A DNA stretch of 64,000 nt from Myxococcota bacterium (GCA_965140415.1 OZ223209.1:5824001-5888000); one strand, 5' to 3'. Shown: positions 1 through 64,000, counted from the first letter of the stretch. The notes: generated from the letters alone by a model not told the origin. Numbers and translations are program-made.

Positions 1-11
1 AGAAACCTTTA

Positions 12-1037
12 TTATTTAGCTCCGCAGTAGCATGGAGCGGAACCGCAGAAAAGATCGCAATCTTCATCGACAGCACAGTCTTCATACAGTTCATAATCGT
101 CGCTATCGTAGCAGGTTCCCTGCATTTCGCAGGTGGATGAGCAGAGGTCGTCGTCACTCTGGTTGCCATCGTCGCATTCTTCGACATCTTCGTACTTCGT
201 GCCGTCTCCGCAAACAATGCAGATATCCATAACAGGCAGCGTACACTGGGAATCGTCGGTACAATCCGTTGCGCGGCCTTGAAGAGGTTTGTTCGTATAG
301 CACATTTCGTTGATTGTTTCGCCGCACCAATTGGACCCGATCCCTGCACAAATGGCCAGGGGTGGGCAATCCCATTCGCTTTCGCATTTATGGAACGTTT
401 CCCCATCGCAGGTCGCCGTGGCGGTCGTATCGCTGTAGCTGTTGTAGCCGCAGAGGTATCCAGTTGCATCATCGCGCGAAATGCAGAAACCCTGCACTTC
501 AACGGTGGTGTTCTGACAATCGTCGTTCGTATAGCAGACATTCCCTGTTGCCGCACATTGACCCGCCACCAACTCGATTTCCTGTTCCAATTCAGCTTCC
601 ATTTCCATATCGCCATCCGTCACATCGCCGTCAGTGCTGTCGCCATCGGGATTCGTGTCGCCGTCGGGATTCGTGTCACCGTCGGGATTGGTGTCGCCGT
701 CGGGATTCGTGTCACCATCGGGATTGGTGTCACCGTCGGGGTTGGTGTCACCGTCGGGGTTGGTGTCACCGTCGGGATTCGTGTCACCGTCGGGATTCGT
801 ATCACCGTCGGGATTGGTGTCACCATCAGACGAGGTGCAACCCGTGCAATCTCCCCAGCCAGTGCCATCGGCATTACAGGTTTGAACACCCTCTACGTCT
901 GTTCCCGCACAGGGGCATTTTTGAACGACACCCGGATCGCAGACTTTTTCCGGGTCGGAAGAATCGCTGCAACCGGCAATCGAAGCAAACGCGAAAGTAG
1001 CTAGCAACAGGGTCAACAGGCAATGTGTAAGTTTCAT
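12..1037 (-). CDS. Cys-rich lipoprotein with (DGDTNP)10 linker and C-terminal Myxococcus-type Cys-rich repeat
   Basis: Signal peptide with lipobox IAG-C; acidic tandem repeat; C-terminal CGDG...EECDDGN...CSSTC motif. Confidence 0.8.
   Translation of the reverse strand: MKLTHCLLTLLLATFAFASIAGCSDSSDPEKVCDPGVVQKCPCAGTDVEGVQTCNADGTGWGDCTGCTSSDGDTNPDGDTNPDGDTNPDGDTNPDGDTNPDGDTNPDGDTNPDGDTNPDGDTNPDGDTNPDGDSTDGDVTDGDMEMEAELEQEIELVAGQCAATGNVCYTNDDCQNTTVEVQGFCISRDDATGYLCGYNSYSDTTATATCDGETFHKCESEWDCPPLAICAGIGSNWCGETINEMCYTNKPLQGRATDCTDDSQCTLPVMDICIVCGDGTKYEDVEECDDGNQSDDDLCSSTCEMQGTCYDSDDYELYEDCAVDEDCDLFCGSAPCYCGAK
648..827 (-). repeat. 10 x 18-bp coding tandem repeat (DGDTNP)
   Basis: Ten contiguous units GA(C/T)GG(C/T)GA(C/T)AC(C/G)AA(C/T)CCC that differ only at synonymous positions. 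Confidence 0.95.
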
Positions 1038-1297
1038 AATCGTGTCCTACCGTTTTTTGTTAAATGTCGAACTGACTGATATCACACTTGTATTCGGATG
1101 TCAAGCATCCTCAGACGAAACACCTTCGCCCCTCCATCCTCGTACAGATGTTCTTGTTTGACCGCATGAAGGAGGATTCATTCAATCAAAATTCGAAATA
1201 AGTGCAAAGGAGCAATGCACAACTCGATTACAGCATTGCAATCGGCCATAAAGAGCTTATGATAGAAGTAGGGACAATAACGCGACGGGAGACAATT

Positions 1298-1492
1298 ATG
1301 TGTGAATCTGCGGCCTATCTGAAAAAAGACGAGAAAGAAGAACTGTTGATGCAGTCGGTAGCCGTGGTACTTCCGACCGGAAAAGACAGCTTCGTTTTGC
1401 GCGGACTACTGGGAGACAGCGTCGAAGTGAAGGGACGCGTCAACGAAATCAACCTGATGTCGAACAAGATTATTTTTGTGCCGACAGACTGA
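1298..1492 (+). CDS. cooT: CooT-family nickel-binding CODH accessory protein
   Basis: 64 aa starting MCESAAYL (Cys2 typical of CooT); GGGAGA RBS before ATG 1298; next to cooC. Confidence 0.75.
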   Translation: MCESAAYLKKDEKEELLMQSVAVVLPTGKDSFVLRGLLGDSVEVKGRVNEINLMSNKIIFVPTD

Positions 1493-2252
1493 GAACTTTC
1501 TCGGCGATATCCCGTAAGGAATCCGGCACATCGTCGAGGTTTTCGAAGGGCCGTACGCCCTTGCGGTCGGCCTCGATAAACTCTTCCAGTTCCGGTACGA
1601 AACCCAGAAAATCAAATTCAGGCAGGGTCTCTTTGAGCAGATCGATGTCTTCCTGTCCGCGCACGCGATTTCCCAAAACCAGGAATTGCTTGATGCCGAT
1701 CTCCTGACCGAGCTGGCGGATGCGATGCGCCGCCATACGGCTGCGCGCGCCGGGATTGACCACAACCAGCAGGGCATCCACCGCGTGCGTGGTTGCTCGT
1801 CCCAAATGCTCGACACCCGCTTCCATATCCATCAGCGCGATCTCGTCGCGATACAGCACCACGTTGGTCATCAGCGCCTTCAACATCGCACTTTCAGGGC
1901 ACACACAACCCATGCCGCCACCATGAACCGTTCCCATGACCAACAGCTTAACGCCATCGCGTTCCTTGCTGAAGCGGTCGGGGATATCGTCTACCTTGGG
2001 ATTGAGTGTAAAGAATCCACCCATCGTTCCCTTTTGCGCACCCGTGCGTTCGGCGATCAGATCCGACAGTTCGGCAATCGGCGTGATCGGATCCTCCTCC
2101 GGAATACCCAGCCCCGCCGCCAGATTCGTGACTGGGTCCGCATCGATGGCGATGACCCGCTGTCCACCTTGGGCCAATAGACGCGCCAGAATCGCGGTCA
2201 TGGTCGTTTTGCCAACCCCACCTTTTCCGCCAATGGCCAGTTTCAAACTCAC
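1470..2252 (-). CDS. cooC: CooC/AcsF Ni-insertion ATPase
   Basis: GKGGVGKTT P-loop, GCVCP CxC motif, DMEAGVEHLGR; GTG start at 2252 with GGAGGA RBS. Confidence 0.92.
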   Translation of the reverse strand: MSLKLAIGGKGGVGKTTMTAILARLLAQGGQRVIAIDADPVTNLAAGLGIPEEDPITPIAELSDLIAERTGAQKGTMGGFFTLNPKVDDIPDRFSKERDGVKLLVMGTVHGGGMGCVCPESAMLKALMTNVVLYRDEIALMDMEAGVEHLGRATTHAVDALLVVVNPGARSRMAAHRIRQLGQEIGIKQFLVLGNRVRGQEDIDLLKETLPEFDFLGFVPELEEFIEADRKGVRPFENLDDVPDSLRDIAEKVLSLSAQK

Positions 2253-2407
2253 GGTATCATCCTCCAGAGTAAATTCAGTAAAAGATCGTAAGGCGAATCC
2301 CGCTCGCATCCGACCGTTCCAGTGGATTAGAGCGGATGACTTCCGATTTTGTTCCCGGATTGATCCGACGAAGCCTCCCATGCCGCATTGCAAGCTGCAT
2401 AGATGAG

Positions 2408-2460
2408 AAAAAGGCGGCGGCGGTCGAACGCAAGAATATCACGTCCGTCACGCCGCCGCC
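2408..2460 (-). terminator. Intrinsic terminator downstream of acsE
   Basis: On the minus strand, stem GGCGGCGGCG...CGCCGCCGCC followed by TTTTTCT. Confidence 0.6.
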
Positions 2461-2523
2461 AATCGAAACAGAAAGGAAAACCACAGTTCGCGACGTATCG
2501 CGAAGTAGCTGGAATTCCTAAGC

Positions 2524-3411
2524 TTACAGCTCCAGCCAGGAATCTGAATAAAGCTGCTGGTTCGTCAGGATCTTCACGGTCTTGACGTAATCCTGCTGCT
2601 TCTTGTCCAGAGATCCCATATCGATGGATTCGCCGTTGTACGCCTTCATGACCAGCGCTTCCAGTTCGGGACGCTGCCCCTTGGCAATAGCGATAATCTC
2701 CTTGTCCAGACCATCCATGATCGCCGAAGTCATGCCGAGGTTTTTCAAGATGATAAGGTAGGTCTGGTTGATGATGTCGCGCAAATGCTCGGGCGAACCA
2801 TTGGACACATTGGACAAACCGCAGGTGCTGTTGCAACCGGGAGCGATCTCACCGATCATGGCGGTGAATTCGGTGCAACTGACAACCTGTTCCTGCTGGG
2901 AGGAAACCGGCACCACGACCGGGTCGAAGAACATGTCTTCAACGGCCAAACCGGCTTCCATGCCGTGATACAACAGTTCGGCGGCCAGTGCGCCACGCTC
3001 GTTGCTGTCACGCGGGATACCGTCGGTCGCATACATCAAAGCCACGAAACGGGCTTTGTATTCCGCTGCCAGCGGAAGCATCTTTTCCATGCGTTCCGGA
3101 ATGGCGGAAATCGAGTTGATCAGCGCCGGACCCGGTGTGGGATCGTAGGCTTTCAACGCAGCTTCCATCGCTTCCATGTTCATGGTGTCCAGACTCAAAG
3201 GAATGCTGACGGCGCTCTGCACCGTTTTGACAATCCATTCCATCAGTTCCGGGCCGCCCTTGCGTGCGAAACCGACGTTCAAGTCCAGAATGTCCGCGCC
3301 ATTGGCTTCCAGCGCTTTGGCCATCTTGATGATAGGCTCGGCGTTGCGTTCCTTCATCGCCGGTCCGAGTGATTTGGACATCACATTAATATTCTCGGCT
3401 ATGACGATCAT
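2524..3411 (-). CDS. acsE: Methyl-THF:corrinoid iron-sulfur protein methyltransferase
   Basis: Pterin-binding barrel motifs AENIN, LDLN, SLDT, INSI, GLSNVSNG; last gene of the acs cluster. Confidence 0.9.
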   Translation of the reverse strand: MIVIAENINVMSKSLGPAMKERNAEPIIKMAKALEANGADILDLNVGFARKGGPELMEWIVKTVQSAVSIPLSLDTMNMEAMEAALKAYDPTPGPALINSISAIPERMEKMLPLAAEYKARFVALMYATDGIPRDSNERGALAAELLYHGMEAGLAVEDMFFDPVVVPVSSQQEQVVSCTEFTAMIGEIAPGCNSTCGLSNVSNGSPEHLRDIINQTYLIILKNLGMTSAIMDGLDKEIIAIAKGQRPELEALVMKAYNGESIDMGSLDKKQQDYVKTVKILTNQQLYSDSWLEL

Positions 3412-3464
3412 ATACCCTCCTCCTGAAAATGGGTCGATGCCGACATCCTCGGCAATTCATCAAA

Positions 3465-4820
3465 TCAACTCGCTTTTGCGAAATTCTGCTTCAAGAACGC
3501 CGGAATGTGCGCACTTTCACGCGGTCCGATCATCACATTCCAGTCCGAGCCGACTTCCTCTTCCACATCGCCACTGATAATGGCGGCGTAACCGGGTAAA
3601 ACCAGAGTCTTGGATTTGACCTTGTCGGCGATGCCGCACTTCTTCACCAGCGCACCGACGGTATCGCCAACGAACTTGCCGGCTGCCCAGGCGGTGAGAA
3701 CGGAGAGACCGTCGGTATCAAGTACCAACAACCAGGTCGGCACACGGCTCGCCTCGATCTCGCCGGAAACCACGAAGTAGGTCAGCGAGAAGTTCGCCGT
3801 CACCAGCACCGGAGAATCGGCGCCGGGACCGTTGATCTCGTAGATGCCTTCGTCGGTCTTCATGGGTCGTTGCGGATCGGTGTAGATATTCAACCGCTGC
3901 AACAACAACGGGAACAGGCTCTCGCCCTGAATGTCGGAAAGTACGATCAATCCTGCATACTTGGAGACGAGGATTCCCGCATAGGCCGTTTCCAGCATCG
4001 GGTCGTCGGTCATCTCGCAGGGGAAGGTGATCGTTGGGAAACCCAGCGGACGGAAAGTCTCGTTGATCGCCAGACGCCGAATGGCGATGTGGTCGAACAA
4101 CTGCTTTTTCAGCGAGCGGCTACCCGGATCGAGCACCAGATCTTTCAGACCAAGGTCGATCAGTTTCTGTGACAGATCGCTGACCTCTTCCAGGCTTTCA
4201 CCACGCACCGCCAGCGGACAGGCGTTGTCTTTGGCCAGATCGGCCATCTCTTCGTAATTGTCCGCATCCGCCGCATACAACAACGGCTTGCGATCCTTAA
4301 CGGACTCGATGACCTCTCCGAGCACGTCTTCGTCGGCCATCAGGATCATTCCCATCTGGGTGCTGTCCGCAACCAGTTTCACCAGCGCGCCGTATTTTTT
4401 GGCGTCGTCGGTGTTGCATTTGAGCGCTACGGCGTTGGCTTTGAGCATCAAGCCGACACGCTCGTATTTAAGCGTATTCAACCGTTCGATTTTGGCTTTT
4501 ACCTGCTTGACGTCTTCATCGTCGGCAACCAGAACGCAAAATCCGGGTTGATTGAAGAAGGTTTTTTCGTGGCGGTACAGTACCGTTTCACCGCCCACTG
4601 CGAATTTTTCCTCGCCCTCACCGACTTCAACCGTCCTAATGGGCGGTGCCGATTCGGCGTCCAAGGTGGCTTTCGCTTCATCTGAAACGTGCGGACAGGC
4701 GGAAAGTTCCGCCTTGCCCGCCGCCAGATTCATCGCGAAGGCCAGACACGTGGGAACTCCGCAGTCCCCACAGTTGGTTTTGGGTAGGAGCTTAAAAATC
4801 TGGATTCCAGAAAGTCCCAT
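3465..4820 (-). CDS. acsC: Corrinoid iron-sulfur protein large subunit
   Basis: LPKTNCGDCGVPTCLAFA...CP 4Fe-4S domain; GGETVLYRHEK; YTDPQRP; SVLTAWAAGKF. Confidence 0.96.
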   Translation of the reverse strand: MGLSGIQIFKLLPKTNCGDCGVPTCLAFAMNLAAGKAELSACPHVSDEAKATLDAESAPPIRTVEVGEGEEKFAVGGETVLYRHEKTFFNQPGFCVLVADDEDVKQVKAKIERLNTLKYERVGLMLKANAVALKCNTDDAKKYGALVKLVADSTQMGMILMADEDVLGEVIESVKDRKPLLYAADADNYEEMADLAKDNACPLAVRGESLEEVSDLSQKLIDLGLKDLVLDPGSRSLKKQLFDHIAIRRLAINETFRPLGFPTITFPCEMTDDPMLETAYAGILVSKYAGLIVLSDIQGESLFPLLLQRLNIYTDPQRPMKTDEGIYEINGPGADSPVLVTANFSLTYFVVSGEIEASRVPTWLLVLDTDGLSVLTAWAAGKFVGDTVGALVKKCGIADKVKSKTLVLPGYAAIISGDVEEEVGSDWNVMIGPRESAHIPAFLKQNFAKAS

Positions 4821-4845
4821 ATATTCCTCCGCTCTATAGTCCGGA

Positions 4846-7050
4846 TTACATCATCGGGTCCATCGACAATGCCGGATGACCAACTTTTTCCATGTGGGCA
4901 TACACTTCTTCTTCGGTCGTTCCGACGGTTTCGTCGGCGATCTTGTCGAGAAGTCCATTGATACCCAACTCACCAGACACCTTAGCAAACCGCTCTGCAA
5001 TTTCCTCTTTGAGCCGTTTGGGCATCCACGCGATGCGCTGGATACCGCCTTCGGCGCTGATGAATTTCTTGCTGGTAATGTAGAGCTTACTGTGACCGAC
5101 GAAGCCCGGCGTAATCGCACCGCCGCCGACCGAACCGGCCAGGGTGGTGAATTTCATGCCGGAAGGCGTCATGCCGCGATAGTCGCGGTCGACGATCATT
5201 ACACCGTTGCAGGTCGGCATGAATGCCGCAATGCATTCGAAGCAACCACAGCTGGTCATGGGCTGATCCATGATGCTGTAGGCGTTGTACTGACCCACGT
5301 TTCCTCGGCTGGCTTTCTGCACGAACTCATTGACACCCGACCATTGGCCCTTCTGTTCGTCGATGGTGTCGCCTTTTTCGATCGGTTGGTTGGGACCGGT
5401 CGGATTGATTTCGTTACTGGCCTTGCAGTCGAGCCAGCTATACGCACCGCACAGACCGGCGCGTTCCGGGGTCACCACGCAAACATGTGTGGGAGCGAAG
5501 GACTGGCACAGGGTGCAGGAGTAGAAGGTGTCGATGGCTTCATCGGTCATACCTTCCACGCGCTCGTCGCGAATCTTGTAAGCGGCGCGGGCCTTGGCCA
5601 CCATTTCGGTCACCTTGGCTTCATCGGTGAAGATGGTAACCTGCACCTTGTCCAGAATGTTGCCGAAGTCCTGGTGGAACTTGGCGTGCAGAATACGTCC
5701 GATATCCGCCAGCGCAAAGCCCTTCTCGATCGCACCCTTGGCGATACGTACCCAGGCGATATCGCGTTGGCCGATGTGCATCGCACCCTGCGCGAAGTTG
5801 ATGAGATGGTGAATCTGACGTTCGAGAATCGGTTCGAAGTCTTCCTGCATGGCGCGACCGGCGACTTCGACGTAAATCGCCAGTGGCGTTTTGCTGCCCT
5901 CTCCCAGTTCCTTCAGATCGGGACCGACGACTTCGACGTTGCCGTCCTGGACTTCGTCCATCTCGCGCATCTGAACCAGCTCGACCGCTTGTGTGCGACC
6001 GCCACCGGCTTCGTAGTAGATGTCCTCGCCGCGTACGCGCTCGCCTTCGAAGGCGGGACCGTAAGAGACCGGGACCGGAACTTTGGTGATGTTGACTTTT
6101 AAGCCGCGAACTTCAATCGCCTTGCCAACAATATCCTCATAAGGAATGTTGCTGACGACGTGCTCGTAAGTGCAAACGCCGGTGGGCAGAATCTCGGGAA
6201 TCGGGGTATCCGCGATAACCGGGAAACCGTAGTTGACGATGCCCAGACCGTTGGCATACCACTCGTCGGTCACGGTACCCATTGTCAACGCAAAAGCGAA
6301 CACGCGGTCTTTGTTGTAAATCAGGATACGGCGGAAGTCGCCAGGCTCGATACCACCGAAACTCATAGCGGCGCGTGTGGCGAAACCGACGGCGAAAACG
6401 GCGGCGCTGGTATCGGGACCGAAGGAAACCAGGCGGGTTCCCCAGCCGACCTGCACACCCGCTTCGACCAGCTGATCGCTGAAGGTTTTGCCTTCATGCG
6501 AACCAGCCATAAAGACATACAGGTTTTTCTCTTGCAATTCCAACGCGATCTTGGCCGCGATCTCCGAGTTGGGAGCCGCACCCAGAATGGCCGCAAAGCC
6601 AGGAGCGGTACCATCGACGAACTCGACACCACGCTTACGGAGGATGATGTCGTTGGCCGCGCCCAACCAGATGTTGTCGGCGGTGACGTCTTCGTCCGTA
6701 AGGTAGAAGTTCGGTTCGTTCAAGTAGCGAACACCCTCGCTCAGTTCCTCGGCGAAGAGGGTCGCCATACCGGCGTCCAGGGCCGGGCCGAGATAGGGCA
6801 GATGATATTTTTCATGAACCATGGGCGGAAGCAGCGACTTGCAGCGGTCCAGGACCGGCTTCATGTCTTCCAGCTTCTCCACCTTATGGCCAAGAATTCC
6901 GTAAATGATCGGTAGATAATAACCGGTGTTGGTAAAATTCACCTCGGCGTTGCCGCCGTGGGTGTCCATGGCCTCTTTCCATTGTTGTTCGGCCCTGGCG
7001 ACGATTTTATGCGCACCGCGAATACCGGCGGAAGCGATAATTTTTGACAT
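4846..7050 (-). CDS. acsB: Acetyl-CoA synthase
   Basis: A-cluster ligands CTLCQSFAPTHVC...GLCG and TSCGCFE; 734 aa with the bacterial-type N-terminal domain. Confidence 0.97.
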   Translation of the reverse strand: MSKIIASAGIRGAHKIVARAEQQWKEAMDTHGGNAEVNFTNTGYYLPIIYGILGHKVEKLEDMKPVLDRCKSLLPPMVHEKYHLPYLGPALDAGMATLFAEELSEGVRYLNEPNFYLTDEDVTADNIWLGAANDIILRKRGVEFVDGTAPGFAAILGAAPNSEIAAKIALELQEKNLYVFMAGSHEGKTFSDQLVEAGVQVGWGTRLVSFGPDTSAAVFAVGFATRAAMSFGGIEPGDFRRILIYNKDRVFAFALTMGTVTDEWYANGLGIVNYGFPVIADTPIPEILPTGVCTYEHVVSNIPYEDIVGKAIEVRGLKVNITKVPVPVSYGPAFEGERVRGEDIYYEAGGGRTQAVELVQMREMDEVQDGNVEVVGPDLKELGEGSKTPLAIYVEVAGRAMQEDFEPILERQIHHLINFAQGAMHIGQRDIAWVRIAKGAIEKGFALADIGRILHAKFHQDFGNILDKVQVTIFTDEAKVTEMVAKARAAYKIRDERVEGMTDEAIDTFYSCTLCQSFAPTHVCVVTPERAGLCGAYSWLDCKASNEINPTGPNQPIEKGDTIDEQKGQWSGVNEFVQKASRGNVGQYNAYSIMDQPMTSCGCFECIAAFMPTCNGVMIVDRDYRGMTPSGMKFTTLAGSVGGGAITPGFVGHSKLYITSKKFISAEGGIQRIAWMPKRLKEEIAERFAKVSGELGINGLLDKIADETVGTTEEEVYAHMEKVGHPALSMDPMM

Positions 7051-7068
7051 GTGTTGTTCTCCTTTCCC

Positions 7069-9246
7069 TTAATCCAAGGCCTGGCGGTCGGCCATATCGG
7101 CCAGCTTGCGTTCGCGCTTCTTGTCGATGCCGAGCGCTTTACGCTTCTTGTCGATATGGGCGATCATCTTGTGAGCCGCCGAGATGGGGTCTTCGTCGTA
7201 GTCCCACATTCCACCAGTGATACTCTCGTACTTGTTGAAGAGCAGATCGGTGAACTCGGGAGAACCCAACGTCGGGAAGGTGGTGGAGAACATGGTATAG
7301 ACACCACTGGCCACGAAGTAATGGCCGATGGAGATGGCTTTTTCGCTCATCCACTCGGGGGCCGCACCGGCTGCGGGAAGATCGCTGATGTCGTCGCCCA
7401 GTCCACCTTCTTTGACGACTGTGGAAGCCGCGATCAGAATGCGGGAGTTGTCCACGCAAGAACCCATGTGCAGGACCGGCGGAATACCGACCGTCTCGCA
7501 GACTTCGGCCAGACCCGGACCGGCGTGCTGTGCCGCCGCTTCGGGAACCAGCAGACCTTCTTTGGCCAGCGCCACCGCGCCGCAACCGGTCATCAGGACG
7601 ATAACATCGTTCTTGACCAGTTCCTTGACCATTTGAATGTGCCAGCTATCGTGCGGCGTCTTCGGATTGGTGCAACCGACCACACCGGCGATACCGCGAA
7701 TCTTTCCGTTGATGATGTTGTCGTTCAACGGACGGTAGGAGGCGCGGAAGAGGCCACCCAGCAGGTAGTTGATGGTTTCATGCGAGAAACCGGCCACCAG
7801 CTTGTGGGTTTCTTCCGGAATATGCACCACCTCAGGGCGATTCTCGAAATTATCGATGGCTTGCTTGACCACTTCGCGCGCCGTGTTGATGGCATCGTGC
7901 TCGTGGAATTCGATATGCTCCGCTCCCGGCATCTTGGCGCGCGGGCTGGTGGTAATGATCTTGGTATGGTAGTGCCCGGCCACCGAAGGCAGCGCACACA
8001 TAATGCACTGAACATCGACGACCATTGCTTCGACTGCGCCGGTCACGATGGCCAGTTCCTGTTGCAGGAAGTCACCCGCAACGTTTACACCATGGCGCAT
8101 CAGAATTTCATTGGCCGTGCAGCAAATGCCGCCCAGGTTAATGCCCTTGGCGCCCTTGCTCTCCGCATATTTCAGCAGTTCCGGATCTTGCGACGCCGCA
8201 ACGATCTGCTCTGAAAGCAGTGGCTCATGACCATGGATGATAATGTTGACCTGGTCTTTCTTCAGAATTCCCAGATTGGCTTCGCCCATAATCGGGACCG
8301 GTGTGCCGAACATAATGTCCTGCAACTCCGTACCGATCATCGAGCCACCCCAACCGTCACCGATGGCGGCTCGGGAACCCTGGATCATCAGGTTTTCCAT
8401 TTCCTGATCCACACCCATGTGGGTACGGTGCATAATTTCCACGATTTCGCGATCGATACCGCGTGGTGCCATACCCAGATCGCGCCACAATTGCTGGCGC
8501 TTCAAGGGAGCTTTGCGCAGGAATTTGAGTTCACCCTCTTGTTGTCCGAATTCGGCAAGAGCCGTTTCACCAACTTCAATCGCAATCTCTTCTTTGGAGC
8601 GTCCTTCGATTTCGATATCGAAATCCAACGCGACCTGGAGAAGTTTCTGCTCATCTTTGATCTCATAACCGGGGGCTTCACCCTTGGCAGCCAGGATAAG
8701 GGTTTCTGCTACGGCACGACCATGGTCCGAGTGTGCTGCTGCACCGCCCGCAATCATGCGCACGAAGTTACGTGCAGCGATGGTACTTGCGGTGGCGCCG
8801 CAAACACCCACGCTCTCCGGCTCACCCGGCTTGGTCTTCTTGATGCGGCAGGGGCCCATGACGCAGATCTTGCAGCAGGTGCCGTCGATACCCCAGTTGC
8901 ATTGCGGCTGTTGTGCGGCCAGACGATCCCAGACAAGCTGTACGCCGTCATCTTCGGCCACCTGAATGGTCTTCAATGCGGTGGGGTCCACACTCTTGGG
9001 TTGGTCGCCAACCTTTTTAGCCTTGGCTCTGGTCGGCGTATCGAACTGCTTGGCGGCAACAGGAGCGGCAGCAGCAGCCTTGGGAGCAGGTTTTGCGGCG
9101 ACAGCCGGAGCGGCTCCACCCACCTGCGCACGCAACTGCGCTAGCGTTTGTTGCTGTTCGCTAATCAATTTTTTCAGCTCGGCAAGTTCCGATCCCTTAC
9201 CTGCCGATTTTCCTTTATCTGAACCGACGATAATTTCGACTTTCAT
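7069..9246 (-). CDS. cooS: Ni-Fe CO dehydrogenase catalytic subunit (AcsA) with ~80-aa N-terminal extension
   Basis: PQC..G.CCKICVMGPC, AAAHSDH, HGHEP, GICCT, VDVQC, GVVGC, TGC, HMGSCVD, SEKA. Confidence 0.97.
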   Translation of the reverse strand: MKVEIIVGSDKGKSAGKGSELAELKKLISEQQQTLAQLRAQVGGAAPAVAAKPAPKAAAAAPVAAKQFDTPTRAKAKKVGDQPKSVDPTALKTIQVAEDDGVQLVWDRLAAQQPQCNWGIDGTCCKICVMGPCRIKKTKPGEPESVGVCGATASTIAARNFVRMIAGGAAAHSDHGRAVAETLILAAKGEAPGYEIKDEQKLLQVALDFDIEIEGRSKEEIAIEVGETALAEFGQQEGELKFLRKAPLKRQQLWRDLGMAPRGIDREIVEIMHRTHMGVDQEMENLMIQGSRAAIGDGWGGSMIGTELQDIMFGTPVPIMGEANLGILKKDQVNIIIHGHEPLLSEQIVAASQDPELLKYAESKGAKGINLGGICCTANEILMRHGVNVAGDFLQQELAIVTGAVEAMVVDVQCIMCALPSVAGHYHTKIITTSPRAKMPGAEHIEFHEHDAINTAREVVKQAIDNFENRPEVVHIPEETHKLVAGFSHETINYLLGGLFRASYRPLNDNIINGKIRGIAGVVGCTNPKTPHDSWHIQMVKELVKNDVIVLMTGCGAVALAKEGLLVPEAAAQHAGPGLAEVCETVGIPPVLHMGSCVDNSRILIAASTVVKEGGLGDDISDLPAAGAAPEWMSEKAISIGHYFVASGVYTMFSTTFPTLGSPEFTDLLFNKYESITGGMWDYDEDPISAAHKMIAHIDKKRKALGIDKKRERKLADMADRQALD

Positions 9247-10772
9247 GATTGTCTCCTTTGAATGAGGTCTCGCAGCATGTTGATTTCTTCTTGTTGTGTT
9301 TTTATCAGCTCGCGAAGGGCGGCCAGTTCGGATTCCGAGGCCGTCTCTTCCTCATCGGCCCCAAGCGTGATGACGATTCGCACGGGACCGGACTCTCCGT
9401 CCGTATTGATGGTTTTGGAAACTGCAACAGGTTCGCTGGCAACTTCCACTGCCGGCACTTCCACTTTGGCAACAGGAGCCGGTGTAGGTGCAGGCGCTGG
9501 TGCAGCAGCAGCGGCAGCAGCAGCTTTTGCTTCCGCATCCGCCTTGGCCTTGGCTTCTGCATCCGCTTTGGCTTTTGCATCGGCAGCGGCTTTGGCCTTG
9601 GCTTCTGCATCCGCTTTGGCTTTTGCATCGGCAGCGGCTTTGGCCTTGGCAGCAGCATCGGCTTTTGCTTTCGCTTCGGCAGCGGCTTTGGCCTTGGCAT
9701 CCGCTTCCGCCTTGGCTTTCGCTTCCGCCGCAGCTTTTGCTTTGCCGTCGTCTGCCGGTTTGGCGGCTTTCTTCGGCTTGTCTTTCTTGACCTTGGCCTT
9801 CTTCGGCTTCGCCTCGACCTTCGGCGCACGCTCTTCGAGCAGATCCGCCATCAACTGGCGCACCAGTTCAACGGTCTTGGGATGCCGCAGCACCAGCACG
9901 TCGCCTCCAGCCACCAGGCAAGATGCGGCGGTGATGGTTTCCATCAATACACCACGCTTGGAAGTATCGCCCAGTTCAGGCATTTCCTTGCTGGAGATTT
10001 TTGCTTCTTTCGTTTTCCAGACTTCACGTCCGAGATTGCAGTACAGCGGGTATTGCAGTTTCTCATCTTCCTGCACCAGAGCCGCCAAACGAGCGCGCTC
10101 CATAACCGAATAGCTGTACTCCATACCGTAACCCAAACCTCCGACGGTCGGGTCCACGATGATATTGGTATCCGGGACACCCAGGTTGCCCAGCAGAATG
10201 TTCAACTGCTTGGCAAGGTTGATGTCGATCGGCGAAGACGCGACCGCGATATGGCCGTAGGCCAGCGTGCCTGCGCCCAATTGCTTGTAATCGTCTTCTT
10301 CTACCGGACCAACCAACAGCTTGGTATCTGTAACCGCTTCGCATACAGCGCGCAGTACCTCGATGTCCTTGGCGTGACTGGCGGTACCCCAGACGCAGAC
10401 GGGAACGTCTACGGCTTCGAGTACGCTCTTGACTACTTTCACAGCATGATCCGCGCCCAGATCCTTCCCGTTGGGATCGGTGCCGATCAACTCGAGATGA
10501 ATCATGTCCGCGCCGTATTTGTCTTGAGCCATTTTGGCCCACTTGGCAGGATCCTTAAGCGCGTCGCCCCAGACGGCTACCAGTTCGGATGCCAGATCTT
10601 CCGGTTCGATGTCGTTAACCGCAATGGCGATTTTCGGAGTGTTGGGCATTTCGCCTTCGAAAGTATAGAACGGCATGGTGCTTTCACCGCCGATCACGAA
10701 ACCGCGCTCTCCCGGGATCTGGATTTGCTTGATTTTACCAGGATACTTTACTTGGGGGATATCTACGGCCAT
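9243..10772 (-). CDS. acsD: Corrinoid iron-sulfur protein small subunit with ~195-aa C-terminal extension
   Basis: GGESTMPFY, SPIDINLAKQLN, GLGYGMEYSYSVMER, LRHP; ATGA overlap with cooS. Confidence 0.95.
   Translation of the reverse strand: MAVDIPQVKYPGKIKQIQIPGERGFVIGGESTMPFYTFEGEMPNTPKIAIAVNDIEPEDLASELVAVWGDALKDPAKWAKMAQDKYGADMIHLELIGTDPNGKDLGADHAVKVVKSVLEAVDVPVCVWGTASHAKDIEVLRAVCEAVTDTKLLVGPVEEDDYKQLGAGTLAYGHIAVASSPIDINLAKQLNILLGNLGVPDTNIIVDPTVGGLGYGMEYSYSVMERARLAALVQEDEKLQYPLYCNLGREVWKTKEAKISSKEMPELGDTSKRGVLMETITAASCLVAGGDVLVLRHPKTVELVRQLMADLLEERAPKVEAKPKKAKVKKDKPKKAAKPADDGKAKAAAEAKAKAEADAKAKAAAEAKAKADAAAKAKAAADAKAKADAEAKAKAAADAKAKADAEAKAKADAEAKAAAAAAAAPAPAPTPAPVAKVEVPAVEVASEPVAVSKTINTDGESGPVRIVITLGADEEETASESELAALRELIKTQQEEINMLRDLIQRRQS
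9528..9743 (-). repeat. 9 x 24-bp coding repeat (KAKAxAxA) in the AcsD tail
   Basis: Nine 8-aa units; 9553-9600 and 9601-9648 are an exact 48-bp duplication. Confidence 0.9.
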
Positions 10773-10829
10773 TCCTCTCTCCTTTTAACGAGTGAACAAA
10801 TTCCGAATCCTCTGTCTCGGCAGAGAAGA

Positions 10830-11042
10830 TCAGGCCGGTGTTTTGCGCTTCTCGCTTCCGAATCCCTCCTCTACATAATAGTATCGGAGACCGGTCTTGA
10901 TGTACTTGAGCATCTCTTCGCGATCACGAGTCTTGGCGCGCCAACGATCGGCATCCTCCGGAATGCCTTCTTCGTAGGTGGCGTCTAAGACTTCCACCTC
11001 CTCGCCATCGAACTTCTTTTTCTTCACCTTGGTTTCCGTCAT
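10830..11042 (-). CDS. Small hypothetical protein heading the acs operon
   Basis: 70 aa, strong GAGGAG RBS, co-oriented and 57 bp upstream of acsD. Confidence 0.75.
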   Translation of the reverse strand: MTETKVKKKKFDGEEVEVLDATYEEGIPEDADRWRAKTRDREEMLKYIKTGLRYYYVEEGFGSEKRKTPA

Positions 11043-11907
11043 TGCAATCTCTCCTCTTTCGGTTGGGTGTCAAATGGTTGTTGAATTCTCAGTCCGTGCT
11101 CGAATAACAAAATGAAAAAAAATCTTGACCTATACGCACTCTTGGAGTAAATGAGCGAACCTCTACGCTAAGCTCATTGCCTCCTCATATTTGATAACCC
11201 TAGAACCTTCATCCGTCATAACGTGCTCGCGAAATATACTTTTGCCACAAATATCGGGAACTTGAGTACTGACTTCCGCAAAAAGATGTTCGGGGTTTTT
11301 CCACTTATTATAACTCAAAACCAAGTGTACCAATAAGTTGTTATCATACGTCCAGCAATCAGGCAAGGCTTTTTGTCGGTGATCCGTATTAATATTTTCC
11401 CATAAAACATTAATAAATGCCTCTTTTCCCTTTCCCCATAAACCGGGTCGAGTCTCTCGTCTGATCGATCTGGTAAGGTACTTCCCTTTTCATTGCCAAT
11501 GAACTTATGCACTCCATGACCCCGCATCGCCAACTTCTTCGACGTGCTGCGACTTGATCTTAGGCTCCGCTGCTAGCTGGGGCATTTGACAAAACCATGC
11601 TGCACAGCAGAATATTCCACCTAATTTTGCGGATTTCACGAATTCGCTTGACGCTTACCTGTCCTTGACGCAAAATAGTCCAGTCGCAAGAAAGGATCGA
11701 AAACACGCCGGTTTCAACAGGAATGGGAACGAACCGTAAACCGCCTGCCGTTTGAAGATCCGACCCTGCGCACACAGCACCCGTTCGTTGTAGAGCAAGC
11801 ACGCTGTCTCCGATAAGGATACAGCTTCACAGTTTCTGGAGAGACGTACCCAACGTTTTTTTCTTCACGGCTCCCAATATGAGCCACAACCCAGAAGGAG
11901 TGATTGC

Positions 11908-13683
11908 ATGACTCTCGACCCCACGAAACACGCAGATTGGGAAATTGCCGAAGAAGCCGAATCGCGGATGAAAACCGTGTACGAGCTCGGTGAAAAACTC
12001 GGACTGACCAAAGAAGAACTGCTGCCACACGGCCATTATGTGGCCAAAGTGGATTTCCGGCAGGTTCTCGACCGGCTCAAAGATCGCCCAAACGCCAAGT
12101 ACATCGATGTGACGGCCATTACCCCCACCCCGCTGGGAGAAGGCAAATCCACCAGTTCGATGGGTCTGGTACAAGGTCTGGGCAAACGTAACAAGAACGT
12201 AACCGCAGCCATCAGGCAGCCCTCCGGCGGCCCCACCATGAACATCAAAGGTTCGGCGGCGGGCGGTGGACGTTCCCAGTGCATCCCGCTAACCCCCTTC
12301 TCTTTGGGTCTGACGGGCGACATCAACGCCATCATGAACGCCCACAACCTGGCCATGGTTGCATTGACTTCGCGCCTGCAACACGAGCGCAACTATAACG
12401 ACGAGCAACTTCTCCGCCTGAGCAAGATGCCACGCCTGGACATCGACCCCACCAAGGTCGAAATGGGTTGGATCATCGATTTCTGTGCGCAGTCGCTGCG
12501 CAATATCATTATCGGCATCAACGATGTCGGCGGCAAGTTCGACGGCTTCATGATGAAATCCAAGTTCGGCATTGCCGTTTCTTCGGAAGTCATGGCGATT
12601 CTGGCCGTCAGCACCAGCTTGAAAGACATGCGCGAGCGCATGGGTAAGATCGTGGTCGGCTACAGCAAATCCGGCAAACCCATCACCACCGAGGATCTGG
12701 AAGTCGCCGGTGCGATGACCGCCTGGATGGTTGAAGCCTTGAACCCGAACCTGATGCAGACCTTGGAAGGTCAACCGGTCTTCGTACACGCCGGTCCTTT
12801 TGCCAATATCGCCATCGGTCAAAGCTCCATCATCGCCGATCAAGTCGGCTTGAAGCTGGGCGACTACCACGTCACCGAATCCGGCTTCGGCGCGGACATC
12901 GGATTCGAGAAATTCTGGAATTTGAAATGCCGCTTCAGCGGATTGAAACCCAATGCAGCGGTCGTCGTTGCGACCATTCGCGCCTTGAAATGCCATGGCG
13001 GCGCGCCGATTCCCGTTCCGGGTAAACCGATGCCCGATGAATACAGCGGCGAGAATGTCGAATGGGTCGAGAAGGGTTGTAAGAATCTGGTACACCACAT
13101 CGCGACGGTCAAAAGAGCCGGTATCAACCCGGTCGTCTGTATCAACGCCTTCTACACCGACACCGACAATGAAATCAAAAAGGTGCGTGAGATGGCCGAA
13201 GCCGCCGGTGCTCGCGTGGCTTTGTCACGTCACTGGGAACATGGCGGCGAGGGTGCGCTGGAATTCGCCGACGCCGTGGTGGATGCCTGTGAAGAACCCA
13301 ACGATTTCAAACTGCTGTACGAACTGGACCTGCCTATCCGCGACCGCATCGACAAAATCGCGACGACGGTCTACGGTGCGGACGGTGTGGAATACTCCGC
13401 CGAAGCCAAGGGCAAGCTGGATCGCATGGAAGCCGACCCGGAAATCTCCAAACTCGGACTGTGCATGGTCAAGACACACCTGTCGCTCTCCGACAATCCC
13501 GCCTTGAAGGGCGTACCAAAAGGCTGGAAACTCTTCGTGCGCGATGTGCTGACCTACGGTGGCGCGGGCTTCGTGGTTCCGGTGGCCGGAGCGATCAGCC
13601 TGATGCCGGGCACAGGCAGCAACCCGGCCTATCGCCGCGTCGATGTGGATGTCGAGTCCGGCAAAGTCAAAGGACTTTTCTAG
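11908..13683 (+). CDS. fhs: Formate-tetrahydrofolate ligase
   Basis: [55 protein letters not shown]. Confidence 0.97.
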
Positions 13684-13714
13684 GCTAGGCGCTGGCAACG
13701 GGGCTTGAATTCTC

Positions 13715-13748
13715 ACCGAAGCCGGGCATTCCCGGCTTCGGTCTTTTT
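13715..13748 (+). terminator. Terminator-like hairpin between fhs and folD
   Basis: ACCGAAGCCGGG-CATT-CCCGGCTTCGGT (12-bp stem) followed by CTTTTT. Confidence 0.6.
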
Positions 13749-13778
13749 GAGAACGATCCAATACAAGGAGGGGCCGAC

Positions 13779-14672
13779 ATGACGGCAGAACTCATTAGCG
13801 GAACTGCGATACGCAAAACGATTTTGGCGGAACTGAAAGAAGAAGTGGAAAAAATGAAGGCCGAGCACGATGTCGTGCCGGGTCTGGTCACGATTCTGGT
13901 CGGAGAGAATCCGGCTTCCATCAGCTATGTCACGTTGAAAATCAAAACCGCACACGAACTGGGCTTTCACGAAGTTCAGGATAATCAACCGCCGGATATT
14001 TCCGAAGAGGATCTGCTGGCGCTGATTCAGAAATACAATGACGATCCCAAGATTCATGGCATCTTGGTGCAGTTGCCGCTGCCCAAGCACATCGACGAGA
14101 AAAAAGTGCTCAATGCCATCGACCCGGACAAAGATGTGGATGGCTTCCATCCGGTCAACGTTGGCCGCTTGATGATCGGTGGTGACGAAGTCCGCTTCCC
14201 GCCCTGCACTCCGGCGGGTTGTCAGGAAATGATCGTGCGCAGCGGCACGGAAACCAGCGGTGCGGAAGTCGTTGTGGTCGGTCGCAGCAACATCGTGGGT
14301 AAACCCATCGCCATGATGATGGCCCAAAAGGGACCGGGCGCCAACAGCACTGTAACCATCGTGCATACACGCACCAAGGATCTGGCCGCGCATTGCAAAC
14401 GCGCGGATATTCTGATCGTGGCGGCTGGTGTTCCGGGATTGGTGAAGCCGGAATGGATCAAACCGGGTGCAACTGTCATTGATGTCGGCGTGAACCGCAT
14501 TGGCGTGAACGAAGAAACCGGCAAGGCGATTTTACGTGGCGATGTCGATTTCGAGGCGGCCAAGGAAATCGCGGGTAAAATCACCCCGGTTCCCGGCGGC
14601 GTCGGCCCGATGACCATCACCATGTTGATGAAAAACACCGTGAAAAGCGCCTGGCTGCATCTCAAGAACTAA
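13779..14672 (+). CDS. folD: Methylene-THF dehydrogenase/methenyl-THF cyclohydrolase
   Basis: YVTLK, GILVQLPLP, KDVDGFHP, PCTP, GRSNIVGKP, TPVPGGVGPMT. Confidence 0.97.
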   Translation: MTAELISGTAIRKTILAELKEEVEKMKAEHDVVPGLVTILVGENPASISYVTLKIKTAHELGFHEVQDNQPPDISEEDLLALIQKYNDDPKIHGILVQLPLPKHIDEKKVLNAIDPDKDVDGFHPVNVGRLMIGGDEVRFPPCTPAGCQEMIVRSGTETSGAEVVVVGRSNIVGKPIAMMMAQKGPGANSTVTIVHTRTKDLAAHCKRADILIVAAGVPGLVKPEWIKPGATVIDVGVNRIGVNEETGKAILRGDVDFEAAKEIAGKITPVPGGVGPMTITMLMKNTVKSAWLHLKN

Positions 14673-14695
14673 ACGTTCAATACATCGGTTGTTTC

Positions 14696-14722
14696 AAGCA
14701 GGGCTGCGGCCCTGCTTTTTTT
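14696..14722 (+). terminator. Intrinsic terminator after folD
   Basis: AAGCAGGGC-TGCG-GCCCTGCTT followed by a T run. Confidence 0.8.
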
Positions 14723-15281
14723 ATGCTCAATTTTCAAAGCCGTGGAATACGGCTGTCCAACTAGAGTAGGTATTACTCAATTCTGTCCATCGAGTAATCA
14801 CGATGTGACATGGTCTCACGGAATGGAAATTCCGGGAGGCCGTGTGTAACTTATTGAAGACACACAGCCTTCCACGATCTTCGATCGCGTAAGACTATGG
14901 CACACATTCATGGAATCAGTGGCTAAAATTGATTAAGAACCGCTCTAGAGCCACAACTATTCATAAACAAACATGTGGTTATCCTGAATGCAACAAAGGA
15001 TCTGCATGAAAATATTAAAGATTCTTCGGCTTCGCTTCAGAATGACAAGTTCAACAGTAGCCATTTCAATCAATCCTGAATAAAATGAGATCCGAGCAAC
15101 AAACTCACAATAATGCAGATCCGCTTTGATTTTTATGCTGCAATATTCCTTAGTAATATCAACCAACTAAAAATCCTTACAAAAAAATATCACTTTTTTC
15201 TAAAGTTTCCTCTCGAACTGCCGATCACTAGAGATGCACAGGTTTCCCAGGGAAGGGAAACGGCTGTCCAAGGAGGGACAC

Positions 15282-16121
15282 GTGACGATTCGAAGCCTGC
15301 CGCCAAGTGCGGCACCGCCACAACTTGTGACGCAGAAAAAGACGCTGTCGGGAAGCTCCTCGGCGAAAGCGTCGTTCTCCGTTCAAAACCCTTCTTCCAA
15401 AGAATCCGACGAAACCCTTGATTCGAGCCAGCTTTTTCAAACAGGCGCGGAACACGTGGTGTTCCAACTCGTCCAGCAACAATCGGATTTTAAGGAAGGG
15501 GAACAAAACGGAACAGGTTTCGAATCGGAAACGCCAACACTCGCGGCAACTTCCGCCGCGTCATCCGGTGAGGCCGAGGCTTTTTCCAGTGAGGGATCGA
15601 ACCACCTGGAAAAAATGCTGGCCAGGCCGCTTCATATTCATCAAGTTACAACCGGAAATGGGGGCCGCTGGCGTTCGATCCGGTTTAACGGGCTTACTTA
15701 TCAGACCCAACAGCAAAGTCAGGCGATCATAGCCTCACCCACCGAACGCGACTCGGATGTACAGATCGTTTCGGGAGGAAATAGCGCTCTATTGGCACTG
15801 GCGCTACCGACCGTCAATTCAACAGAACAGACAGAACCGGAGCAGGAATCCAAACAAAGTAGTGTTGCACCGCCAGAGACTTCCTCTTCCCAGGATCAAC
15901 AGACCGGATTTGGATTGCTCAATCTGGACATAGACGGTTCCGAGCGCCTGCGCAATATGACTCGCAATCAGCCGACAACACCTTCCGAAACGGATCTTTC
16001 ACTCTTGAAGAAACGTAATCCCTACGAGAAAGTCGCTCGTCCCGTTTTCCACAATCCGCAGAATGTCAAACAAGCCGCACTCGATCTCGCCATGGGCATT
16101 TTCAGCAAAAAAGCCGAGTAA
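15282..16121 (+). CDS. Hypothetical low-complexity (S/Q/E/T-rich) protein
   Basis: 279-codon ORF; AGGAGG RBS before GTG 15282; no recognised domain. Confidence 0.55.
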   Translation: MTIRSLPPSAAPPQLVTQKKTLSGSSSAKASFSVQNPSSKESDETLDSSQLFQTGAEHVVFQLVQQQSDFKEGEQNGTGFESETPTLAATSAASSGEAEAFSSEGSNHLEKMLARPLHIHQVTTGNGGRWRSIRFNGLTYQTQQQSQAIIASPTERDSDVQIVSGGNSALLALALPTVNSTEQTEPEQESKQSSVAPPETSSSQDQQTGFGLLNLDIDGSERLRNMTRNQPTTPSETDLSLLKKRNPYEKVARPVFHNPQNVKQAALDLAMGIFSKKAE

Positions 16122-16478
16122 TAAACAACAATTACAGCGTGACAAATCTTCAATCATTCAGATTGGCCGGCAACAGCAGGCGATGGCAATCCTATCTATT
16201 CGAGTACGGCAGGCTTTAAATACGTTCCAATATAATGGTTACTCAAGCTATTGTTTTAAGCCGCGTTTTTATCCAGAAACCGAGCCGGATGGCCTGCGCT
16301 TGAAGGGAACGTTTATCAATTGAAAAAACGTGTAATCTGCCTATTGACCCGATTGAACATCTGTGAGAGTATACCGGCTTTCCATGGGCCGCTTGACCGG
16401 TTCTCCTTACAACTGAGTGAAGCCGCAATCTCGAATCTTTCGACCGAAACCGGCAAGCCATGACGAGCGAGGATGCTC

Positions 16479-17849
16479 ATGTTCGACAAGTTTCATGAAG
16501 AGTGTGGGATTTTCGGGATTTTCAATCACGAGGAAGCGTCGCGCTTTATTTATCTGGGATTGCATGCCTTACAGCATCGCGGCCAGGAAAGTTGCGGCAT
16601 CTGCACCGACGATGGGAGTCTGCACATTCATCGTGCCATGGGACTCGTTTCCGAACAGTTCAGCGAAGACATTCTGCAAAAGCTGACGGGAAACAGTGGG
16701 ATCGGTCACGTCCGCTATTCCACTGCCGGCGCTTCGCATTTGAAAAACGCTCAGCCTTTCCAGGTAAACTACGCCCACGGTCAACTTGCCACCGCACACA
16801 ACGGTAACCTGGTCAACGCCAGTATCGTCAAACGGCAACTGGAGCAGGCGGGTTCGATTTTCCAGTCCAGCATGGACACCGAAGTCATCGTACATCTGAT
16901 CGCCCGCTCCAAACAGCATACGCTGATCGAGCGCGTGGTGGATGCATTGAGCCAGATTTCTGGCGCATATTCGGTGGTGTTTATGGAACCGGGACGCATG
17001 ATCGCGGTGCGCGATCCTTACGGCATCCGCCCGCTGGTTCTGGGCAAGCTCGACGATAGCTGGGTGGTCGCCAGCGAAACCACGGCGTTAAGCCTGATCG
17101 ACGGCGAATACGTGCGCGAAATCGAACCGGGTGAAATGGTGGTGATCGAAGGCGACAACAAGCTGCGTTCCATCCAGGCCTTGCCCGCCGCCCCGACTCG
17201 CAAGCAATGCGTGTTCGAGCATGTCTACTTCGCGCGTCCCGATTCGCGCCTGTTCGGTGACAACGTGTATCTGGTGCGCAAACGTATGGGCCGTGAACTG
17301 GCCGAAGAATTCCCGGTCGAAGCCGATATGGTGATCCCGGTTCCCGATTCCGGCGTTCCGGCGGCCATCGGTTACAGCGAAGCCAGCGGCATTCCCTTTG
17401 AAATGGGGTTGATCCGCAGCCATTACGTGGGCCGCACCTTCATCGAACCGACTCAGTCGATCCGGCATTTCGGTGTTAAGCTGAAGTTATTGCCGGTGCG
17501 CTCGCTGATCAAAGATAAGCGCGTGGTGGTGATCGACGATTCCATTGTGCGCAGTACGACCTCGCGCAAGATCGTCAAGATGTTCTGGGATGCGGGTGCC
17601 AAAGAAGTGCATTTCCGCGTCAGTTCGCCACCGACCATTTCCCCTTGCTTCTACGGCATCGATACACCTTCCAAAAAGGAATTGATCGCCGCAACGCATT
17701 CTGTCGATGAGATCCGCAAGCAATTGACCGCCACCAGCCTGGCCTATCTATCTTTGGACGGCCTGGTCAAAGCCACCGGCGGCCATGGCGCGAGCTTCTG
17801 CCACGCCTGCTTCAGCGGCGACTATCCCATTCCCTTCCCGGAAGATTAG
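16479..17849 (+). CDS. purF: Amidophosphoribosyltransferase
   Basis: Propeptide ending EE-CGIFG, LQHRGQE, GHVRYST, VVIDDSIVRSTT PRPP motif, CFYGID, CHACF. Confidence 0.97.
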   Translation: MFDKFHEECGIFGIFNHEEASRFIYLGLHALQHRGQESCGICTDDGSLHIHRAMGLVSEQFSEDILQKLTGNSGIGHVRYSTAGASHLKNAQPFQVNYAHGQLATAHNGNLVNASIVKRQLEQAGSIFQSSMDTEVIVHLIARSKQHTLIERVVDALSQISGAYSVVFMEPGRMIAVRDPYGIRPLVLGKLDDSWVVASETTALSLIDGEYVREIEPGEMVVIEGDNKLRSIQALPAAPTRKQCVFEHVYFARPDSRLFGDNVYLVRKRMGRELAEEFPVEADMVIPVPDSGVPAAIGYSEASGIPFEMGLIRSHYVGRTFIEPTQSIRHFGVKLKLLPVRSLIKDKRVVVIDDSIVRSTTSRKIVKMFWDAGAKEVHFRVSSPPTISPCFYGIDTPSKKELIAATHSVDEIRKQLTATSLAYLSLDGLVKATGGHGASFCHACFSGDYPIPFPED

Positions 17850-18080
17850 TTCCGGTTTCCAATCATCACGGCAACGCCTGCACGTCTGGTCGGTCGCACA
17901 TTCCGATTGCTACCTTGCCTGTGTATCGATAGTAGTCGTCTTACTGTTTGTCTGGAGGTTGCTTGCTAAAAAGCGGCGTTCGGTATTGCATCATGTGCCA
18001 TTCGGACATACACTGCTTCAAACGACGGCCAGAACTCGTAGTCGATACACAGTGCGGATGAGCGGAGTGAGGAGGAAGTC

Positions 18081-18899
18081 GTGAGCGATAGCAAATTGAG
18101 TGTGTTGGATATCCTGAAACTGTTGAATAAAAGCAATTGCGGCGATTGTGGCGTGCCCAGTTGCATGGCTTTCGCCGTGCAGATGTTGCAGCAGAATCGC
18201 CCGCTGGGCGACTGTCCCCATGTTGCTGCGGATGTATTGCAGGACTTCAACAACAGCCACACCCAACAACAACCGGCGCTTGAACAACAGTTGAACGTCA
18301 TCCCGAACCTGCTGAAAGAGCGCGTGCAGAAAATCGACTTCAACGAAGCCGCACCACGTTTGAAAGCGGAAGTGGTAGACGATCGCCTTGTGATTCGCTG
18401 CTTGGGACGTAACTTTTATGTGGATCAGCAGGGCGAGTTGTATTCGGAAAGCCACACCAATTTCTGGGTTCATCTTCCGATTCTGAATTATATTTATTAC
18501 TGCAAAGGACGAGAGCTTACAAACGAGTGGGTAAAATTCGACAACCTGAAAAACGCCATGTCGTTTTCCAATTACTTCGCCAGTCGCTGCGAGGCGCGCC
18601 TGAAAGATCTGGCCGACAAACAAACGGACTTGTTCTTCGATCTGCTGGACCTTTTCGGAGGTCGTCCCGCATCCGAAGACTTCACCACCGATCTGGCGCG
18701 CATCATTTATCCCTTACCCCGCATCCCCATGTTGATCAGCTACTGGCCGGAGGAAGAAGAATTCGAATCCAAGCTTTCGGTCTACTTCGACCGGGCGACA
18801 CAAGATAATCTGGATATCGAATCGCTCTATGTAATGGGGATGGGGCTGGTTGGTATGTTCACCAACATCATCACCCACCACGGATTCTTACAGGAGTAA
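18081..18899 (+). CDS. Fe-S domain (AcsC/RnfB-like) plus DUF3786-like domain protein
   Basis: N-terminal NCGDCGVPSCMAFA...CP; C-terminal PLPRIP..SYW.EEEEFES.LSVYFD pattern; GTG start with GAGGAGG RBS. Confidence 0.75.
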   Translation: MSDSKLSVLDILKLLNKSNCGDCGVPSCMAFAVQMLQQNRPLGDCPHVAADVLQDFNNSHTQQQPALEQQLNVIPNLLKERVQKIDFNEAAPRLKAEVVDDRLVIRCLGRNFYVDQQGELYSESHTNFWVHLPILNYIYYCKGRELTNEWVKFDNLKNAMSFSNYFASRCEARLKDLADKQTDLFFDLLDLFGGRPASEDFTTDLARIIYPLPRIPMLISYWPEEEEFESKLSVYFDRATQDNLDIESLYVMGMGLVGMFTNIITHHGFLQE

Positions 18900-19016
18900 T
18901 AACGAGCGAAAAAAGGAAATCTTTTACCTGCCTATCACTTCCCCTTGTTGTCTTTGACGCTGCCGGATACAATTTCATAAAACACCACGATGCCCAATGA
19001 GGCATAGGAGGCAGCC

Positions 19017-19451
19017 ATGAAAGTGACTTCTCCGGCGTTTCATCACGGCGCTGCCATTCCGCAGCGTTACGGTTGCGGCAATGGGCGCAACTACCGTAAG
19101 CCCTCGATTCCTTTGAAGTGGGAACATGTTCCGGTCGGCACGCAAAGCTTCGTGCTGTTGATGGACGATCCTCACCCGGTGGCGCGGCATTGGGTGCATT
19201 GGCTTGTGGTGGATTTGCCCCGCGATTGCCGTGGCCTGCCCGAAGGCATAAGCGGAAAGGATATGCCGCCCACTGCGTGTGAACTACCGAATACCTGGGG
19301 TGAGCGTGGCTACGGCGGTCCCTGCCCACCCAGCGGTTCCCACACCTACCGCATTCAAGTGTTTGCGTTGGCAGAAGAAAACTGCACGCTGAAGCTGGAA
19401 TCCAGAAAATCCAGATCCTGGACCCCTGCCTGCGCAGGGGTGACAGCGTAG
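19017..19451 (+). CDS. YbhB/YbcL (PEBP/RKIP-like) protein, probably C-terminally truncated
   Basis: DDPHP, WVHW, GYGGPCPP.G.HTY motifs; last ~20 codons derive from a palindromic repeat. Confidence 0.75.
   Translation: MKVTSPAFHHGAAIPQRYGCGNGRNYRKPSIPLKWEHVPVGTQSFVLLMDDPHPVARHWVHWLVVDLPRDCRGLPEGISGKDMPPTACELPNTWGERGYGGPCPPSGSHTYRIQVFALAEENCTLKLESRKSRSWTPACAGVTA
19391..19444. repeat. REP/dRS3-like palindromic element (one full unit plus a remnant)
   Basis: CTGG-ACCCCTGC-CTGC-GCAGGGGT-GAC at 19418-19444; remnant GAAGCTGGAATCCAG at 19391-19405. Confidence 0.6.
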
Positions 19452-19545
19452 AAGAACCGCTAAAATCACATTAGAATCGTTCTAAAGTCCTTGTGTCTAA
19501 GGCTGAACTCAAGTAGAGTTTGGGCCGAAACCACAAGGAGGAGCC

Positions 19546-20175
19546 ATGCTGCGCGCGGTGATTTTCGATCTGGACGAGACCCTGATTTCTTCTGCCGAGG
19601 CAATTGTCAGTTTTTTTCGCAAGTTATACGACTATATCGACATGCCCTTTCCCGAAGCGGAAAAGGAGATCTTTTATACCGCCAGCGAAAAGGGGATTGT
19701 CGAACGATTGTTTCCCGATCCGGAGAAGCGCAAACTGGCCGACAAATTCAAACGAGAAGTCTACGATTTCGGCGATCATACCAGCAAAATCGAATTGAAG
19801 CCCTTCGCCCGCGAGGCGGTTGAGTATTGCCACGGACGCTACAAGCTGGCGCTGGCCACCAATCGCGGCGATACGACCCCGGTGGTATTGGAGCGTTTCG
19901 GTTTCACCGAGCTGTTTGAAATCGCCATTCACGCGAAAACGCTGGCCCAGCCTAAACCGCATCCAATTGTAATCGAAACGATTTTAGACACCTTGCAGGT
20001 CGAGCCGGAAGAAATCATCCTGGTGGGAGATTCACAGGTGGATGTCGAAACCGCGAAAAACGGTGGCATTAAATGCGTGATCGTCGGAGTCCATGCCAAA
20101 CCGGGGTTTGGCGATTACCAGCTTGAAGACCTGTCCGGTCTGCCGGGATTATTGCAGAAGCTGGAAAACGAGTAG
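19546..20175 (+). CDS. HAD-superfamily hydrolase (phosphoglycolate phosphatase-like)
   Basis: FDLDETL motif I, ATN, KPHP, VGDSQVD. Confidence 0.9.
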   Translation: MLRAVIFDLDETLISSAEAIVSFFRKLYDYIDMPFPEAEKEIFYTASEKGIVERLFPDPEKRKLADKFKREVYDFGDHTSKIELKPFAREAVEYCHGRYKLALATNRGDTTPVVLERFGFTELFEIAIHAKTLAQPKPHPIVIETILDTLQVEPEEIILVGDSQVDVETAKNGGIKCVIVGVHAKPGFGDYQLEDLSGLPGLLQKLENE

Positions 20176-20207
20176 CCAAGCCGCAGCCGAATCGAAACTT
20201 CGATCCG

Positions 20208-21758
20208 TTACGGGCAAGTGTCCAGATATCCTACGCAGATCTCCGCGATTCCATCGCAATCGTGATCGTATATCACACCGGTTTGCTGTCCCTGGCTATA
20301 CACGTAGCTTGTACAATTGCTGTCGTAAACCCCGTCGCAGTCGGTATCGGTTTTCATCGTAAGCCGATAGCCGTCAACCGAGTAGGTGTAATCGGTGCAG
20401 CCGTTGTCGGGAACTCCATTGCAATCCAGATCCGTTTCATCTCGTAACCGATTGCCGTAGGCATCGTAAGAATAGCGGTAGCAGTAGTGATCCGCCTCGC
20501 CGTCGCAATCCTCGTCCGCCTCGATCAGCAGCAGTTCGCCACGAGTGGAATAATGATAGTAGTTGCAGGAAATGTCCGCTTCGCCGTCGCAGTCGGTATC
20601 GGTAAAGTTGATCGCCAGGGTGTTATCGTCATTGTTTTGATAGCTGACACATTCATCGGCTTCGCCGTCGCAATCGTAGTCGCGACGCTCCGTCTGATCG
20701 CCGTTGGATTCATAAACCCGTTCGGAGCAGTAGTCCCAACTGTCGTCACAATTGAAATCGTAGCGGGAGGTTTCGGGATAACCCATATCCGTGAAGGTAT
20801 ATTCACTACAATTGCGATTCGGGGTACCGTCGCAGCCGTCGTCGGTATACATGCTCTGCAAATAGCCGCGCGGATCGCTGGTAAACGAGCTGCACTCTTC
20901 GTCGCGACCATCGCAGTTATTGTCCCGATAATCGAACGAAACCTGCCCGTAGGCATCGTATTCGTAACGGCTGCAATTCGCATCCAGTACGCCGTCGCAG
21001 TCTGTGTCCATACTTTCTGCAATGATTTTTCCCGCCTCGTTGTACCGCATGTGGCGGCAGGATTCATCGGCGGAACCGTTACAGGCCAGATCCTGATAAT
21101 CGTAGACCAGGCGACCTTCCGAATTGTACCAGCTTACTGCGCAGCGGTCCCAATGGTTATTACAGCCATTATTGGTGACGGTGCTGCGGCAGGTTAAATC
21201 CTGGAAGGGATCATCCGCATCCTGTTCGGCTTCCATTTCCCAGTCGATGTCGTACTCACGCTCCCATTCCCATTCGATGTCCGGGTCGCCATCCGTTTCG
21301 ACCTCAAATTCAATATCAAACTCAACATCGATTTCATCATCCAGTTCCATTTGTTCTGCTTCGTTGTATTCTATCTCCGTTTTATCGGTTTCCACATGTT
21401 CCCATTCCCAGCGGTCGAAGTCCCACTCCAAATCCGAAATCTCTTCGATCTCCACTGTATCCGGCATATCGATTGCATCGACTTCGTCCAGGTCGCCATC
21501 GGAAACGTAATCCCGTTCAACCTCTTGCAGCTCTGAGGTTTCCAATGGCTCGACATCCGCCACGTCCAGATCTCCGTCGCCGGTTAATGGGGAGTCTTCA
21601 TCCGTCAGATTCCCGTTCACATCGTTTTCAATCATGGACTCATCATCGGCATCACCCGAACCCCAAAGAATGGGGTTGGAATTATAACAACCCGAGACAA
21701 AAACCACGAGCAGCAGACAAAACGGCAGGAACACTCGAATTTTCACTGTTGTGAGCAT
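20208..21758 (-). CDS. Acidic lipoprotein with ~12 Cys-bridged DxDCDG/YD-like repeats
   Basis: Lipobox VSG-C; D/E-rich linker; ~27-aa repeats DxDCDGxxDxxC..YxYDxxG. Confidence 0.8.
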   Translation of the reverse strand: MLTTVKIRVFLPFCLLLVVFVSGCYNSNPILWGSGDADDESMIENDVNGNLTDEDSPLTGDGDLDVADVEPLETSELQEVERDYVSDGDLDEVDAIDMPDTVEIEEISDLEWDFDRWEWEHVETDKTEIEYNEAEQMELDDEIDVEFDIEFEVETDGDPDIEWEWEREYDIDWEMEAEQDADDPFQDLTCRSTVTNNGCNNHWDRCAVSWYNSEGRLVYDYQDLACNGSADESCRHMRYNEAGKIIAESMDTDCDGVLDANCSRYEYDAYGQVSFDYRDNNCDGRDEECSSFTSDPRGYLQSMYTDDGCDGTPNRNCSEYTFTDMGYPETSRYDFNCDDSWDYCSERVYESNGDQTERRDYDCDGEADECVSYQNNDDNTLAINFTDTDCDGEADISCNYYHYSTRGELLLIEADEDCDGEADHYCYRYSYDAYGNRLRDETDLDCNGVPDNGCTDYTYSVDGYRLTMKTDTDCDGVYDSNCTSYVYSQGQQTGVIYDHDCDGIAEICVGYLDTCP

Positions 21759-22058
21759 TCGTTGTCACTCCTTTTAAAACATCCAAAACAACATTGTTCT
21801 AACAACTTATAAGGTACCCGTTTTTACAGAAGGAAACAAGTGGAAGCTATCATTTAATGCACAAGGCATGAAAAGAGAGTATTTCGTTTTTGCCAAGCTT
21901 TGTTTGATCCGCCTAAGAAAATTACTTGTATCTGAACTCTGCTTCAGGTAAACTCGGATCACCAAACCAGAGCGCAACTGTCACGAAAGGAAGTACTCGG
22001 AACCGGAAGTTCCAGGCAAAGGCGATTGGCAACACCCCAAGCGAAGGAAGCGAACAAC

Positions 22059-22502
22059 ATGGCGAGCAAGAAAATCACCTCGAATATCGAAGATTATCTG
22101 GAGGCTATTTTTCGGATTGAGCGCGACCGTGGCGTGGTGCGCGTCAAGGAAATCTCACTTGCCATGGGTGTGACCTATCCCAGCACCAGTGGGATATTGA
22201 AGAAAATGGAACAGATGGAACTCGTGGAGCACGAGCGTTACGGCTACGTCAAACTAACGGAAAATGGACGCGCGGTTGCGGAAAAGATTTTAACGCGCGA
22301 AGAAAGCCTGCATCGTTTTTTAAAGAATGTACTGATGCTGCCCGATACGATTGCCCAGCAGGATGCCTGCCTGATGGAGCACGCCATGAGCGATGAGACC
22401 GCCGAACGACTGATCCCTTTCTTCGATGCCCTATCCAATCCCTCGGAAGAGATGTTAGGTTTTCTTAAACCGCTACAGGAACAGCTGTCGAACTCGAAAT
22501 AA
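22059..22502 (+). CDS. DtxR/MntR-family metal-dependent transcriptional regulator
   Basis: EDYLEAI, winged HTH, DACLMEHAMS metal-site motif. Confidence 0.9.
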   Translation: MASKKITSNIEDYLEAIFRIERDRGVVRVKEISLAMGVTYPSTSGILKKMEQMELVEHERYGYVKLTENGRAVAEKILTREESLHRFLKNVLMLPDTIAQQDACLMEHAMSDETAERLIPFFDALSNPSEEMLGFLKPLQEQLSNSK

Positions 22503-22585
22503 CGGAATAACAAATCGAGGCCACGGAACAATACGGAATAACGTTACCGTGTGCCTGGTTCTCATGCTCATACTGGAGATCTTTC

Positions 22586-23785
22586 GTGACGTACCGTGCC
22601 GGACAATCCGTGACCTATCAACCCCTTGGAACCCGAGCTCCGAAACCCCGAAGAAGCAAGAAACCCATTCTGTTTTTGTTGTTGTCGGTAATAATCGGTT
22701 TAGTGGTGGCATACTGCGTTTCCGAAGCTCCCGAAAACCAAAGCGAACCGCTTGCCGTGGCAGATGGCGATTCGGACAGCGACAGCGATTCGAAGTTGAT
22801 CCAACCCGCTTCCTTGGCTGAAGCCGGAGAGCAAACTCCCGATGGAGATCCTCCCACCGAGGCGGTTCAAGGCAAAGAAGTGGATGCCGATCAGGAAACG
22901 GTTGAAAACACAAACAGTACCGATACAACGCTTACAGCAGATACACCCGCAGCGCCGCAAGACGATCTACCCCATGTCATCAGCGGCGAGGTGGAACACT
23001 CATTGTATACTTCCTTTGCACGTCATTTCGACCGGGAAGACAAAGAGCAGCGCCTGATCGCCGAACAACTGGCGGCTCACTTTAAACGTATTTTCTTTTT
23101 CGATATCAATTTCAAACGCGATCTGCGCCCCGGAGATCCATATTCGTTTATCTGGGAGAAAACCGAGGATTCCACCGACGGCATACGCATATTGGCGGCA
23201 TCTTTTCATAGTCTGAAGAAAAAAGAGACATTCGAAGGCTATTTCTTTCAGCCGAGCGGAGCTAATTTCGGGCGGCACTATTTCCCCGATGGACAGAGTA
23301 CGCAAAAGGAACTGATTCACCCGCCACTGCACGAGTTCGAGCAGGTCACTTCGCTGTTACGCGACCGCCGCCCGCGTCATCTGGGCATCGATTTCAAAGC
23401 CCCCGTCGGGACGCCAGTATATATGCCTTACGACGGTAAGATTGTCTCTGTTTCCCGTCGTATCAAACGCGGCAATGGACGCTTCATCAAGTGCCGTTAT
23501 AGCGCAAAGAACCTGGAAGCCTTGTTCCTGCATCTGGACAGTATCGAGCCCGGTTTAAAGGCGGGGATGTCCGTTAAAGCCGGTACGCTTATCGGAAAAG
23601 TCGGCAATACCGGTCGTAGCTACGCACCGCATTTGCATTATCAGGTGCAGAAAAAACCGGGTGCCGTGTTGGATCCCTATAACGTGCATGGCGCAACGCG
23701 ACGCAAAGTGCCTGAAAAAGACAAAGCCGCCTTTTTGCGCGCGGTTTCCGCTTATCGCAGTGAAATGGGAGTTCCGGATAAATAG
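22586..23785 (+). CDS. Membrane-anchored M23 peptidase
   Basis: N-terminal TM helix; HLGIDF (HxxxD) and PHLHY (HxH) Zn motifs. Confidence 0.88.
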   Translation: MTYRAGQSVTYQPLGTRAPKPRRSKKPILFLLLSVIIGLVVAYCVSEAPENQSEPLAVADGDSDSDSDSKLIQPASLAEAGEQTPDGDPPTEAVQGKEVDADQETVENTNSTDTTLTADTPAAPQDDLPHVISGEVEHSLYTSFARHFDREDKEQRLIAEQLAAHFKRIFFFDINFKRDLRPGDPYSFIWEKTEDSTDGIRILAASFHSLKKKETFEGYFFQPSGANFGRHYFPDGQSTQKELIHPPLHEFEQVTSLLRDRRPRHLGIDFKAPVGTPVYMPYDGKIVSVSRRIKRGNGRFIKCRYSAKNLEALFLHLDSIEPGLKAGMSVKAGTLIGKVGNTGRSYAPHLHYQVQKKPGAVLDPYNVHGATRRKVPEKDKAAFLRAVSAYRSEMGVPDK

Positions 23786-23881
23786 AGTTCGTATTCGATC
23801 CTGGAGATAGGTATAGGCAAACCGAAACAAAGCCTGCTCCGTCTCTGCTTTCCTTCGACGCTCCTGTTTTTGTCTTTCCCG

Positions 23882-25426
23882 TTACCGGTTTACCGGAGCG
23901 ACTTCAATCGGTGGGAAACTAAGAACGAAGGTGGTGCCTTTTTCCGGCTGTGAATCCACCGCGATGAATCCCTTATGTGCTTCCACCACTTTTTTCACCA
24001 CCGATAATCCCAGCCCGCTTCCCGTAATGGCGCGTGTCGCCTGACCGCGTACACGGAAAAAGCGGTCGAAGATATTGGGCAGATCCTGGGCGTCGATACC
24101 GATGCCGGAATCGCGGATTTCAATACAACCCAAACCGTTACGGATAAAGCTGCTTACCTCCACCCGGCCTTGATCCGGCGTGTACTTGATGGCATTACCG
24201 ATGACGTTCATCAGTGCGCTCTTGAAATGGTCGTGATCGGCGTACAGTTGCCAGGGCGTTTCGCTCGGGGTATAGCCAAGCTCGATTTTCTTCTTCTCCG
24301 CCTGTAGCTGCAACACATCCACCACCGAAGTAAGGATGTCATCGGCTGCCAGCACTTCGAGGTTGAACACCTCCGCCCCGGATTCGAGCTTGGACAACGA
24401 CAGCAGGTTGGCGATCATCTGCAACAGTTCCTTGATACGCACTCCCATGCGAGTCTGAAGCCGTTCACAGGACGTGCCGGTCCAGGCATCGCAACCGGCC
24501 TGCATGGCGTAGACCATCTGCTCGATACTCGCCAGCGGCGCGCGCAGATCGTGCGACACCATCGCCACGAATTCCGACTTCTGCTTGTCTATCAATTTCT
24601 GTCCTGTGATATCCTCGAACACCGTGACCGAGCCAAGCACGTCGCCACCGCCGTTCAATACTGGCGAGCATTGAGCGCGCAGGTACTGGCGCGAAATTGC
24701 ACCGGGTGCGAACTCGCGCGTAACCGCACGGCCTTCCCGAATCACCTCCTGCACCATCTCCACGGCATCATTATCGCGGATGGAGATGTCCAAAGGCTTG
24801 CCGATCAACGGATCGGTTTCGATTTGCAGCACCTTGATCGCCGCCGGGTTGTGATGCACCACCAGCCCCTCACTGTTGGTGACGAGCACCGCTTCCATCA
24901 TGCAGGCGAACACGGTTTTCAGGCGGCTTTGCTCCTCTACGATCGTTATCAGATCGTGCGCCTTTTCGCTTTTAAGTTGTTCGGTTTCGCGCTGTAAAGC
25001 GCGCTTCTGTAACGCACGATCCACCACGATGCGAATGTAGTCTGGTGTAAAGGGCTTGCCCACGAAATCGAAAGCCCCCTGCTTCATGGCCATAACCGCT
25101 TTACTGACCGTGGCGAAACCCGTGATGACGATCACCTGGATATCGGGGCGATGCTCTTTCACCCAGGCCAGCACCTCGAAACCATCGATGCCGGGCATCA
25201 TCAAATCCAGCAGCAGTACATCGAACTCCTGCTGCTGCATGCATTCGATGCCCTTGCTGCCGTTTTCGGCTTTGACAATCGTATGCCCCAAGCCTTTAAG
25301 CGAGCGTTCGCAGCCTTCTCGAATCACCTGCTCGTCATCTACGATCAGCACCCGCGCGTGCTGCGGCGTCTCGTGGAGGAGGGCGGATGTTGCGCCTTGC
25401 TGCGATGATGGTGTAGTCTGACTCAT
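23882..25426 (-). CDS. Hybrid REC-PAS-histidine kinase
   Basis: REC (VDDE, LDLMMP, KPF), PAS, H-box SHDLRAPL, NAIKYT, DSGIG, GSGLGL; ATGA overlap with the receiver gene. Confidence 0.92.
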   Translation of the reverse strand: MSQTTPSSQQGATSALLHETPQHARVLIVDDEQVIREGCERSLKGLGHTIVKAENGSKGIECMQQQEFDVLLLDLMMPGIDGFEVLAWVKEHRPDIQVIVITGFATVSKAVMAMKQGAFDFVGKPFTPDYIRIVVDRALQKRALQRETEQLKSEKAHDLITIVEEQSRLKTVFACMMEAVLVTNSEGLVVHHNPAAIKVLQIETDPLIGKPLDISIRDNDAVEMVQEVIREGRAVTREFAPGAISRQYLRAQCSPVLNGGGDVLGSVTVFEDITGQKLIDKQKSEFVAMVSHDLRAPLASIEQMVYAMQAGCDAWTGTSCERLQTRMGVRIKELLQMIANLLSLSKLESGAEVFNLEVLAADDILTSVVDVLQLQAEKKKIELGYTPSETPWQLYADHDHFKSALMNVIGNAIKYTPDQGRVEVSSFIRNGLGCIEIRDSGIGIDAQDLPNIFDRFFRVRGQATRAITGSGLGLSVVKKVVEAHKGFIAVDSQPEKGTTFVLSFPPIEVAPVNR

Positions 25427-25809
25427 TGCAACCAATGGTGAATCCGATCCATCAATTCCGCCGGTTCCACGGGTTTGGGAATGTAATCCTCCGCTTCGCT
25501 TTCCAGCATGTCGCGATGGGTGTAGGTGCTGGAAGAGACGTGATCGGCCACGGCGGTAAGCAGAATCACCGGAATGCGCGCGGTTTCCGGGTTGCTTTTG
25601 ATTTTGTCGCAGGCTTCATGCCCGTCCATCACCGGCATCATGACATCCAGAATCACGAGATCCGGGTGAAAGCTTTGCAATTTGTCCAGGCATTCTTTGC
25701 CGTCGTAAGCGATTTCCGTTTGGTATCCCGCCTTGTCTACCAAAGTTCGCACCGCTTCCACGAAATCGGGATCGTCATCGACCAACATTACTTTCTTTTT
25801 TTCGTCCAT
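25423..25809 (-). CDS. Stand-alone response regulator receiver
   Basis: VDDD, LDVMMP, LLTAV, KPVEP; no output domain. Confidence 0.92.
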   Translation of the reverse strand: MDEKKKVMLVDDDPDFVEAVRTLVDKAGYQTEIAYDGKECLDKLQSFHPDLVILDVMMPVMDGHEACDKIKSNPETARIPVILLTAVADHVSSSTYTHRDMLESEAEDYIPKPVEPAELMDRIHHWLQ

Positions 25810-25859
25810 TATGCTTCCTCCTGTGAAAGTGAACGGTTAACTACCAACGCTACCTGTTT

Positions 25860-26786
25860 CTAATCGAGTTGCGGGCGCGGCAACAGTCCGGCCCGTTCGA
25901 CGATTTCATGAACCTTCTCTTCCCATTCGATTGCCATGACGTGCACCCCGTGTACGCCTTCGATCGTTTTCAGTTCCTGAATCTGCTCTACACACAGATC
26001 GATGCCGCGCTGCGGCTGCTCCTCTTTGGGTACGTCGGCAATGCGCTTGATGATTTCGTCGGGAATGTCCATCCCGGCCACCATGCGTTTCATGAACTTG
26101 GCCATTCCGGCGCTTTTAAGCGGCGTGACCCCTGCCAGAATATGAACCTTTTCGTGCAGGCCGCGCTTGCGCACGTCCTCCATGTATTTCTTGAATTTAT
26201 CCATGTTGTAGATGCACTGCGTCTGCACGAAGTCCGCCCCGGCCATGATTTTGAGTTCCAGCCTGGGAACGCGAATTTCATACGGATCGGCAAAGGGGTT
26301 GACGGCGCAGCCGATAAACAGTTTTGGCGCACCCTGGATTTCCTTGCCGGATGGGAACAGGCCTTCATCGCGCATGGTCTTGACGAGGTGGATCAACTGC
26401 ATCGAGTCGATGTCGAACACGTTTTTCGCTTCGGGGTCATCACCGAAAGTCTGATGATCGCCCGACAGACACAGCAGGTTGCGAATACCCATGGCCGAAG
26501 CGCCCAGAATGTCCGATTGCAAGGCGATGCGGTTGCGGTCGCGCACGACCATCTGCATATTGGGTTCGATGCCGTTTTCTTTAAGCAATAATGAACCGGC
26601 CATGGAACTCATACGCACCACGCTGGTCTGGTTGTCGGTGACGTTGCAGGAATCGGCGTTACCCGTAATCAGCTTGGCTTTGCGGTGAATCACTTCCGGG
26701 TCCGCGCCGCGCGGCGGGCCGCATTCCGCCGTAACGGCAAACGCTCCCGAACTCAGCACCTTTTCGAGATTACTTCCGCTTTTCAT
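25860..26786 (-). CDS. metF: Methylene-THF reductase catalytic subunit
   Basis: AECGPPRG, VTDN, RDRNRIALQSD, LSGDH, FVQTQ, GVHVMA; start 26786 overlaps the metV stop. Confidence 0.93.
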   Translation of the reverse strand: MKSGSNLEKVLSSGAFAVTAECGPPRGADPEVIHRKAKLITGNADSCNVTDNQTSVVRMSSMAGSLLLKENGIEPNMQMVVRDRNRIALQSDILGASAMGIRNLLCLSGDHQTFGDDPEAKNVFDIDSMQLIHLVKTMRDEGLFPSGKEIQGAPKLFIGCAVNPFADPYEIRVPRLELKIMAGADFVQTQCIYNMDKFKKYMEDVRKRGLHEKVHILAGVTPLKSAGMAKFMKRMVAGMDIPDEIIKRIADVPKEEQPQRGIDLCVEQIQELKTIEGVHGVHVMAIEWEEKVHEIVERAGLLPRPQLD

Positions 26787-27451
26787 TCCTGCATATCCTC
26801 CCTGACAATGCGCCGTGGGCCGCCGTCGCGGCTTTTTCTCCAACATTTGAAATCGCGCAGTTTGAGATAGTTGTCGAGTTGATCCAACTCTTTCAAGCGG
26901 TCGATGATCAACTGCCAGCCACAAGGAACATCTTTATCGATTTCACAGCGCCCCTGTGTGGAACCACCGCAGGGGCCATGGAAAATGCTTTTGGAACAAC
27001 GGGTTACCGGGCAGATGCCACCGGTGAGATGCAAGACGCAGTCTCCGCATGCCTGGCAGCGTTCCGACCATTCGCCCTGTTTTTCGGTCACGCCGATAAA
27101 GGTGGTATTGATAGCTGGAAGGATGGGAGTTTTTCCGAACCGTTCCGCCAGGAATTGAACGCCCGCACCGCAACCAAGCGACAACACGGCTTCGTAATCG
27201 TTTATGAAGGGGCGTAATACCTCAAGATACTCCGGGTCACACTGGCGTTCCAATGTCACTTCACGTGTCTCCAAGGGCTTACCCTCGGCCTCTCTAGCCA
27301 GTCGCAAGGTGGATGCCAGCACCTCGACTTCCTTCTCGCCACCCACCCGGCAGACCGTAACGCAGCCGAAACAACCTGCAATAAGCACCTTCTTGTACGG
27401 CTCGATCATTTTAAGAATTTCTTCCAGCGGCTTGCCACTCCCGGTGATCAT
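26783..27451 (-). CDS. metV: MetV Fe-S/Zn subunit of methylene-THF reductase
   Basis: GCFGCVTVC..GG, RQCD, CGAG, CQACGDC...CPVTRCSK...GPCGG; directly upstream of metF. Confidence 0.9.
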   Translation of the reverse strand: MITGSGKPLEEILKMIEPYKKVLIAGCFGCVTVCRVGGEKEVEVLASTLRLAREAEGKPLETREVTLERQCDPEYLEVLRPFINDYEAVLSLGCGAGVQFLAERFGKTPILPAINTTFIGVTEKQGEWSERCQACGDCVLHLTGGICPVTRCSKSIFHGPCGGSTQGRCEIDKDVPCGWQLIIDRLKELDQLDNYLKLRDFKCWRKSRDGGPRRIVREDMQE

Positions 27452-27909
27452 GGTTGCCCTTCTTTCTCGCTTGTTTCTTTCGGCGAAAGATCCTGCCGTT
27501 TTTGATTGATGATGCTGGGTCCAAGATCGGCGATATGGCTTGTCATGTCCGAAACGTGCGCCGCAAACTTTGCCCCTTCACCTGCGCTCAGGTTGTACAT
27601 GCGCACGCGCTCCGCTCCGATTCCCGCACTCTGCAACAACGCATCGGTTCGTTTGACGCGCTCTTTTGCTCGCAGGTTGCCTTTGACAAAGTGGCAGTCG
27701 CCTTCCAGACAACCGACGACCATCACGCCATCCGCGCCACTTTCAAATGCGCGCAACATCATCACCTCATCCACTCGCCCCGTACAGGGCACCATCACAA
27801 TCGAAGTGCTCTCCGGATATTGACGTCGTTCCGAACCTGCCAGGTCCGCAGCGGTATACGCTCAATGACGGCAGGCGAAGATCAGAATGTTCGGTCTGAA
27901 CTCGGTCAT
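27448..27909 (-). CDS. mvhD: MvhD [2Fe-2S] subunit, selenoprotein (UGA at codon 16)
   Basis: MTEFRPNILIFACRH-U-AYTAADLAG...VPCTGRV...GCLEGDCHF; TGA at 27862-27864 in a conserved Cys position; ATGA overlaps at both ends. Confidence 0.9.
27832..27848 (-). promoter_or_regulatory. Candidate bacterial SECIS hairpin
   Basis: CGGACC-UGGCA-GGUUCG stem-loop with a G-containing apical loop, starting 13 nt after the in-frame UGA. Confidence 0.65.
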
Positions 27910-30900
27910 GCCCTCTCCTGTGCTTGAGGTTGAATGGATTGTTGGAACACCCGGTAGGCGTCTATTTTGGTGATCAGGTTGCGATGATCGTATACCCCCA
28001 TGTGAATCGTTCCCGCCGGACATTCCGCGACACAAATGCCGCAACCCTGACAAAGCGCCGGATTGATTTCCGCGCTGTGCTCGGCGTTGATAAACGGCAC
28101 ACCATAAGGACAGGCACGTACGCAGGTCAAACACACCGCGCAATGCTCCGGGTCTACCTGACTGACAATTCCCGAAAGACGAAGGCTCTGCTTGCTTAGC
28201 ACCGTGGCCGCTCTCGCCACCGCCGCATTCGCCTGGGAAATCGTTTCCTGCATGTTTTTCGGGCCGTGAGCGACTCCCGCCAGATACAGACCATCGCTGG
28301 CGAAATCCACCGGACGCAGCTTGGCATGCGCCTCGAAGAAAAAGCCGTGATCGTTTCGCGGCACACGCAGCATTGTGGCCAGTTCTTCCGTTTGTGCAGC
28401 TTCGATGCCAGTCGCCAGTACCAATAACGACGGACGCAGTTCGACCCGACGACGGATGGATGGATCGAGCAGTTCAATGAAGATCTTTTCTTCTTCAAAA
28501 CGCACCTGCGGCGCATTCTCGTCCGGTTCGTAACGGACAAAGTTCACGCCCAGTTGTCGTGCCTGCCGATATTTCAATTCGCTCATGCCGTAGCTGCGGA
28601 TGTCGCGGTAAAGCACGTCGATGCGCGTTTTCGGGAACCGTGTTTTGATAGCGAGGGCGTTTTTTATCGACTGATTGCAGCAGATGCGGGAGCAGTAGGG
28701 TAAATGCTGCGCATCGCGGCTACCTGCACACAATAACATCACGATCCAGGGATGCTGAAATCCCAGTTCCGGTTCCTGCTCCAGGCGCTGTTCCAAGTCG
28801 CTCTGTGTCAGCACACCCGGATGTGTACCCAGTCCATATAGCTCGGGCCTGGATTCCACTCCGCCGGTGGCGACGATGGCCGCGCCGTGCTTCAGGCTGC
28901 GCGTCACACCGGCGGGCGTCATGATCGTAGTTTCGAAATTGCCGACGAAGCCGCCATGCTCCACCACTTCCGAAGAGGCCAGAACTTGGATATTCGGTTG
29001 CTCACGCACCTCATTCACGAGTCGGGCCAGAACCGGAGCGACAGGAACGCCTTCTTCGGCCTGCTTGATCTTTTTCATTTGGCCGCCCAGCGTCGCTTCG
29101 CGTTCGATAAGATAGACGCCGAAGCCCTGCCTGGCAGCCTGCAAAGATGCCGTCATACCGGCCAAACCGCCGCCGATGACCAGCAGATGCGGATTGACTT
29201 CGAATTCATGCTCTTTTAAGGCAACGGCCTGCGCGACGTTGGATACCGCCATATGGACCAGCCGTCTGGCCTTTTCCGTCGCCCGTTCGGGTTGACCTTG
29301 ATGCACCCAACTGCAATGATCGCGAATATTGGCCATGTCGAACATGTAACGGTTCAACCCGGCCTGTCGCAGGGTTTCCTGAAACACCGGTTCATGGGTT
29401 CGCGGTGAACAGGCGGCAACCACCACATGTGTCAACTGCTGCTCATTGATAATGGTCCGCATGCGCTCCTGGGTATCCTGCGAGCAGGTATACAAAGGAT
29501 GCTCGGCATACACGACACCCGGCAAGCCCTTTGCGTAATCGACCACGTTTTCAACATCCACCACCGAGGCAATATTGATGCCGCAGTGACAGACAAAGAC
29601 GCCGATTCGTTTTTCTTCCCCGTTTTCGTTCCGTTCAGGCGGGAAGCTTTCGCGTTCGACCAGGCTGCCGCGCGCATCTGCAAGATTGGCTGCCGCCGCT
29701 GCTGCGGCGCCGCTGGCCTCACTGACGGTCTCCGGGATATCCTTGGGTCCGCTGAAAACACCCGAAACGAACACACCGGGCCGGTTGGTAGCTAACGGCT
29801 GGAAGGGATCTGTGCGGGCAAAGCCGAAGCGATCCAAGTCCACCCCCACCCGCTGTGCCAGCAGGCGAGTTTTATCCGAAATTTCCACACCGACCGAGAG
29901 CACCACCAGATCGAAGTTTTCCCGTACCTGTCCGCCGTCTTCGCCGATGTAGCGCAACTCCAGGTCGTGACTGTTGGGGTCTTCGTATACACGGCTGACC
30001 ATGGCGCGTACATAGCGTACGCCGTGATGTTCCTGCGCCCGGATGGCGTAGTCGTCGAAGTTTTTACCGAACGCACGCAGATCGATGAAAAAGATGGTGG
30101 GTTCGATATTGGCATCGTGATCGCGCGCGATTACCGCTTCCTTGGTGGCGTACATGCAGCAGACGGAAGAGCAATAGTCGCGCTCACAGGTCGTGTCGCG
30201 ACTGCCTACGCATTGTATCCAGGCGATTTTACGCGGGTGTTTGCCATCGGACGGTCGCGCCACCGTGCCCGATGTCGGACCCGAAGCGGAAAGCAGGCGT
30301 TCGAACTCGATGCTGGTCATCACGTTCTGATACACACCGTAGCCAAATTCTCCACGCCGAGCGGCGTTGAAGGTGTCGTAGCCGGGAGAAAGAATCACCG
30401 AGCCGACTTCGAAGGTTTGCAGCGACTCGCTGTGGTCGTAATGAATGGCCTTGGCGTCGCACAGGGATTGACAGGTACCGCAAGCACCGACATTCAACCG
30501 GACACAGCTTTGCTCGTCGATTACCGGTACGCGCGGAACGGCCTGTGGGTATTGGATGTAAATGGGTTTTCGCGCAGAGAGGCGTTCGTTGAATTGGCTG
30601 CGCAAGGGATGCGCTTCTTTGTTGCTTAATTGTTCGATTTTCAGAAAATCTACCGGGCATACCGACACGCAGGCCCCGCAGGCGCGACATTTTTCCCGAT
30701 CGACTTCGATTCCCTCCGCCGTGAGCAACAGTGCGCCGGTATTCATGACTTTGTCGCACATTACCTGGCATAAACCGCAGCGAAGACAATCCGCTCCTCG
30801 TTCGTCTTGCTTCGTCTCTCGTAATTTTTCGGAGCGTGCCAGTATAGCCGCGCCCATGCTACGCTGTATTTCCGGAACGTCGTCAACGCGGATAGCGTCG

Positions 30901-31565
30901 AATTTAGCAGGACAGGCCACGTAACAGGCTCCGCAGCGGATACAGGCCTGCTCGTCGATTTTCGCGACCTGCTTCTTTTCCCAGTCGATCGCTCCTACCG
31001 GGCAGCGCCTGGCGCAGGTACCGCACATGCGGCAAGCTTCTTCGTCTACCGAGAAACGCCAGCCGTAATCCGCAATGCCTTTGCGTGCACCGAAAAACGG
31101 TAATACGACTTTGTCCTTTTTAGGCTTCGAGGCTGCCTTGTTGTCATCCATTTCGGGGAAATAGGGACGATGCGTTACCGGACAGACGATTTCACATTGT
31201 CCGCAACCGGTGCAGGCATTCAGATCGACATAGCGTGGGCGTTTGCGCACCGTCACGGAAAAATTTCCCACTTCGCCTTCTACACTGACTAGTTCGCTAT
31301 AGGTGATCAGTTCGATGTTGCGATGCCGTCCCAATTCAACCAACTTGGGAGAGATAATGCACATCGAACAGTCGTTGGTTGGAAAGGTCTTGTCCAGTTG
31401 CGCCATACGCCCGCCGACCGAAGGTGACTGTTCCAGCAGGTAGACCTTGAAATCCGCATTGGCCAGATCCAAGGCGCTTTGCATACCGCTGATACCGCCG
31501 CCGACAACCAATACTGCTCCAATTGGGCGGAGGACCTCTTGTTTTGTCTGTTGCCTGGCGTCCAT
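27906..31565 (-). CDS. hdrA: Large HdrA-like flavoprotein (two FAD modules, extra ferredoxin insert)
   Basis: GGGISG and GGGLAG FAD sites, LDKTFPTNDCSMC, CVGSRD...CSSVCC, CAGSRD...CSRICC, eight ferredoxin-type motifs. Confidence 0.93.
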   Translation of the reverse strand: MDARQQTKQEVLRPIGAVLVVGGGISGMQSALDLANADFKVYLLEQSPSVGGRMAQLDKTFPTNDCSMCIISPKLVELGRHRNIELITYSELVSVEGEVGNFSVTVRKRPRYVDLNACTGCGQCEIVCPVTHRPYFPEMDDNKAASKPKKDKVVLPFFGARKGIADYGWRFSVDEEACRMCGTCARRCPVGAIDWEKKQVAKIDEQACIRCGACYVACPAKFDAIRVDDVPEIQRSMGAAILARSEKLRETKQDERGADCLRCGLCQVMCDKVMNTGALLLTAEGIEVDREKCRACGACVSVCPVDFLKIEQLSNKEAHPLRSQFNERLSARKPIYIQYPQAVPRVPVIDEQSCVRLNVGACGTCQSLCDAKAIHYDHSESLQTFEVGSVILSPGYDTFNAARRGEFGYGVYQNVMTSIEFERLLSASGPTSGTVARPSDGKHPRKIAWIQCVGSRDTTCERDYCSSVCCMYATKEAVIARDHDANIEPTIFFIDLRAFGKNFDDYAIRAQEHHGVRYVRAMVSRVYEDPNSHDLELRYIGEDGGQVRENFDLVVLSVGVEISDKTRLLAQRVGVDLDRFGFARTDPFQPLATNRPGVFVSGVFSGPKDIPETVSEASGAAAAAAANLADARGSLVERESFPPERNENGEEKRIGVFVCHCGINIASVVDVENVVDYAKGLPGVVYAEHPLYTCSQDTQERMRTIINEQQLTHVVVAACSPRTHEPVFQETLRQAGLNRYMFDMANIRDHCSWVHQGQPERATEKARRLVHMAVSNVAQAVALKEHEFEVNPHLLVIGGGLAGMTASLQAARQGFGVYLIEREATLGGQMKKIKQAEEGVPVAPVLARLVNEVREQPNIQVLASSEVVEHGGFVGNFETTIMTPAGVTRSLKHGAAIVATGGVESRPELYGLGTHPGVLTQSDLEQRLEQEPELGFQHPWIVMLLCAGSRDAQHLPYCSRICCNQSIKNALAIKTRFPKTRIDVLYRDIRSYGMSELKYRQARQLGVNFVRYEPDENAPQVRFEEEKIFIELLDPSIRRRVELRPSLLVLATGIEAAQTEELATMLRVPRNDHGFFFEAHAKLRPVDFASDGLYLAGVAHGPKNMQETISQANAAVARAATVLSKQSLRLSGIVSQVDPEHCAVCLTCVRACPYGVPFINAEHSAEINPALCQGCGICVAECPAGTIHMGVYDHRNLITKIDAYRVFQQSIQPQAQERA

Positions 31566-31568
31566 TGC

Positions 31569-32435
31569 TTATCCTTGAAGTTCGCTCGTGAGTTCCACAG
31601 TTTGCGATAGTACCGAACCGATCGAAATCAAATGACCATTGAATCGTGTGGTATCGCTCTGTTCCGCCAAAGTGAACGCGATCAATTCCGTTGAATAGAA
31701 AACCGGCATGGGAAAAGTAGTATCTCCCGGCTTTGCTTCCGCCTGGCGGGTTTCGAGATTGGCATGGCACATGGGACAGTCCGTCACGATTGCCTGCGCC
31801 CCGCCGATGCGCGCCGCCTGTACGACGTCGTTTACAAGTTTATAGGTGATATCGGGACGGGCCATCGTCAGGCTACCACCGCAGCATTCGGTTTTGTGAC
31901 TGAAAGCGACCGGATGCCCACCCAGCGCATTGACAAGTTGATCCAAACGCTGCGGTTGTTCGAAATCCTGTGCACCGGTGACTTTGGGCGGACGCAGCGA
32001 CAGGCAACCATAGTAGCAAGCCAGCGGCAGACCGCCCAGCGAGCGCTTGCGCTTCTGCGCCAGTTCCACCAGAACTTCCGTTCTGCTCAATAATTGCGAG
32101 ATATGCACGATTTCGAAGGTGGGGTTGTATTCGGTCAGTCCATATTCTTCGGGTTGTTGCCTTAACTCGTGATCCGCCGCCATCAGGCGACTGTAGCAAG
32201 CCGAGCAGGGGACCAGAAGATCTTCTCCTACTTGCTGAGCCAGTTGCAGATTACGCGCGCTTAATTTTGTGGCCAACTCATGGCTGGTCATGTGCGCGCT
32301 GCTGGCGCCACAGCAATTCCAATCTGCCAATTCTACCAGTTCAATATCCAGGTAATGCGCCACCTCGCGCACGGACTCCTGATATTCACGAGCCGTGCCG
32401 GTCAACGAGCACCCAGGATAGTAGCTCATGCGCAT
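31569..32435 (-). CDS. hdrB: HdrB-like CCG-domain protein
   Basis: YYPGCSL, WNCCGA, CSAC, YYGCL, ECCGGS, CPMCHANL. Confidence 0.92.
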   Translation of the reverse strand: MRMSYYPGCSLTGTAREYQESVREVAHYLDIELVELADWNCCGASSAHMTSHELATKLSARNLQLAQQVGEDLLVPCSACYSRLMAADHELRQQPEEYGLTEYNPTFEIVHISQLLSRTEVLVELAQKRKRSLGGLPLACYYGCLSLRPPKVTGAQDFEQPQRLDQLVNALGGHPVAFSHKTECCGGSLTMARPDITYKLVNDVVQAARIGGAQAIVTDCPMCHANLETRQAEAKPGDTTFPMPVFYSTELIAFTLAEQSDTTRFNGHLISIGSVLSQTVELTSELQG

Positions 32436-32437
32436 GG

Positions 32438-33001
32438 CTACCCCTCCTTTCCGCTGCGTTTAAAGATTTCCCGCAGTTCTGCACGCGCTTTGATGCGATT
32501 GGGCAGGAATTTCAATTTTCCGCGCCCGAACATGCGCATACCCAGTTTCATGTCGCCGAACAAGTCACCACTGCGCAGCTTGTAGGCTCCGATCATTCCC
32601 AGTTCGTAGGTGCGTCCATGAGACTCTACGGAGTCTAAAAAGGCCTTATGAAACGCCACGATGCGCGGTTCCGTCGGTTTGTATCCGCGCCGCAGGCCGA
32701 AGGAACGCAAGGTGTCCATGGCGGCGGCGATGTCGATATCGTTGGGGCAGCGCGTACTACAGGTTTCACAGGAGGCGCACAGCCAAATGGTGTGGCTCTG
32801 CATCAGTTCCTCTTCCGCTCCGTAGGCACACAAACGGATAACTTCCATGGGCAGCAGATCGAAGAAAGAGGACACCGGGCATCCTGCCGAGCAGCGCCCG
32901 CATTGATAACAGGCTTGCACGTCCACACCGCGCTCGCGCAATTCACGCAGCAGTTTGCGGCTGGCCTTGGCCGGATTGATAGCGGCGGTCTGTTCGCTCA
33001 T
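32438..33001 (-). CDS. hdrC: HdrC-like 2x[4Fe-4S] protein
   Basis: CYQCGRCSAGCP and IWLCASCETCSTRCP. Confidence 0.92.
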   Translation of the reverse strand: MSEQTAAINPAKASRKLLRELRERGVDVQACYQCGRCSAGCPVSSFFDLLPMEVIRLCAYGAEEELMQSHTIWLCASCETCSTRCPNDIDIAAAMDTLRSFGLRRGYKPTEPRIVAFHKAFLDSVESHGRTYELGMIGAYKLRSGDLFGDMKLGMRMFGRGKLKFLPNRIKARAELREIFKRSGKEG

Positions 33002-34551
33002 GGTTCTTCTCCCGACTGACCTGGCTGCCAGACCGGGAAACGCAGCGTAAAGCGCGCGCCTTCACCCGGATCGGACTGTACCCGGATCGTGCCTTTGTGC
33101 TCGCGCACGATGGCATAGGAAACCGAAAGACCCAGGCCGGTGCCTTCGCCTTGCGGTTTGGTTGTATAAAACGGATCGAAGATCTGGGGTAGCACCTCCG
33201 GGGTGATGCCCGGACCGTCATCTTGAATGACGACTTCGGCAAAGTCGTTCTGAGAACGCAGACGGCTGGAAATCGACAACGTACCTTTACCCTGCATGGC
33301 CTGGGCTGAATTGACGACGATGTTCATAAATACCTGGTTCAGCCGAGCGGGATTGCCCTGGATGTAACCCAGATCCTCTTGTAAATCGAGTTTCAACCGG
33401 ATGTTGTGGAACAGCGGCTGCATTTCCAATAATGCCAGCGTTTTGGTCACGATTTCGTTCAGTTCCATTTCGACCATGTCGTAAGCCGTCTGGTGAGAAA
33501 ACTCCAACAGATCCGCCACGATTACCTTGCAGCGTTCGGCTTCGTGGATGATGGTCTGAAGATCCGCTGCCAAGGGATGCTCCTCGCCCAGTTCCTCTTT
33601 GACCAGGTTGGCGTAGAGCATGATGCCGCTCATGGGGTTGTTGATTTCATGGGCCACACCGGCTGCAAGTCGTCCCAGCCCGGCCATTTTTTCCGACTGC
33701 AACAGCATCTGGTGGGTTTGTTGCAAATCTTCCTGGAACTTATGGATGACGCGCAGATCGGTGAAAATTCCGAAGGTGGCATGTTCCTGACCATGATCGT
33801 ATATGATGCCGCCGGAGAAACTCATCGGAATCAATTGGCCGTCTTTGGTGATGGCGGTCAGTTCATGCCGCAACAGTTTCCCCTTGCCGCCGTACTCGTC
33901 GCTGCGCATACGTCGCAGAATATCGCGCGCCTCTCCCTCCGGGTACAGGCGCGAAACATGTAGTGTTTCCAGTGCCTCCCGCTCGTCGTATCCCAATAGA
34001 CTTTGCGCACCCTGGTTAAAAAGAATCAGGCGGCCTTTCATGTCCGAGGCGATGATGCCATCGACCGAAGAGTCGATCAGGTTGTGGAAAAAGGAGTTGC
34101 GCCGCCGCAGTTCGCTTTCCAGTTCGATACGGTCGTTGATGTCGATCAGAATCACGGCGTAATTGTCGTTTTGCGAATCGGGGCGCATGAAGACCACTTC
34201 GACCGTACGCCTGCGCTCGTCTCCCTGACGACGCAAAGTCATTTCGTGGCGGAAGGATTCGTCGAACAAACGCTCGGAAAAGAACAAGCCGTTCTCGCCG
34301 CCAAGTACCGGATCGTCCGCAATGCGCAGCGCCTCAACCAAGGGCTCACCTGCCAGTTTCCCGTAAGCCATACCCAGAAAACGGCTGGCCGCCGGGTTGC
34401 CGTAGAGAATGCGGTGTTGATTGTCGATCACCAACACGCCGTTGGGCGTCTGCTCCAGAATCGTATACAGCATCAGGTTGGACCCCAACTCGTGCACCAG
34501 CTTGGAAAGCAGATTTTCCCCCACTGATGACATCGGTTGCGGATTCAACAT
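32998..34551 (-). CDS. Soluble PAS-PAS histidine kinase (NtrB-like)
   Basis: Two PAS domains, EKMAGLGRLAAGVAHEINNP, DDGPG, PFYTTK, GTGLGL; no TM; start uncertain (34551 or 34533). Confidence 0.9.
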   Translation of the reverse strand: MLNPQPMSSVGENLLSKLVHELGSNLMLYTILEQTPNGVLVIDNQHRILYGNPAASRFLGMAYGKLAGEPLVEALRIADDPVLGGENGLFFSERLFDESFRHEMTLRRQGDERRRTVEVVFMRPDSQNDNYAVILIDINDRIELESELRRRNSFFHNLIDSSVDGIIASDMKGRLILFNQGAQSLLGYDEREALETLHVSRLYPEGEARDILRRMRSDEYGGKGKLLRHELTAITKDGQLIPMSFSGGIIYDHGQEHATFGIFTDLRVIHKFQEDLQQTHQMLLQSEKMAGLGRLAAGVAHEINNPMSGIMLYANLVKEELGEEHPLAADLQTIIHEAERCKVIVADLLEFSHQTAYDMVEMELNEIVTKTLALLEMQPLFHNIRLKLDLQEDLGYIQGNPARLNQVFMNIVVNSAQAMQGKGTLSISSRLRSQNDFAEVVIQDDGPGITPEVLPQIFDPFYTTKPQGEGTGLGLSVSYAIVREHKGTIRVQSDPGEGARFTLRFPVWQPGQSGEEP

Positions 34552-34567
34552 GATGTATCCATCCGTT

Positions 34568-35440
34568 TCAGCGCCCGATCCGGTCCAGGAATTCCGGTAA
34601 ACGCAGACCCCAGCCCAGCGCATGCAACACGGCCCCCGCACAACGTTGTTGTATGTCTTTCATGAAATCGGCGGCGATTTCCACACCGGCCTGAGCCTTG
34701 ACCGGGGAGTCCATCATCCGCTTTAAATATTCCGTCGGTACGGAAGGCACCCCGGGCAGGTTGTCCAGGTAACGAATCATCGCTACCGACTTGAGCAGCA
34801 TGACGGTGGAGAATAGTTTCAATCCGGCATCTTCGGCTTTCTGGATGAACAGCTCGATGATGTTCAGATCGTAGGTTGGCCCCAATAGCACGAAGTCCAC
34901 GCCGTACTCTGCGTAACGCGCCAGTTCTTCGGCGTGCTTTCGATTTACCGAGTGGTCGTCGGATAGATCCAGACCTGCACCGATAGTGAACTCGGTACCG
35001 CCCTCCAACGCTTCACCACCCAAATCTTTTCCGTTGTTCAATGCGCCCACGGCTTGCAGCATGGTGTTCAGATCCAGATCGCCGCTGGTGCGCACCATGG
35101 GCTGATCGCCCCAGCTCGGGTCGATCCCTTCCTTTATAATGACGTTCCTCACTCCCAGCGCGTAAGCACTCAACAGATCGGCCTGTAAGGAAATCCGGTT
35201 ACGGTCGCGTCCGTTGATGACGATCAGTGGGTCCAGGTTGCTTTCCAGCAGCCGCAACGCCGGAGCCAGTGGAGACATGCGCATCACTGCATGTTCGCTG
35301 TCCGTTACCGCCACCGTGTCCACGCGTCCACGCAGTTGCAGCGTACGTTCCACAAAGGCGTCCAGTGTCGCGCCTTTGGGCGGATCTACCTCGGCTACCA
35401 GACAGAACTCGTTTTTCTTGATGAATTCGGCAAATGACAT
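34568..35440 (-). CDS. Divergent MetF-like protein
   Basis: AEVDPPKG, VTDS, RDRNRISLQAD, LLKS match MetF, but several catalytic positions are changed; AGGAGGAG RBS. Confidence 0.85.
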   Translation of the reverse strand: MSFAEFIKKNEFCLVAEVDPPKGATLDAFVERTLQLRGRVDTVAVTDSEHAVMRMSPLAPALRLLESNLDPLIVINGRDRNRISLQADLLSAYALGVRNVIIKEGIDPSWGDQPMVRTSGDLDLNTMLQAVGALNNGKDLGGEALEGGTEFTIGAGLDLSDDHSVNRKHAEELARYAEYGVDFVLLGPTYDLNIIELFIQKAEDAGLKLFSTVMLLKSVAMIRYLDNLPGVPSVPTEYLKRMMDSPVKAQAGVEIAADFMKDIQQRCAGAVLHALGWGLRLPEFLDRIGR

Positions 35441-35593
35441 CCAGTCTCCTCCTGCAAGAGTTGCAAGACACCGTGTACGACCGGATCGAGATCGCTTTGG
35501 AGTGGGGAACTGGAATACGCGAATGAGAGGTGCTTCCCTACATGAATGGGAATTCGCGCTAGTTCATGATTGCTAGCGTAATGCTAATGTTTT

Positions 35594-35622
35594 ACCGTAG
35601 CAGTAAAAAAGAACGAGGTCAA
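35594..35622 (-). promoter_or_regulatory. Candidate sigma70 promoter of the metF-like/hdr/met operon
   Basis: TTGACC-N17-TACGGT with an extended TGn. Confidence 0.45.
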
Positions 35623-35683
35623 GCGAGTCTTTTGGATTAAAAATGAGTGGTCATTCATCTTTTCGAGAATGTATGATTGCGCG

Positions 35684-36451
35684 CTACTTCGGTTTGCTTG
35701 AATTGATGCAGCCGGATACCTGCTCGCAGGTCAAGGCACGGGAGAGGCAGTCGAGCAAACTTGCGTCGGCATCGACACCGATCTGGCGTTCGCAGTCGGT
35801 GGCGTCCAGGTAAACCGCGTCGGGCACGCAGCGCAGCAGGCGCGCGCAGGCTTTGGTGATTATTGAGGGCTGGGGCGTTGCAGTCGTTTGTACGGGTGCG
35901 ATCTTTCGGTCGGCTTCGCGTTTGCGCAAGCGTTCGATAGCGGCCCGCACCAGCGCCATGTTTTCTTTTCGCACACCCAGTTGAGCCACACTGCCCGAAC
36001 CGATATGATCGTCCGTTTCCTCTTTGTGCAGACGCAGCGATTTCCAGGAGGTCAGCCCCTGCAAACCTACGGTCACACTCTCGATCTTTTTCCAGGCAAA
36101 CTCCGCCTGCGATCCGTCGTCAAGATTTCCCACGCAGGCTACATTACCGCGCTCGTTCGTTTTTGCACAATTTGCATCGGCTTTGTAACCCCACTTCGCC
36201 CCGCTTTCATCCACGATCAATTCCATCTGCTTGCAGCGTTTGGTTCGTGACCAGAAGTTGCAGTTGTAGTCTTCCCAGGCGGCACGAAAGACGGTCAATG
36301 CTTCCGCTTTACTCATCTCGCCATATTGAGACTCGTTCTTATCGGTCAGAGAAGAGGGAAGCGAAATGCGCGCCGTATCCGTGGCGCAAGCGCAACATGC
36401 AAGCAGAAGAAGAACAAGCGGCAAGCGTAGCAGGTGGTTTGAAACTGGCAC
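35684..36451 (-). CDS. Hypothetical secreted/lipoprotein with a small C-terminal Cys-rich domain
   Basis: GTG 36451 with AAAGGA RBS; hydrophobic signal ending LACCAC; C-terminal 6-Cys module. Confidence 0.65.
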   Translation of the reverse strand: MPVSNHLLRLPLVLLLLACCACATDTARISLPSSLTDKNESQYGEMSKAEALTVFRAAWEDYNCNFWSRTKRCKQMELIVDESGAKWGYKADANCAKTNERGNVACVGNLDDGSQAEFAWKKIESVTVGLQGLTSWKSLRLHKEETDDHIGSGSVAQLGVRKENMALVRAAIERLRKREADRKIAPVQTTATPQPSIITKACARLLRCVPDAVYLDATDCERQIGVDADASLLDCLSRALTCEQVSGCINSSKPK

Positions 36452-36630
36452 GATAAAATCCTTTGTATCGGCAATTCGAAAAGAGTCGGGCACGTCCGAT
36501 TGGAACGGATTGTAAACGCGGCCTCTTGTTCGTGCAAGCAAGAAGTCGCACAAGCACCTTCCCCCCGAAACGAGAAGCGATAGGTTCGCGCGATACTAAT
36601 GATAGCGGCTAGAACCGGGTAGTAAATATT

Positions 36631-37317
36631 CTACACGTAGGGTTGATCGTCTTTATAGGGTTTGGCGATCTGGATGCAGATATTGTAAATGTGGCGCATC
36701 ACTCGCTTGTGGAAACGGAATAACAATGCGGTGGCCACCGGGGTTCTAGATAAAGACGGGTCTTTCATCAGGTCGAACATGATGAAATCACAGCGCTTCG
36801 TATGAGGAATGACTTCATCGCAGATCTGCTGGCAGAGCTGGGCATCGTCCTGTTTGTACGCTTGGATCATACGTGGAAACGCGCTTGAAACCCAGGCTCG
36901 CTGTTGCTGGATATCCTTTGGGTATTCGTCGCCGAGGATCGTCACGCCTTTCAGCAACAATTTGAACATGTTCTTGGAGTAATCGCCGATGCGTTCCGCA
37001 TTCTTGATCAAACCCAGAAACATCATGCGACTGGGAATATCTGCGCCGGGTCGTGAGGAAGACATCGAAACCAACACTTCCCTGCGGATAGACTCTTCCA
37101 GGCGGTTCAATTCTTCGTCCTGCGCCACGACCTGAGTTCTGACTTCTTCTGTAATGGGAACACCATCCAACAAGATGGTCATAATCTGTTCGTAGAGCCG
37201 ATGCGAGATCACCAGCATGGACTCAAAATGTTCCGCCAAAGGATCGGTTCGTGATTCTTGAGCGTTCATGCCAAGCAACGTCGCGATCAGAGAAGGTTTT
37301 CTGATTTCAGCACACAT
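36631..37317 (-). CDS. PhoU-domain protein
   Basis: DEELNRLEESIRR and AERIGDYSKN motifs; the second repeat is degenerate. Confidence 0.75.
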   Translation of the reverse strand: MCAEIRKPSLIATLLGMNAQESRTDPLAEHFESMLVISHRLYEQIMTILLDGVPITEEVRTQVVAQDEELNRLEESIRREVLVSMSSSRPGADIPSRMMFLGLIKNAERIGDYSKNMFKLLLKGVTILGDEYPKDIQQQRAWVSSAFPRMIQAYKQDDAQLCQQICDEVIPHTKRCDFIMFDLMKDPSLSRTPVATALLFRFHKRVMRHIYNICIQIAKPYKDDQPYV

Positions 37318-37578
37318 GATGGACCTCGATTCGGGTTCAGCAGATATTTCGACGCCAGCATACTGAAAAGCACAACCGAAATCAACGGCAGATTGTTAGA
37401 AATTGGGTAATTTCCACAGGATCTTGTCATTTTCGCTCAGGTTCATCTGCGTCATAAGTTGGAATAAAGCTAACTGGACAACAACGAATATGACGCAATG
37501 CAATGCTCACAAGTGAAACTGTAACATATTGTATAAACTTAAGAATATTATTCATTGTGAAAAAATTAAAAAAACAGC

Positions 37579-37607
37579 TTGACACTGATAATGCAATGCG
37601 TTATATT
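37579..37607 (+). promoter_or_regulatory. sigma70 promoter of the phasin-like gene
   Basis: TTGACA-N17-TATATT with an A-rich UP element. Confidence 0.65.
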
Positions 37608-37677
37608 CTTGTTAATGGTTATGTTGTAAATGCCGGATACGAGTTTTGTATTCGATAAAATTTGAAAGGAGAACATC

Positions 37678-38034
37678 ATGGAACTCAGCAGCATTCAGCA
37701 GCGTGTGGAAGAACAGGCCAAGCAAATGTTCAAAGATGTGGAGAGCAACATCAAGAAACTGGAAGAAAAGACTCAGCCGCGCTGGAAGGAAATCCAACAG
37801 CGTCTGGATTCAGTTCTCGATCTGCGCAATCTAACCCAGAACGAAAAGCTGAAAGAACTCAAGGGAAATTGGCAGCAAACCGGTAAGCAGTGGAAAGAAA
37901 ACGGCACCCAGTGGGCCGAAGAAAACTACTCTAACTTGCTGGATACACTTGGTATTGCAACAAAAGACGAAGTGGACACGCTGCGCAAGAAGTTGTCTTC
38001 CTTGCAGCGCAAAATCAGTAATTTCGGAAAATAA
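37678..38034 (+). CDS. Phasin-like (PHA granule-associated) coiled-coil protein
   Basis: Helical 118-aa protein; C-terminal LDTLGIATKDEVDTLRKKL resembles PhaI/PhaF-type phasins; AAGGAG RBS. Confidence 0.6.
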   Translation: MELSSIQQRVEEQAKQMFKDVESNIKKLEEKTQPRWKEIQQRLDSVLDLRNLTQNEKLKELKGNWQQTGKQWKENGTQWAEENYSNLLDTLGIATKDEVDTLRKKLSSLQRKISNFGK

Positions 38035-38085
38035 TTCCGGATGAACGGGGGGTTGACATAGTCTGTCGGTGTGTGGCTCGACAGG

Positions 38086-38130
38086 AAAAAACAGAATGCG
38101 GAGGCTCTTGGGCTTCCGCATTCTGCATTT
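38086..38130. terminator. Terminator-like hairpin after the phasin-like gene
   Basis: CAGAATGCGGA...TCCGCATTCTG stem, flanked by A6 on the left and CATTT on the right. Confidence 0.55.
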
Positions 38131-38560
38131 CCGGTCATGAAACGATTCCGGAGCAATTTTTTCATTTTTTTTTGCTTTTTGTATAGAAGTAGAATTTCCT
38201 ACAAGCCGCGCATAGTTGCGTCGCAAGAGAGGCTGTCAGGCGGGTTTTGGCGGGTGAAGAGCTGGAAAAATGATTTGACAACCTCGCCTGGGATCGGTTA
38301 CAAAATTCGATGGAAAGGGCAAAAACCGGACCATTTCAAACTGGGCCGGTTTGCTTTTTGGGTTTGTAAAAGCCTGAAATCGTATGCTTTTTCCAGTTTT
38401 CCTCCCTTCTGGGGTGCTTGCCGGAGCGCCCCAGATTTTTTTTAAGCAGCTTGCAACCGATGAAGAATTCAAGTGAAATTCAGTAACGGGAGGCCCTTGG
38501 CCTGCAACTTGTGTTCAAGCCGCTTACAACGAGTAAAACTCTCAATGAAGTGAGATCGAC

Positions 38561-39340
38561 ATGGCAACTTCAGCTTCACTACGGGACCGAATCACCATTG
38601 TGCTGGTGGAACCGCTTTTCGCCGGGAATATCGGATCGGCTTGTCGTGCAATGAAAAATATGGGCTTGCACGATCTGCGCATGGTGCACCCCCCATTGGA
38701 TCGCAAGGAAGAGGCGTCCCGTATGGCGCACGGCGCGTTGGACGTCCTGGAAAATGCCCGGCGTGTCTTCACGTTGGAGGAAGCCCTGGAGGACGTTCAG
38801 TTCGTCGTGGGAACGACGGCGAGACTGGGCGGTTGGCGCGAACAGATCCAGACCCCGCGTCAGGCAGCAGGGAAGATTATGGAAATCGCAGCAAGTAACA
38901 AGGTCGCGATTCTCTTCGGTTCCGAAGACCGGGGATTGTCCAATGAGGCGATCAAGCGCTGCAACATGCTGATTTCCGTTCCCACCTCCAAGCAGCAGCG
39001 TTCGCTGAACCTGGCGCAGGCCGTGCTGTTGATTGCCTATGAGTTGTATATCACGGAGTTTGAGGGCACAGCCAAGTCACCGGGATTGGCCGCCTCCAAT
39101 CAGGTGGAAGGAATGTTCCAGGATCTGAGTGAAGCGCTGGAGTTGATTCACTTTTTACGCCCCGGAAACCCGGAGTACTGGATGATGGCATTCAAGCGCC
39201 TGTTCGGGCGCTCGGGATTGACGACGCCGGAAGTCAATATGCTGCGCGGCGTGTGTCGACAGATCCGCTGGGTGCATTCGCTGGTGGATCAGTCGATCTG
39301 GGATGAAAAAGAGCGAAAGCGCAGGGCGCGCCAGTCATAA
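38561..39340 (+). CDS. trmJ: tRNA (C32/U32-2'-O)-methyltransferase, SPOUT family
   Basis: GNIGSACRAMKNMG, GTTAR, FGSEDRGLSN, SLNLAQAV. Confidence 0.85.
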   Translation: MATSASLRDRITIVLVEPLFAGNIGSACRAMKNMGLHDLRMVHPPLDRKEEASRMAHGALDVLENARRVFTLEEALEDVQFVVGTTARLGGWREQIQTPRQAAGKIMEIAASNKVAILFGSEDRGLSNEAIKRCNMLISVPTSKQQRSLNLAQAVLLIAYELYITEFEGTAKSPGLAASNQVEGMFQDLSEALELIHFLRPGNPEYWMMAFKRLFGRSGLTTPEVNMLRGVCRQIRWVHSLVDQSIWDEKERKRRARQS

Positions 39341-39495
39341 AGTTTGTACGACACCAATTCCCACATGAAAAAAACAAACCGGTATTCCGCATAACGAATT
39401 GCTTCCGCTTGCCCCAATCCAAATGCTGAAAGCCTGTGAGATTGCAATTCTCTTGACTCGTTTGTCGCTTTTTGCTAGGTAGTAGTTCGATCTGA

Positions 39496-39571
39496 GCGGG
39501 AGTAACTCAGTTGGTAGAGTGGAAGCTTCCCAAGCTTCAAGTCGCGGGTTCGAGTCCCGTCTCCCGCTCCA
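39496..39571 (+). tRNA. tRNA-Gly (CCC)
   Basis: 76-nt cloverleaf: GCGGGAG/CTCCCGC acceptor, GAAGC-TTCCCAA-GCTTC anticodon arm, GGTTCGAGTCC T arm, encoded CCA. Confidence 0.97.
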
Positions 39572-39993
39572 GTTCACCAATGAAACGGTCGTTTTAATGG
39601 CGATCGTTTTTTCCTTTTTATGTCTTCTCTCAATTAAACTCGAAACATGTTGTCCCAAGATTCTAGTTTTGATTGGTTTTAACTTATTATTAATTATGTA
39701 AAATTCTATAAAAAAACATGGAAATTTGCCGTATTATTACTGTAGAATATCTTTGTATGAAAGAGCTTCGCTGGAACCAGCGGCGAGAATTGTTTTTCCT
39801 GATGAAACAGGGATTCGGGACCATGCGGTTCCGGGTAGTCAAATAGTATGTTCTGAGGTATACTATTTGAATTATTTTACGAATGTCTTGCACTGGGGTA
39901 TAATCCGCCTTTGCGGGACTCTTCTTGAGTGGGGCTGGTTCAACTGAGGGAGCTAGAGTTAGAAACTTAGCGGTTGCCAGGATATACAGGTCA

Positions 39994-42900
39994 ATGAGAA
40001 ATCGTACTCTCCATTGGAGATTGATAGGGATTGCAATCGTCGGATGGTTTTGTCTATGCGGACTGCCGTTGGGGATTGCCCAGGAAAATGCAAAAGATGC
40101 AGTAGCGGCGCAAGCTGCTGAACCTCAAGCCGCACAAGTGCGGGAAACGCTTTTATTGCATTTTTCCGGTGATGGCGATGCTGAGCAAGCGGCTACAGGG
40201 TTGCAACTGTTGCTGTCCAGTCGTTTGCAGGGCAACCAGGATCTTTCTCTTGTCAACCGGCTGTTGGTGCTCGATGCGGCCAGTAAAGGACGTGTACTTA
40301 AAGGCAGAAGCCGCCTTTTTCGCAAGGATATCCCCTATCTGTGTTTGAAAACGGAATCCCGCCGTGCCGTGATTGGCTGGGTGGAATTGGATCTGGATGA
40401 AATCATCGTTACCCTGCGTGTATTCGATGGCGTCTCGGCGGAGAACCTGGCTTCCGTGGAATTGCGGGAGAACTACGCGCACCTGAGCAAGCTGGTGCAG
40501 CGTATGGCTGAATCGCTGGAACAACTTTTAGGGCGTAAAGTGCGGCTACCTGCCGCTCCTCCCAAAACGGAATCCATCGACCTGGAAGGATTGAAGCGGT
40601 TGGGGCAAGGCTGGCTTGCTCTGGAAAAGAAAGACCGCAATCCCGGTTTGTCCACGATGTTGGGTGCGCGCGATGAAGGCCTGGAAATCGGATCGGTAGT
40701 CGCTTCCTGGATCAATGAGAAAACGGCGCCCCTATTGGGGAAAAAGCTGACGAAATGGACGAAAGCCAACCAGGCGCTGTTGGCGGATCTGAGCGAGCAA
40801 CCCAAGCAGGCGTTGGAGTTATACGAATCAATCAAGCCGATCGGCAAACGCGGCTGGGAAATGGGAATTCGCCATGCTCGTCTGTTGTTACGCGAGAAAA
40901 AGTGGCCCCAGTTCAAAGCCTGGCTGAAAAAGCTGGGGAAAATTCAACCCAACGATGCGGAACTGGCCTTGCTAAACGGCTATCGCCTGATGAACGAGGG
41001 AAACAAGGCGCAGGCGTTGAAGTCTTGGGAAGCGGCCCTGTCCGGTGGAATCGAAAACCTGGAGGCTTTGCAAGCCTTGGCTCAAAACGCAGCGGCTGAA
41101 AACAACAAGTCGGAGGCTATTGAACTCTACACAAAGGCTGCACAACTGCTAAGCCGCCGGCATCGTAATGATAGCGCCAACGAGATGTTGTTATCTGCCT
41201 TGGAGCAGGGTGGACCGGAAACCCTGATGAACAAACTGTCTCTGCTGTCATTGACTCCAACCCAGAAGGAACGCCTACAGCGCTATACCGCAGCTCGTCA
41301 TACCTCGAAAACACAGGCCGATGTTTTCCTGGAAGCTCGCCAGGCCCGTCTGGCCGGAAAAGTCGCCGAGGCAGAAGAGCTGCTTTACAATGCCGCAGGG
41401 ATCGATGCCAAAAGCTTTGAGCCGAATCTTGCCGCAGGAAACTTCTTCTCCAATGAGAAACTGGATATCGACAAATCCATCCGGTTTTATGGGGCTGCCG
41501 TAAAGGCCAGCGACAACGATCCGCGCGCGTTGCTCGGATTGGCGTTAAGCTATCAGCGGGCGGATTTTTGCAACAAGGCGCAGGAGTCCTTCGAGAAACT
41601 ATTGAAGATCATTCCGGAAAACAGGCGCATTCAGCTTCTGCATACGGAAATGCTGCGAAATTGTGGACAAGCGGAAAAGGCCGAACAGCGAGTACAGCAA
41701 ATCGTGCAGCAGGATGCAGATTATGCTCCGGCTCTCATTAAGCTCGTTTCCTACTATGATATCACGCGCGACGCTCAGAAGCGCAACGCGGCCTTGAATG
41801 AGTTGAAATCTCTGGATGCGCGTGAATACCTGCTGCTGACCAAAGAACCGAAGGTCGTCAAGACGGAAGCGAAAAAAGAGAAGAAACCGCGCAAAAAGCG
41901 AACTCCGGTCAAGGTTCAATTCCCGATTACGAAAAATCTGATGAAAGCCGTCCCGACCGGTTTGGAACGCGTGGCGCTTGTCAGTAAAGATCGCCTGGAA
42001 ATGGGCTTTCTGGATCGTGTTTTCAATTGGCTCTTTTCCTTGTGGCGTATGAATCCTAAGCCTATCGGCAAGGATCTGGCCGCATTGATAAGCAATGAAG
42101 CCAAGTTGGTTCAGGATTCGGAAATCGCGGATATGATCCGGATTTATCCGGGGATGCGTCCTTTCCGTCCTGATAGTTTCGATAAGGTGACTGCTAAGTT
42201 CGACCTGAATGCGGTCGTACTTTACGATCTGGTGCAGCGCAAACAGGACGGCATGGATGTGGATCTGTACTGCTTCGTTCGCGGAGGCAGCGAAGTGCTC
42301 TATACCAGCGGACGGGTTTCCTTCAATTCGGAAAGGTTGCAAAAACGCAACGCGGGTATCGTGATTCCGCCTCTGCTGATGGTCGTGCTGATTGCCGGGT
42401 TGATTTTCTGGCGGCGTATGGGTGGTTTCGGTCGCGTGCGAGTGGAAATCAAATACGATCAGAAATTCGAGGAAGGATACTTCCTTGTGCGCTTGTCCAA
42501 GCGCAATACCAGTCAGCCTTTCCCTGTCGAGAAATTGAAGGGCATTGAATTCGACAGCAACCGTTCGGAAACGGAATTGAAAATTCGTTCGGTTTTCAAA
42601 TCCCGTTCTCCGCTGGTCACCGTTACGTCACTGAACGAAGCGAACCTGTATCGCGTGCCGCCGGGTAAGTATTTCGTTTTCGTGACCGGAATCATGTTCG
42701 ATTTGAAAACCCGTCAGCCGATCGGCACCTATGAAGTGACTCGGGAAACCGAGGTCGAAAAAGACCGCACCAGCGAAGTTCGCGTCAATATGGAAATTAC
42801 GGAAGCGTATGTCGAAGTGCGCGTCACTCAGGAAGTGATGGTTACGAAAACCGTAACGGAAACGGAAGACGGCGAAAGCAAGGAAGTGGAGCAGCAGGTT

Positions 42901-45348
42901 CTGCAACACCAGGAAATCGGTGGTGCGACGGTTGAAGTCAATAACGATGCCGCGCTGACCAAGGTGACGATCGAGGGTGAACCGGTTACCTATTATTTTG
43001 GCCTGGGAACCTATCAGATCAAAGCGAGTTACAACGATCTGGCAGCCGTTCATAATCTGAAAATCGAGGATACGACTCCCAAACTGATCGAGTTGAAACT
43101 GGTTGCCAAGAGCAAGGCAACCCTGGCGGCGTCGCCGCTTTCGCTGGATATGGATATGGATATGGGAGCGCCGATGGCGGATGTCAATGCCGAATTGAGC
43201 ATGGAAGACCTGTTAAGTAACAGTGATTCCAGTACGCCCACGGCATCCTCTTTCGACAAGCGCCCGGGCTCCAAAACGGAACCACCACAACCCATTGAAT
43301 TGTCCGATGATATCCTGACCGGACCCATCCCGACCATCACGCATGGTGCGCCACCCATCAACCCCGGTGCCGGTGATGCATCCCGTGGCCCGGTGGATCT
43401 GGAAGATGTCTTCGAAACATCGCGTGAAAGCGAACTGGAAAAGCTGTTCGAAGCGACCAGCGAATTGACCCCGGAGGCGGCTCGGGAGCAGTACCTCAAG
43501 CACGCCCGCGAAATGCAGCAGGCTCGCCGTTTCGACGAAGCGGCGGAATTGTTCATGCGCGCCGGGATGTACGATCAGGCCGCCGAGATGTGTCAGCGTA
43601 GTGGCAATCAACGTCTGACTTACAAAGTGTATGGCTATAACTACTTGAATTCAGGCAGCTTCCGCGAAGCGGTCGAAATGTTCAAATACGCCGATGAGCC
43701 ACTGCTGGAAGCGGAAGCCTTGGAAGGGCTGCGGCTGGTAGATGAAGCGAATCTGAAACGCGGTATCTACCACGAGCAGAGAGGCGATATCAGTCGCGCG
43801 TTGGATTATTACGAAAAGGCCGGAAACTGGGAGCATATCGGCGAGTTGCACGACCGCTTGCAGAATTTCCAACAGGCCGGAGAAGCTTTCTTCAGGGCGC
43901 GCAAGTACGAAAAAGCCGGAGATTGCTTCCTGCAAAGCCAGGATATCAAAAGCGCCGCCAAAGCATTTGAAATGGATGCTCAGTACATGCGGGCGGCAGA
44001 GTTGTACATGCAGTTGGGACCGAACGTCAAGATCTTCAGCTTGCTGGAAAAGGCCGGGCGTCACTGTGAAGCGGCGGAAGGCTACAAGAAGCACGGCCTG
44101 CTTGATGAAGCCGTGCATGCCTGTCAGCAAGTGGACCCCAGTAAAGAAGATTACCTGAAAGCCGCCCTGATCATGGGCAAAATCTTTATCGAGAAAAACG
44201 AACAGACCCTGGCGCGCAGTGTCTACGCCAAGGCGGTTGAAAACGCCAATATCACACAAGAAAAAATCGAAAGCTATTATGAGTTTGGCGTACTGATCCA
44301 GGAACAGGGTTTGATTCACGAAGCGAATGCGCTGTTCGAAAAACTGCAAACCGTCAAATACAACTATGCAGATGTGACTATTCGCATCCAGAATCTGAGC
44401 GAACGCATCGAGCAGGAACGCAAGGCTTACGGTACAGTGCCGCCTCCTGGAACGATTCCGCCCTTCCCCGGTTACCGGACGGCATCCACGGCGGCCAACT
44501 CTCTGTATCAAACGCCTACACCTTCCGCCGGTCAAACTCCGGTTTCCAGCCGCTACGTTTTCGAAAAAGAGCTGGGACGCGGCGCGATGGGTATTGTGTA
44601 CAAAGCCAAAGATACGGCGTTGGATCGTGTCGTCGCCTATAAAACGGTAAGTAACGCCATTAAGGAAAACCCGGCTTCGTTGAAGTATTTCCTTTCCGAG
44701 GCCAAGTCGTTGGCGGCGTTGAATCACGGCAACATCGTTACCGTATTCGACGTCGGACAGGAAGCGGACAACTTCTTCATCACCATGGAATACGTCGACG
44801 GGCGTTCTTTGGGCGACTTCATCATGGACAAAGGGCGGCTCACCATGAAAAACTGTGTGGTGATCGCGACCAAGATCTGTAACGCCTTGGAATATGCACA
44901 TAAAAACAATATCGTGCATCGCGACATCAAGCCGTCGAACATCATGATATCCAATAGCGGCGAAGTGAAAATCATGGACTTCGGCCTGGCCAAGATTATG
45001 ACCGAAGCGGTTATGGACAAAACCGTTGTGCGTGGCACGCCCCTGTATATGTCGCCTGAACAGGTGGAAGGCGTCGGTGTGGGACATCGCGCGGATCTGT
45101 ACTCTTTCGGAGTGACACTCTTCGAGATGGCTACCGGAACGTTGCCGTTTACCAAGGGCGATATCGCGTACCATCATTTGCATACTCCGCCGCCATCACC
45201 CGTCCGGTACAATCCATCCATTCCGGAAGGTTTGGAAAAGATCATTCTGAAGATGCTGGAAAAGACGCCGGAAGACCGTTACCAGAGTGCAACGGACATC
45301 AAGCGGGATCTGCAACCTATCCGGGAAGCCCTGCTGAGCGGCTCATGA
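39994..45348 (+). CDS. Large TPR-containing membrane Ser/Thr protein kinase (C-terminal kinase)
   Basis: Signal peptide, TPR-like repeats, single TM near 42350-42415, second TPR block, kinase motifs GRGAMG, VAYK, HRDIKPSN, DFG, SPE. Confidence 0.88.
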   Translation: MRNRTLHWRLIGIAIVGWFCLCGLPLGIAQENAKDAVAAQAAEPQAAQVRETLLLHFSGDGDAEQAATGLQLLLSSRLQGNQDLSLVNRLLVLDAASKGRVLKGRSRLFRKDIPYLCLKTESRRAVIGWVELDLDEIIVTLRVFDGVSAENLASVELRENYAHLSKLVQRMAESLEQLLGRKVRLPAAPPKTESIDLEGLKRLGQGWLALEKKDRNPGLSTMLGARDEGLEIGSVVASWINEKTAPLLGKKLTKWTKANQALLADLSEQPKQALELYESIKPIGKRGWEMGIRHARLLLREKKWPQFKAWLKKLGKIQPNDAELALLNGYRLMNEGNKAQALKSWEAALSGGIENLEALQALAQNAAAENNKSEAIELYTKAAQLLSRRHRNDSANEMLLSALEQGGPETLMNKLSLLSLTPTQKERLQRYTAARHTSKTQADVFLEARQARLAGKVAEAEELLYNAAGIDAKSFEPNLAAGNFFSNEKLDIDKSIRFYGAAVKASDNDPRALLGLALSYQRADFCNKAQESFEKLLKIIPENRRIQLLHTEMLRNCGQAEKAEQRVQQIVQQDADYAPALIKLVSYYDITRDAQKRNAALNELKSLDAREYLLLTKEPKVVKTEAKKEKKPRKKRTPVKVQFPITKNLMKAVPTGLERVALVSKDRLEMGFLDRVFNWLFSLWRMNPKPIGKDLAALISNEAKLVQDSEIADMIRIYPGMRPFRPDSFDKVTAKFDLNAVVLYDLVQRKQDGMDVDLYCFVRGGSEVLYTSGRVSFNSERLQKRNAGIVIPPLLMVVLIAGLIFWRRMGGFGRVRVEIKYDQKFEEGYFLVRLSKRNTSQPFPVEKLKGIEFDSNRSETELKIRSVFKSRSPLVTVTSLNEANLYRVPPGKYFVFVTGIMFDLKTRQPIGTYEVTRETEVEKDRTSEVRVNMEITEAYVEVRVTQEVMVTKTVTETEDGESKEVEQQVLQHQEIGGATVEVNNDAALTKVTIEGEPVTYYFGLGTYQIKASYNDLAAVHNLKIEDTTPKLIELKLVAKSKATLAASPLSLDMDMDMGAPMADVNAELSMEDLLSNSDSSTPTASSFDKRPGSKTEPPQPIELSDDILTGPIPTITHGAPPINPGAGDASRGPVDLEDVFETSRESELEKLFEATSELTPEAAREQYLKHAREMQQARRFDEAAELFMRAGMYDQAAEMCQRSGNQRLTYKVYGYNYLNSGSFREAVEMFKYADEPLLEAEALEGLRLVDEANLKRGIYHEQRGDISRALDYYEKAGNWEHIGELHDRLQNFQQAGEAFFRARKYEKAGDCFLQSQDIKSAAKAFEMDAQYMRAAELYMQLGPNVKIFSLLEKAGRHCEAAEGYKKHGLLDEAVHACQQVDPSKEDYLKAALIMGKIFIEKNEQTLARSVYAKAVENANITQEKIESYYEFGVLIQEQGLIHEANALFEKLQTVKYNYADVTIRIQNLSERIEQERKAYGTVPPPGTIPPFPGYRTASTAANSLYQTPTPSAGQTPVSSRYVFEKELGRGAMGIVYKAKDTALDRVVAYKTVSNAIKENPASLKYFLSEAKSLAALNHGNIVTVFDVGQEADNFFITMEYVDGRSLGDFIMDKGRLTMKNCVVIATKICNALEYAHKNNIVHRDIKPSNIMISNSGEVKIMDFGLAKIMTEAVMDKTVVRGTPLYMSPEQVEGVGVGHRADLYSFGVTLFEMATGTLPFTKGDIAYHHLHTPPPSPVRYNPSIPEGLEKIILKMLEKTPEDRYQSATDIKRDLQPIREALLSGS

Positions 45349-45413
45349 GTTCTTGCTGCGCGTTGAAAGCCTTGCCGTATTCTTCGAACCTTGCACGATA
45401 AAAGAGGATGCGT

Positions 45414-46850
45414 ATGTCGATAGCTACCATCATTATGGCGGCGGGTCTGGGTACCCGGATGAAATCCGAAAAAGCCAAGGTATTGCACGAGTTGTGCGGC
45501 AAACCGCTGGTTTGCTATCCGGTGGAGCTTTCTTTGGCGCTCAAATGCGAGCGTGTCGCGGTGGTGGTCGGCCATCAGGCGGAACAGGTGAAATCCGTAC
45601 TGGCTTCGCGCTACGACAACCGGGTGCGAACCGCCCTGCAAAAAGAACAGCTTGGCACCGGTCACGCCGTGCTTTCCGCTCGATCGGCATTGCGTGGCTT
45701 TCATGGACAGGTGCTGATTCTCTCCGGCGATGTTCCCCTGCTGACGGCTAAAACCGTGCGCGCGTTGATGACCAAAGTCAAACGCACGAAATCCGTGTTG
45801 GGTTTCATCAGCAGCATGCTGCCCGATCCAACCGGCTACGGACGTGTAGTGCGTGACGAAAAGGGGCGGATTTTAAGCATCGTAGAGCAGCGTGATGCCA
45901 CCAAGGAGCAGCTTGCCATACAAGAAGGCAACATGGGGATCTATCTGGTGGACGCCGACTTCCTGTTCAAGGGTTTGAAGAAAGTCGGTACGGATAACGA
46001 TCAGGGAGAATACTACCTGCCGGATCTGATCCGAATCGCTAAAGAAAGTGGTTTGTCGGTCACGGCATTGGATGCTCCGGTCGAGCAATGCCTTGGAATC
46101 AATAATCGCAGCCAGCTGGCCGCCTTGCAGAAAATCATGAATCGGCAGACGTTGGAAGACCTGATGCTCTCCGGCGTGACTCTGCTGGACCCGGAATGCA
46201 CCTGGATCGATGCCGATGTGAAAATCGGAACGGATACGGTTATTTATCCCGGTTGTCGATTGCAAGGCAAGGTTCGTATCGGGAAAAACTGTATCATCGA
46301 AACCGGATCGGTTATTCGGGATTCCGAACTGGCGAACGACATCCGCGTTCAGCCGTATTCGGTGATTGAAGAGAGCCACGTCGACAGTGCCGTCCAGATC
46401 GGACCTTTCGCGCATCTGCGGCCTTTCAGCCGTATCGGCGAGGACTGTCATGTTGGGAACTTTGTGGAAACCAAGAAAAGTGTGCTGATGCCGGGCGTCA
46501 AAGCCAATCACCTGAGTTATCTGGGTGACGCCACCATCGGTCGCAATACGAATATCGGAGCGGGTACCATTACCTGTAACTACGATGGATACAGTAAATA
46601 CCCGACCGTGATCGGCGAGGAAGTTTTAGTCGGATCGGATACGCAGTTGATCGCGCCGGTAACGGTTCCCGACCGCGTAGTACTGGGTGCAGGCACCAGT
46701 TTGACCGCACAGGAAAAAGTTCCAGCCGGGGCGCTGGTGGTCATGCGTCCCCAGGCGCGGATTGTGGAAGGATTTCGCGACAAGCTGGAAGCCCGTTCCA
46801 AAAAGAACAAGAAGAAGACGGCGAAGAAAAAAAGCAGAAAAAAGGCTTAA
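45414..46850 (+). CDS. glmU: Bifunctional UDP-GlcNAc pyrophosphorylase/GlcN-1-P acetyltransferase
   Basis: MAAGLGTRMKS, QLGTGHAV, GEYYLPD, hexapeptide repeats, GAGTITCNYDG. Confidence 0.97.
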   Translation: MSIATIIMAAGLGTRMKSEKAKVLHELCGKPLVCYPVELSLALKCERVAVVVGHQAEQVKSVLASRYDNRVRTALQKEQLGTGHAVLSARSALRGFHGQVLILSGDVPLLTAKTVRALMTKVKRTKSVLGFISSMLPDPTGYGRVVRDEKGRILSIVEQRDATKEQLAIQEGNMGIYLVDADFLFKGLKKVGTDNDQGEYYLPDLIRIAKESGLSVTALDAPVEQCLGINNRSQLAALQKIMNRQTLEDLMLSGVTLLDPECTWIDADVKIGTDTVIYPGCRLQGKVRIGKNCIIETGSVIRDSELANDIRVQPYSVIEESHVDSAVQIGPFAHLRPFSRIGEDCHVGNFVETKKSVLMPGVKANHLSYLGDATIGRNTNIGAGTITCNYDGYSKYPTVIGEEVLVGSDTQLIAPVTVPDRVVLGAGTSLTAQEKVPAGALVVMRPQARIVEGFRDKLEARSKKNKKKTAKKKSRKKA

Positions 46851-46909
46851 GCCGCTGACGAGGGAACATGCCGGAAATGAGACTGTTTCCGGTGAGATAG
46901 GAAACAGCC

Positions 46910-48739
46910 ATGTGTGGAATCGTCGGTTATATCGGACAGGAACAATGCGCGGAGTTATTGGTTGAAGGACTCAAGCGCTTGGAATATCGTGGGTACGACT
47001 CTGCCGGGCTGGCGGTATTCAACAACGGCAAAATCGATATCGTGCGCGCCGAAGGGAAGTTGGTGAATCTTTCCAATGCCTTATCGGAGCATGCATTGCC
47101 CGGCAGCGCGGGAATCGGTCACACCCGCTGGGCGACGCACGGCAAACCCTCCGAAATCAACGCACATCCTCACAAAGCGGGACCGGTAGTGGTGGTGCAT
47201 AACGGCATCATCGAAAATCATCTGGCCTTACGCAATGAATTGGAAGCGGAAGGGCGCAGTTTCAGTTCGGAAACGGACACGGAAATCATCAGCCACCTCA
47301 TCCACCGCGAACTGGAAAACGGAACGGATCTGGAAACGTCAGTGCGCCGGTCGCTTACGAAAATCAAAGGTTCCTATGCCATTGCGGTGCTTTGCGAGAG
47401 CGAACCGGATAAACTGATCGCCGCCCGCTTGTTTTCGCCATTGGTTCTGGGTCTGGGCGAGCAGGCCAATTACATCGCCAGCGACATTCCAGCCATCTTG
47501 AGCCACACACGCAAAGTCGTTTTTCTAGATGACGGCGACATGGCCGTGGTGACGGCGGATGGCGTTACAATCACCGATTTGAAGAACCGGCCTGTCGAAC
47601 GGGCGTTCACGAATATCGACTGGTCGCCGGTGATGGCGGAAAAGGGTGGCTACAAGCATTTCATGCTTAAAGAAATCCACGAGCAGCCGCGCGCCGTGGC
47701 GGATACCATCCGCGAGCGGGTATCTTTGGAGCGTGGCGACGTGACGATGGATGGTTTCGAACTGGACGCCGAATACCTTGTGGGTCTGGATCGTATCGTG
47801 ATCGTCGCCTGTGGAACGAGCTATCATGCGGCGCTGGTTGGAAAATTCTGGATCGAAAACCTGGCGCGCGTCCCGGTCGAAGTCGATATGGCCAGCGAAT
47901 TCCGCTACCGGAATCCTATTATTAATGAACATGTGCTGGTGATCTCGATTTCGCAGTCGGGTGAAACCGCCGATACACTGGCAGCCATTCAGGATGCCAA
48001 GGCGCAGGGAGCGAAAATCCTGTCGATCTGCAACGTGCTGGGATCTTCGATTCCGCGTCTGTCCGACTATACCATGTACACCCATGCCGGCCCGGAAATC
48101 GGGGTGGCTTCCACCAAGGCTTTTGTAACCCAGCTTTCCGCGTTGTATCTCTGCGCCATTTTCATGGCCCGGCGACTGCAACGCCTGGATGCTCGCAGCG
48201 CAGCGCATAAACTATTGGAACTAATACGCATTCCGGTTCTGCTGGAAGAAGTCTTACAGAACGAAAAGGAAATTCGGCGCATCGCCAAGCAATTCCATCA
48301 TGCCCGCGACTTTTTGTATATCGGGCGCTGGATCAATTATCCGATTGCCTTGGAAGGCGCTTTGAAACTTAAGGAAATCTCGTATATCCACGCGGAAGGT
48401 TATCCGGCGGGAGAAATGAAGCACGGTCCTATCGCTCTGGTAGACGAGCATCTGCCGGTGGTCACCATCGTAACCAAAAATCGGATCTACGAAAAAATCC
48501 TGTCCAACATGCAGGAAACTCAGGCGCGTAACGGCACTGTGATCGCCATCGCCAGCGAAGGCGACAGGGAAATCGAGAAGTACTCCGAATACGTAATCCG
48601 TATCCCGGAAATCGAAGAGGAGTTGGAACCGCTACTGACGGTTGTACCTTTGCAAATGCTGGCATATTACATTGCGGACTACAATGGAACCGATGTCGAT
48701 CAACCACGCAACCTGGCAAAATCCGTCACGGTGGAATAA
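46910..48739 (+). CDS. glmS: Glutamine-fructose-6-phosphate aminotransferase
   Basis: MCGIVG, LEYRGYDSAG, GHTRWATHG, SQSGETADT, PRNLAKSVTVE. Confidence 0.98.
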   Translation: MCGIVGYIGQEQCAELLVEGLKRLEYRGYDSAGLAVFNNGKIDIVRAEGKLVNLSNALSEHALPGSAGIGHTRWATHGKPSEINAHPHKAGPVVVVHNGIIENHLALRNELEAEGRSFSSETDTEIISHLIHRELENGTDLETSVRRSLTKIKGSYAIAVLCESEPDKLIAARLFSPLVLGLGEQANYIASDIPAILSHTRKVVFLDDGDMAVVTADGVTITDLKNRPVERAFTNIDWSPVMAEKGGYKHFMLKEIHEQPRAVADTIRERVSLERGDVTMDGFELDAEYLVGLDRIVIVACGTSYHAALVGKFWIENLARVPVEVDMASEFRYRNPIINEHVLVISISQSGETADTLAAIQDAKAQGAKILSICNVLGSSIPRLSDYTMYTHAGPEIGVASTKAFVTQLSALYLCAIFMARRLQRLDARSAAHKLLELIRIPVLLEEVLQNEKEIRRIAKQFHHARDFLYIGRWINYPIALEGALKLKEISYIHAEGYPAGEMKHGPIALVDEHLPVVTIVTKNRIYEKILSNMQETQARNGTVIAIASEGDREIEKYSEYVIRIPEIEEELEPLLTVVPLQMLAYYIADYNGTDVDQPRNLAKSVTVE

Positions 48740-48968
48740 GACCGGAGATTGAGGTTGCATCGACGGGGTAGAGAGCGGTAAAATAGACGGGATAGCGAAC
48801 ATCAACCGAGTCAAGCACCGGAAGATGGAGAGGGAAGGAAAACTGGGCCGTCATTAACTCCGATGCGGGAGCGACGCGCCCTTTTGTTTTATTCGGGTGA
48901 AATGACCGAATTATCGGACTCATCGGAAGTGACTATCAGCTACGAATCCGGGTTGTCTGGAGGCAGAA

Positions 48969-51900
48969 ATGACCGCAAGAAATAGAATCACGTTCTGGTT
49001 GATGCTGGCGATCGTATCGCTGGGTCTGGCTGTTACGGCTTGTGACGGCGGTGGCGGAGATGAAGACGGCGACACGAGCGACGGCGATCTGGATCGCGAT
49101 ACGGTGGAAACGAATGAAACGGCAGATGCGGATCCAGATGTTTCCGATGGCGATCAGAATGTGGATGGCGACCAGGACGCCGATCTGGATGCGGATGAAT
49201 CCGTAATCGATGGCGACGCCGAAGAACAACCCGATGGTGACTCGGATCGCGATGCGGATAACGTACTCGATCCCGGCCAACTTGTTCTGGACCCAGCGGA
49301 ATTGGATTTCGGTCTGGTGGATTTGTACGATTCCAACACACTTGATGTAACGATTAAAAACGATGCGGAAACGGATGCGGCCTCACTTCAGGTGCTTTCC
49401 ATCACGTTTCTGCCGTCGGATGTTTCTGGATACACTGTAGATACCGGTTGCGAGCCTCCCTTCGATCTGAACCCCGGAGAAAGTCGCACCTGCGAAGTCA
49501 CCCTCGCCCCCGATCGTCCGGGTGTGCATAATGCGAAATTGCGTGTGGTTGCGCGTACGGAAGCGGACCTTTCATTGGAAGCGCGCACGACCTTGCTGGG
49601 AGGTACGGAAATCCCGATTTCCTACGTCGATCCGGAACCGGTGGAATTCGGAATGGTGGCGTTGGGTGAAACCGCCTATGCCTATGTATCGATGGGTAAT
49701 GCCGGTTTGGCCGACTGGGTTGTGGAAGAAATCTCCCTGGACCCGACTTCCGACTCGGCCTTCAGTCTGCTGGGAGCGGTTGAAGGCAGCCAGACGGGGC
49801 TGTTCTCCACGAATGAAGGTGCGGTGCTGGAAATCGCGTTTGAGCCGACGCAGACCGAACAGGTGATGGGATGGTTGTTGATTCGCAGCAACGATCCGCA
49901 GGTGCCGGATCGCAAACTGCCTATCAGCGGACGCGCTTCGGAGTTATGTCCCAACGATCAGGCGGATACATCCTGTCGCGAGAGTTGTCTGCCTTTCGAA
50001 CGTAGTTGTACGGATGATGGCCTGGCAATGCTGCTCTGCAATAGCGAAGGCGATGGCTGGCAGGATGCGGTAACTTGTATGGACGGTCAGCGTTGCGAAA
50101 ACGGCTACTGTGTCTGGTCGATCTGCGAAGCGGGTAGTTTGCTGTGCCACGATGGCGCATCGGTTGCCTGCGCGGACGAAGGCGATGCCTACGCCGAAAA
50201 TGGCGAAAGCTGCACCGACGAAGATGCCTGCACCGTGGCCTACTGTGTTCCCGGAGTCGGTTGCGACTATCCGCCCGATACTCGAATCTGCGACGACGGC
50301 AACCCCTGTTCCGAAGATCTGTGCGATTCGGTAGCGGGTTGCCAGTATGAATATGAAAACGTCAATGGGCAGAGCTGTACCGATGAGAATCTCTGCACCA
50401 TAAACGAGCGTTGTTTCGAGGGAAGCTGCATCGGCGATGAACTTCCCTGTAATGACGACGAAGTCTGTACCATCGATCGCTGCCTGCCTGAGTTGGGATG
50501 CCAGTTCCTTCCAAAAGACGGCGGTTGCAATGACGGCAACATCTGTACCAAGCAGGACTATTGCTCCCAGGGAGCCTGTGTCCCCGGTGAAACGCTGGCT
50601 TGCGATGACGGCAACGACTGCACCGAAGATCGTTGCGATCCGCAAGTCGGTTGCGTCAATACCGCTACGGAAGAAGCCTGTGACGATGGAGACCCCTGTA
50701 CGAGCAATGACTCCTGTAGCCGGGGTTATTGCCGTGGTGATAATGTACAACCGGATGACGGCGTCTATTGTAACGGAACGGAAGTCTGTGATTCGCAAAG
50801 CGGCGATTGGAGTTCCATCAATCCGATTTCCTGTAACGATGGCATTGCCTGTACGGTGGATTCCTGTAACGAAGACGGTGAAGACTGTGCGCATGTAGCC
50901 GATCACGAGGCCTGCGACGATGACAATCCCTGTACGGAAGATAGCTGTTCGTTAACGGAAGGATGCGTACATGAATTCCTGGATTTTAACTCGCCCTGCG
51001 ATCTGATTCCCGGAATCGATGAAGTCTGCCAGCAGGGACAATGCGTCTATGCCTGCACCAGTGATTTCGATTGCGTGGATGCCGTGGCCTGCACCATTGA
51101 TTACTGTGACCCGGCGACAGGACACTGTCGACATGATGCTCTGCACGATTTCTGCTCCGATGGTCTCTGGTGCAATGGGGAAGAGTCCTGTGATGTCCTG
51201 TTGGGTTGTATGCCGGGAACAGCTCCCGATTGCAACGACAATGCGTATTGCACCCAGGACCGCTGCGATGAGACGCTGAATGCATGTGTGCATACGCCCA
51301 ATCACACCGCCTGCAACGACTACAACGATTGCACCGTGGATCTTTGTACGACAGCGGAAGGCTGCATATATGAAGATCGCAATGGGGTTTGTGACGACGG
51401 CAATCCCTGTACCATCGGCGACTCCTGTTTCGACGGCTATTGCAAATCCGGCGACAACCAGCTTGTCTGCGATGACGGCAACGACTGCACCGATGACAGT
51501 TGCAGCCCCGGTCTCGGTTGCGTATACCAAGCCAACGCCCGTTCCTGCAACGATGGCGACCCCTGCACCGATTACGACGTCTGCCTGGATGGCGAATGCC
51601 ATGGTATTTCTAAAGAATGCGATGACGGCAATTACTGTAATGGAACGGAAACCTGTGACGGCAATGGTTGTCAAAGCGGCGAACCGGTGAGTTGCGATGA
51701 CTTCGTAACGTGTACGATCGACTCCTGTTCGCCCGATTCGGATTCCTGCGTTCACGAGCCGGATCACAGTTTGTGTGAAAGCGACAATCCCTGCCGCATC
51801 AATCCCACCTGTACCGCCGTAGGCTGCACCTACGATACCTTGGCCGATGGCGAAGTCTGTCGAGAAGAGGAAGAAGGCGAAGACTGGATCTGCCGCAGTG

Positions 51901-54900
51901 GAATCTGCGTTTCGCCTTGTACGCAGAATGAAGACTGCGACGATGGCTTCGACTGCACACAGGATCTTTGTCCCGAAGCGGAGGCATCGGAAGAAACTCG
52001 TTACTGCACGCATACGGCACAGCACGCATTCTGCGATGATTCCCTGTATTGCACAGGAACGGATGAGTTCTGTTCGCCTTTCAATCCGGAGGCCGATGCG
52101 CGTGGCTGTGTACCCGGTACGCCGATTGTGTGCGACGATGGTGTGGACTGCACCTTGGATCGCTGCGATGAAAACAGCCAGGGATGCGTGGTGGATTTAG
52201 TGGACGATGCCTGCGTAAACGGCAATCCCTGCACGAGCGGAACCTGCACGTCGACAGGTTGTGTGTTTTCCTCGATTGAAGGTTCTTGCGAGGATGCGAA
52301 CCCCTGTACGGTCGATGACGTTTGCCTCGACGGTCAATGCGTCGGGCAACCGAAAAACTGCGATGACAACAATCCCTGTACTATCGATCTCTGCGATGCC
52401 GGAGGTTGTCGCTCGGTACAGGTTGCAAACGGCACTGCCTGCGGATCGGATCTGGTCAGTCGCGTGTGTGTGGATGGCCAGTGCACACAAGGATGTCAAT
52501 CCTGGACCGATTGTGAGGACGACGGAATCGACTGTACGGTGACCTATTGCGATACCGTTTCTCACAGCTGCGTAACGAGCGCCATCGATATCTTATGCGA
52601 TGATAATTTATACTGCAACGGACATGAAACCTGTGATTTGAATTCAGGTTGCGTCTCCGGCGATGCGATTGAATGCGGAGAGGGAGCCAGTCCATGCGAA
52701 ACCTTACACTGCGACGAACAGAGCGATTCTTGTGTTTTCCATTTCGACGATGACTGGTGTGCGGACGACAATCCCTGTACGGACAATATTTGCACTTCCA
52801 ATGGCTGTACGGTCATTTATAATACACAACGTTGTAACGATGGTAACGCCTGCACCGTAAACGACTACTGCCAATCGGGAACCTGCACCGGTGAAATGCG
52901 TATCTGCGATGACGGCAATGCCTGTACCGCCGATGCCTGTGACGAGGAGTTGGGATGTACCTACGACGAAATCGGTTCTGAATGCACTCTCGACGAACAA
53001 TGCCGGGTTCAGATCTGTTTTCCCGATCAGGGCTGCGTTGAATATTCGCTCGATGGTGTGTTTTGCGATGATGGAGACCCTTGTACGGACCAGGATGTCT
53101 GCGTAAGCGGTGCATGTATAGGCGAAACGGACGACTGCGACGATTACAATGCTTGCACGGAGGATACCTGCTCTGATGGGGTATGCACTCACATGCCGCT
53201 GGATAATGGAACCGTGTGCGAGCAGGAAAACTTTACCGATCCGCAATGTTACGGCGGATTTTGCACCACGGCCTGTGAATCGGATGCGGAATGCTACGAC
53301 GGAATCGATTGCACTACCGATCTATGCGACGAGAATACCGGCCACTGTGTTTACCAGCGAGACGATGCCGGATGCGACGATGGTTTGTTCTGCAACGGCG
53401 TTGAAATCTGCGTTCCCTTTGCCGGTTGTCTATCCGACGAACCGGTGTATTGCTCGGACGAAATCCCCTGCACCATTGATATCTGCGATGAAGAACTGGA
53501 CAGTTGCGTTCACACTGCGGTCGATCAGCGTTGCGACAATGGCAACCCCTGTACAGCAGGGACCTGCAATTTGGAACAGGGTTGTCTGCAACAACCGCTG
53601 GACGACGTTCTCTGCAACGATGGTTTGCGCTGTACGACGGATGATATCTGTGTAAACGGGGAATGCCTGGGCAGCCCCATTTCTTGTGACGATGGCAATC
53701 CCTGCACCGGTCCGGATGACTGTACCGAAGCCACCGGCTGTCGCAACGCTCCACAGGGCGACGGCTTGCAATGCGGTGAAACCGGGATCTGTAGCAATGG
53801 CCAATGTGCGGAAACCTGCACCGGTGATACCGACTGTGATGACGGCAACGATTGCACCGCCGATGTCTGCGATGTGACGCAGGGGCGCTGTATTCATTAT
53901 CCAAGCGATGCCATGTGCGACGATGGTCAGTATTGCAATGGTATCGAGCATTGTCATCCGAGTTTTGGCTGCATGCCTGGAATCGATATCGTTTGCAACG
54001 ACAAAGCCGCCTGTACGTTGGATCGCTGCAACGAAGCGACGGATAGTTGCGAGTTCACTTCTCGTCACGAATTATGTGACGATGGCAATCCCTGCACGAT
54101 CAACACATGTGTTGAAGTCCTCGGTTGCCAAACTACGAAAAACGAGGTGCCGGATTGTCAGCACAGGGATGTCTGCTCGGCAGGTCATGTTGAACGCGAT
54201 TGCGGAGAAGACAACGAGTGCGTCAACTGGTACTGCTATGACCGCATCGGCTGCGTGCCGGTCATTCATAACGGTGCGGCCTGCACCATTGAAAACAACG
54301 CCTGTGTGCAGTCCGGTGTATGTATCGGCATGGAATGCATGCCGGATGAACAGGTGGATTGCAACGACGGCAATCCCTGCACGGTGGATTATTGCAATCC
54401 GGCGGATGGTGAATGCTTTTACGATATGGTCGCCGAAAACGGCGAGCCTTGTGATGATGGAAGCGTGTGTACGGTAGATGATATGTGTAATGGTGGGCAA
54501 TGTCAGGGCCAGCCACTTGATCCGGCCTGCTTCGATGACAACGAATGCACCGAGGACGGCTGTGATGATGACAATGGCTGTGTCTTTACGCCGCTGCCGG
54601 ATGGAACGGCGTGCTCGCAGGGTAGCTGCCAGCTTGGAGTCTGCCGTGGAAGTTGTACAACGGACGCCGAATGCAACGACGATCTTGATTGCACCGAAGA
54701 TATTTGTGTGGATGATGTGTGCGTCAATACCCCACAGCATCAGCTTTGTCCGCAGGGTAACTTCTGCGATGGCGAAGCCGTGTGCGATCCATTCATCGGT
54801 TGCACGATCAGTCCTGAGCCAAGCTGTAACGACGGTATTGCCTGTACCGTGGATAGCTGCGATCGCGATGCGGAAATCTGCACTCACGAAAGCAACAACG

Positions 54901-56018
54901 CCCTGTGCGATGATGGTAACGAGTGCGTCAGTGACATCTGCGACCCGAATCGAGGCGGTTGTGTTTACGCTCCTTTAAATGACCTTCCCTGCGATGATGG
55001 CAACGCGTGTACGCTTGATGACTATTGTAAAAATGGCGTCTGTCAGTCGTCTGGACTGTTGCAGTGCCAGGATCTGAATCTATGTACCGAAGATTCCTGC
55101 GATCCGGAAGTCGGTTGCGTGTTCGAGCCGTTGACTGGTGACATCTGCGACGACGAAAACAAATGCACTTCTAATGATACCTGTCAGCAGGGAGCTTGTG
55201 TTGGTGAAGAGTTGCTTTGCGAAACCGACGATCCCTGTAGCTACGCTCTTTGCGACCCGGATTTCGGTTGTCAGTTCGAACCGCTGACGGGTCCGATCTG
55301 CGACGATGGCAACCCCTGCACCGATGTGGATGTCTGTATCGCCGGTCACTGCGGCGGCGTTAGTACGCTGCTGTGCAACGACAACAACCCCTGCACCGAT
55401 GATTTCTGTTCGTTGGCCACCGGCTGCGAAGCGATTCCGGTCAGCGGACGGTTGTGCAACGATGGAGAAGTCTGCACCGTCGGCGATGTCTGTCAGCTGG
55501 GATTCTGCCAGCCCGGAAGTGCGCGCTTGAGTTGCGACGACGGCAATCCGTGTACGACGGATAGCTGTATCGATGGTAGTGGTTGCGATAATGAAGAGTT
55601 GCCGGAGTTGAGTTACTGCGATCTCGATCCTGATCTTTCCGAAGCCTGTGTCGGTGGCGAGTGCGTGGAGTACTGCCGTAGAGGTTCGGATTGCTACGAT
55701 GGCATCGGATGTACGGAAGATGTCTGCGACGAACAAACCCATCACTGCACCTGGTTGCCTCAAGATACGCTATGTAACGACGGCAACGACTGTAACGGCG
55801 CGGAAACCTGTGATGCAAGCGCGGGATGTTTGTCCGGGCAGGCGCCGGATTGTGAAGACGGAATCGATTGCACCGACGATGGTTGTGACCCGGTAACCGG
55901 AAACTGTATCCATGAACCGCAGGATTGGCTCTGCGACGACAACGATGCCTGTACGCTGGATAGCTGTAGTCCTGAAATGGATTGCCAGCATTCTGAAATC
56001 GAAGGCTGTACTCGCTAA
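48969..56018 (+). CDS. Giant Cys-rich surface lipoprotein (2 Ig-like domains plus dozens of CDDGNPCTxDxC repeats)
   Basis: Lipobox VTA-C, DGD acidic linker, two LDFG/VEFG beta-sandwich (ASH-like) domains, ~2000 aa of Cys-rich repeats. Confidence 0.88.
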   Translation: MTARNRITFWLMLAIVSLGLAVTACDGGGGDEDGDTSDGDLDRDTVETNETADADPDVSDGDQNVDGDQDADLDADESVIDGDAEEQPDGDSDRDADNVLDPGQLVLDPAELDFGLVDLYDSNTLDVTIKNDAETDAASLQVLSITFLPSDVSGYTVDTGCEPPFDLNPGESRTCEVTLAPDRPGVHNAKLRVVARTEADLSLEARTTLLGGTEIPISYVDPEPVEFGMVALGETAYAYVSMGNAGLADWVVEEISLDPTSDSAFSLLGAVEGSQTGLFSTNEGAVLEIAFEPTQTEQVMGWLLIRSNDPQVPDRKLPISGRASELCPNDQADTSCRESCLPFERSCTDDGLAMLLCNSEGDGWQDAVTCMDGQRCENGYCVWSICEAGSLLCHDGASVACADEGDAYAENGESCTDEDACTVAYCVPGVGCDYPPDTRICDDGNPCSEDLCDSVAGCQYEYENVNGQSCTDENLCTINERCFEGSCIGDELPCNDDEVCTIDRCLPELGCQFLPKDGGCNDGNICTKQDYCSQGACVPGETLACDDGNDCTEDRCDPQVGCVNTATEEACDDGDPCTSNDSCSRGYCRGDNVQPDDGVYCNGTEVCDSQSGDWSSINPISCNDGIACTVDSCNEDGEDCAHVADHEACDDDNPCTEDSCSLTEGCVHEFLDFNSPCDLIPGIDEVCQQGQCVYACTSDFDCVDAVACTIDYCDPATGHCRHDALHDFCSDGLWCNGEESCDVLLGCMPGTAPDCNDNAYCTQDRCDETLNACVHTPNHTACNDYNDCTVDLCTTAEGCIYEDRNGVCDDGNPCTIGDSCFDGYCKSGDNQLVCDDGNDCTDDSCSPGLGCVYQANARSCNDGDPCTDYDVCLDGECHGISKECDDGNYCNGTETCDGNGCQSGEPVSCDDFVTCTIDSCSPDSDSCVHEPDHSLCESDNPCRINPTCTAVGCTYDTLADGEVCREEEEGEDWICRSGICVSPCTQNEDCDDGFDCTQDLCPEAEASEETRYCTHTAQHAFCDDSLYCTGTDEFCSPFNPEADARGCVPGTPIVCDDGVDCTLDRCDENSQGCVVDLVDDACVNGNPCTSGTCTSTGCVFSSIEGSCEDANPCTVDDVCLDGQCVGQPKNCDDNNPCTIDLCDAGGCRSVQVANGTACGSDLVSRVCVDGQCTQGCQSWTDCEDDGIDCTVTYCDTVSHSCVTSAIDILCDDNLYCNGHETCDLNSGCVSGDAIECGEGASPCETLHCDEQSDSCVFHFDDDWCADDNPCTDNICTSNGCTVIYNTQRCNDGNACTVNDYCQSGTCTGEMRICDDGNACTADACDEELGCTYDEIGSECTLDEQCRVQICFPDQGCVEYSLDGVFCDDGDPCTDQDVCVSGACIGETDDCDDYNACTEDTCSDGVCTHMPLDNGTVCEQENFTDPQCYGGFCTTACESDAECYDGIDCTTDLCDENTGHCVYQRDDAGCDDGLFCNGVEICVPFAGCLSDEPVYCSDEIPCTIDICDEELDSCVHTAVDQRCDNGNPCTAGTCNLEQGCLQQPLDDVLCNDGLRCTTDDICVNGECLGSPISCDDGNPCTGPDDCTEATGCRNAPQGDGLQCGETGICSNGQCAETCTGDTDCDDGNDCTADVCDVTQGRCIHYPSDAMCDDGQYCNGIEHCHPSFGCMPGIDIVCNDKAACTLDRCNEATDSCEFTSRHELCDDGNPCTINTCVEVLGCQTTKNEVPDCQHRDVCSAGHVERDCGEDNECVNWYCYDRIGCVPVIHNGAACTIENNACVQSGVCIGMECMPDEQVDCNDGNPCTVDYCNPADGECFYDMVAENGEPCDDGSVCTVDDMCNGGQCQGQPLDPACFDDNECTEDGCDDDNGCVFTPLPDGTACSQGSCQLGVCRGSCTTDAECNDDLDCTEDICVDDVCVNTPQHQLCPQGNFCDGEAVCDPFIGCTISPEPSCNDGIACTVDSCDRDAEICTHESNNALCDDGNECVSDICDPNRGGCVYAPLNDLPCDDGNACTLDDYCKNGVCQSSGLLQCQDLNLCTEDSCDPEVGCVFEPLTGDICDDENKCTSNDTCQQGACVGEELLCETDDPCSYALCDPDFGCQFEPLTGPICDDGNPCTDVDVCIAGHCGGVSTLLCNDNNPCTDDFCSLATGCEAIPVSGRLCNDGEVCTVGDVCQLGFCQPGSARLSCDDGNPCTTDSCIDGSGCDNEELPELSYCDLDPDLSEACVGGECVEYCRRGSDCYDGIGCTEDVCDEQTHHCTWLPQDTLCNDGNDCNGAETCDASAGCLSGQAPDCEDGIDCTDDGCDPVTGNCIHEPQDWLCDDNDACTLDSCSPEMDCQHSEIEGCTR

Positions 56019-56178
56019 CTTCTTCCTTCTCGCGCAGCCGCCTTGAGATCGTGTGCTATCCAGGCGGCTGCGCTGTTTTACATCTACCGACTCCGGCAAA
56101 AAGGGAAAAAGGTAGCCCCAACCGCGACAATAGGGGTACAATCGCAACGATTCTAATTTGTATATGAGGAGTTGCGTT

Positions 56179-58686
56179 ATGAAACAGAGGCCCTGCATCC
56201 CATTTTCGTTGTTGTTGGTTGTTTTGCTGTTCGTGCAAGGTTGCGCTGCCGGTTCCTTCATCGCGTATAAAACCAACCCCGATTATCCCAAAGCGAAAGA
56301 TCAAACCATCCTTTTAGATGGCCTGTCCGCACCGGTCAAGGTGTTCATCGATGAAGCCGGAGTGAGCCACGTGCAGGCGCAAAACGATCTGGACCTGCTG
56401 CGCGCCGTCGGTTTCGTGCAGGGACGCGATCGCTTTTTCGGCATGGACGCCATGCGCCGCATCGCCAGGGGTCGTATGAGCGAACTGGTCGGCGAACAAC
56501 CGCTGTTGGACAGCACCACGGTGGATTTCGATCTGAGTATGCGCGGCTGGGGTTTCGACAAAGCCGTGGAACAGGATGCCGCCTTGATGAGCGAACAGGA
56601 TCGAAAACGCTTGCAGGCTTATGCCGATGGCGTCAATCGCGCTTTAGCCCTGTATCCCCCGTTGGAATATCGCCTGTTGCGGGTACAAGCCCAACCTTGG
56701 AGCGTTCAGGACAGTTTCGCCATTGGGCGTTTGTTGGCCTGGAGTCTCGCGCACAACTATCACCAGGAACTCTCCCGCCTGATTCTGGCTTATTACGGCG
56801 GCTTGGAACGTTCCCAAAAGATTTACGGCCATGATTTCTGGCACGGTGGCTTTTCGCTTCCGGATGCAACGGAAGAATTGAAGCCGTTGCCGCCGGCCAT
56901 CGCACCGGAGTTGCAAGAGTGGTTCCCGCCGCGTCCTTACGAGGCAACCAGGCGAGATGTCGTGGCCATGCATCGACCGGCGGCGGATATGGCAAAATTG
57001 GCCGGAGCAAGCAATAGCTGGGCGGTAAGCGGAGCATGGAGCAAAAGCGGCGAGCCCCTCGTTGCCAGCGATCCTCACCTGGCGCACATGCTGCCTTCGA
57101 TGTTTTACCAGCAGCACATCGCCTCGCCGGGGCTGGACGCTATCGGTGTTACCGTGGCCGGATTGCCTTACGTACTGATCGGGCACAACGAGCGCGTGGC
57201 CTGGGCGGCGACGACCTCCGTTGCTGACGCCATCGACCTCTACATCGAAAAGGTCAATCCCGAAAATCCGGGCGAATATCTTACACCAGAAGGGTATAAA
57301 AGCTTCGAGTCGGAGGATGTCACCATCCGCGTGCGTAACGGCGGCGAATACGATGAGAAAGCCTTCACGATCCGGCGCAGCCGACATGGCGCGCTGGTGA
57401 ACGACATGTTCCCGAACCTGCTACCGCAGGATATGCCGCCGGTGGCCTTGAAATGGGACATGAGTGGCGTCAGTAACAGCATTTCGGCCTTGTACGAAGC
57501 CAACCGGGCCGCTACCGTCGTGGAATTGCGGCAGGCGCTATGCAAAATCACGGTACCCAGCCAGAGCTGGTCTGCCGGAGATGTCGATGGCAATATTTCT
57601 CATTTCATGAGCGGCGTATTGCCGACTCGCGCCCAGCATCTGGGCACCTTTCCCGTTCCCGGCTGGTTGCCGCAGTATGAATGGACGGGCCGCTACGATC
57701 CGTTGCAATTGCCCGGTGCCGTGAAAAACGAGGGCGGCTACTTCGCGCACGGCAACAACCTGAGCATTCATCCGCAAAAAGGCGGCGACTATGTCCAGAT
57801 CGACAGTGCCCCCTCCTATCGTTTGGATCGCATCAGCGAGATGCTGGAACAGTCCAAGGCTCACACCATCGACAGCATGGCCGTGATTCAAAAAGATCAG
57901 AAATCTCTGCGCGCAAAGCGTATCACGCCGCGTTTGCTGGAAGTTCTCGACGCCGCCTCCGATTTGCCGGAAATCGCCGTTAGGGCACGAGATATACTGA
58001 AAAACTGGGATTTCGGAACCGAGGCGAACTCTCCCGCCGCTGCGTTGTTTTTCGTTACCTACCGCAATGCCATTATGAAAGCGCTGGAAGACGAAGTGGA
58101 TGCACGCGGTTTCCAGTTTTTCCTTTCGCAGCGTTATTCCACCAACGTAGCCGATCTCTGGTTCGACGACGAGCATCACGTGGTGTGGGATCATCGCGGT
58201 ACCGCAGACAAAACCGAAACACGCACGGAAATCGTCACGTCGGCGTTTCTGGAAACCGTTGAGATGCTACACCAAACCCAGGGTGAGGATCCAAGCGCCT
58301 GGCGCTGGGGGAAGCTGCACGATCAATACGTTAAGCACGTGTTTGGAGGAAAGAAAGCGCTGGCTAAAACGGTGAACCTGCCGCAGGCCGAAGTGGGTGG
58401 AGGCCTGGATACGGTGTGGAAGTCGCATTTCGATCTGGGTCATCCGAAAACACCCTTCCGCGCCATGGCGGGACCGGCATTCCGCATGATCGTCGATCTG
58501 GAGGACATTCAGCATGGCGTATGGATTTCGGATACGGGAACCAGTGGCTGGCCGCTGTCGCCCTATTACGGCAACCAGCACGAACGCTGGATTCGGGCCG
58601 AGTATTTCCCGATGGTGACCAACTGGGAAGAAATCGGCAAACAGGCCACGGCAACGTTGACGCTGGAGGCCAAAAGTACAAAGTAA
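56179..58686 (+). CDS. Penicillin acylase family (Ntn-hydrolase) lipoprotein
   Basis: Lipobox VQG-C; GVSHV, DRFFGMD, A-SNSWAV cleavage site, DPHL, WRWGKLH; GAGGAG RBS. Confidence 0.92.
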   Translation: MKQRPCIPFSLLLVVLLFVQGCAAGSFIAYKTNPDYPKAKDQTILLDGLSAPVKVFIDEAGVSHVQAQNDLDLLRAVGFVQGRDRFFGMDAMRRIARGRMSELVGEQPLLDSTTVDFDLSMRGWGFDKAVEQDAALMSEQDRKRLQAYADGVNRALALYPPLEYRLLRVQAQPWSVQDSFAIGRLLAWSLAHNYHQELSRLILAYYGGLERSQKIYGHDFWHGGFSLPDATEELKPLPPAIAPELQEWFPPRPYEATRRDVVAMHRPAADMAKLAGASNSWAVSGAWSKSGEPLVASDPHLAHMLPSMFYQQHIASPGLDAIGVTVAGLPYVLIGHNERVAWAATTSVADAIDLYIEKVNPENPGEYLTPEGYKSFESEDVTIRVRNGGEYDEKAFTIRRSRHGALVNDMFPNLLPQDMPPVALKWDMSGVSNSISALYEANRAATVVELRQALCKITVPSQSWSAGDVDGNISHFMSGVLPTRAQHLGTFPVPGWLPQYEWTGRYDPLQLPGAVKNEGGYFAHGNNLSIHPQKGGDYVQIDSAPSYRLDRISEMLEQSKAHTIDSMAVIQKDQKSLRAKRITPRLLEVLDAASDLPEIAVRARDILKNWDFGTEANSPAAALFFVTYRNAIMKALEDEVDARGFQFFLSQRYSTNVADLWFDDEHHVVWDHRGTADKTETRTEIVTSAFLETVEMLHQTQGEDPSAWRWGKLHDQYVKHVFGGKKALAKTVNLPQAEVGGGLDTVWKSHFDLGHPKTPFRAMAGPAFRMIVDLEDIQHGVWISDTGTSGWPLSPYYGNQHERWIRAEYFPMVTNWEEIGKQATATLTLEAKSTK

Positions 58687-58719
58687 GGTGCAGTAAGTTG
58701 CAAACGAACGGGTGAGGAT

Positions 58720-59982
58720 ATGCGCAATCGATCTCTTGGTCATGTGATAGTCCTGCTTTTCGGCATCCTGATTTCCATCGGGATAGCCGAAACAGTGAGC
58801 TACGTGTTGTTGCAGATGGAATTTAATGGAGTTTCAAATCGCAGCGAAACGCAGCATAAGCTAGCAGGCAAGGCCAGCGCGGAAACCGTGACCCTGGAAT
58901 TGATGACCGATACACACGGCAGCAACATCCTTCACCCCTATTGGGGATTTGCCATCAATCGCGATAAGGTGTCGGGAGTAAATCGCCTGGGCCTGGTCGG
59001 TCCCGAACCTCCAACTGTTACCGATGAGCGCAAGGTCGCCGTAGCGTTATTGGGCGGATCGGTGGCGCTTGAACTGGGTGCTCACAAGCAGGCTCTGTTG
59101 TCTGCCTTGCAGCGCGTAGAACACTGGAAGGACAAAGAGATTCTGCTGCTGCCTTACGGCGTAGCCGGGGGAAAGCAGCCGCAACAGCTTTTACAGCTTA
59201 CCTATCTGCTGAGCCTTGGATATCATATCGATGCCGTGATCAACCTGGACGGCTTCAACGAATTGACCCTGCCCCTAGTCGACAATATCCCGTATCACGT
59301 TGCGCTTTCCTTTCCGCGAAACTGGCGTTTGTACTCGCGCCTCGGTCTGGACGCCAAGCTGAGCCGCATGATGTACGAAGCCAATAAACTCGAAAGCGAG
59401 CGGCTGGGTTTGAAAGCGGCCTTTTCCATCGGTCTTGCGCCGTCCTCGAATACGGCTCTGTTGGTTTATAATTTGCTGGATCAACGTAAGACGCAACGCT
59501 TTCAAGCGTTGAATCAACAGATCCAACAATACGCCGACAATCAGCAGCCCGGTTTTCAAACCAGCGGTCCCTTTGAGGAAACGGAATCCATGAAACAGCA
59601 AATGACGCAGGCAGTCTCGCTTTGGCAGCGTTCATCCATCCAGCTTGATAGACTATGCACCGCAAACGGCATCGACTATTACCATTTCCTGCAACCCAAT
59701 CAGTATTTGAAAGATTCCAAGCCGATGGGCCCCGAAGAGGCAAAGCTGGCGCTGCGTTCGGATCATCCCTACGGCAAGGTGGCTCGGGTGGGTTACTCAT
59801 TACTGGTGCAGGGTGGGAAAGATCTACTACAGGCCGGTGTGCATTATCACGATCTGACCATGATTTTCCAGCAGGAAAATGAGCCGATGTATAAAGATAG
59901 CTGCTGCCACTTCAACGAGCAGGGCTATCAACGCATCGCCGATGCCATTGCGGCTGCCATTTCTAAATTCGAGAAAAAGTAA
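58720..59982 (+). CDS. Membrane-anchored SGNH-like hypothetical protein
   Basis: N-terminal TM; GGSVA, DGFNE, LQP and DxxH (DSCCH) blocks. Confidence 0.65.
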   Translation: MRNRSLGHVIVLLFGILISIGIAETVSYVLLQMEFNGVSNRSETQHKLAGKASAETVTLELMTDTHGSNILHPYWGFAINRDKVSGVNRLGLVGPEPPTVTDERKVAVALLGGSVALELGAHKQALLSALQRVEHWKDKEILLLPYGVAGGKQPQQLLQLTYLLSLGYHIDAVINLDGFNELTLPLVDNIPYHVALSFPRNWRLYSRLGLDAKLSRMMYEANKLESERLGLKAAFSIGLAPSSNTALLVYNLLDQRKTQRFQALNQQIQQYADNQQPGFQTSGPFEETESMKQQMTQAVSLWQRSSIQLDRLCTANGIDYYHFLQPNQYLKDSKPMGPEEAKLALRSDHPYGKVARVGYSLLVQGGKDLLQAGVHYHDLTMIFQQENEPMYKDSCCHFNEQGYQRIADAIAAAISKFEKK

Positions 59983-60034
59983 GCGGATAAAATAAAGTAT
60001 GGCCTCATCATAGTGAATTACTGAACCACACTGC

Positions 60035-60066
60035 AAGCCTTCGGAAAGATCTCCGAAGGCTTTTTT
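60035..60066 (+). terminator. Intrinsic terminator
   Basis: AAGCCTTCGGA-AAGATC-TCCGAAGGCTT followed by a T run. Confidence 0.8.
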
Positions 60067-60282
60067 GATGCTCATATCCGTAGCCGTAGCGGCGAGGTGT
60101 AAACCCGCCGTTTTCCGGCTGGCTCGCTCTTCGTCGCTACAGAAAGACATGTCCCTAATTATTTTAGATTTTTGCGCGATACCGAGAAATCCTATCGGAA
60201 TGGTTTCAAAATTGTTATACTCTGAATTCTCGACAATCGAATCATGAACGAATCCCCTTGCTTTTTTCGCGGAGTTGGACGG

Positions 60283-62802
60283 ATGAACCAGACACACAAC
60301 CAGGTAGCGATTATTGGCGCTGGGCAGGCAGGACTTTCTGCCGCGTTGTTTCTGGCCGAGACGGGCCTGTCGGTCGAACTGATCGAACGCCGGGACACGT
60401 TGGGCGGTCATGGCTCGGACTGGTCCTGCATGGCGACGGAAGGCTGCCGTTATTGCAGCGCCTGTACGGTAGCCGAACTGGTGGAGAAAGCGAAATCGCA
60501 TCCCTCGATTCACGTGCATACCGCTCAGCATGTCACGCGCACAAGCAAAAATGGCAACGGGTTCGAATTGAGCCTGAACGACGGCAAAAGCCTGCAAGCA
60601 CAGGCGGTGATGCTGGCGATGGGAATGCGTCCCTTCGATCCGACCCCGCTGGAACCACTGGGTTACGGTCGGCTGGAAGGGGTTACGACCACTGTGGAGT
60701 TGAACCGCATTCTGCGCGAGAACCGCCTGAATGACTTTCTGCCTGAAGGCGATCGAGCGGCAAAGGTGGCGTTCATTCAATGCGTCGGTTCACGTGATAA
60801 GGAAAACGGCGGGGCCTATTGTTCGCAGGTCTGCTGCAAAGTGGCGGTCCGGCTGGCGCACAAGCTGTCGCATCTGCGCCCGGATGCGGAACTGACGGTC
60901 TTCACCATCGATTTGCAAAACAGTGGTAAGGTCTTTCGCTCGTTTGTCGATGAAATCTCGCCGCGCGTACAGTTCGTGCAGGGCGCACCGGCGGAAATCC
61001 GCCCGACTGCCGAAAATGGGCTGGTGATCATTCATGAGAATCCTGAAAGCGGCGGACGCGAGCCGTTAACGTTCGACCGTATCGTTTTAGCGGTCGGTAT
61101 GACACCACCAGCGGAATTGGGCGATCTACTAAACAGCTTGGGTGCTGCAACCGATGAATACGGCTTTATCGACCCGGCCAGCCTGCCGGAAAATGTCTTC
61201 GCCATCGGAGCGGCCACCGGTCCCACCGATTTAATCAACGCACGCGCCGATGCACTCGCCAAAGCCGGAGAACTGGCCCAGCGTCTGCTTTCAAATGGTC
61301 CTGTAGAAAACAACAAGTTAAATCTGGCCGTTATCGGCGGCGGTCCTGCCGCGCAGGCGGTGGCACAGGCGGCATTGCAGCGCGGCTACCAGGTGAACCT
61401 GATCGACGAACAACAGCGCAGCATAGAGCCGCATGAAGCGCTTCAATACACTCCTTCCGCCTCGTTGGTCAATCTTACCGGCGTGTTGGGAGATTTCACC
61501 CTGACATTGATGACCTCGCAGGGGCGGCAACGCGTACCGGCTGCGGCGATCGTGCTTGCCACCGGCGCGACGAGAGAACGCAACCTGCCCGAGGGATTAC
61601 CAACCGATTCCACCCAGGCGCTGTTTCTTCCTGAATTGGCCGAGCGCATGCAAACGGATCTTTCCGCCCTTCCTGCACGCATCGCGTTTTGGATCGACCG
61701 CGAGGGACCGGAATGGAAAGCTCATGCCCGGCAGGCGTTGAAGCTGGCCCTGCAACTGGCTGAAAACGGACGACGGATTTCTTTGTTTTCCGAGAAAATG
61801 CTGGTGCATGGCTTATACGGACAAGCGCTCTACGACAAGGCCAAACAGGCAGGTGTACGTTTTCTGCGCTTGAAAGCGGGAAGCCGTCCCCGTATCGAAA
61901 CCGATGCCGATGCGTTGCATGTCACGTTGAATGAAGCCACGATTCCCGGCGATGAACTTCAGGTAGACTGTGATCTGCTCGTACTGGCGGAAGCCGTGCG
62001 ACCCAATGAGGAAAATCAGGAGCTGGCGATCTTATTGCGTGAAGACGCCGATGGCGAAGGCTTCATGCAGTCGCCCAACGTGCGCCAGCGTCCCGTCAAC
62101 GGCTTCTGGCGCGGCGTCGCTTATGCCGGGGACTGTCACGACGAACTGGAGCCGGAGGAATTGAAACGCGAAGCGCTGGCGGTGATTTCTTCGCTGGATG
62201 CGTTGCTACGCTACGCCAAGCCGCCGGAACTGGCCCCGGTCATCATCAATGAAAAGAAATGCGTACGCTGTCTGACCTGCTTCTCGGTCTGTCCGCATCG
62301 CGCCATCGAACTGCTGAAAGGCAGCCAGCCGCACATTCTGCCCACCGCCTGCGTCGGTTGCGGTATCTGCGCGGGAAGTTGCCCGGCCCTGGCTATCGAC
62401 CACAACACCAGCACCAATGAACAGCTTGCCGGAGAAGGCACCGAGCCTGAGTTGGTTCTCTTCGCCTGTGAGCGTAGCGCAGCCTTGGCGTTCGAGCAGG
62501 CACAAGCGCTGGGATTGTCCGTCTCCGAGCAGCGTATGCGCCTGGTGCGAGTTCCCTGTGCGGGTCGGGTCGGCATCGAATCGCTTTTAGACCCGCTGAT
62601 TCGCGGAGCAAAACAGGTCGCGCTGTTGGGTTGTCACGAGGGCAACTGTCGCAGCAAGTACGGTAGCCACTTCGGCGAGAATCGCATCGAGCGCGCCCGC
62701 ATCGGTCTGGGTTCGCAAAGCGAGCGCATCCGCTTTTTCCCGGTAGCCGCCAACGAACCGGAGAGTGTGCGTGACATCCTGAAATCACTACTCCCCGATT
62801 GA
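60283..62802 (+). CDS. Compact HdrA-like flavoprotein fused to ferredoxin and MvhD-like domains
   Basis: GAGQAG, CRYCSAC, QCVGSRD...CSQVCC, second GGGP module, CVRCLTC..VCP, CVGCGIC..SCP, FACERS, VPCAGRV, GCHEGNC. Confidence 0.85.
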   Translation: MNQTHNQVAIIGAGQAGLSAALFLAETGLSVELIERRDTLGGHGSDWSCMATEGCRYCSACTVAELVEKAKSHPSIHVHTAQHVTRTSKNGNGFELSLNDGKSLQAQAVMLAMGMRPFDPTPLEPLGYGRLEGVTTTVELNRILRENRLNDFLPEGDRAAKVAFIQCVGSRDKENGGAYCSQVCCKVAVRLAHKLSHLRPDAELTVFTIDLQNSGKVFRSFVDEISPRVQFVQGAPAEIRPTAENGLVIIHENPESGGREPLTFDRIVLAVGMTPPAELGDLLNSLGAATDEYGFIDPASLPENVFAIGAATGPTDLINARADALAKAGELAQRLLSNGPVENNKLNLAVIGGGPAAQAVAQAALQRGYQVNLIDEQQRSIEPHEALQYTPSASLVNLTGVLGDFTLTLMTSQGRQRVPAAAIVLATGATRERNLPEGLPTDSTQALFLPELAERMQTDLSALPARIAFWIDREGPEWKAHARQALKLALQLAENGRRISLFSEKMLVHGLYGQALYDKAKQAGVRFLRLKAGSRPRIETDADALHVTLNEATIPGDELQVDCDLLVLAEAVRPNEENQELAILLREDADGEGFMQSPNVRQRPVNGFWRGVAYAGDCHDELEPEELKREALAVISSLDALLRYAKPPELAPVIINEKKCVRCLTCFSVCPHRAIELLKGSQPHILPTACVGCGICAGSCPALAIDHNTSTNEQLAGEGTEPELVLFACERSAALAFEQAQALGLSVSEQRMRLVRVPCAGRVGIESLLDPLIRGAKQVALLGCHEGNCRSKYGSHFGENRIERARIGLGSQSERIRFFPVAANEPESVRDILKSLLPD

Positions 62803-62814
62803 TCGGAGCGATCC

Positions 62815-64000
62815 ATGAGCAAAGCCATTTTAAAGCACCACATGTCCCTGCTTGAACGTCTGACCGGCGAACCGTTGGGAGAGCGCGCCGTCGATTGCCT
62901 GGCCTGCGGGAAATGTATTTCGCGTTGCAGTTGGTACGACGAAGCCGGCGGTCCCAACCCGCGCCAACTGGTGCGCATGGCGGTATTGGGTTTGGAGGAG
63001 CAACTGGCAAGCAGCGACATGCTGTGGACCTGCATGTGCTGCAATCGCTGCGCGACAAGCTGTCCCATGGGCATCGACATCGGAAATCTGGTTCGGCTGG
63101 CGCGCGGACTGCCAGGCGCGGCGCATCAGATCCCGGAAGATTTCAAGCGCGGTATCAACTTCCGGCTGACGGTGGGAAACGTCAACGGGGTGGAAAAAGA
63201 AGACTACGTCGATACGCTGGAGTGGCTGGCCGAGGAATGGCAGGCGGAAGAGGAAAACGCGGCAATACCGATCGATGCGCCAGATTGTGAGTACGTCTAT
63301 CTGCCCAACCCGCGCGAAGTCGACCAGATTCCCATGCACCTGTTGGCCATGTGCCGTCTGCTGGCCGCCAGCGGTCAAAGCTGGACCTTGTGCTCCGATC
63401 TTTCCGACGTCACCAACTGGGGCTATTTCATCGCCGATGACGAAGCCGGGGCGCAGATAGCCAAACAGGTTGTAGACGCCATGGGAAAGCTCGGCGGGAA
63501 AACGCTGGTTTTAAGCGAATGCGGCCATGGCTACATCGTGTTAAAAGAATTCGCCGAGCGCTGGCTGGGACGTCCGCTGCCTTTCCGGGTGGCCAACATC
63601 GTCGAAGTCGTATTGGAAAACGTGGAAGCGGGGCGCATCAAGCTTGATAAAAACGCCACACCCGAAGCGGTGGTCTATCACGATCCCTGCAAGATCGGGC
63701 GCGGCTGCAAGCTTTACGAACAACCAAGGCGGCTATTGGCACACGTCTGCCCCGAAGTGCAGGATCTCTGGCCCAACCGGAAGCACTCGATCTGCTGCGG
63801 TGGAGGCGGCGGATTTTTACAGGACAGCAAGAGCATCGAAAAGCGCATGCACAGCGGTAAAAGTAAAGCCGATCAGATGGCGCAGGCAAGCGCCAAGATC
63901 GTAGCGACAAGCTGCCTTTCCTGCCATCGCCAACTAGGGGAATTATCGCACCACTACAAGCTGGGAAAAGATGTGACAACCGTTGCCAGTCTGGCCGCAA
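62815..64000 (+). CDS. HdrD-like Fe-S/CCG oxidoreductase (partial, runs off the window)
   Basis: Hand-translated open frame that is absent from the ORF track: CLACGKCISRC, WTCMCCNRCATSCP, ECGHG, YHDPC, CCGGGGG, CLSC; GGAG RBS. Confidence 0.88.
   Translation, partial: MSKAILKHHMSLLERLTGEPLGERAVDCLACGKCISRCSWYDEAGGPNPRQLVRMAVLGLEEQLASSDMLWTCMCCNRCATSCPMGIDIGNLVRLARGLPGAAHQIPEDFKRGINFRLTVGNVNGVEKEDYVDTLEWLAEEWQAEEENAAIPIDAPDCEYVYLPNPREVDQIPMHLLAMCRLLAASGQSWTLCSDLSDVTNWGYFIADDEAGAQIAKQVVDAMGKLGGKTLVLSECGHGYIVLKEFAERWLGRPLPFRVANIVEVVLENVEAGRIKLDKNATPEAVVYHDPCKIGRGCKLYEQPRRLLAHVCPEVQDLWPNRKHSICCGGGGGFLQDSKSIEKRMHSGKSKADQMAQASAKIVATSCLSCHRQLGELSHHYKLGKDVTTVASLAA

Follow-up and report, generated by a model that had tools for sequence, protein, structure and literature searches.

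Gene Organization of the acs Locus

The window analysed here is a 64,000-nt stretch of a Myxococcota bacterium genome (GCA_965140415.1 OZ223209.1:5824001-5888000), in which the acs genes all lie on the (-) strand and, according to a Pfam scan of the ORFs, show the usual operon content acsD-cooS-acsB-acsC-acsE-cooC. The acsD ORF (9243-10772, 509 aa) encodes the CoFeSP small subunit and is followed by the cooS ORF (7069-9246, 725 aa) for the Ni-CODH CooS/AcsA, by acsB for acetyl-CoA synthase (4846-7050, 734 aa; PF19436, PF03598, PF18537), acsC for the CoFeSP large subunit (3465-4820, 451 aa; PF03599, PF04060), and the genes of an acsE-like methyltransferase (2524-3411, 295 aa; PF00809) and a cooC-like maturation ATPase (1470-2393, 307 aa; PF01656 and related P-loop families). 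In the 1.1-kb gap that precedes acsD, no Rfam family was matched at E<=0.1.

The AcsD catalytic core, residues 1-312 (9837-10772), is a member of PF03599 (E 2.3e-38; 132.4 bits against a cut-off of 24.8, residues 22-302) and aligns with the solved structures 9fzy_E (E 7.2e-76, query residues 6-312), 4djd_D (1.2e-75) and 2h9a_B (1.7e-73). The CODH core of CooS, residues 84-725 plus the stop codon (7069-8997), belongs to PF03063 (Prismane; E 3.6e-174; 580.6 bits against a cut-off of 27, residues 123-687), is matched by the solved CODHs 6ytt_B (E 4.4e-199) and 1mjg_A (5.1e-155), and carries the N-terminal Cys cluster motif C116...C124-C125..C128....C133. In comparison with canonical bacterial CoFeSP and CODH/ACS, the cores are clear homologues, and the arms and modules described below are what the solved structures lack.

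Beyond its core, AcsD continues into an arm, residues 313-463 (9384-9836), which consists of a Lys/Pro-rich segment, a repeat of Ala/Lys/Asp/Glu composition and a Pro/Ala/Val segment that contains an extra short strand (451-455), and ends in a C-terminal module, residues 464-509 (9246-9383), with the strand VRIVITLG, an acidic linker and a three-heptad helix. Conversely, CooS begins with an N-terminal module, residues 1-42 (9121-9246), with the strand MKVEIIVG, a Lys/Gly linker and a helix, and passes through an Ala/Pro/Lys-rich arm, residues 43-83 (8998-9120), into the core. These module coordinates, as well as the AcsD and CooS peptides quoted in an earlier note on this DNA, agree exactly with the translations. 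The arms of about 150 aa in AcsD and about 40 aa in CooS, which the same note had described, are confirmed by the solved homologues, the cores of which align up to residue 312 of AcsD and from residues 80-91 of CooS. Solved AcsD and CODH indeed lack the extensions: the AcsD homologues (309-323 aa) cover query residues 1-312 only, and none of the solved structures (PDB 9fzy, 4djd, 2h9a, 1mjg, 6ytt) has arms or modules.

In the AF2 models, pLDDT falls below 50 at residues 315-344 and 422-450 of the AcsD arm and at residues 46-83 of CooS, and CooS residues 43-83 are predicted to form a disordered Ala/Pro arm. For AcsD residues 347-421 (9510-9734) a single long helix of 75 residues is predicted (pLDDT 59-77 by 10-residue blocks, from a 5-row alignment), which would be about 11 nm long if helical. 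The helix is encoded by a 48-nt tandem repeat (TRF period 48, 4.6 copies, 86% matches, 9523-9744), and its composition is Ala/Lys/Asp/Glu rather than the classic Glu/Arg/Lys of ER/K-type single alpha-helix spacers.

The acsD/cooS Junction

The two genes meet in an ATGA overlap (9243-9246), made up of the acsD stop codon TGA (9243-9245) and the cooS start codon ATG (9244-9246), and the Shine-Dalgarno (SD) sequence AAAGGAG of cooS (9253-9259) lies within the final acsD codons, such that the last AcsD residues, RRQS, are encoded by the SD region. The translational coupling claimed earlier is borne out by this overlap, which can be read directly. Four other genomes carry both modules (see below); three of them have GTGA at this place, and the fourth (G004) has a short gap, with the acsD stop upstream of the SD and an AcsD that lacks the RRxS tail. 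A (G/A)AGGAG motif is located 7-9 nt ahead of the cooS start in all five genomes. Between residue 1 and residue 130, cooS contains no ATG. An assembly or frameshift artefact at the junction, which would have undermined the earlier proposal, is ruled out by the arrangement shared among the five genomes and by a separately assembled contig of run X1, possibly derived from the sample used for the assembly, which shows 0 differences and 0 gaps over 8800-9472. Contigs of X2 and X3 cover the stretch 8800-9800 in part, and the contig check covers the sequence outside the repeat region 9473-9800. A frameshift is present within the arm of acsD in one carrier (G009).

Homology of the AcsD and CooS Modules

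The AcsD tail and the CooS head are homologous and align with one gap, as had been suggested. Pairwise BLASTP of the two modules gave E 2e-7 with 15 of 39 residues identical and 28 positive, and hhalign of the five AcsD tails against the five CooS heads gave a probability of 97.0% (E 1.1e-10, 41 columns). When all 82,531 six-frame ORFs of the genome (40 aa or longer) were searched, the sole non-self match that each module found at E<=50 was its counterpart (E 0.76 and 2.1). AF2 places a strand at AcsD residues 464-468 and helices at residues 480-508 of AcsD and 19-41 of CooS, in models of low confidence (mean pLDDT 58 and 51, respectively, 5-row alignments). In an alignment of ten modules, the AcsD and CooS copies of five genomes (A1), nearly all have hydrophobic residues at helix positions 3, 6, 10, 17, 20 and 24, with Ala at position 3 in the CooS modules of G006 and G009 as the exception; leucine is invariant at positions 6 and 20, and position 13 is Gln in nine modules and Asn in one. 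Invariant within the AcsD modules are L486, Q493, Q494 and L500, and within the CooS modules L24 and L38. With hydrophobic residues at heptad positions a and d of a predicted helix, the modules have the generic features of a coiled coil, albeit a short one of about 3 heptads. Curated Pfam families are not matched by the modules (COMP PF11598, 16.6 bits against 23.9; SlyX PF04102, 14 against 30), and the scan at E<=10 returned no further family, PKS/NRPS docking families included.

The two modules of a genome also vary together. The linker has 8 residues in both modules of G006 and of G009 and 11-13 in those of G000 and G001, “G” is replaced by “LP” in the two modules of G004, and SELA occurs in both modules of G000, as SSDV does in both of G001. 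By contrast, the charge complementarity proposed for the linkers, acidic in AcsD and basic in CooS, holds on one side: in the window the linkers carry charges of -6 and +1, and in each of the five genomes the linker of AcsD is acidic (-2 to -7), whereas that of CooS is near neutral (-1 to +1).

Distribution Among Genomes and Databases

With an HMM built from A1, only two module copies are found in the 5.98-Mb genome (E 4.1e-17 and 1.5e-16; next match E 3.7). Exactly two copies (E 6e-20 to 4e-15), always at the acsD/cooS junction, are present in five of the ten genomes of the order, which is equivalent to the whole class; the remaining genomes lack both, and a profile search identified a single copy in none of the ten, in line with the co-occurrence across acs operons anticipated earlier. 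Among 401 genomes of the phylum there was no strong match outside the five carriers, and the weak matches in 11 genomes (E 1e-4 to 9e-3) were dismissed as covering helix columns only, in unrelated coiled-coil repeat proteins. A word search of 5.8 billion proteins returned eight matches, six of which have an AcsD or CooS Pfam domain, while the other two are fragments without a Pfam domain, one an AcsD tail and one a CooS head; no other protein family was among them. The search of 1.84 billion representatives yielded one full-length match only, a CooS fragment, and the other 14 of 15 matches again comprised helix columns only, in unrelated coiled-coil repeat proteins. A word search with AcsD 450-509 found one protein only (98% identical), ESM Atlas gave no usable match to AcsD residues 445-509, and in a metagenome scan with a smaller alignment (A4) none of the 592 matched stretches encoded a relative. 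In a second long-arm AcsD lineage, matched ends are unsupported, the BLASTP comparison of the tail with the CooS head being weak and inconsistent (E 0.009 to 24). As far as searched, the module is confined to one class of uncultured bacteria. No earlier description of the module pair was found in the literature searched; such extensions might be listed in the supplement of PMC6344411, whose tables give CODH structural groups and fusions, or in the extended data of PMC13370988.

Gain, Loss and Selection

One genome of the class, G002, lacks both modules and both arms. On the AcsD core tree it is nested within the carriers (fork support 95/92), and the identity of its CooS core to that of the window (75%) is close to that of the carriers (76-79%; G008, 67%). 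G002 thus appears to have lost both modules together, a single event on a tree that is midpoint-rooted and has some unresolved forks. All carriers may descend from a single gain, and with only one joint loss the co-occurrence statistics comprise very few independent events.

Both modules are under purifying selection, with pN/pS values between G006 and G009 of 0.19 for the AcsD module and 0.17 for the CooS module, compared with 0.09 for the CODH core. Residues common to both modules share an identical codon at 4 of 15, 9 of 19, 4 of 12, 2 of 13 and 6 of 14 sites in the five genomes. The codons at shared residues are mostly different, indicating that the likeness is kept by selection and not by recent gene conversion between the modules, of which synonymous sites show none.

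A Putative Docking Junction Between CoFeSP and CODH/ACS

One open question of the Wood-Ljungdahl pathway concerns the way in which the methyl-carrying corrinoid protein locates acetyl-CoA synthase. In model bacteria CoFeSP and CODH/ACS are isolated separately and associate weakly; in methanogens both are part of one 2-MDa complex, the glue of which was first reported in 2026. The sequence features described above gently tip the balance towards a docking junction that would tether CoFeSP to CODH/ACS, in which the strand-linker-helix at the end of AcsD would pair with its homologue at the N-terminus of CooS. Given the dimeric state of CODH, the likely assembly would consist of two CooS and two AcsD helices, capped by the paired strands. 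The corrinoid protein AcsCD would thereby be tied non-covalently to CODH/ACS via both arms, which could raise the local concentration of CoFeSP and still let it swing from the methyltransferase to the A-cluster of ACS and back. The module pair may have been born from a tandem duplication of about 140 bp over the gene junction. Owing to the ATGA overlap and the SD inside acsD, the completed tail of AcsD and the emerging head of CooS would meet in place and time, and we propose that co-located synthesis by translational coupling would kinetically favour the hetero-pair.

Alternatively, the modules could oligomerise separately, with the CooS helices strengthening or extending the CODH dimer and the AcsD helices oligomerising CoFeSP, without direct contact between AcsD and CooS. 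In A1, the two module types have similar helices at the e/g and core positions, where positions g2/e7 and g16/e21 are acid/base in each, and since such salt bridges form in homo- and hetero-pairs alike, hetero-specificity is not evident in the helices; judged by the e/g positions, homo-pairs would be as favourable as hetero-pairs. Moreover, CODH is dimeric already, and archaeal CdhD is described in a preprint as self-assembling by a coiled coil (PMC13370988). Separate oligomerisation nevertheless leaves unexplained why the modules are constantly present together and were jointly lost in G002, and why linker length and genome-specific motifs are common to both, and mixing would be expected of two homologous amphipathic helices that are synthesised next to each other. 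We therefore consider it unlikely. A 1:1 complex prediction from the alignments of AcsD tails and CooS heads scored 0.17/0.18 against a scoring mark of 0.32 and is counted neither for nor against hetero-pairing.

A second alternative is that both modules serve as like handles for a third, non-homologous partner, such as a scaffold, a membrane complex or a compartment. Homologous modules would suit one receptor, but the genome contains no third module carrier, the module is restricted to the acsD/cooS junction, and a hydrophobic core of the signal-peptide type is lacking in the CooS head. Genes for the BMC shell (PF00936) and encapsulin (PF04454) gave 0 matches in G000, which is 93.7% complete and in which positive controls were detected, and a role as microcompartment or encapsulin cargo peptide was rejected on this ground. 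A common receptor is thus improbable. That the likeness is a neutral relic of a tandem duplication over the junction, which left functionless look-alike tails in a region that is duplication-prone given its recently expanded 48-nt repeat in the arm, is very hard to reconcile with pN/pS values of 0.17-0.19, with a heptad pattern and L/Q/L positions kept in ten of ten modules and two families despite saturated synonymous sites, and with the joint loss of both modules.

Returning to docking between AcsD and CooS, the tether may go as far as a standing CODH/ACS-CoFeSP supercomplex, held by a duplication-born, ATGA-coupled hetero coiled-coil-plus-strand junction with an arm of more than 10 nm, in which methyl transfer would be freed from diffusion and which would be a counterpart of ACDS reached by a different route; this fuller picture is plausible, if not quite probable. 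A bacterial ACDS-like supercomplex can reasonably be inferred, but no more than that, because the charge complementarity of the linkers breaks down on the side of CooS and the helices lack evident hetero-specificity. The tether idea is directly testable despite the organisms being uncultured, since the modules are short and easily expressed. If it is correct, leashing of CoFeSP to CODH/ACS evolved more than once, and the pair would represent a compact tag of about 45 aa per partner that could be moved to the enzymes of model or industrial acetogens for testing the effect of proximity on acetyl-CoA synthesis.

Relation to Known Systems

In one study, bacterial CoFeSP was purified separately from CODH/ACS, and crowding of the micrographs at concentrations suited to complex formation precluded single-particle analysis (PMC12289521). 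In Methanosarcina acetivorans, according to the 2026 preprint, ACDS is held together by an N-terminal coiled coil of CdhD, the helix of which forms a homo-hexameric or homo-octameric antiparallel bundle, and flexible terminal regions are proposed to join CODH, ACS and CoFeSP (PMC13370988). Both systems share a short leucine-zipper helix in a disordered extension of the corrinoid small subunit, as well as the proposed use of flexible termini (PMC13370988). However, the CdhD helix is N-terminal and the preprint describes no matching CODH module, whereas the helix found here lies at the C-terminus behind a strand and is matched by a homologous module on CODH; the preprint also states that the N-terminal region of archaeal CdhD is not conserved in bacterial AcsD and that oligomerisation of bacterial CoFeSP has not been reported (PMC13370988). 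AcsD of the window aligns with solved bacterial AcsD from residues 1-6 onward, and has no CdhD-type N-terminal extension.

The arms are reminiscent of flexible linkers and charged helices known from the swinging arms of 2-oxo-acid dehydrogenase E2 and from ER/K single alpha-helix spacers, respectively. They resemble the former in their Ala/Pro-rich flexible linkers, but come without a lipoyl or peripheral-subunit-binding domain, and the latter in a predicted charged Ala/Lys/Asp/Glu helix as a possible spacer, the single-helix character of which is predicted by a low-confidence AF2 model. The layout of the junction is like that of PKS/NRPS docking domains, short matched elements at the C-terminus and N-terminus of polypeptides from adjacent genes. 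There, a dimeric enzyme bears the N-terminal partner in the form of a coiled coil, and a beta-strand is present as well in some classes. To our knowledge, PKS/NRPS docking partners are not homologues of each other, whereas here, in a different enzyme system, the two modules are homologous; if they dock as proposed, they would provide a clean example of a hetero-docking pair that arose from module duplication over a stop/start overlap.

Organization of the acsD-cooS Junction

In the window, acsD (9243-10772, minus strand, 509 aa) is followed by cooS/acsA (7069-9246, minus strand, 725 aa), the acsD stop overlapping the cooS start as ATGA; acsB, acsC, an acsE-like methyltransferase gene and cooC lie downstream on the same strand, and fhs and folD diverge from the operon. 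The RRxS with which AcsD ends simply translates the cooS Shine-Dalgarno (SD) sequence; in G004, one of five genomes carrying the modules described here (carriers), AcsD has no RRxS and the acsD stop lies before the SD. The ~1.1 kb between acsD and the divergent fhs (10773-11907) contain no convincing ORF, and no Rfam family matched there at E ≤ 0.1.

Solved AcsD proteins (309-323 aa) cover only residues 1-312 of the query, and the alignment with solved CODHs begins at CooS residue 80-91, so that the AcsD extension amounts to 197 residues and the extra part of CooS to about 80. Each consists of a terminal module, AcsD residues 464-509 (9246-9383) or CooS residues 1-42 (9121-9246), and an arm leading to the core (AcsD 313-463, CooS 43-83). 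In the low-confidence AF2 model of AcsD (mean pLDDT 58, five-row alignment), residues 315-344 and 422-450 are disordered, 347-421 form a single continuous helix (pLDDT 59-77), 451-455 and 464-468 form short strands, and 480-508 a terminal helix. At the DNA level, a tandem repeat with a 48-nt unit (9523-9744; 4.6 copies, 86% matches) encodes the predicted long helix. In the AF2 model of CooS 1-130 (mean pLDDT 51), residues 19-41 are helical and 46-83 disordered. In an alignment of ten modules (five AcsD tails and five CooS heads; A1), the helix comprises three heptads with hydrophobic a/d positions, two invariant leucines and a conserved Gln, once Asn, at the central d position, preceded by an amphipathic strand.

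The acsD gene of G009 (L004 about 1459-3008) is frameshifted within the Ala/Lys repeat, with the C-terminal module in another frame and a 94-aa product (P0004) called at this site, reflecting either a repeat assembly error or a real split. AcsD is not the sole bearer of long charged spacers in G000, the genome of the window: a 576-aa ORF (L024 1147-2877; G000:C1, near 1.889 Mb) has a ~280-residue AKEEAERK-type repeat before its C-terminal region, likely another long charged helix.

Homology and Distribution of the Modules

The peptides quoted in the earlier note are exact, its coordinates correspond to AcsD 464-509 and CooS 1-42, and its alignment of both ends with one gap was reproduced by pairwise BLASTP (E 2e-7, 15/39 identical, one gap). 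Profile-profile comparison of five orthologues per end gave a probability of 97.0% (E 1.1e-10, 41 columns), and among 82,531 six-frame ORFs of G000 each module matches just itself and the other. An HMM of the ten modules recovers the two copies in this genome at E 4e-17 and 1.5e-16, the next best match having an E of 3.7; a third carrier of the module is absent. Because of these results the likeness of the two modules is considered real. The module belongs to no Pfam family; COMP (16.6 bits, cut-off 23.9) and SlyX (14 bits, cut-off 30) both stay below threshold. G000 has a second Prismane-family gene (G000:C1:2019346-2020950, L081; 545-aa frame, E 5.6e-172), which lacks the module and may encode either a stand-alone CODH or a hybrid-cluster protein.

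The order, here equal to the whole class, comprises 10 library genomes. Exactly two module-HMM matches (E 6e-20 to 4e-15), all at the acsD/cooS junction, occur in five of them (G000, G001, G004, G006, G009) and a lone copy in none. In G002 and G008, acsD and cooS are adjacent, AcsD is short and CooS unextended; no AcsD core match was obtained with the query used in G003, G005 and G007 (86, 79 and 95% complete). Strong matches in a 401-genome sample of the phylum are confined to the same five genomes; single weak matches in 11 further genomes (E 1e-4 to 9e-3) cover helix columns only, in unrelated coiled-coil proteins, and were rejected. When 5.8 billion proteins were searched by word index, eight came up, six with an AcsD or CooS Pfam domain and two domainless fragments (one AcsD tail, one CooS head), and no other protein family bearing the module. 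Among 1.84 billion cluster representatives, a full HMMER run yielded 15 proteins at E ≤ 0.001, of which only a single CooS fragment spans the module from end to end; with one protein retained per 50% cluster in this library, module-less representatives may conceal carriers. Both modules are present at locus L052. The other 27 loci inspected have no module-HMM match: AcsD is 313-316 aa long in 12, has a long Ala/Lys/Glu arm with a different tail in a further 12 complete proteins (471-521 aa) and one partial, and is truncated or broken in two.

In a tree built from 32 AcsD cores by maximum likelihood (rooted at midpoint, some forks unresolved; L052, identical to an included row, and the partial L075, L076 and L079 left out), G012 and then G008 fall outside the carriers, and G002 is nested among the carriers in a group with G004 and G006/G009 (95/92 support at the fork). 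With this midpoint root, possession of both modules requires two changes. The CooS core of G002 is 75% identical to that of the window, close to the carriers' 76-79% and higher than the 67% of G008, and its operon was therefore not replaced, so that the AcsD arm and module and the CooS module and arm were lost together. The module-less CooS of G002 (L005, minus strand) starts MANEVEVKKKKVISVDP, perhaps what is left of the N-terminal strand, fused directly to the core.

Selection and Co-variation

The comparison of G006 with G009, at a pS of about 0.46, yields pN/pS values of 0.19 (AcsD module), 0.17 (CooS module) and 0.09 (CODH core, 200 codons). In each of the five carriers, the positions at which the two modules agree are mostly encoded by different codons (same codon in 4/15, 9/19, 4/12, 2/13 and 6/14 cases), and DNA alignments contain no long identical run between the modules. 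We take the likeness to be kept up by selection rather than by recent conversion. Both modules of G006 and G009 have an 8-residue linker, compared with 11-13 residues in G000 and G001; in G004, LP replaces G after the strand in both; SELA is common to both modules of G000 and SSDV to both of G001. The G004 modules resemble each other (14/41 identical) more than they do their respective orthologues (9-13 of 44-49 and 10-11 of 40-44). Such shared features fit co-evolving surfaces that have to match in register, but they come from about four independent lineages and may also reflect old conversion events.

A Proposed Docking Junction

The module pair is real, selected, clade-restricted, homologous and terminal, and sits on two partner enzymes. 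Its most likely reading, which we hold with moderate confidence, is a docking junction in which the AcsD tail would bind the CooS head, so that CoFeSP would be tethered to CODH/ACS via two arms. Homo-pairing of the helices instead is equally plausible, because both kinds of module, AcsD and CooS, have acid/base residues at helix positions e and g (alignment A1). The proposed contrast of an acidic and a basic linker holds for AcsD (-2 to -7); the CooS linkers are not basic (-1 to +1). The frameshift in the acsD of G009 is a further point against the docking reading. The modules are the last-translated part of acsD and the first-translated part of cooS on one coupled message, so that co-translational pairing could kinetically favor the hetero-complex. 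CODH is a dimer, which places two CooS heads close together, and a 2+2 bundle with paired strands would be our best guess of the stoichiometry. A 75-residue helix measures ~11 nm and the flexible residues of both arms add about 115; judged from the AF2 model and the dimensions of CODH/ACS, this length would let the corrinoid protein reach an ACS subunit located terminally in the complex.

We found no prior description of the module pair in the literature. The portions available of a preprint on the archaeal ACDS describe the CdhD N-terminal coiled-coil region as not conserved in bacterial AcsD and state that there are no reports of bacterial CoFeSP forming oligomers (PMC13370988). The archaeal coiled coil is N-terminal, whereas the module of the window is C-terminal on AcsD and has a twin on CODH. 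According to the accessible part of another study, bacterial CoFeSP was purified separately from CODH/ACS, and micrographs at complex-forming concentrations were too crowded for single-particle analysis (PMC12289521). CODH extensions have been catalogued as His-rich or Cys motifs, such a module being unmentioned in the available text, its supplementary table aside (PMC6344411).

A Second Long-Arm Clade and Other ORFs

A separate clade of long-arm AcsD (core-tree support 100/98) comprises L061-L063, L065, L068-L071, L073, L074, L077, L078 and L079, with AcsD starting at about 4001 in each locus (L079 aside), from MAGs of which most carry the label Thermodesulfobacteriota or delta proteobacterium. 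These proteins (471-521 aa) carry an Ala/Lys/Glu arm of their own and end in a different, conserved tail (...KEMKVAE.QLSPVDKLLAQINRVNKR.), so that long AcsD arms arose at least twice. This tail shows no significant likeness to the CooS head, and CooS in this clade has a short Lys-rich head. Elsewhere in the window, large ORFs encode 1219 aa (27906-31565), 1807 aa (39925-45348) and 2349 aa (48969-56018).
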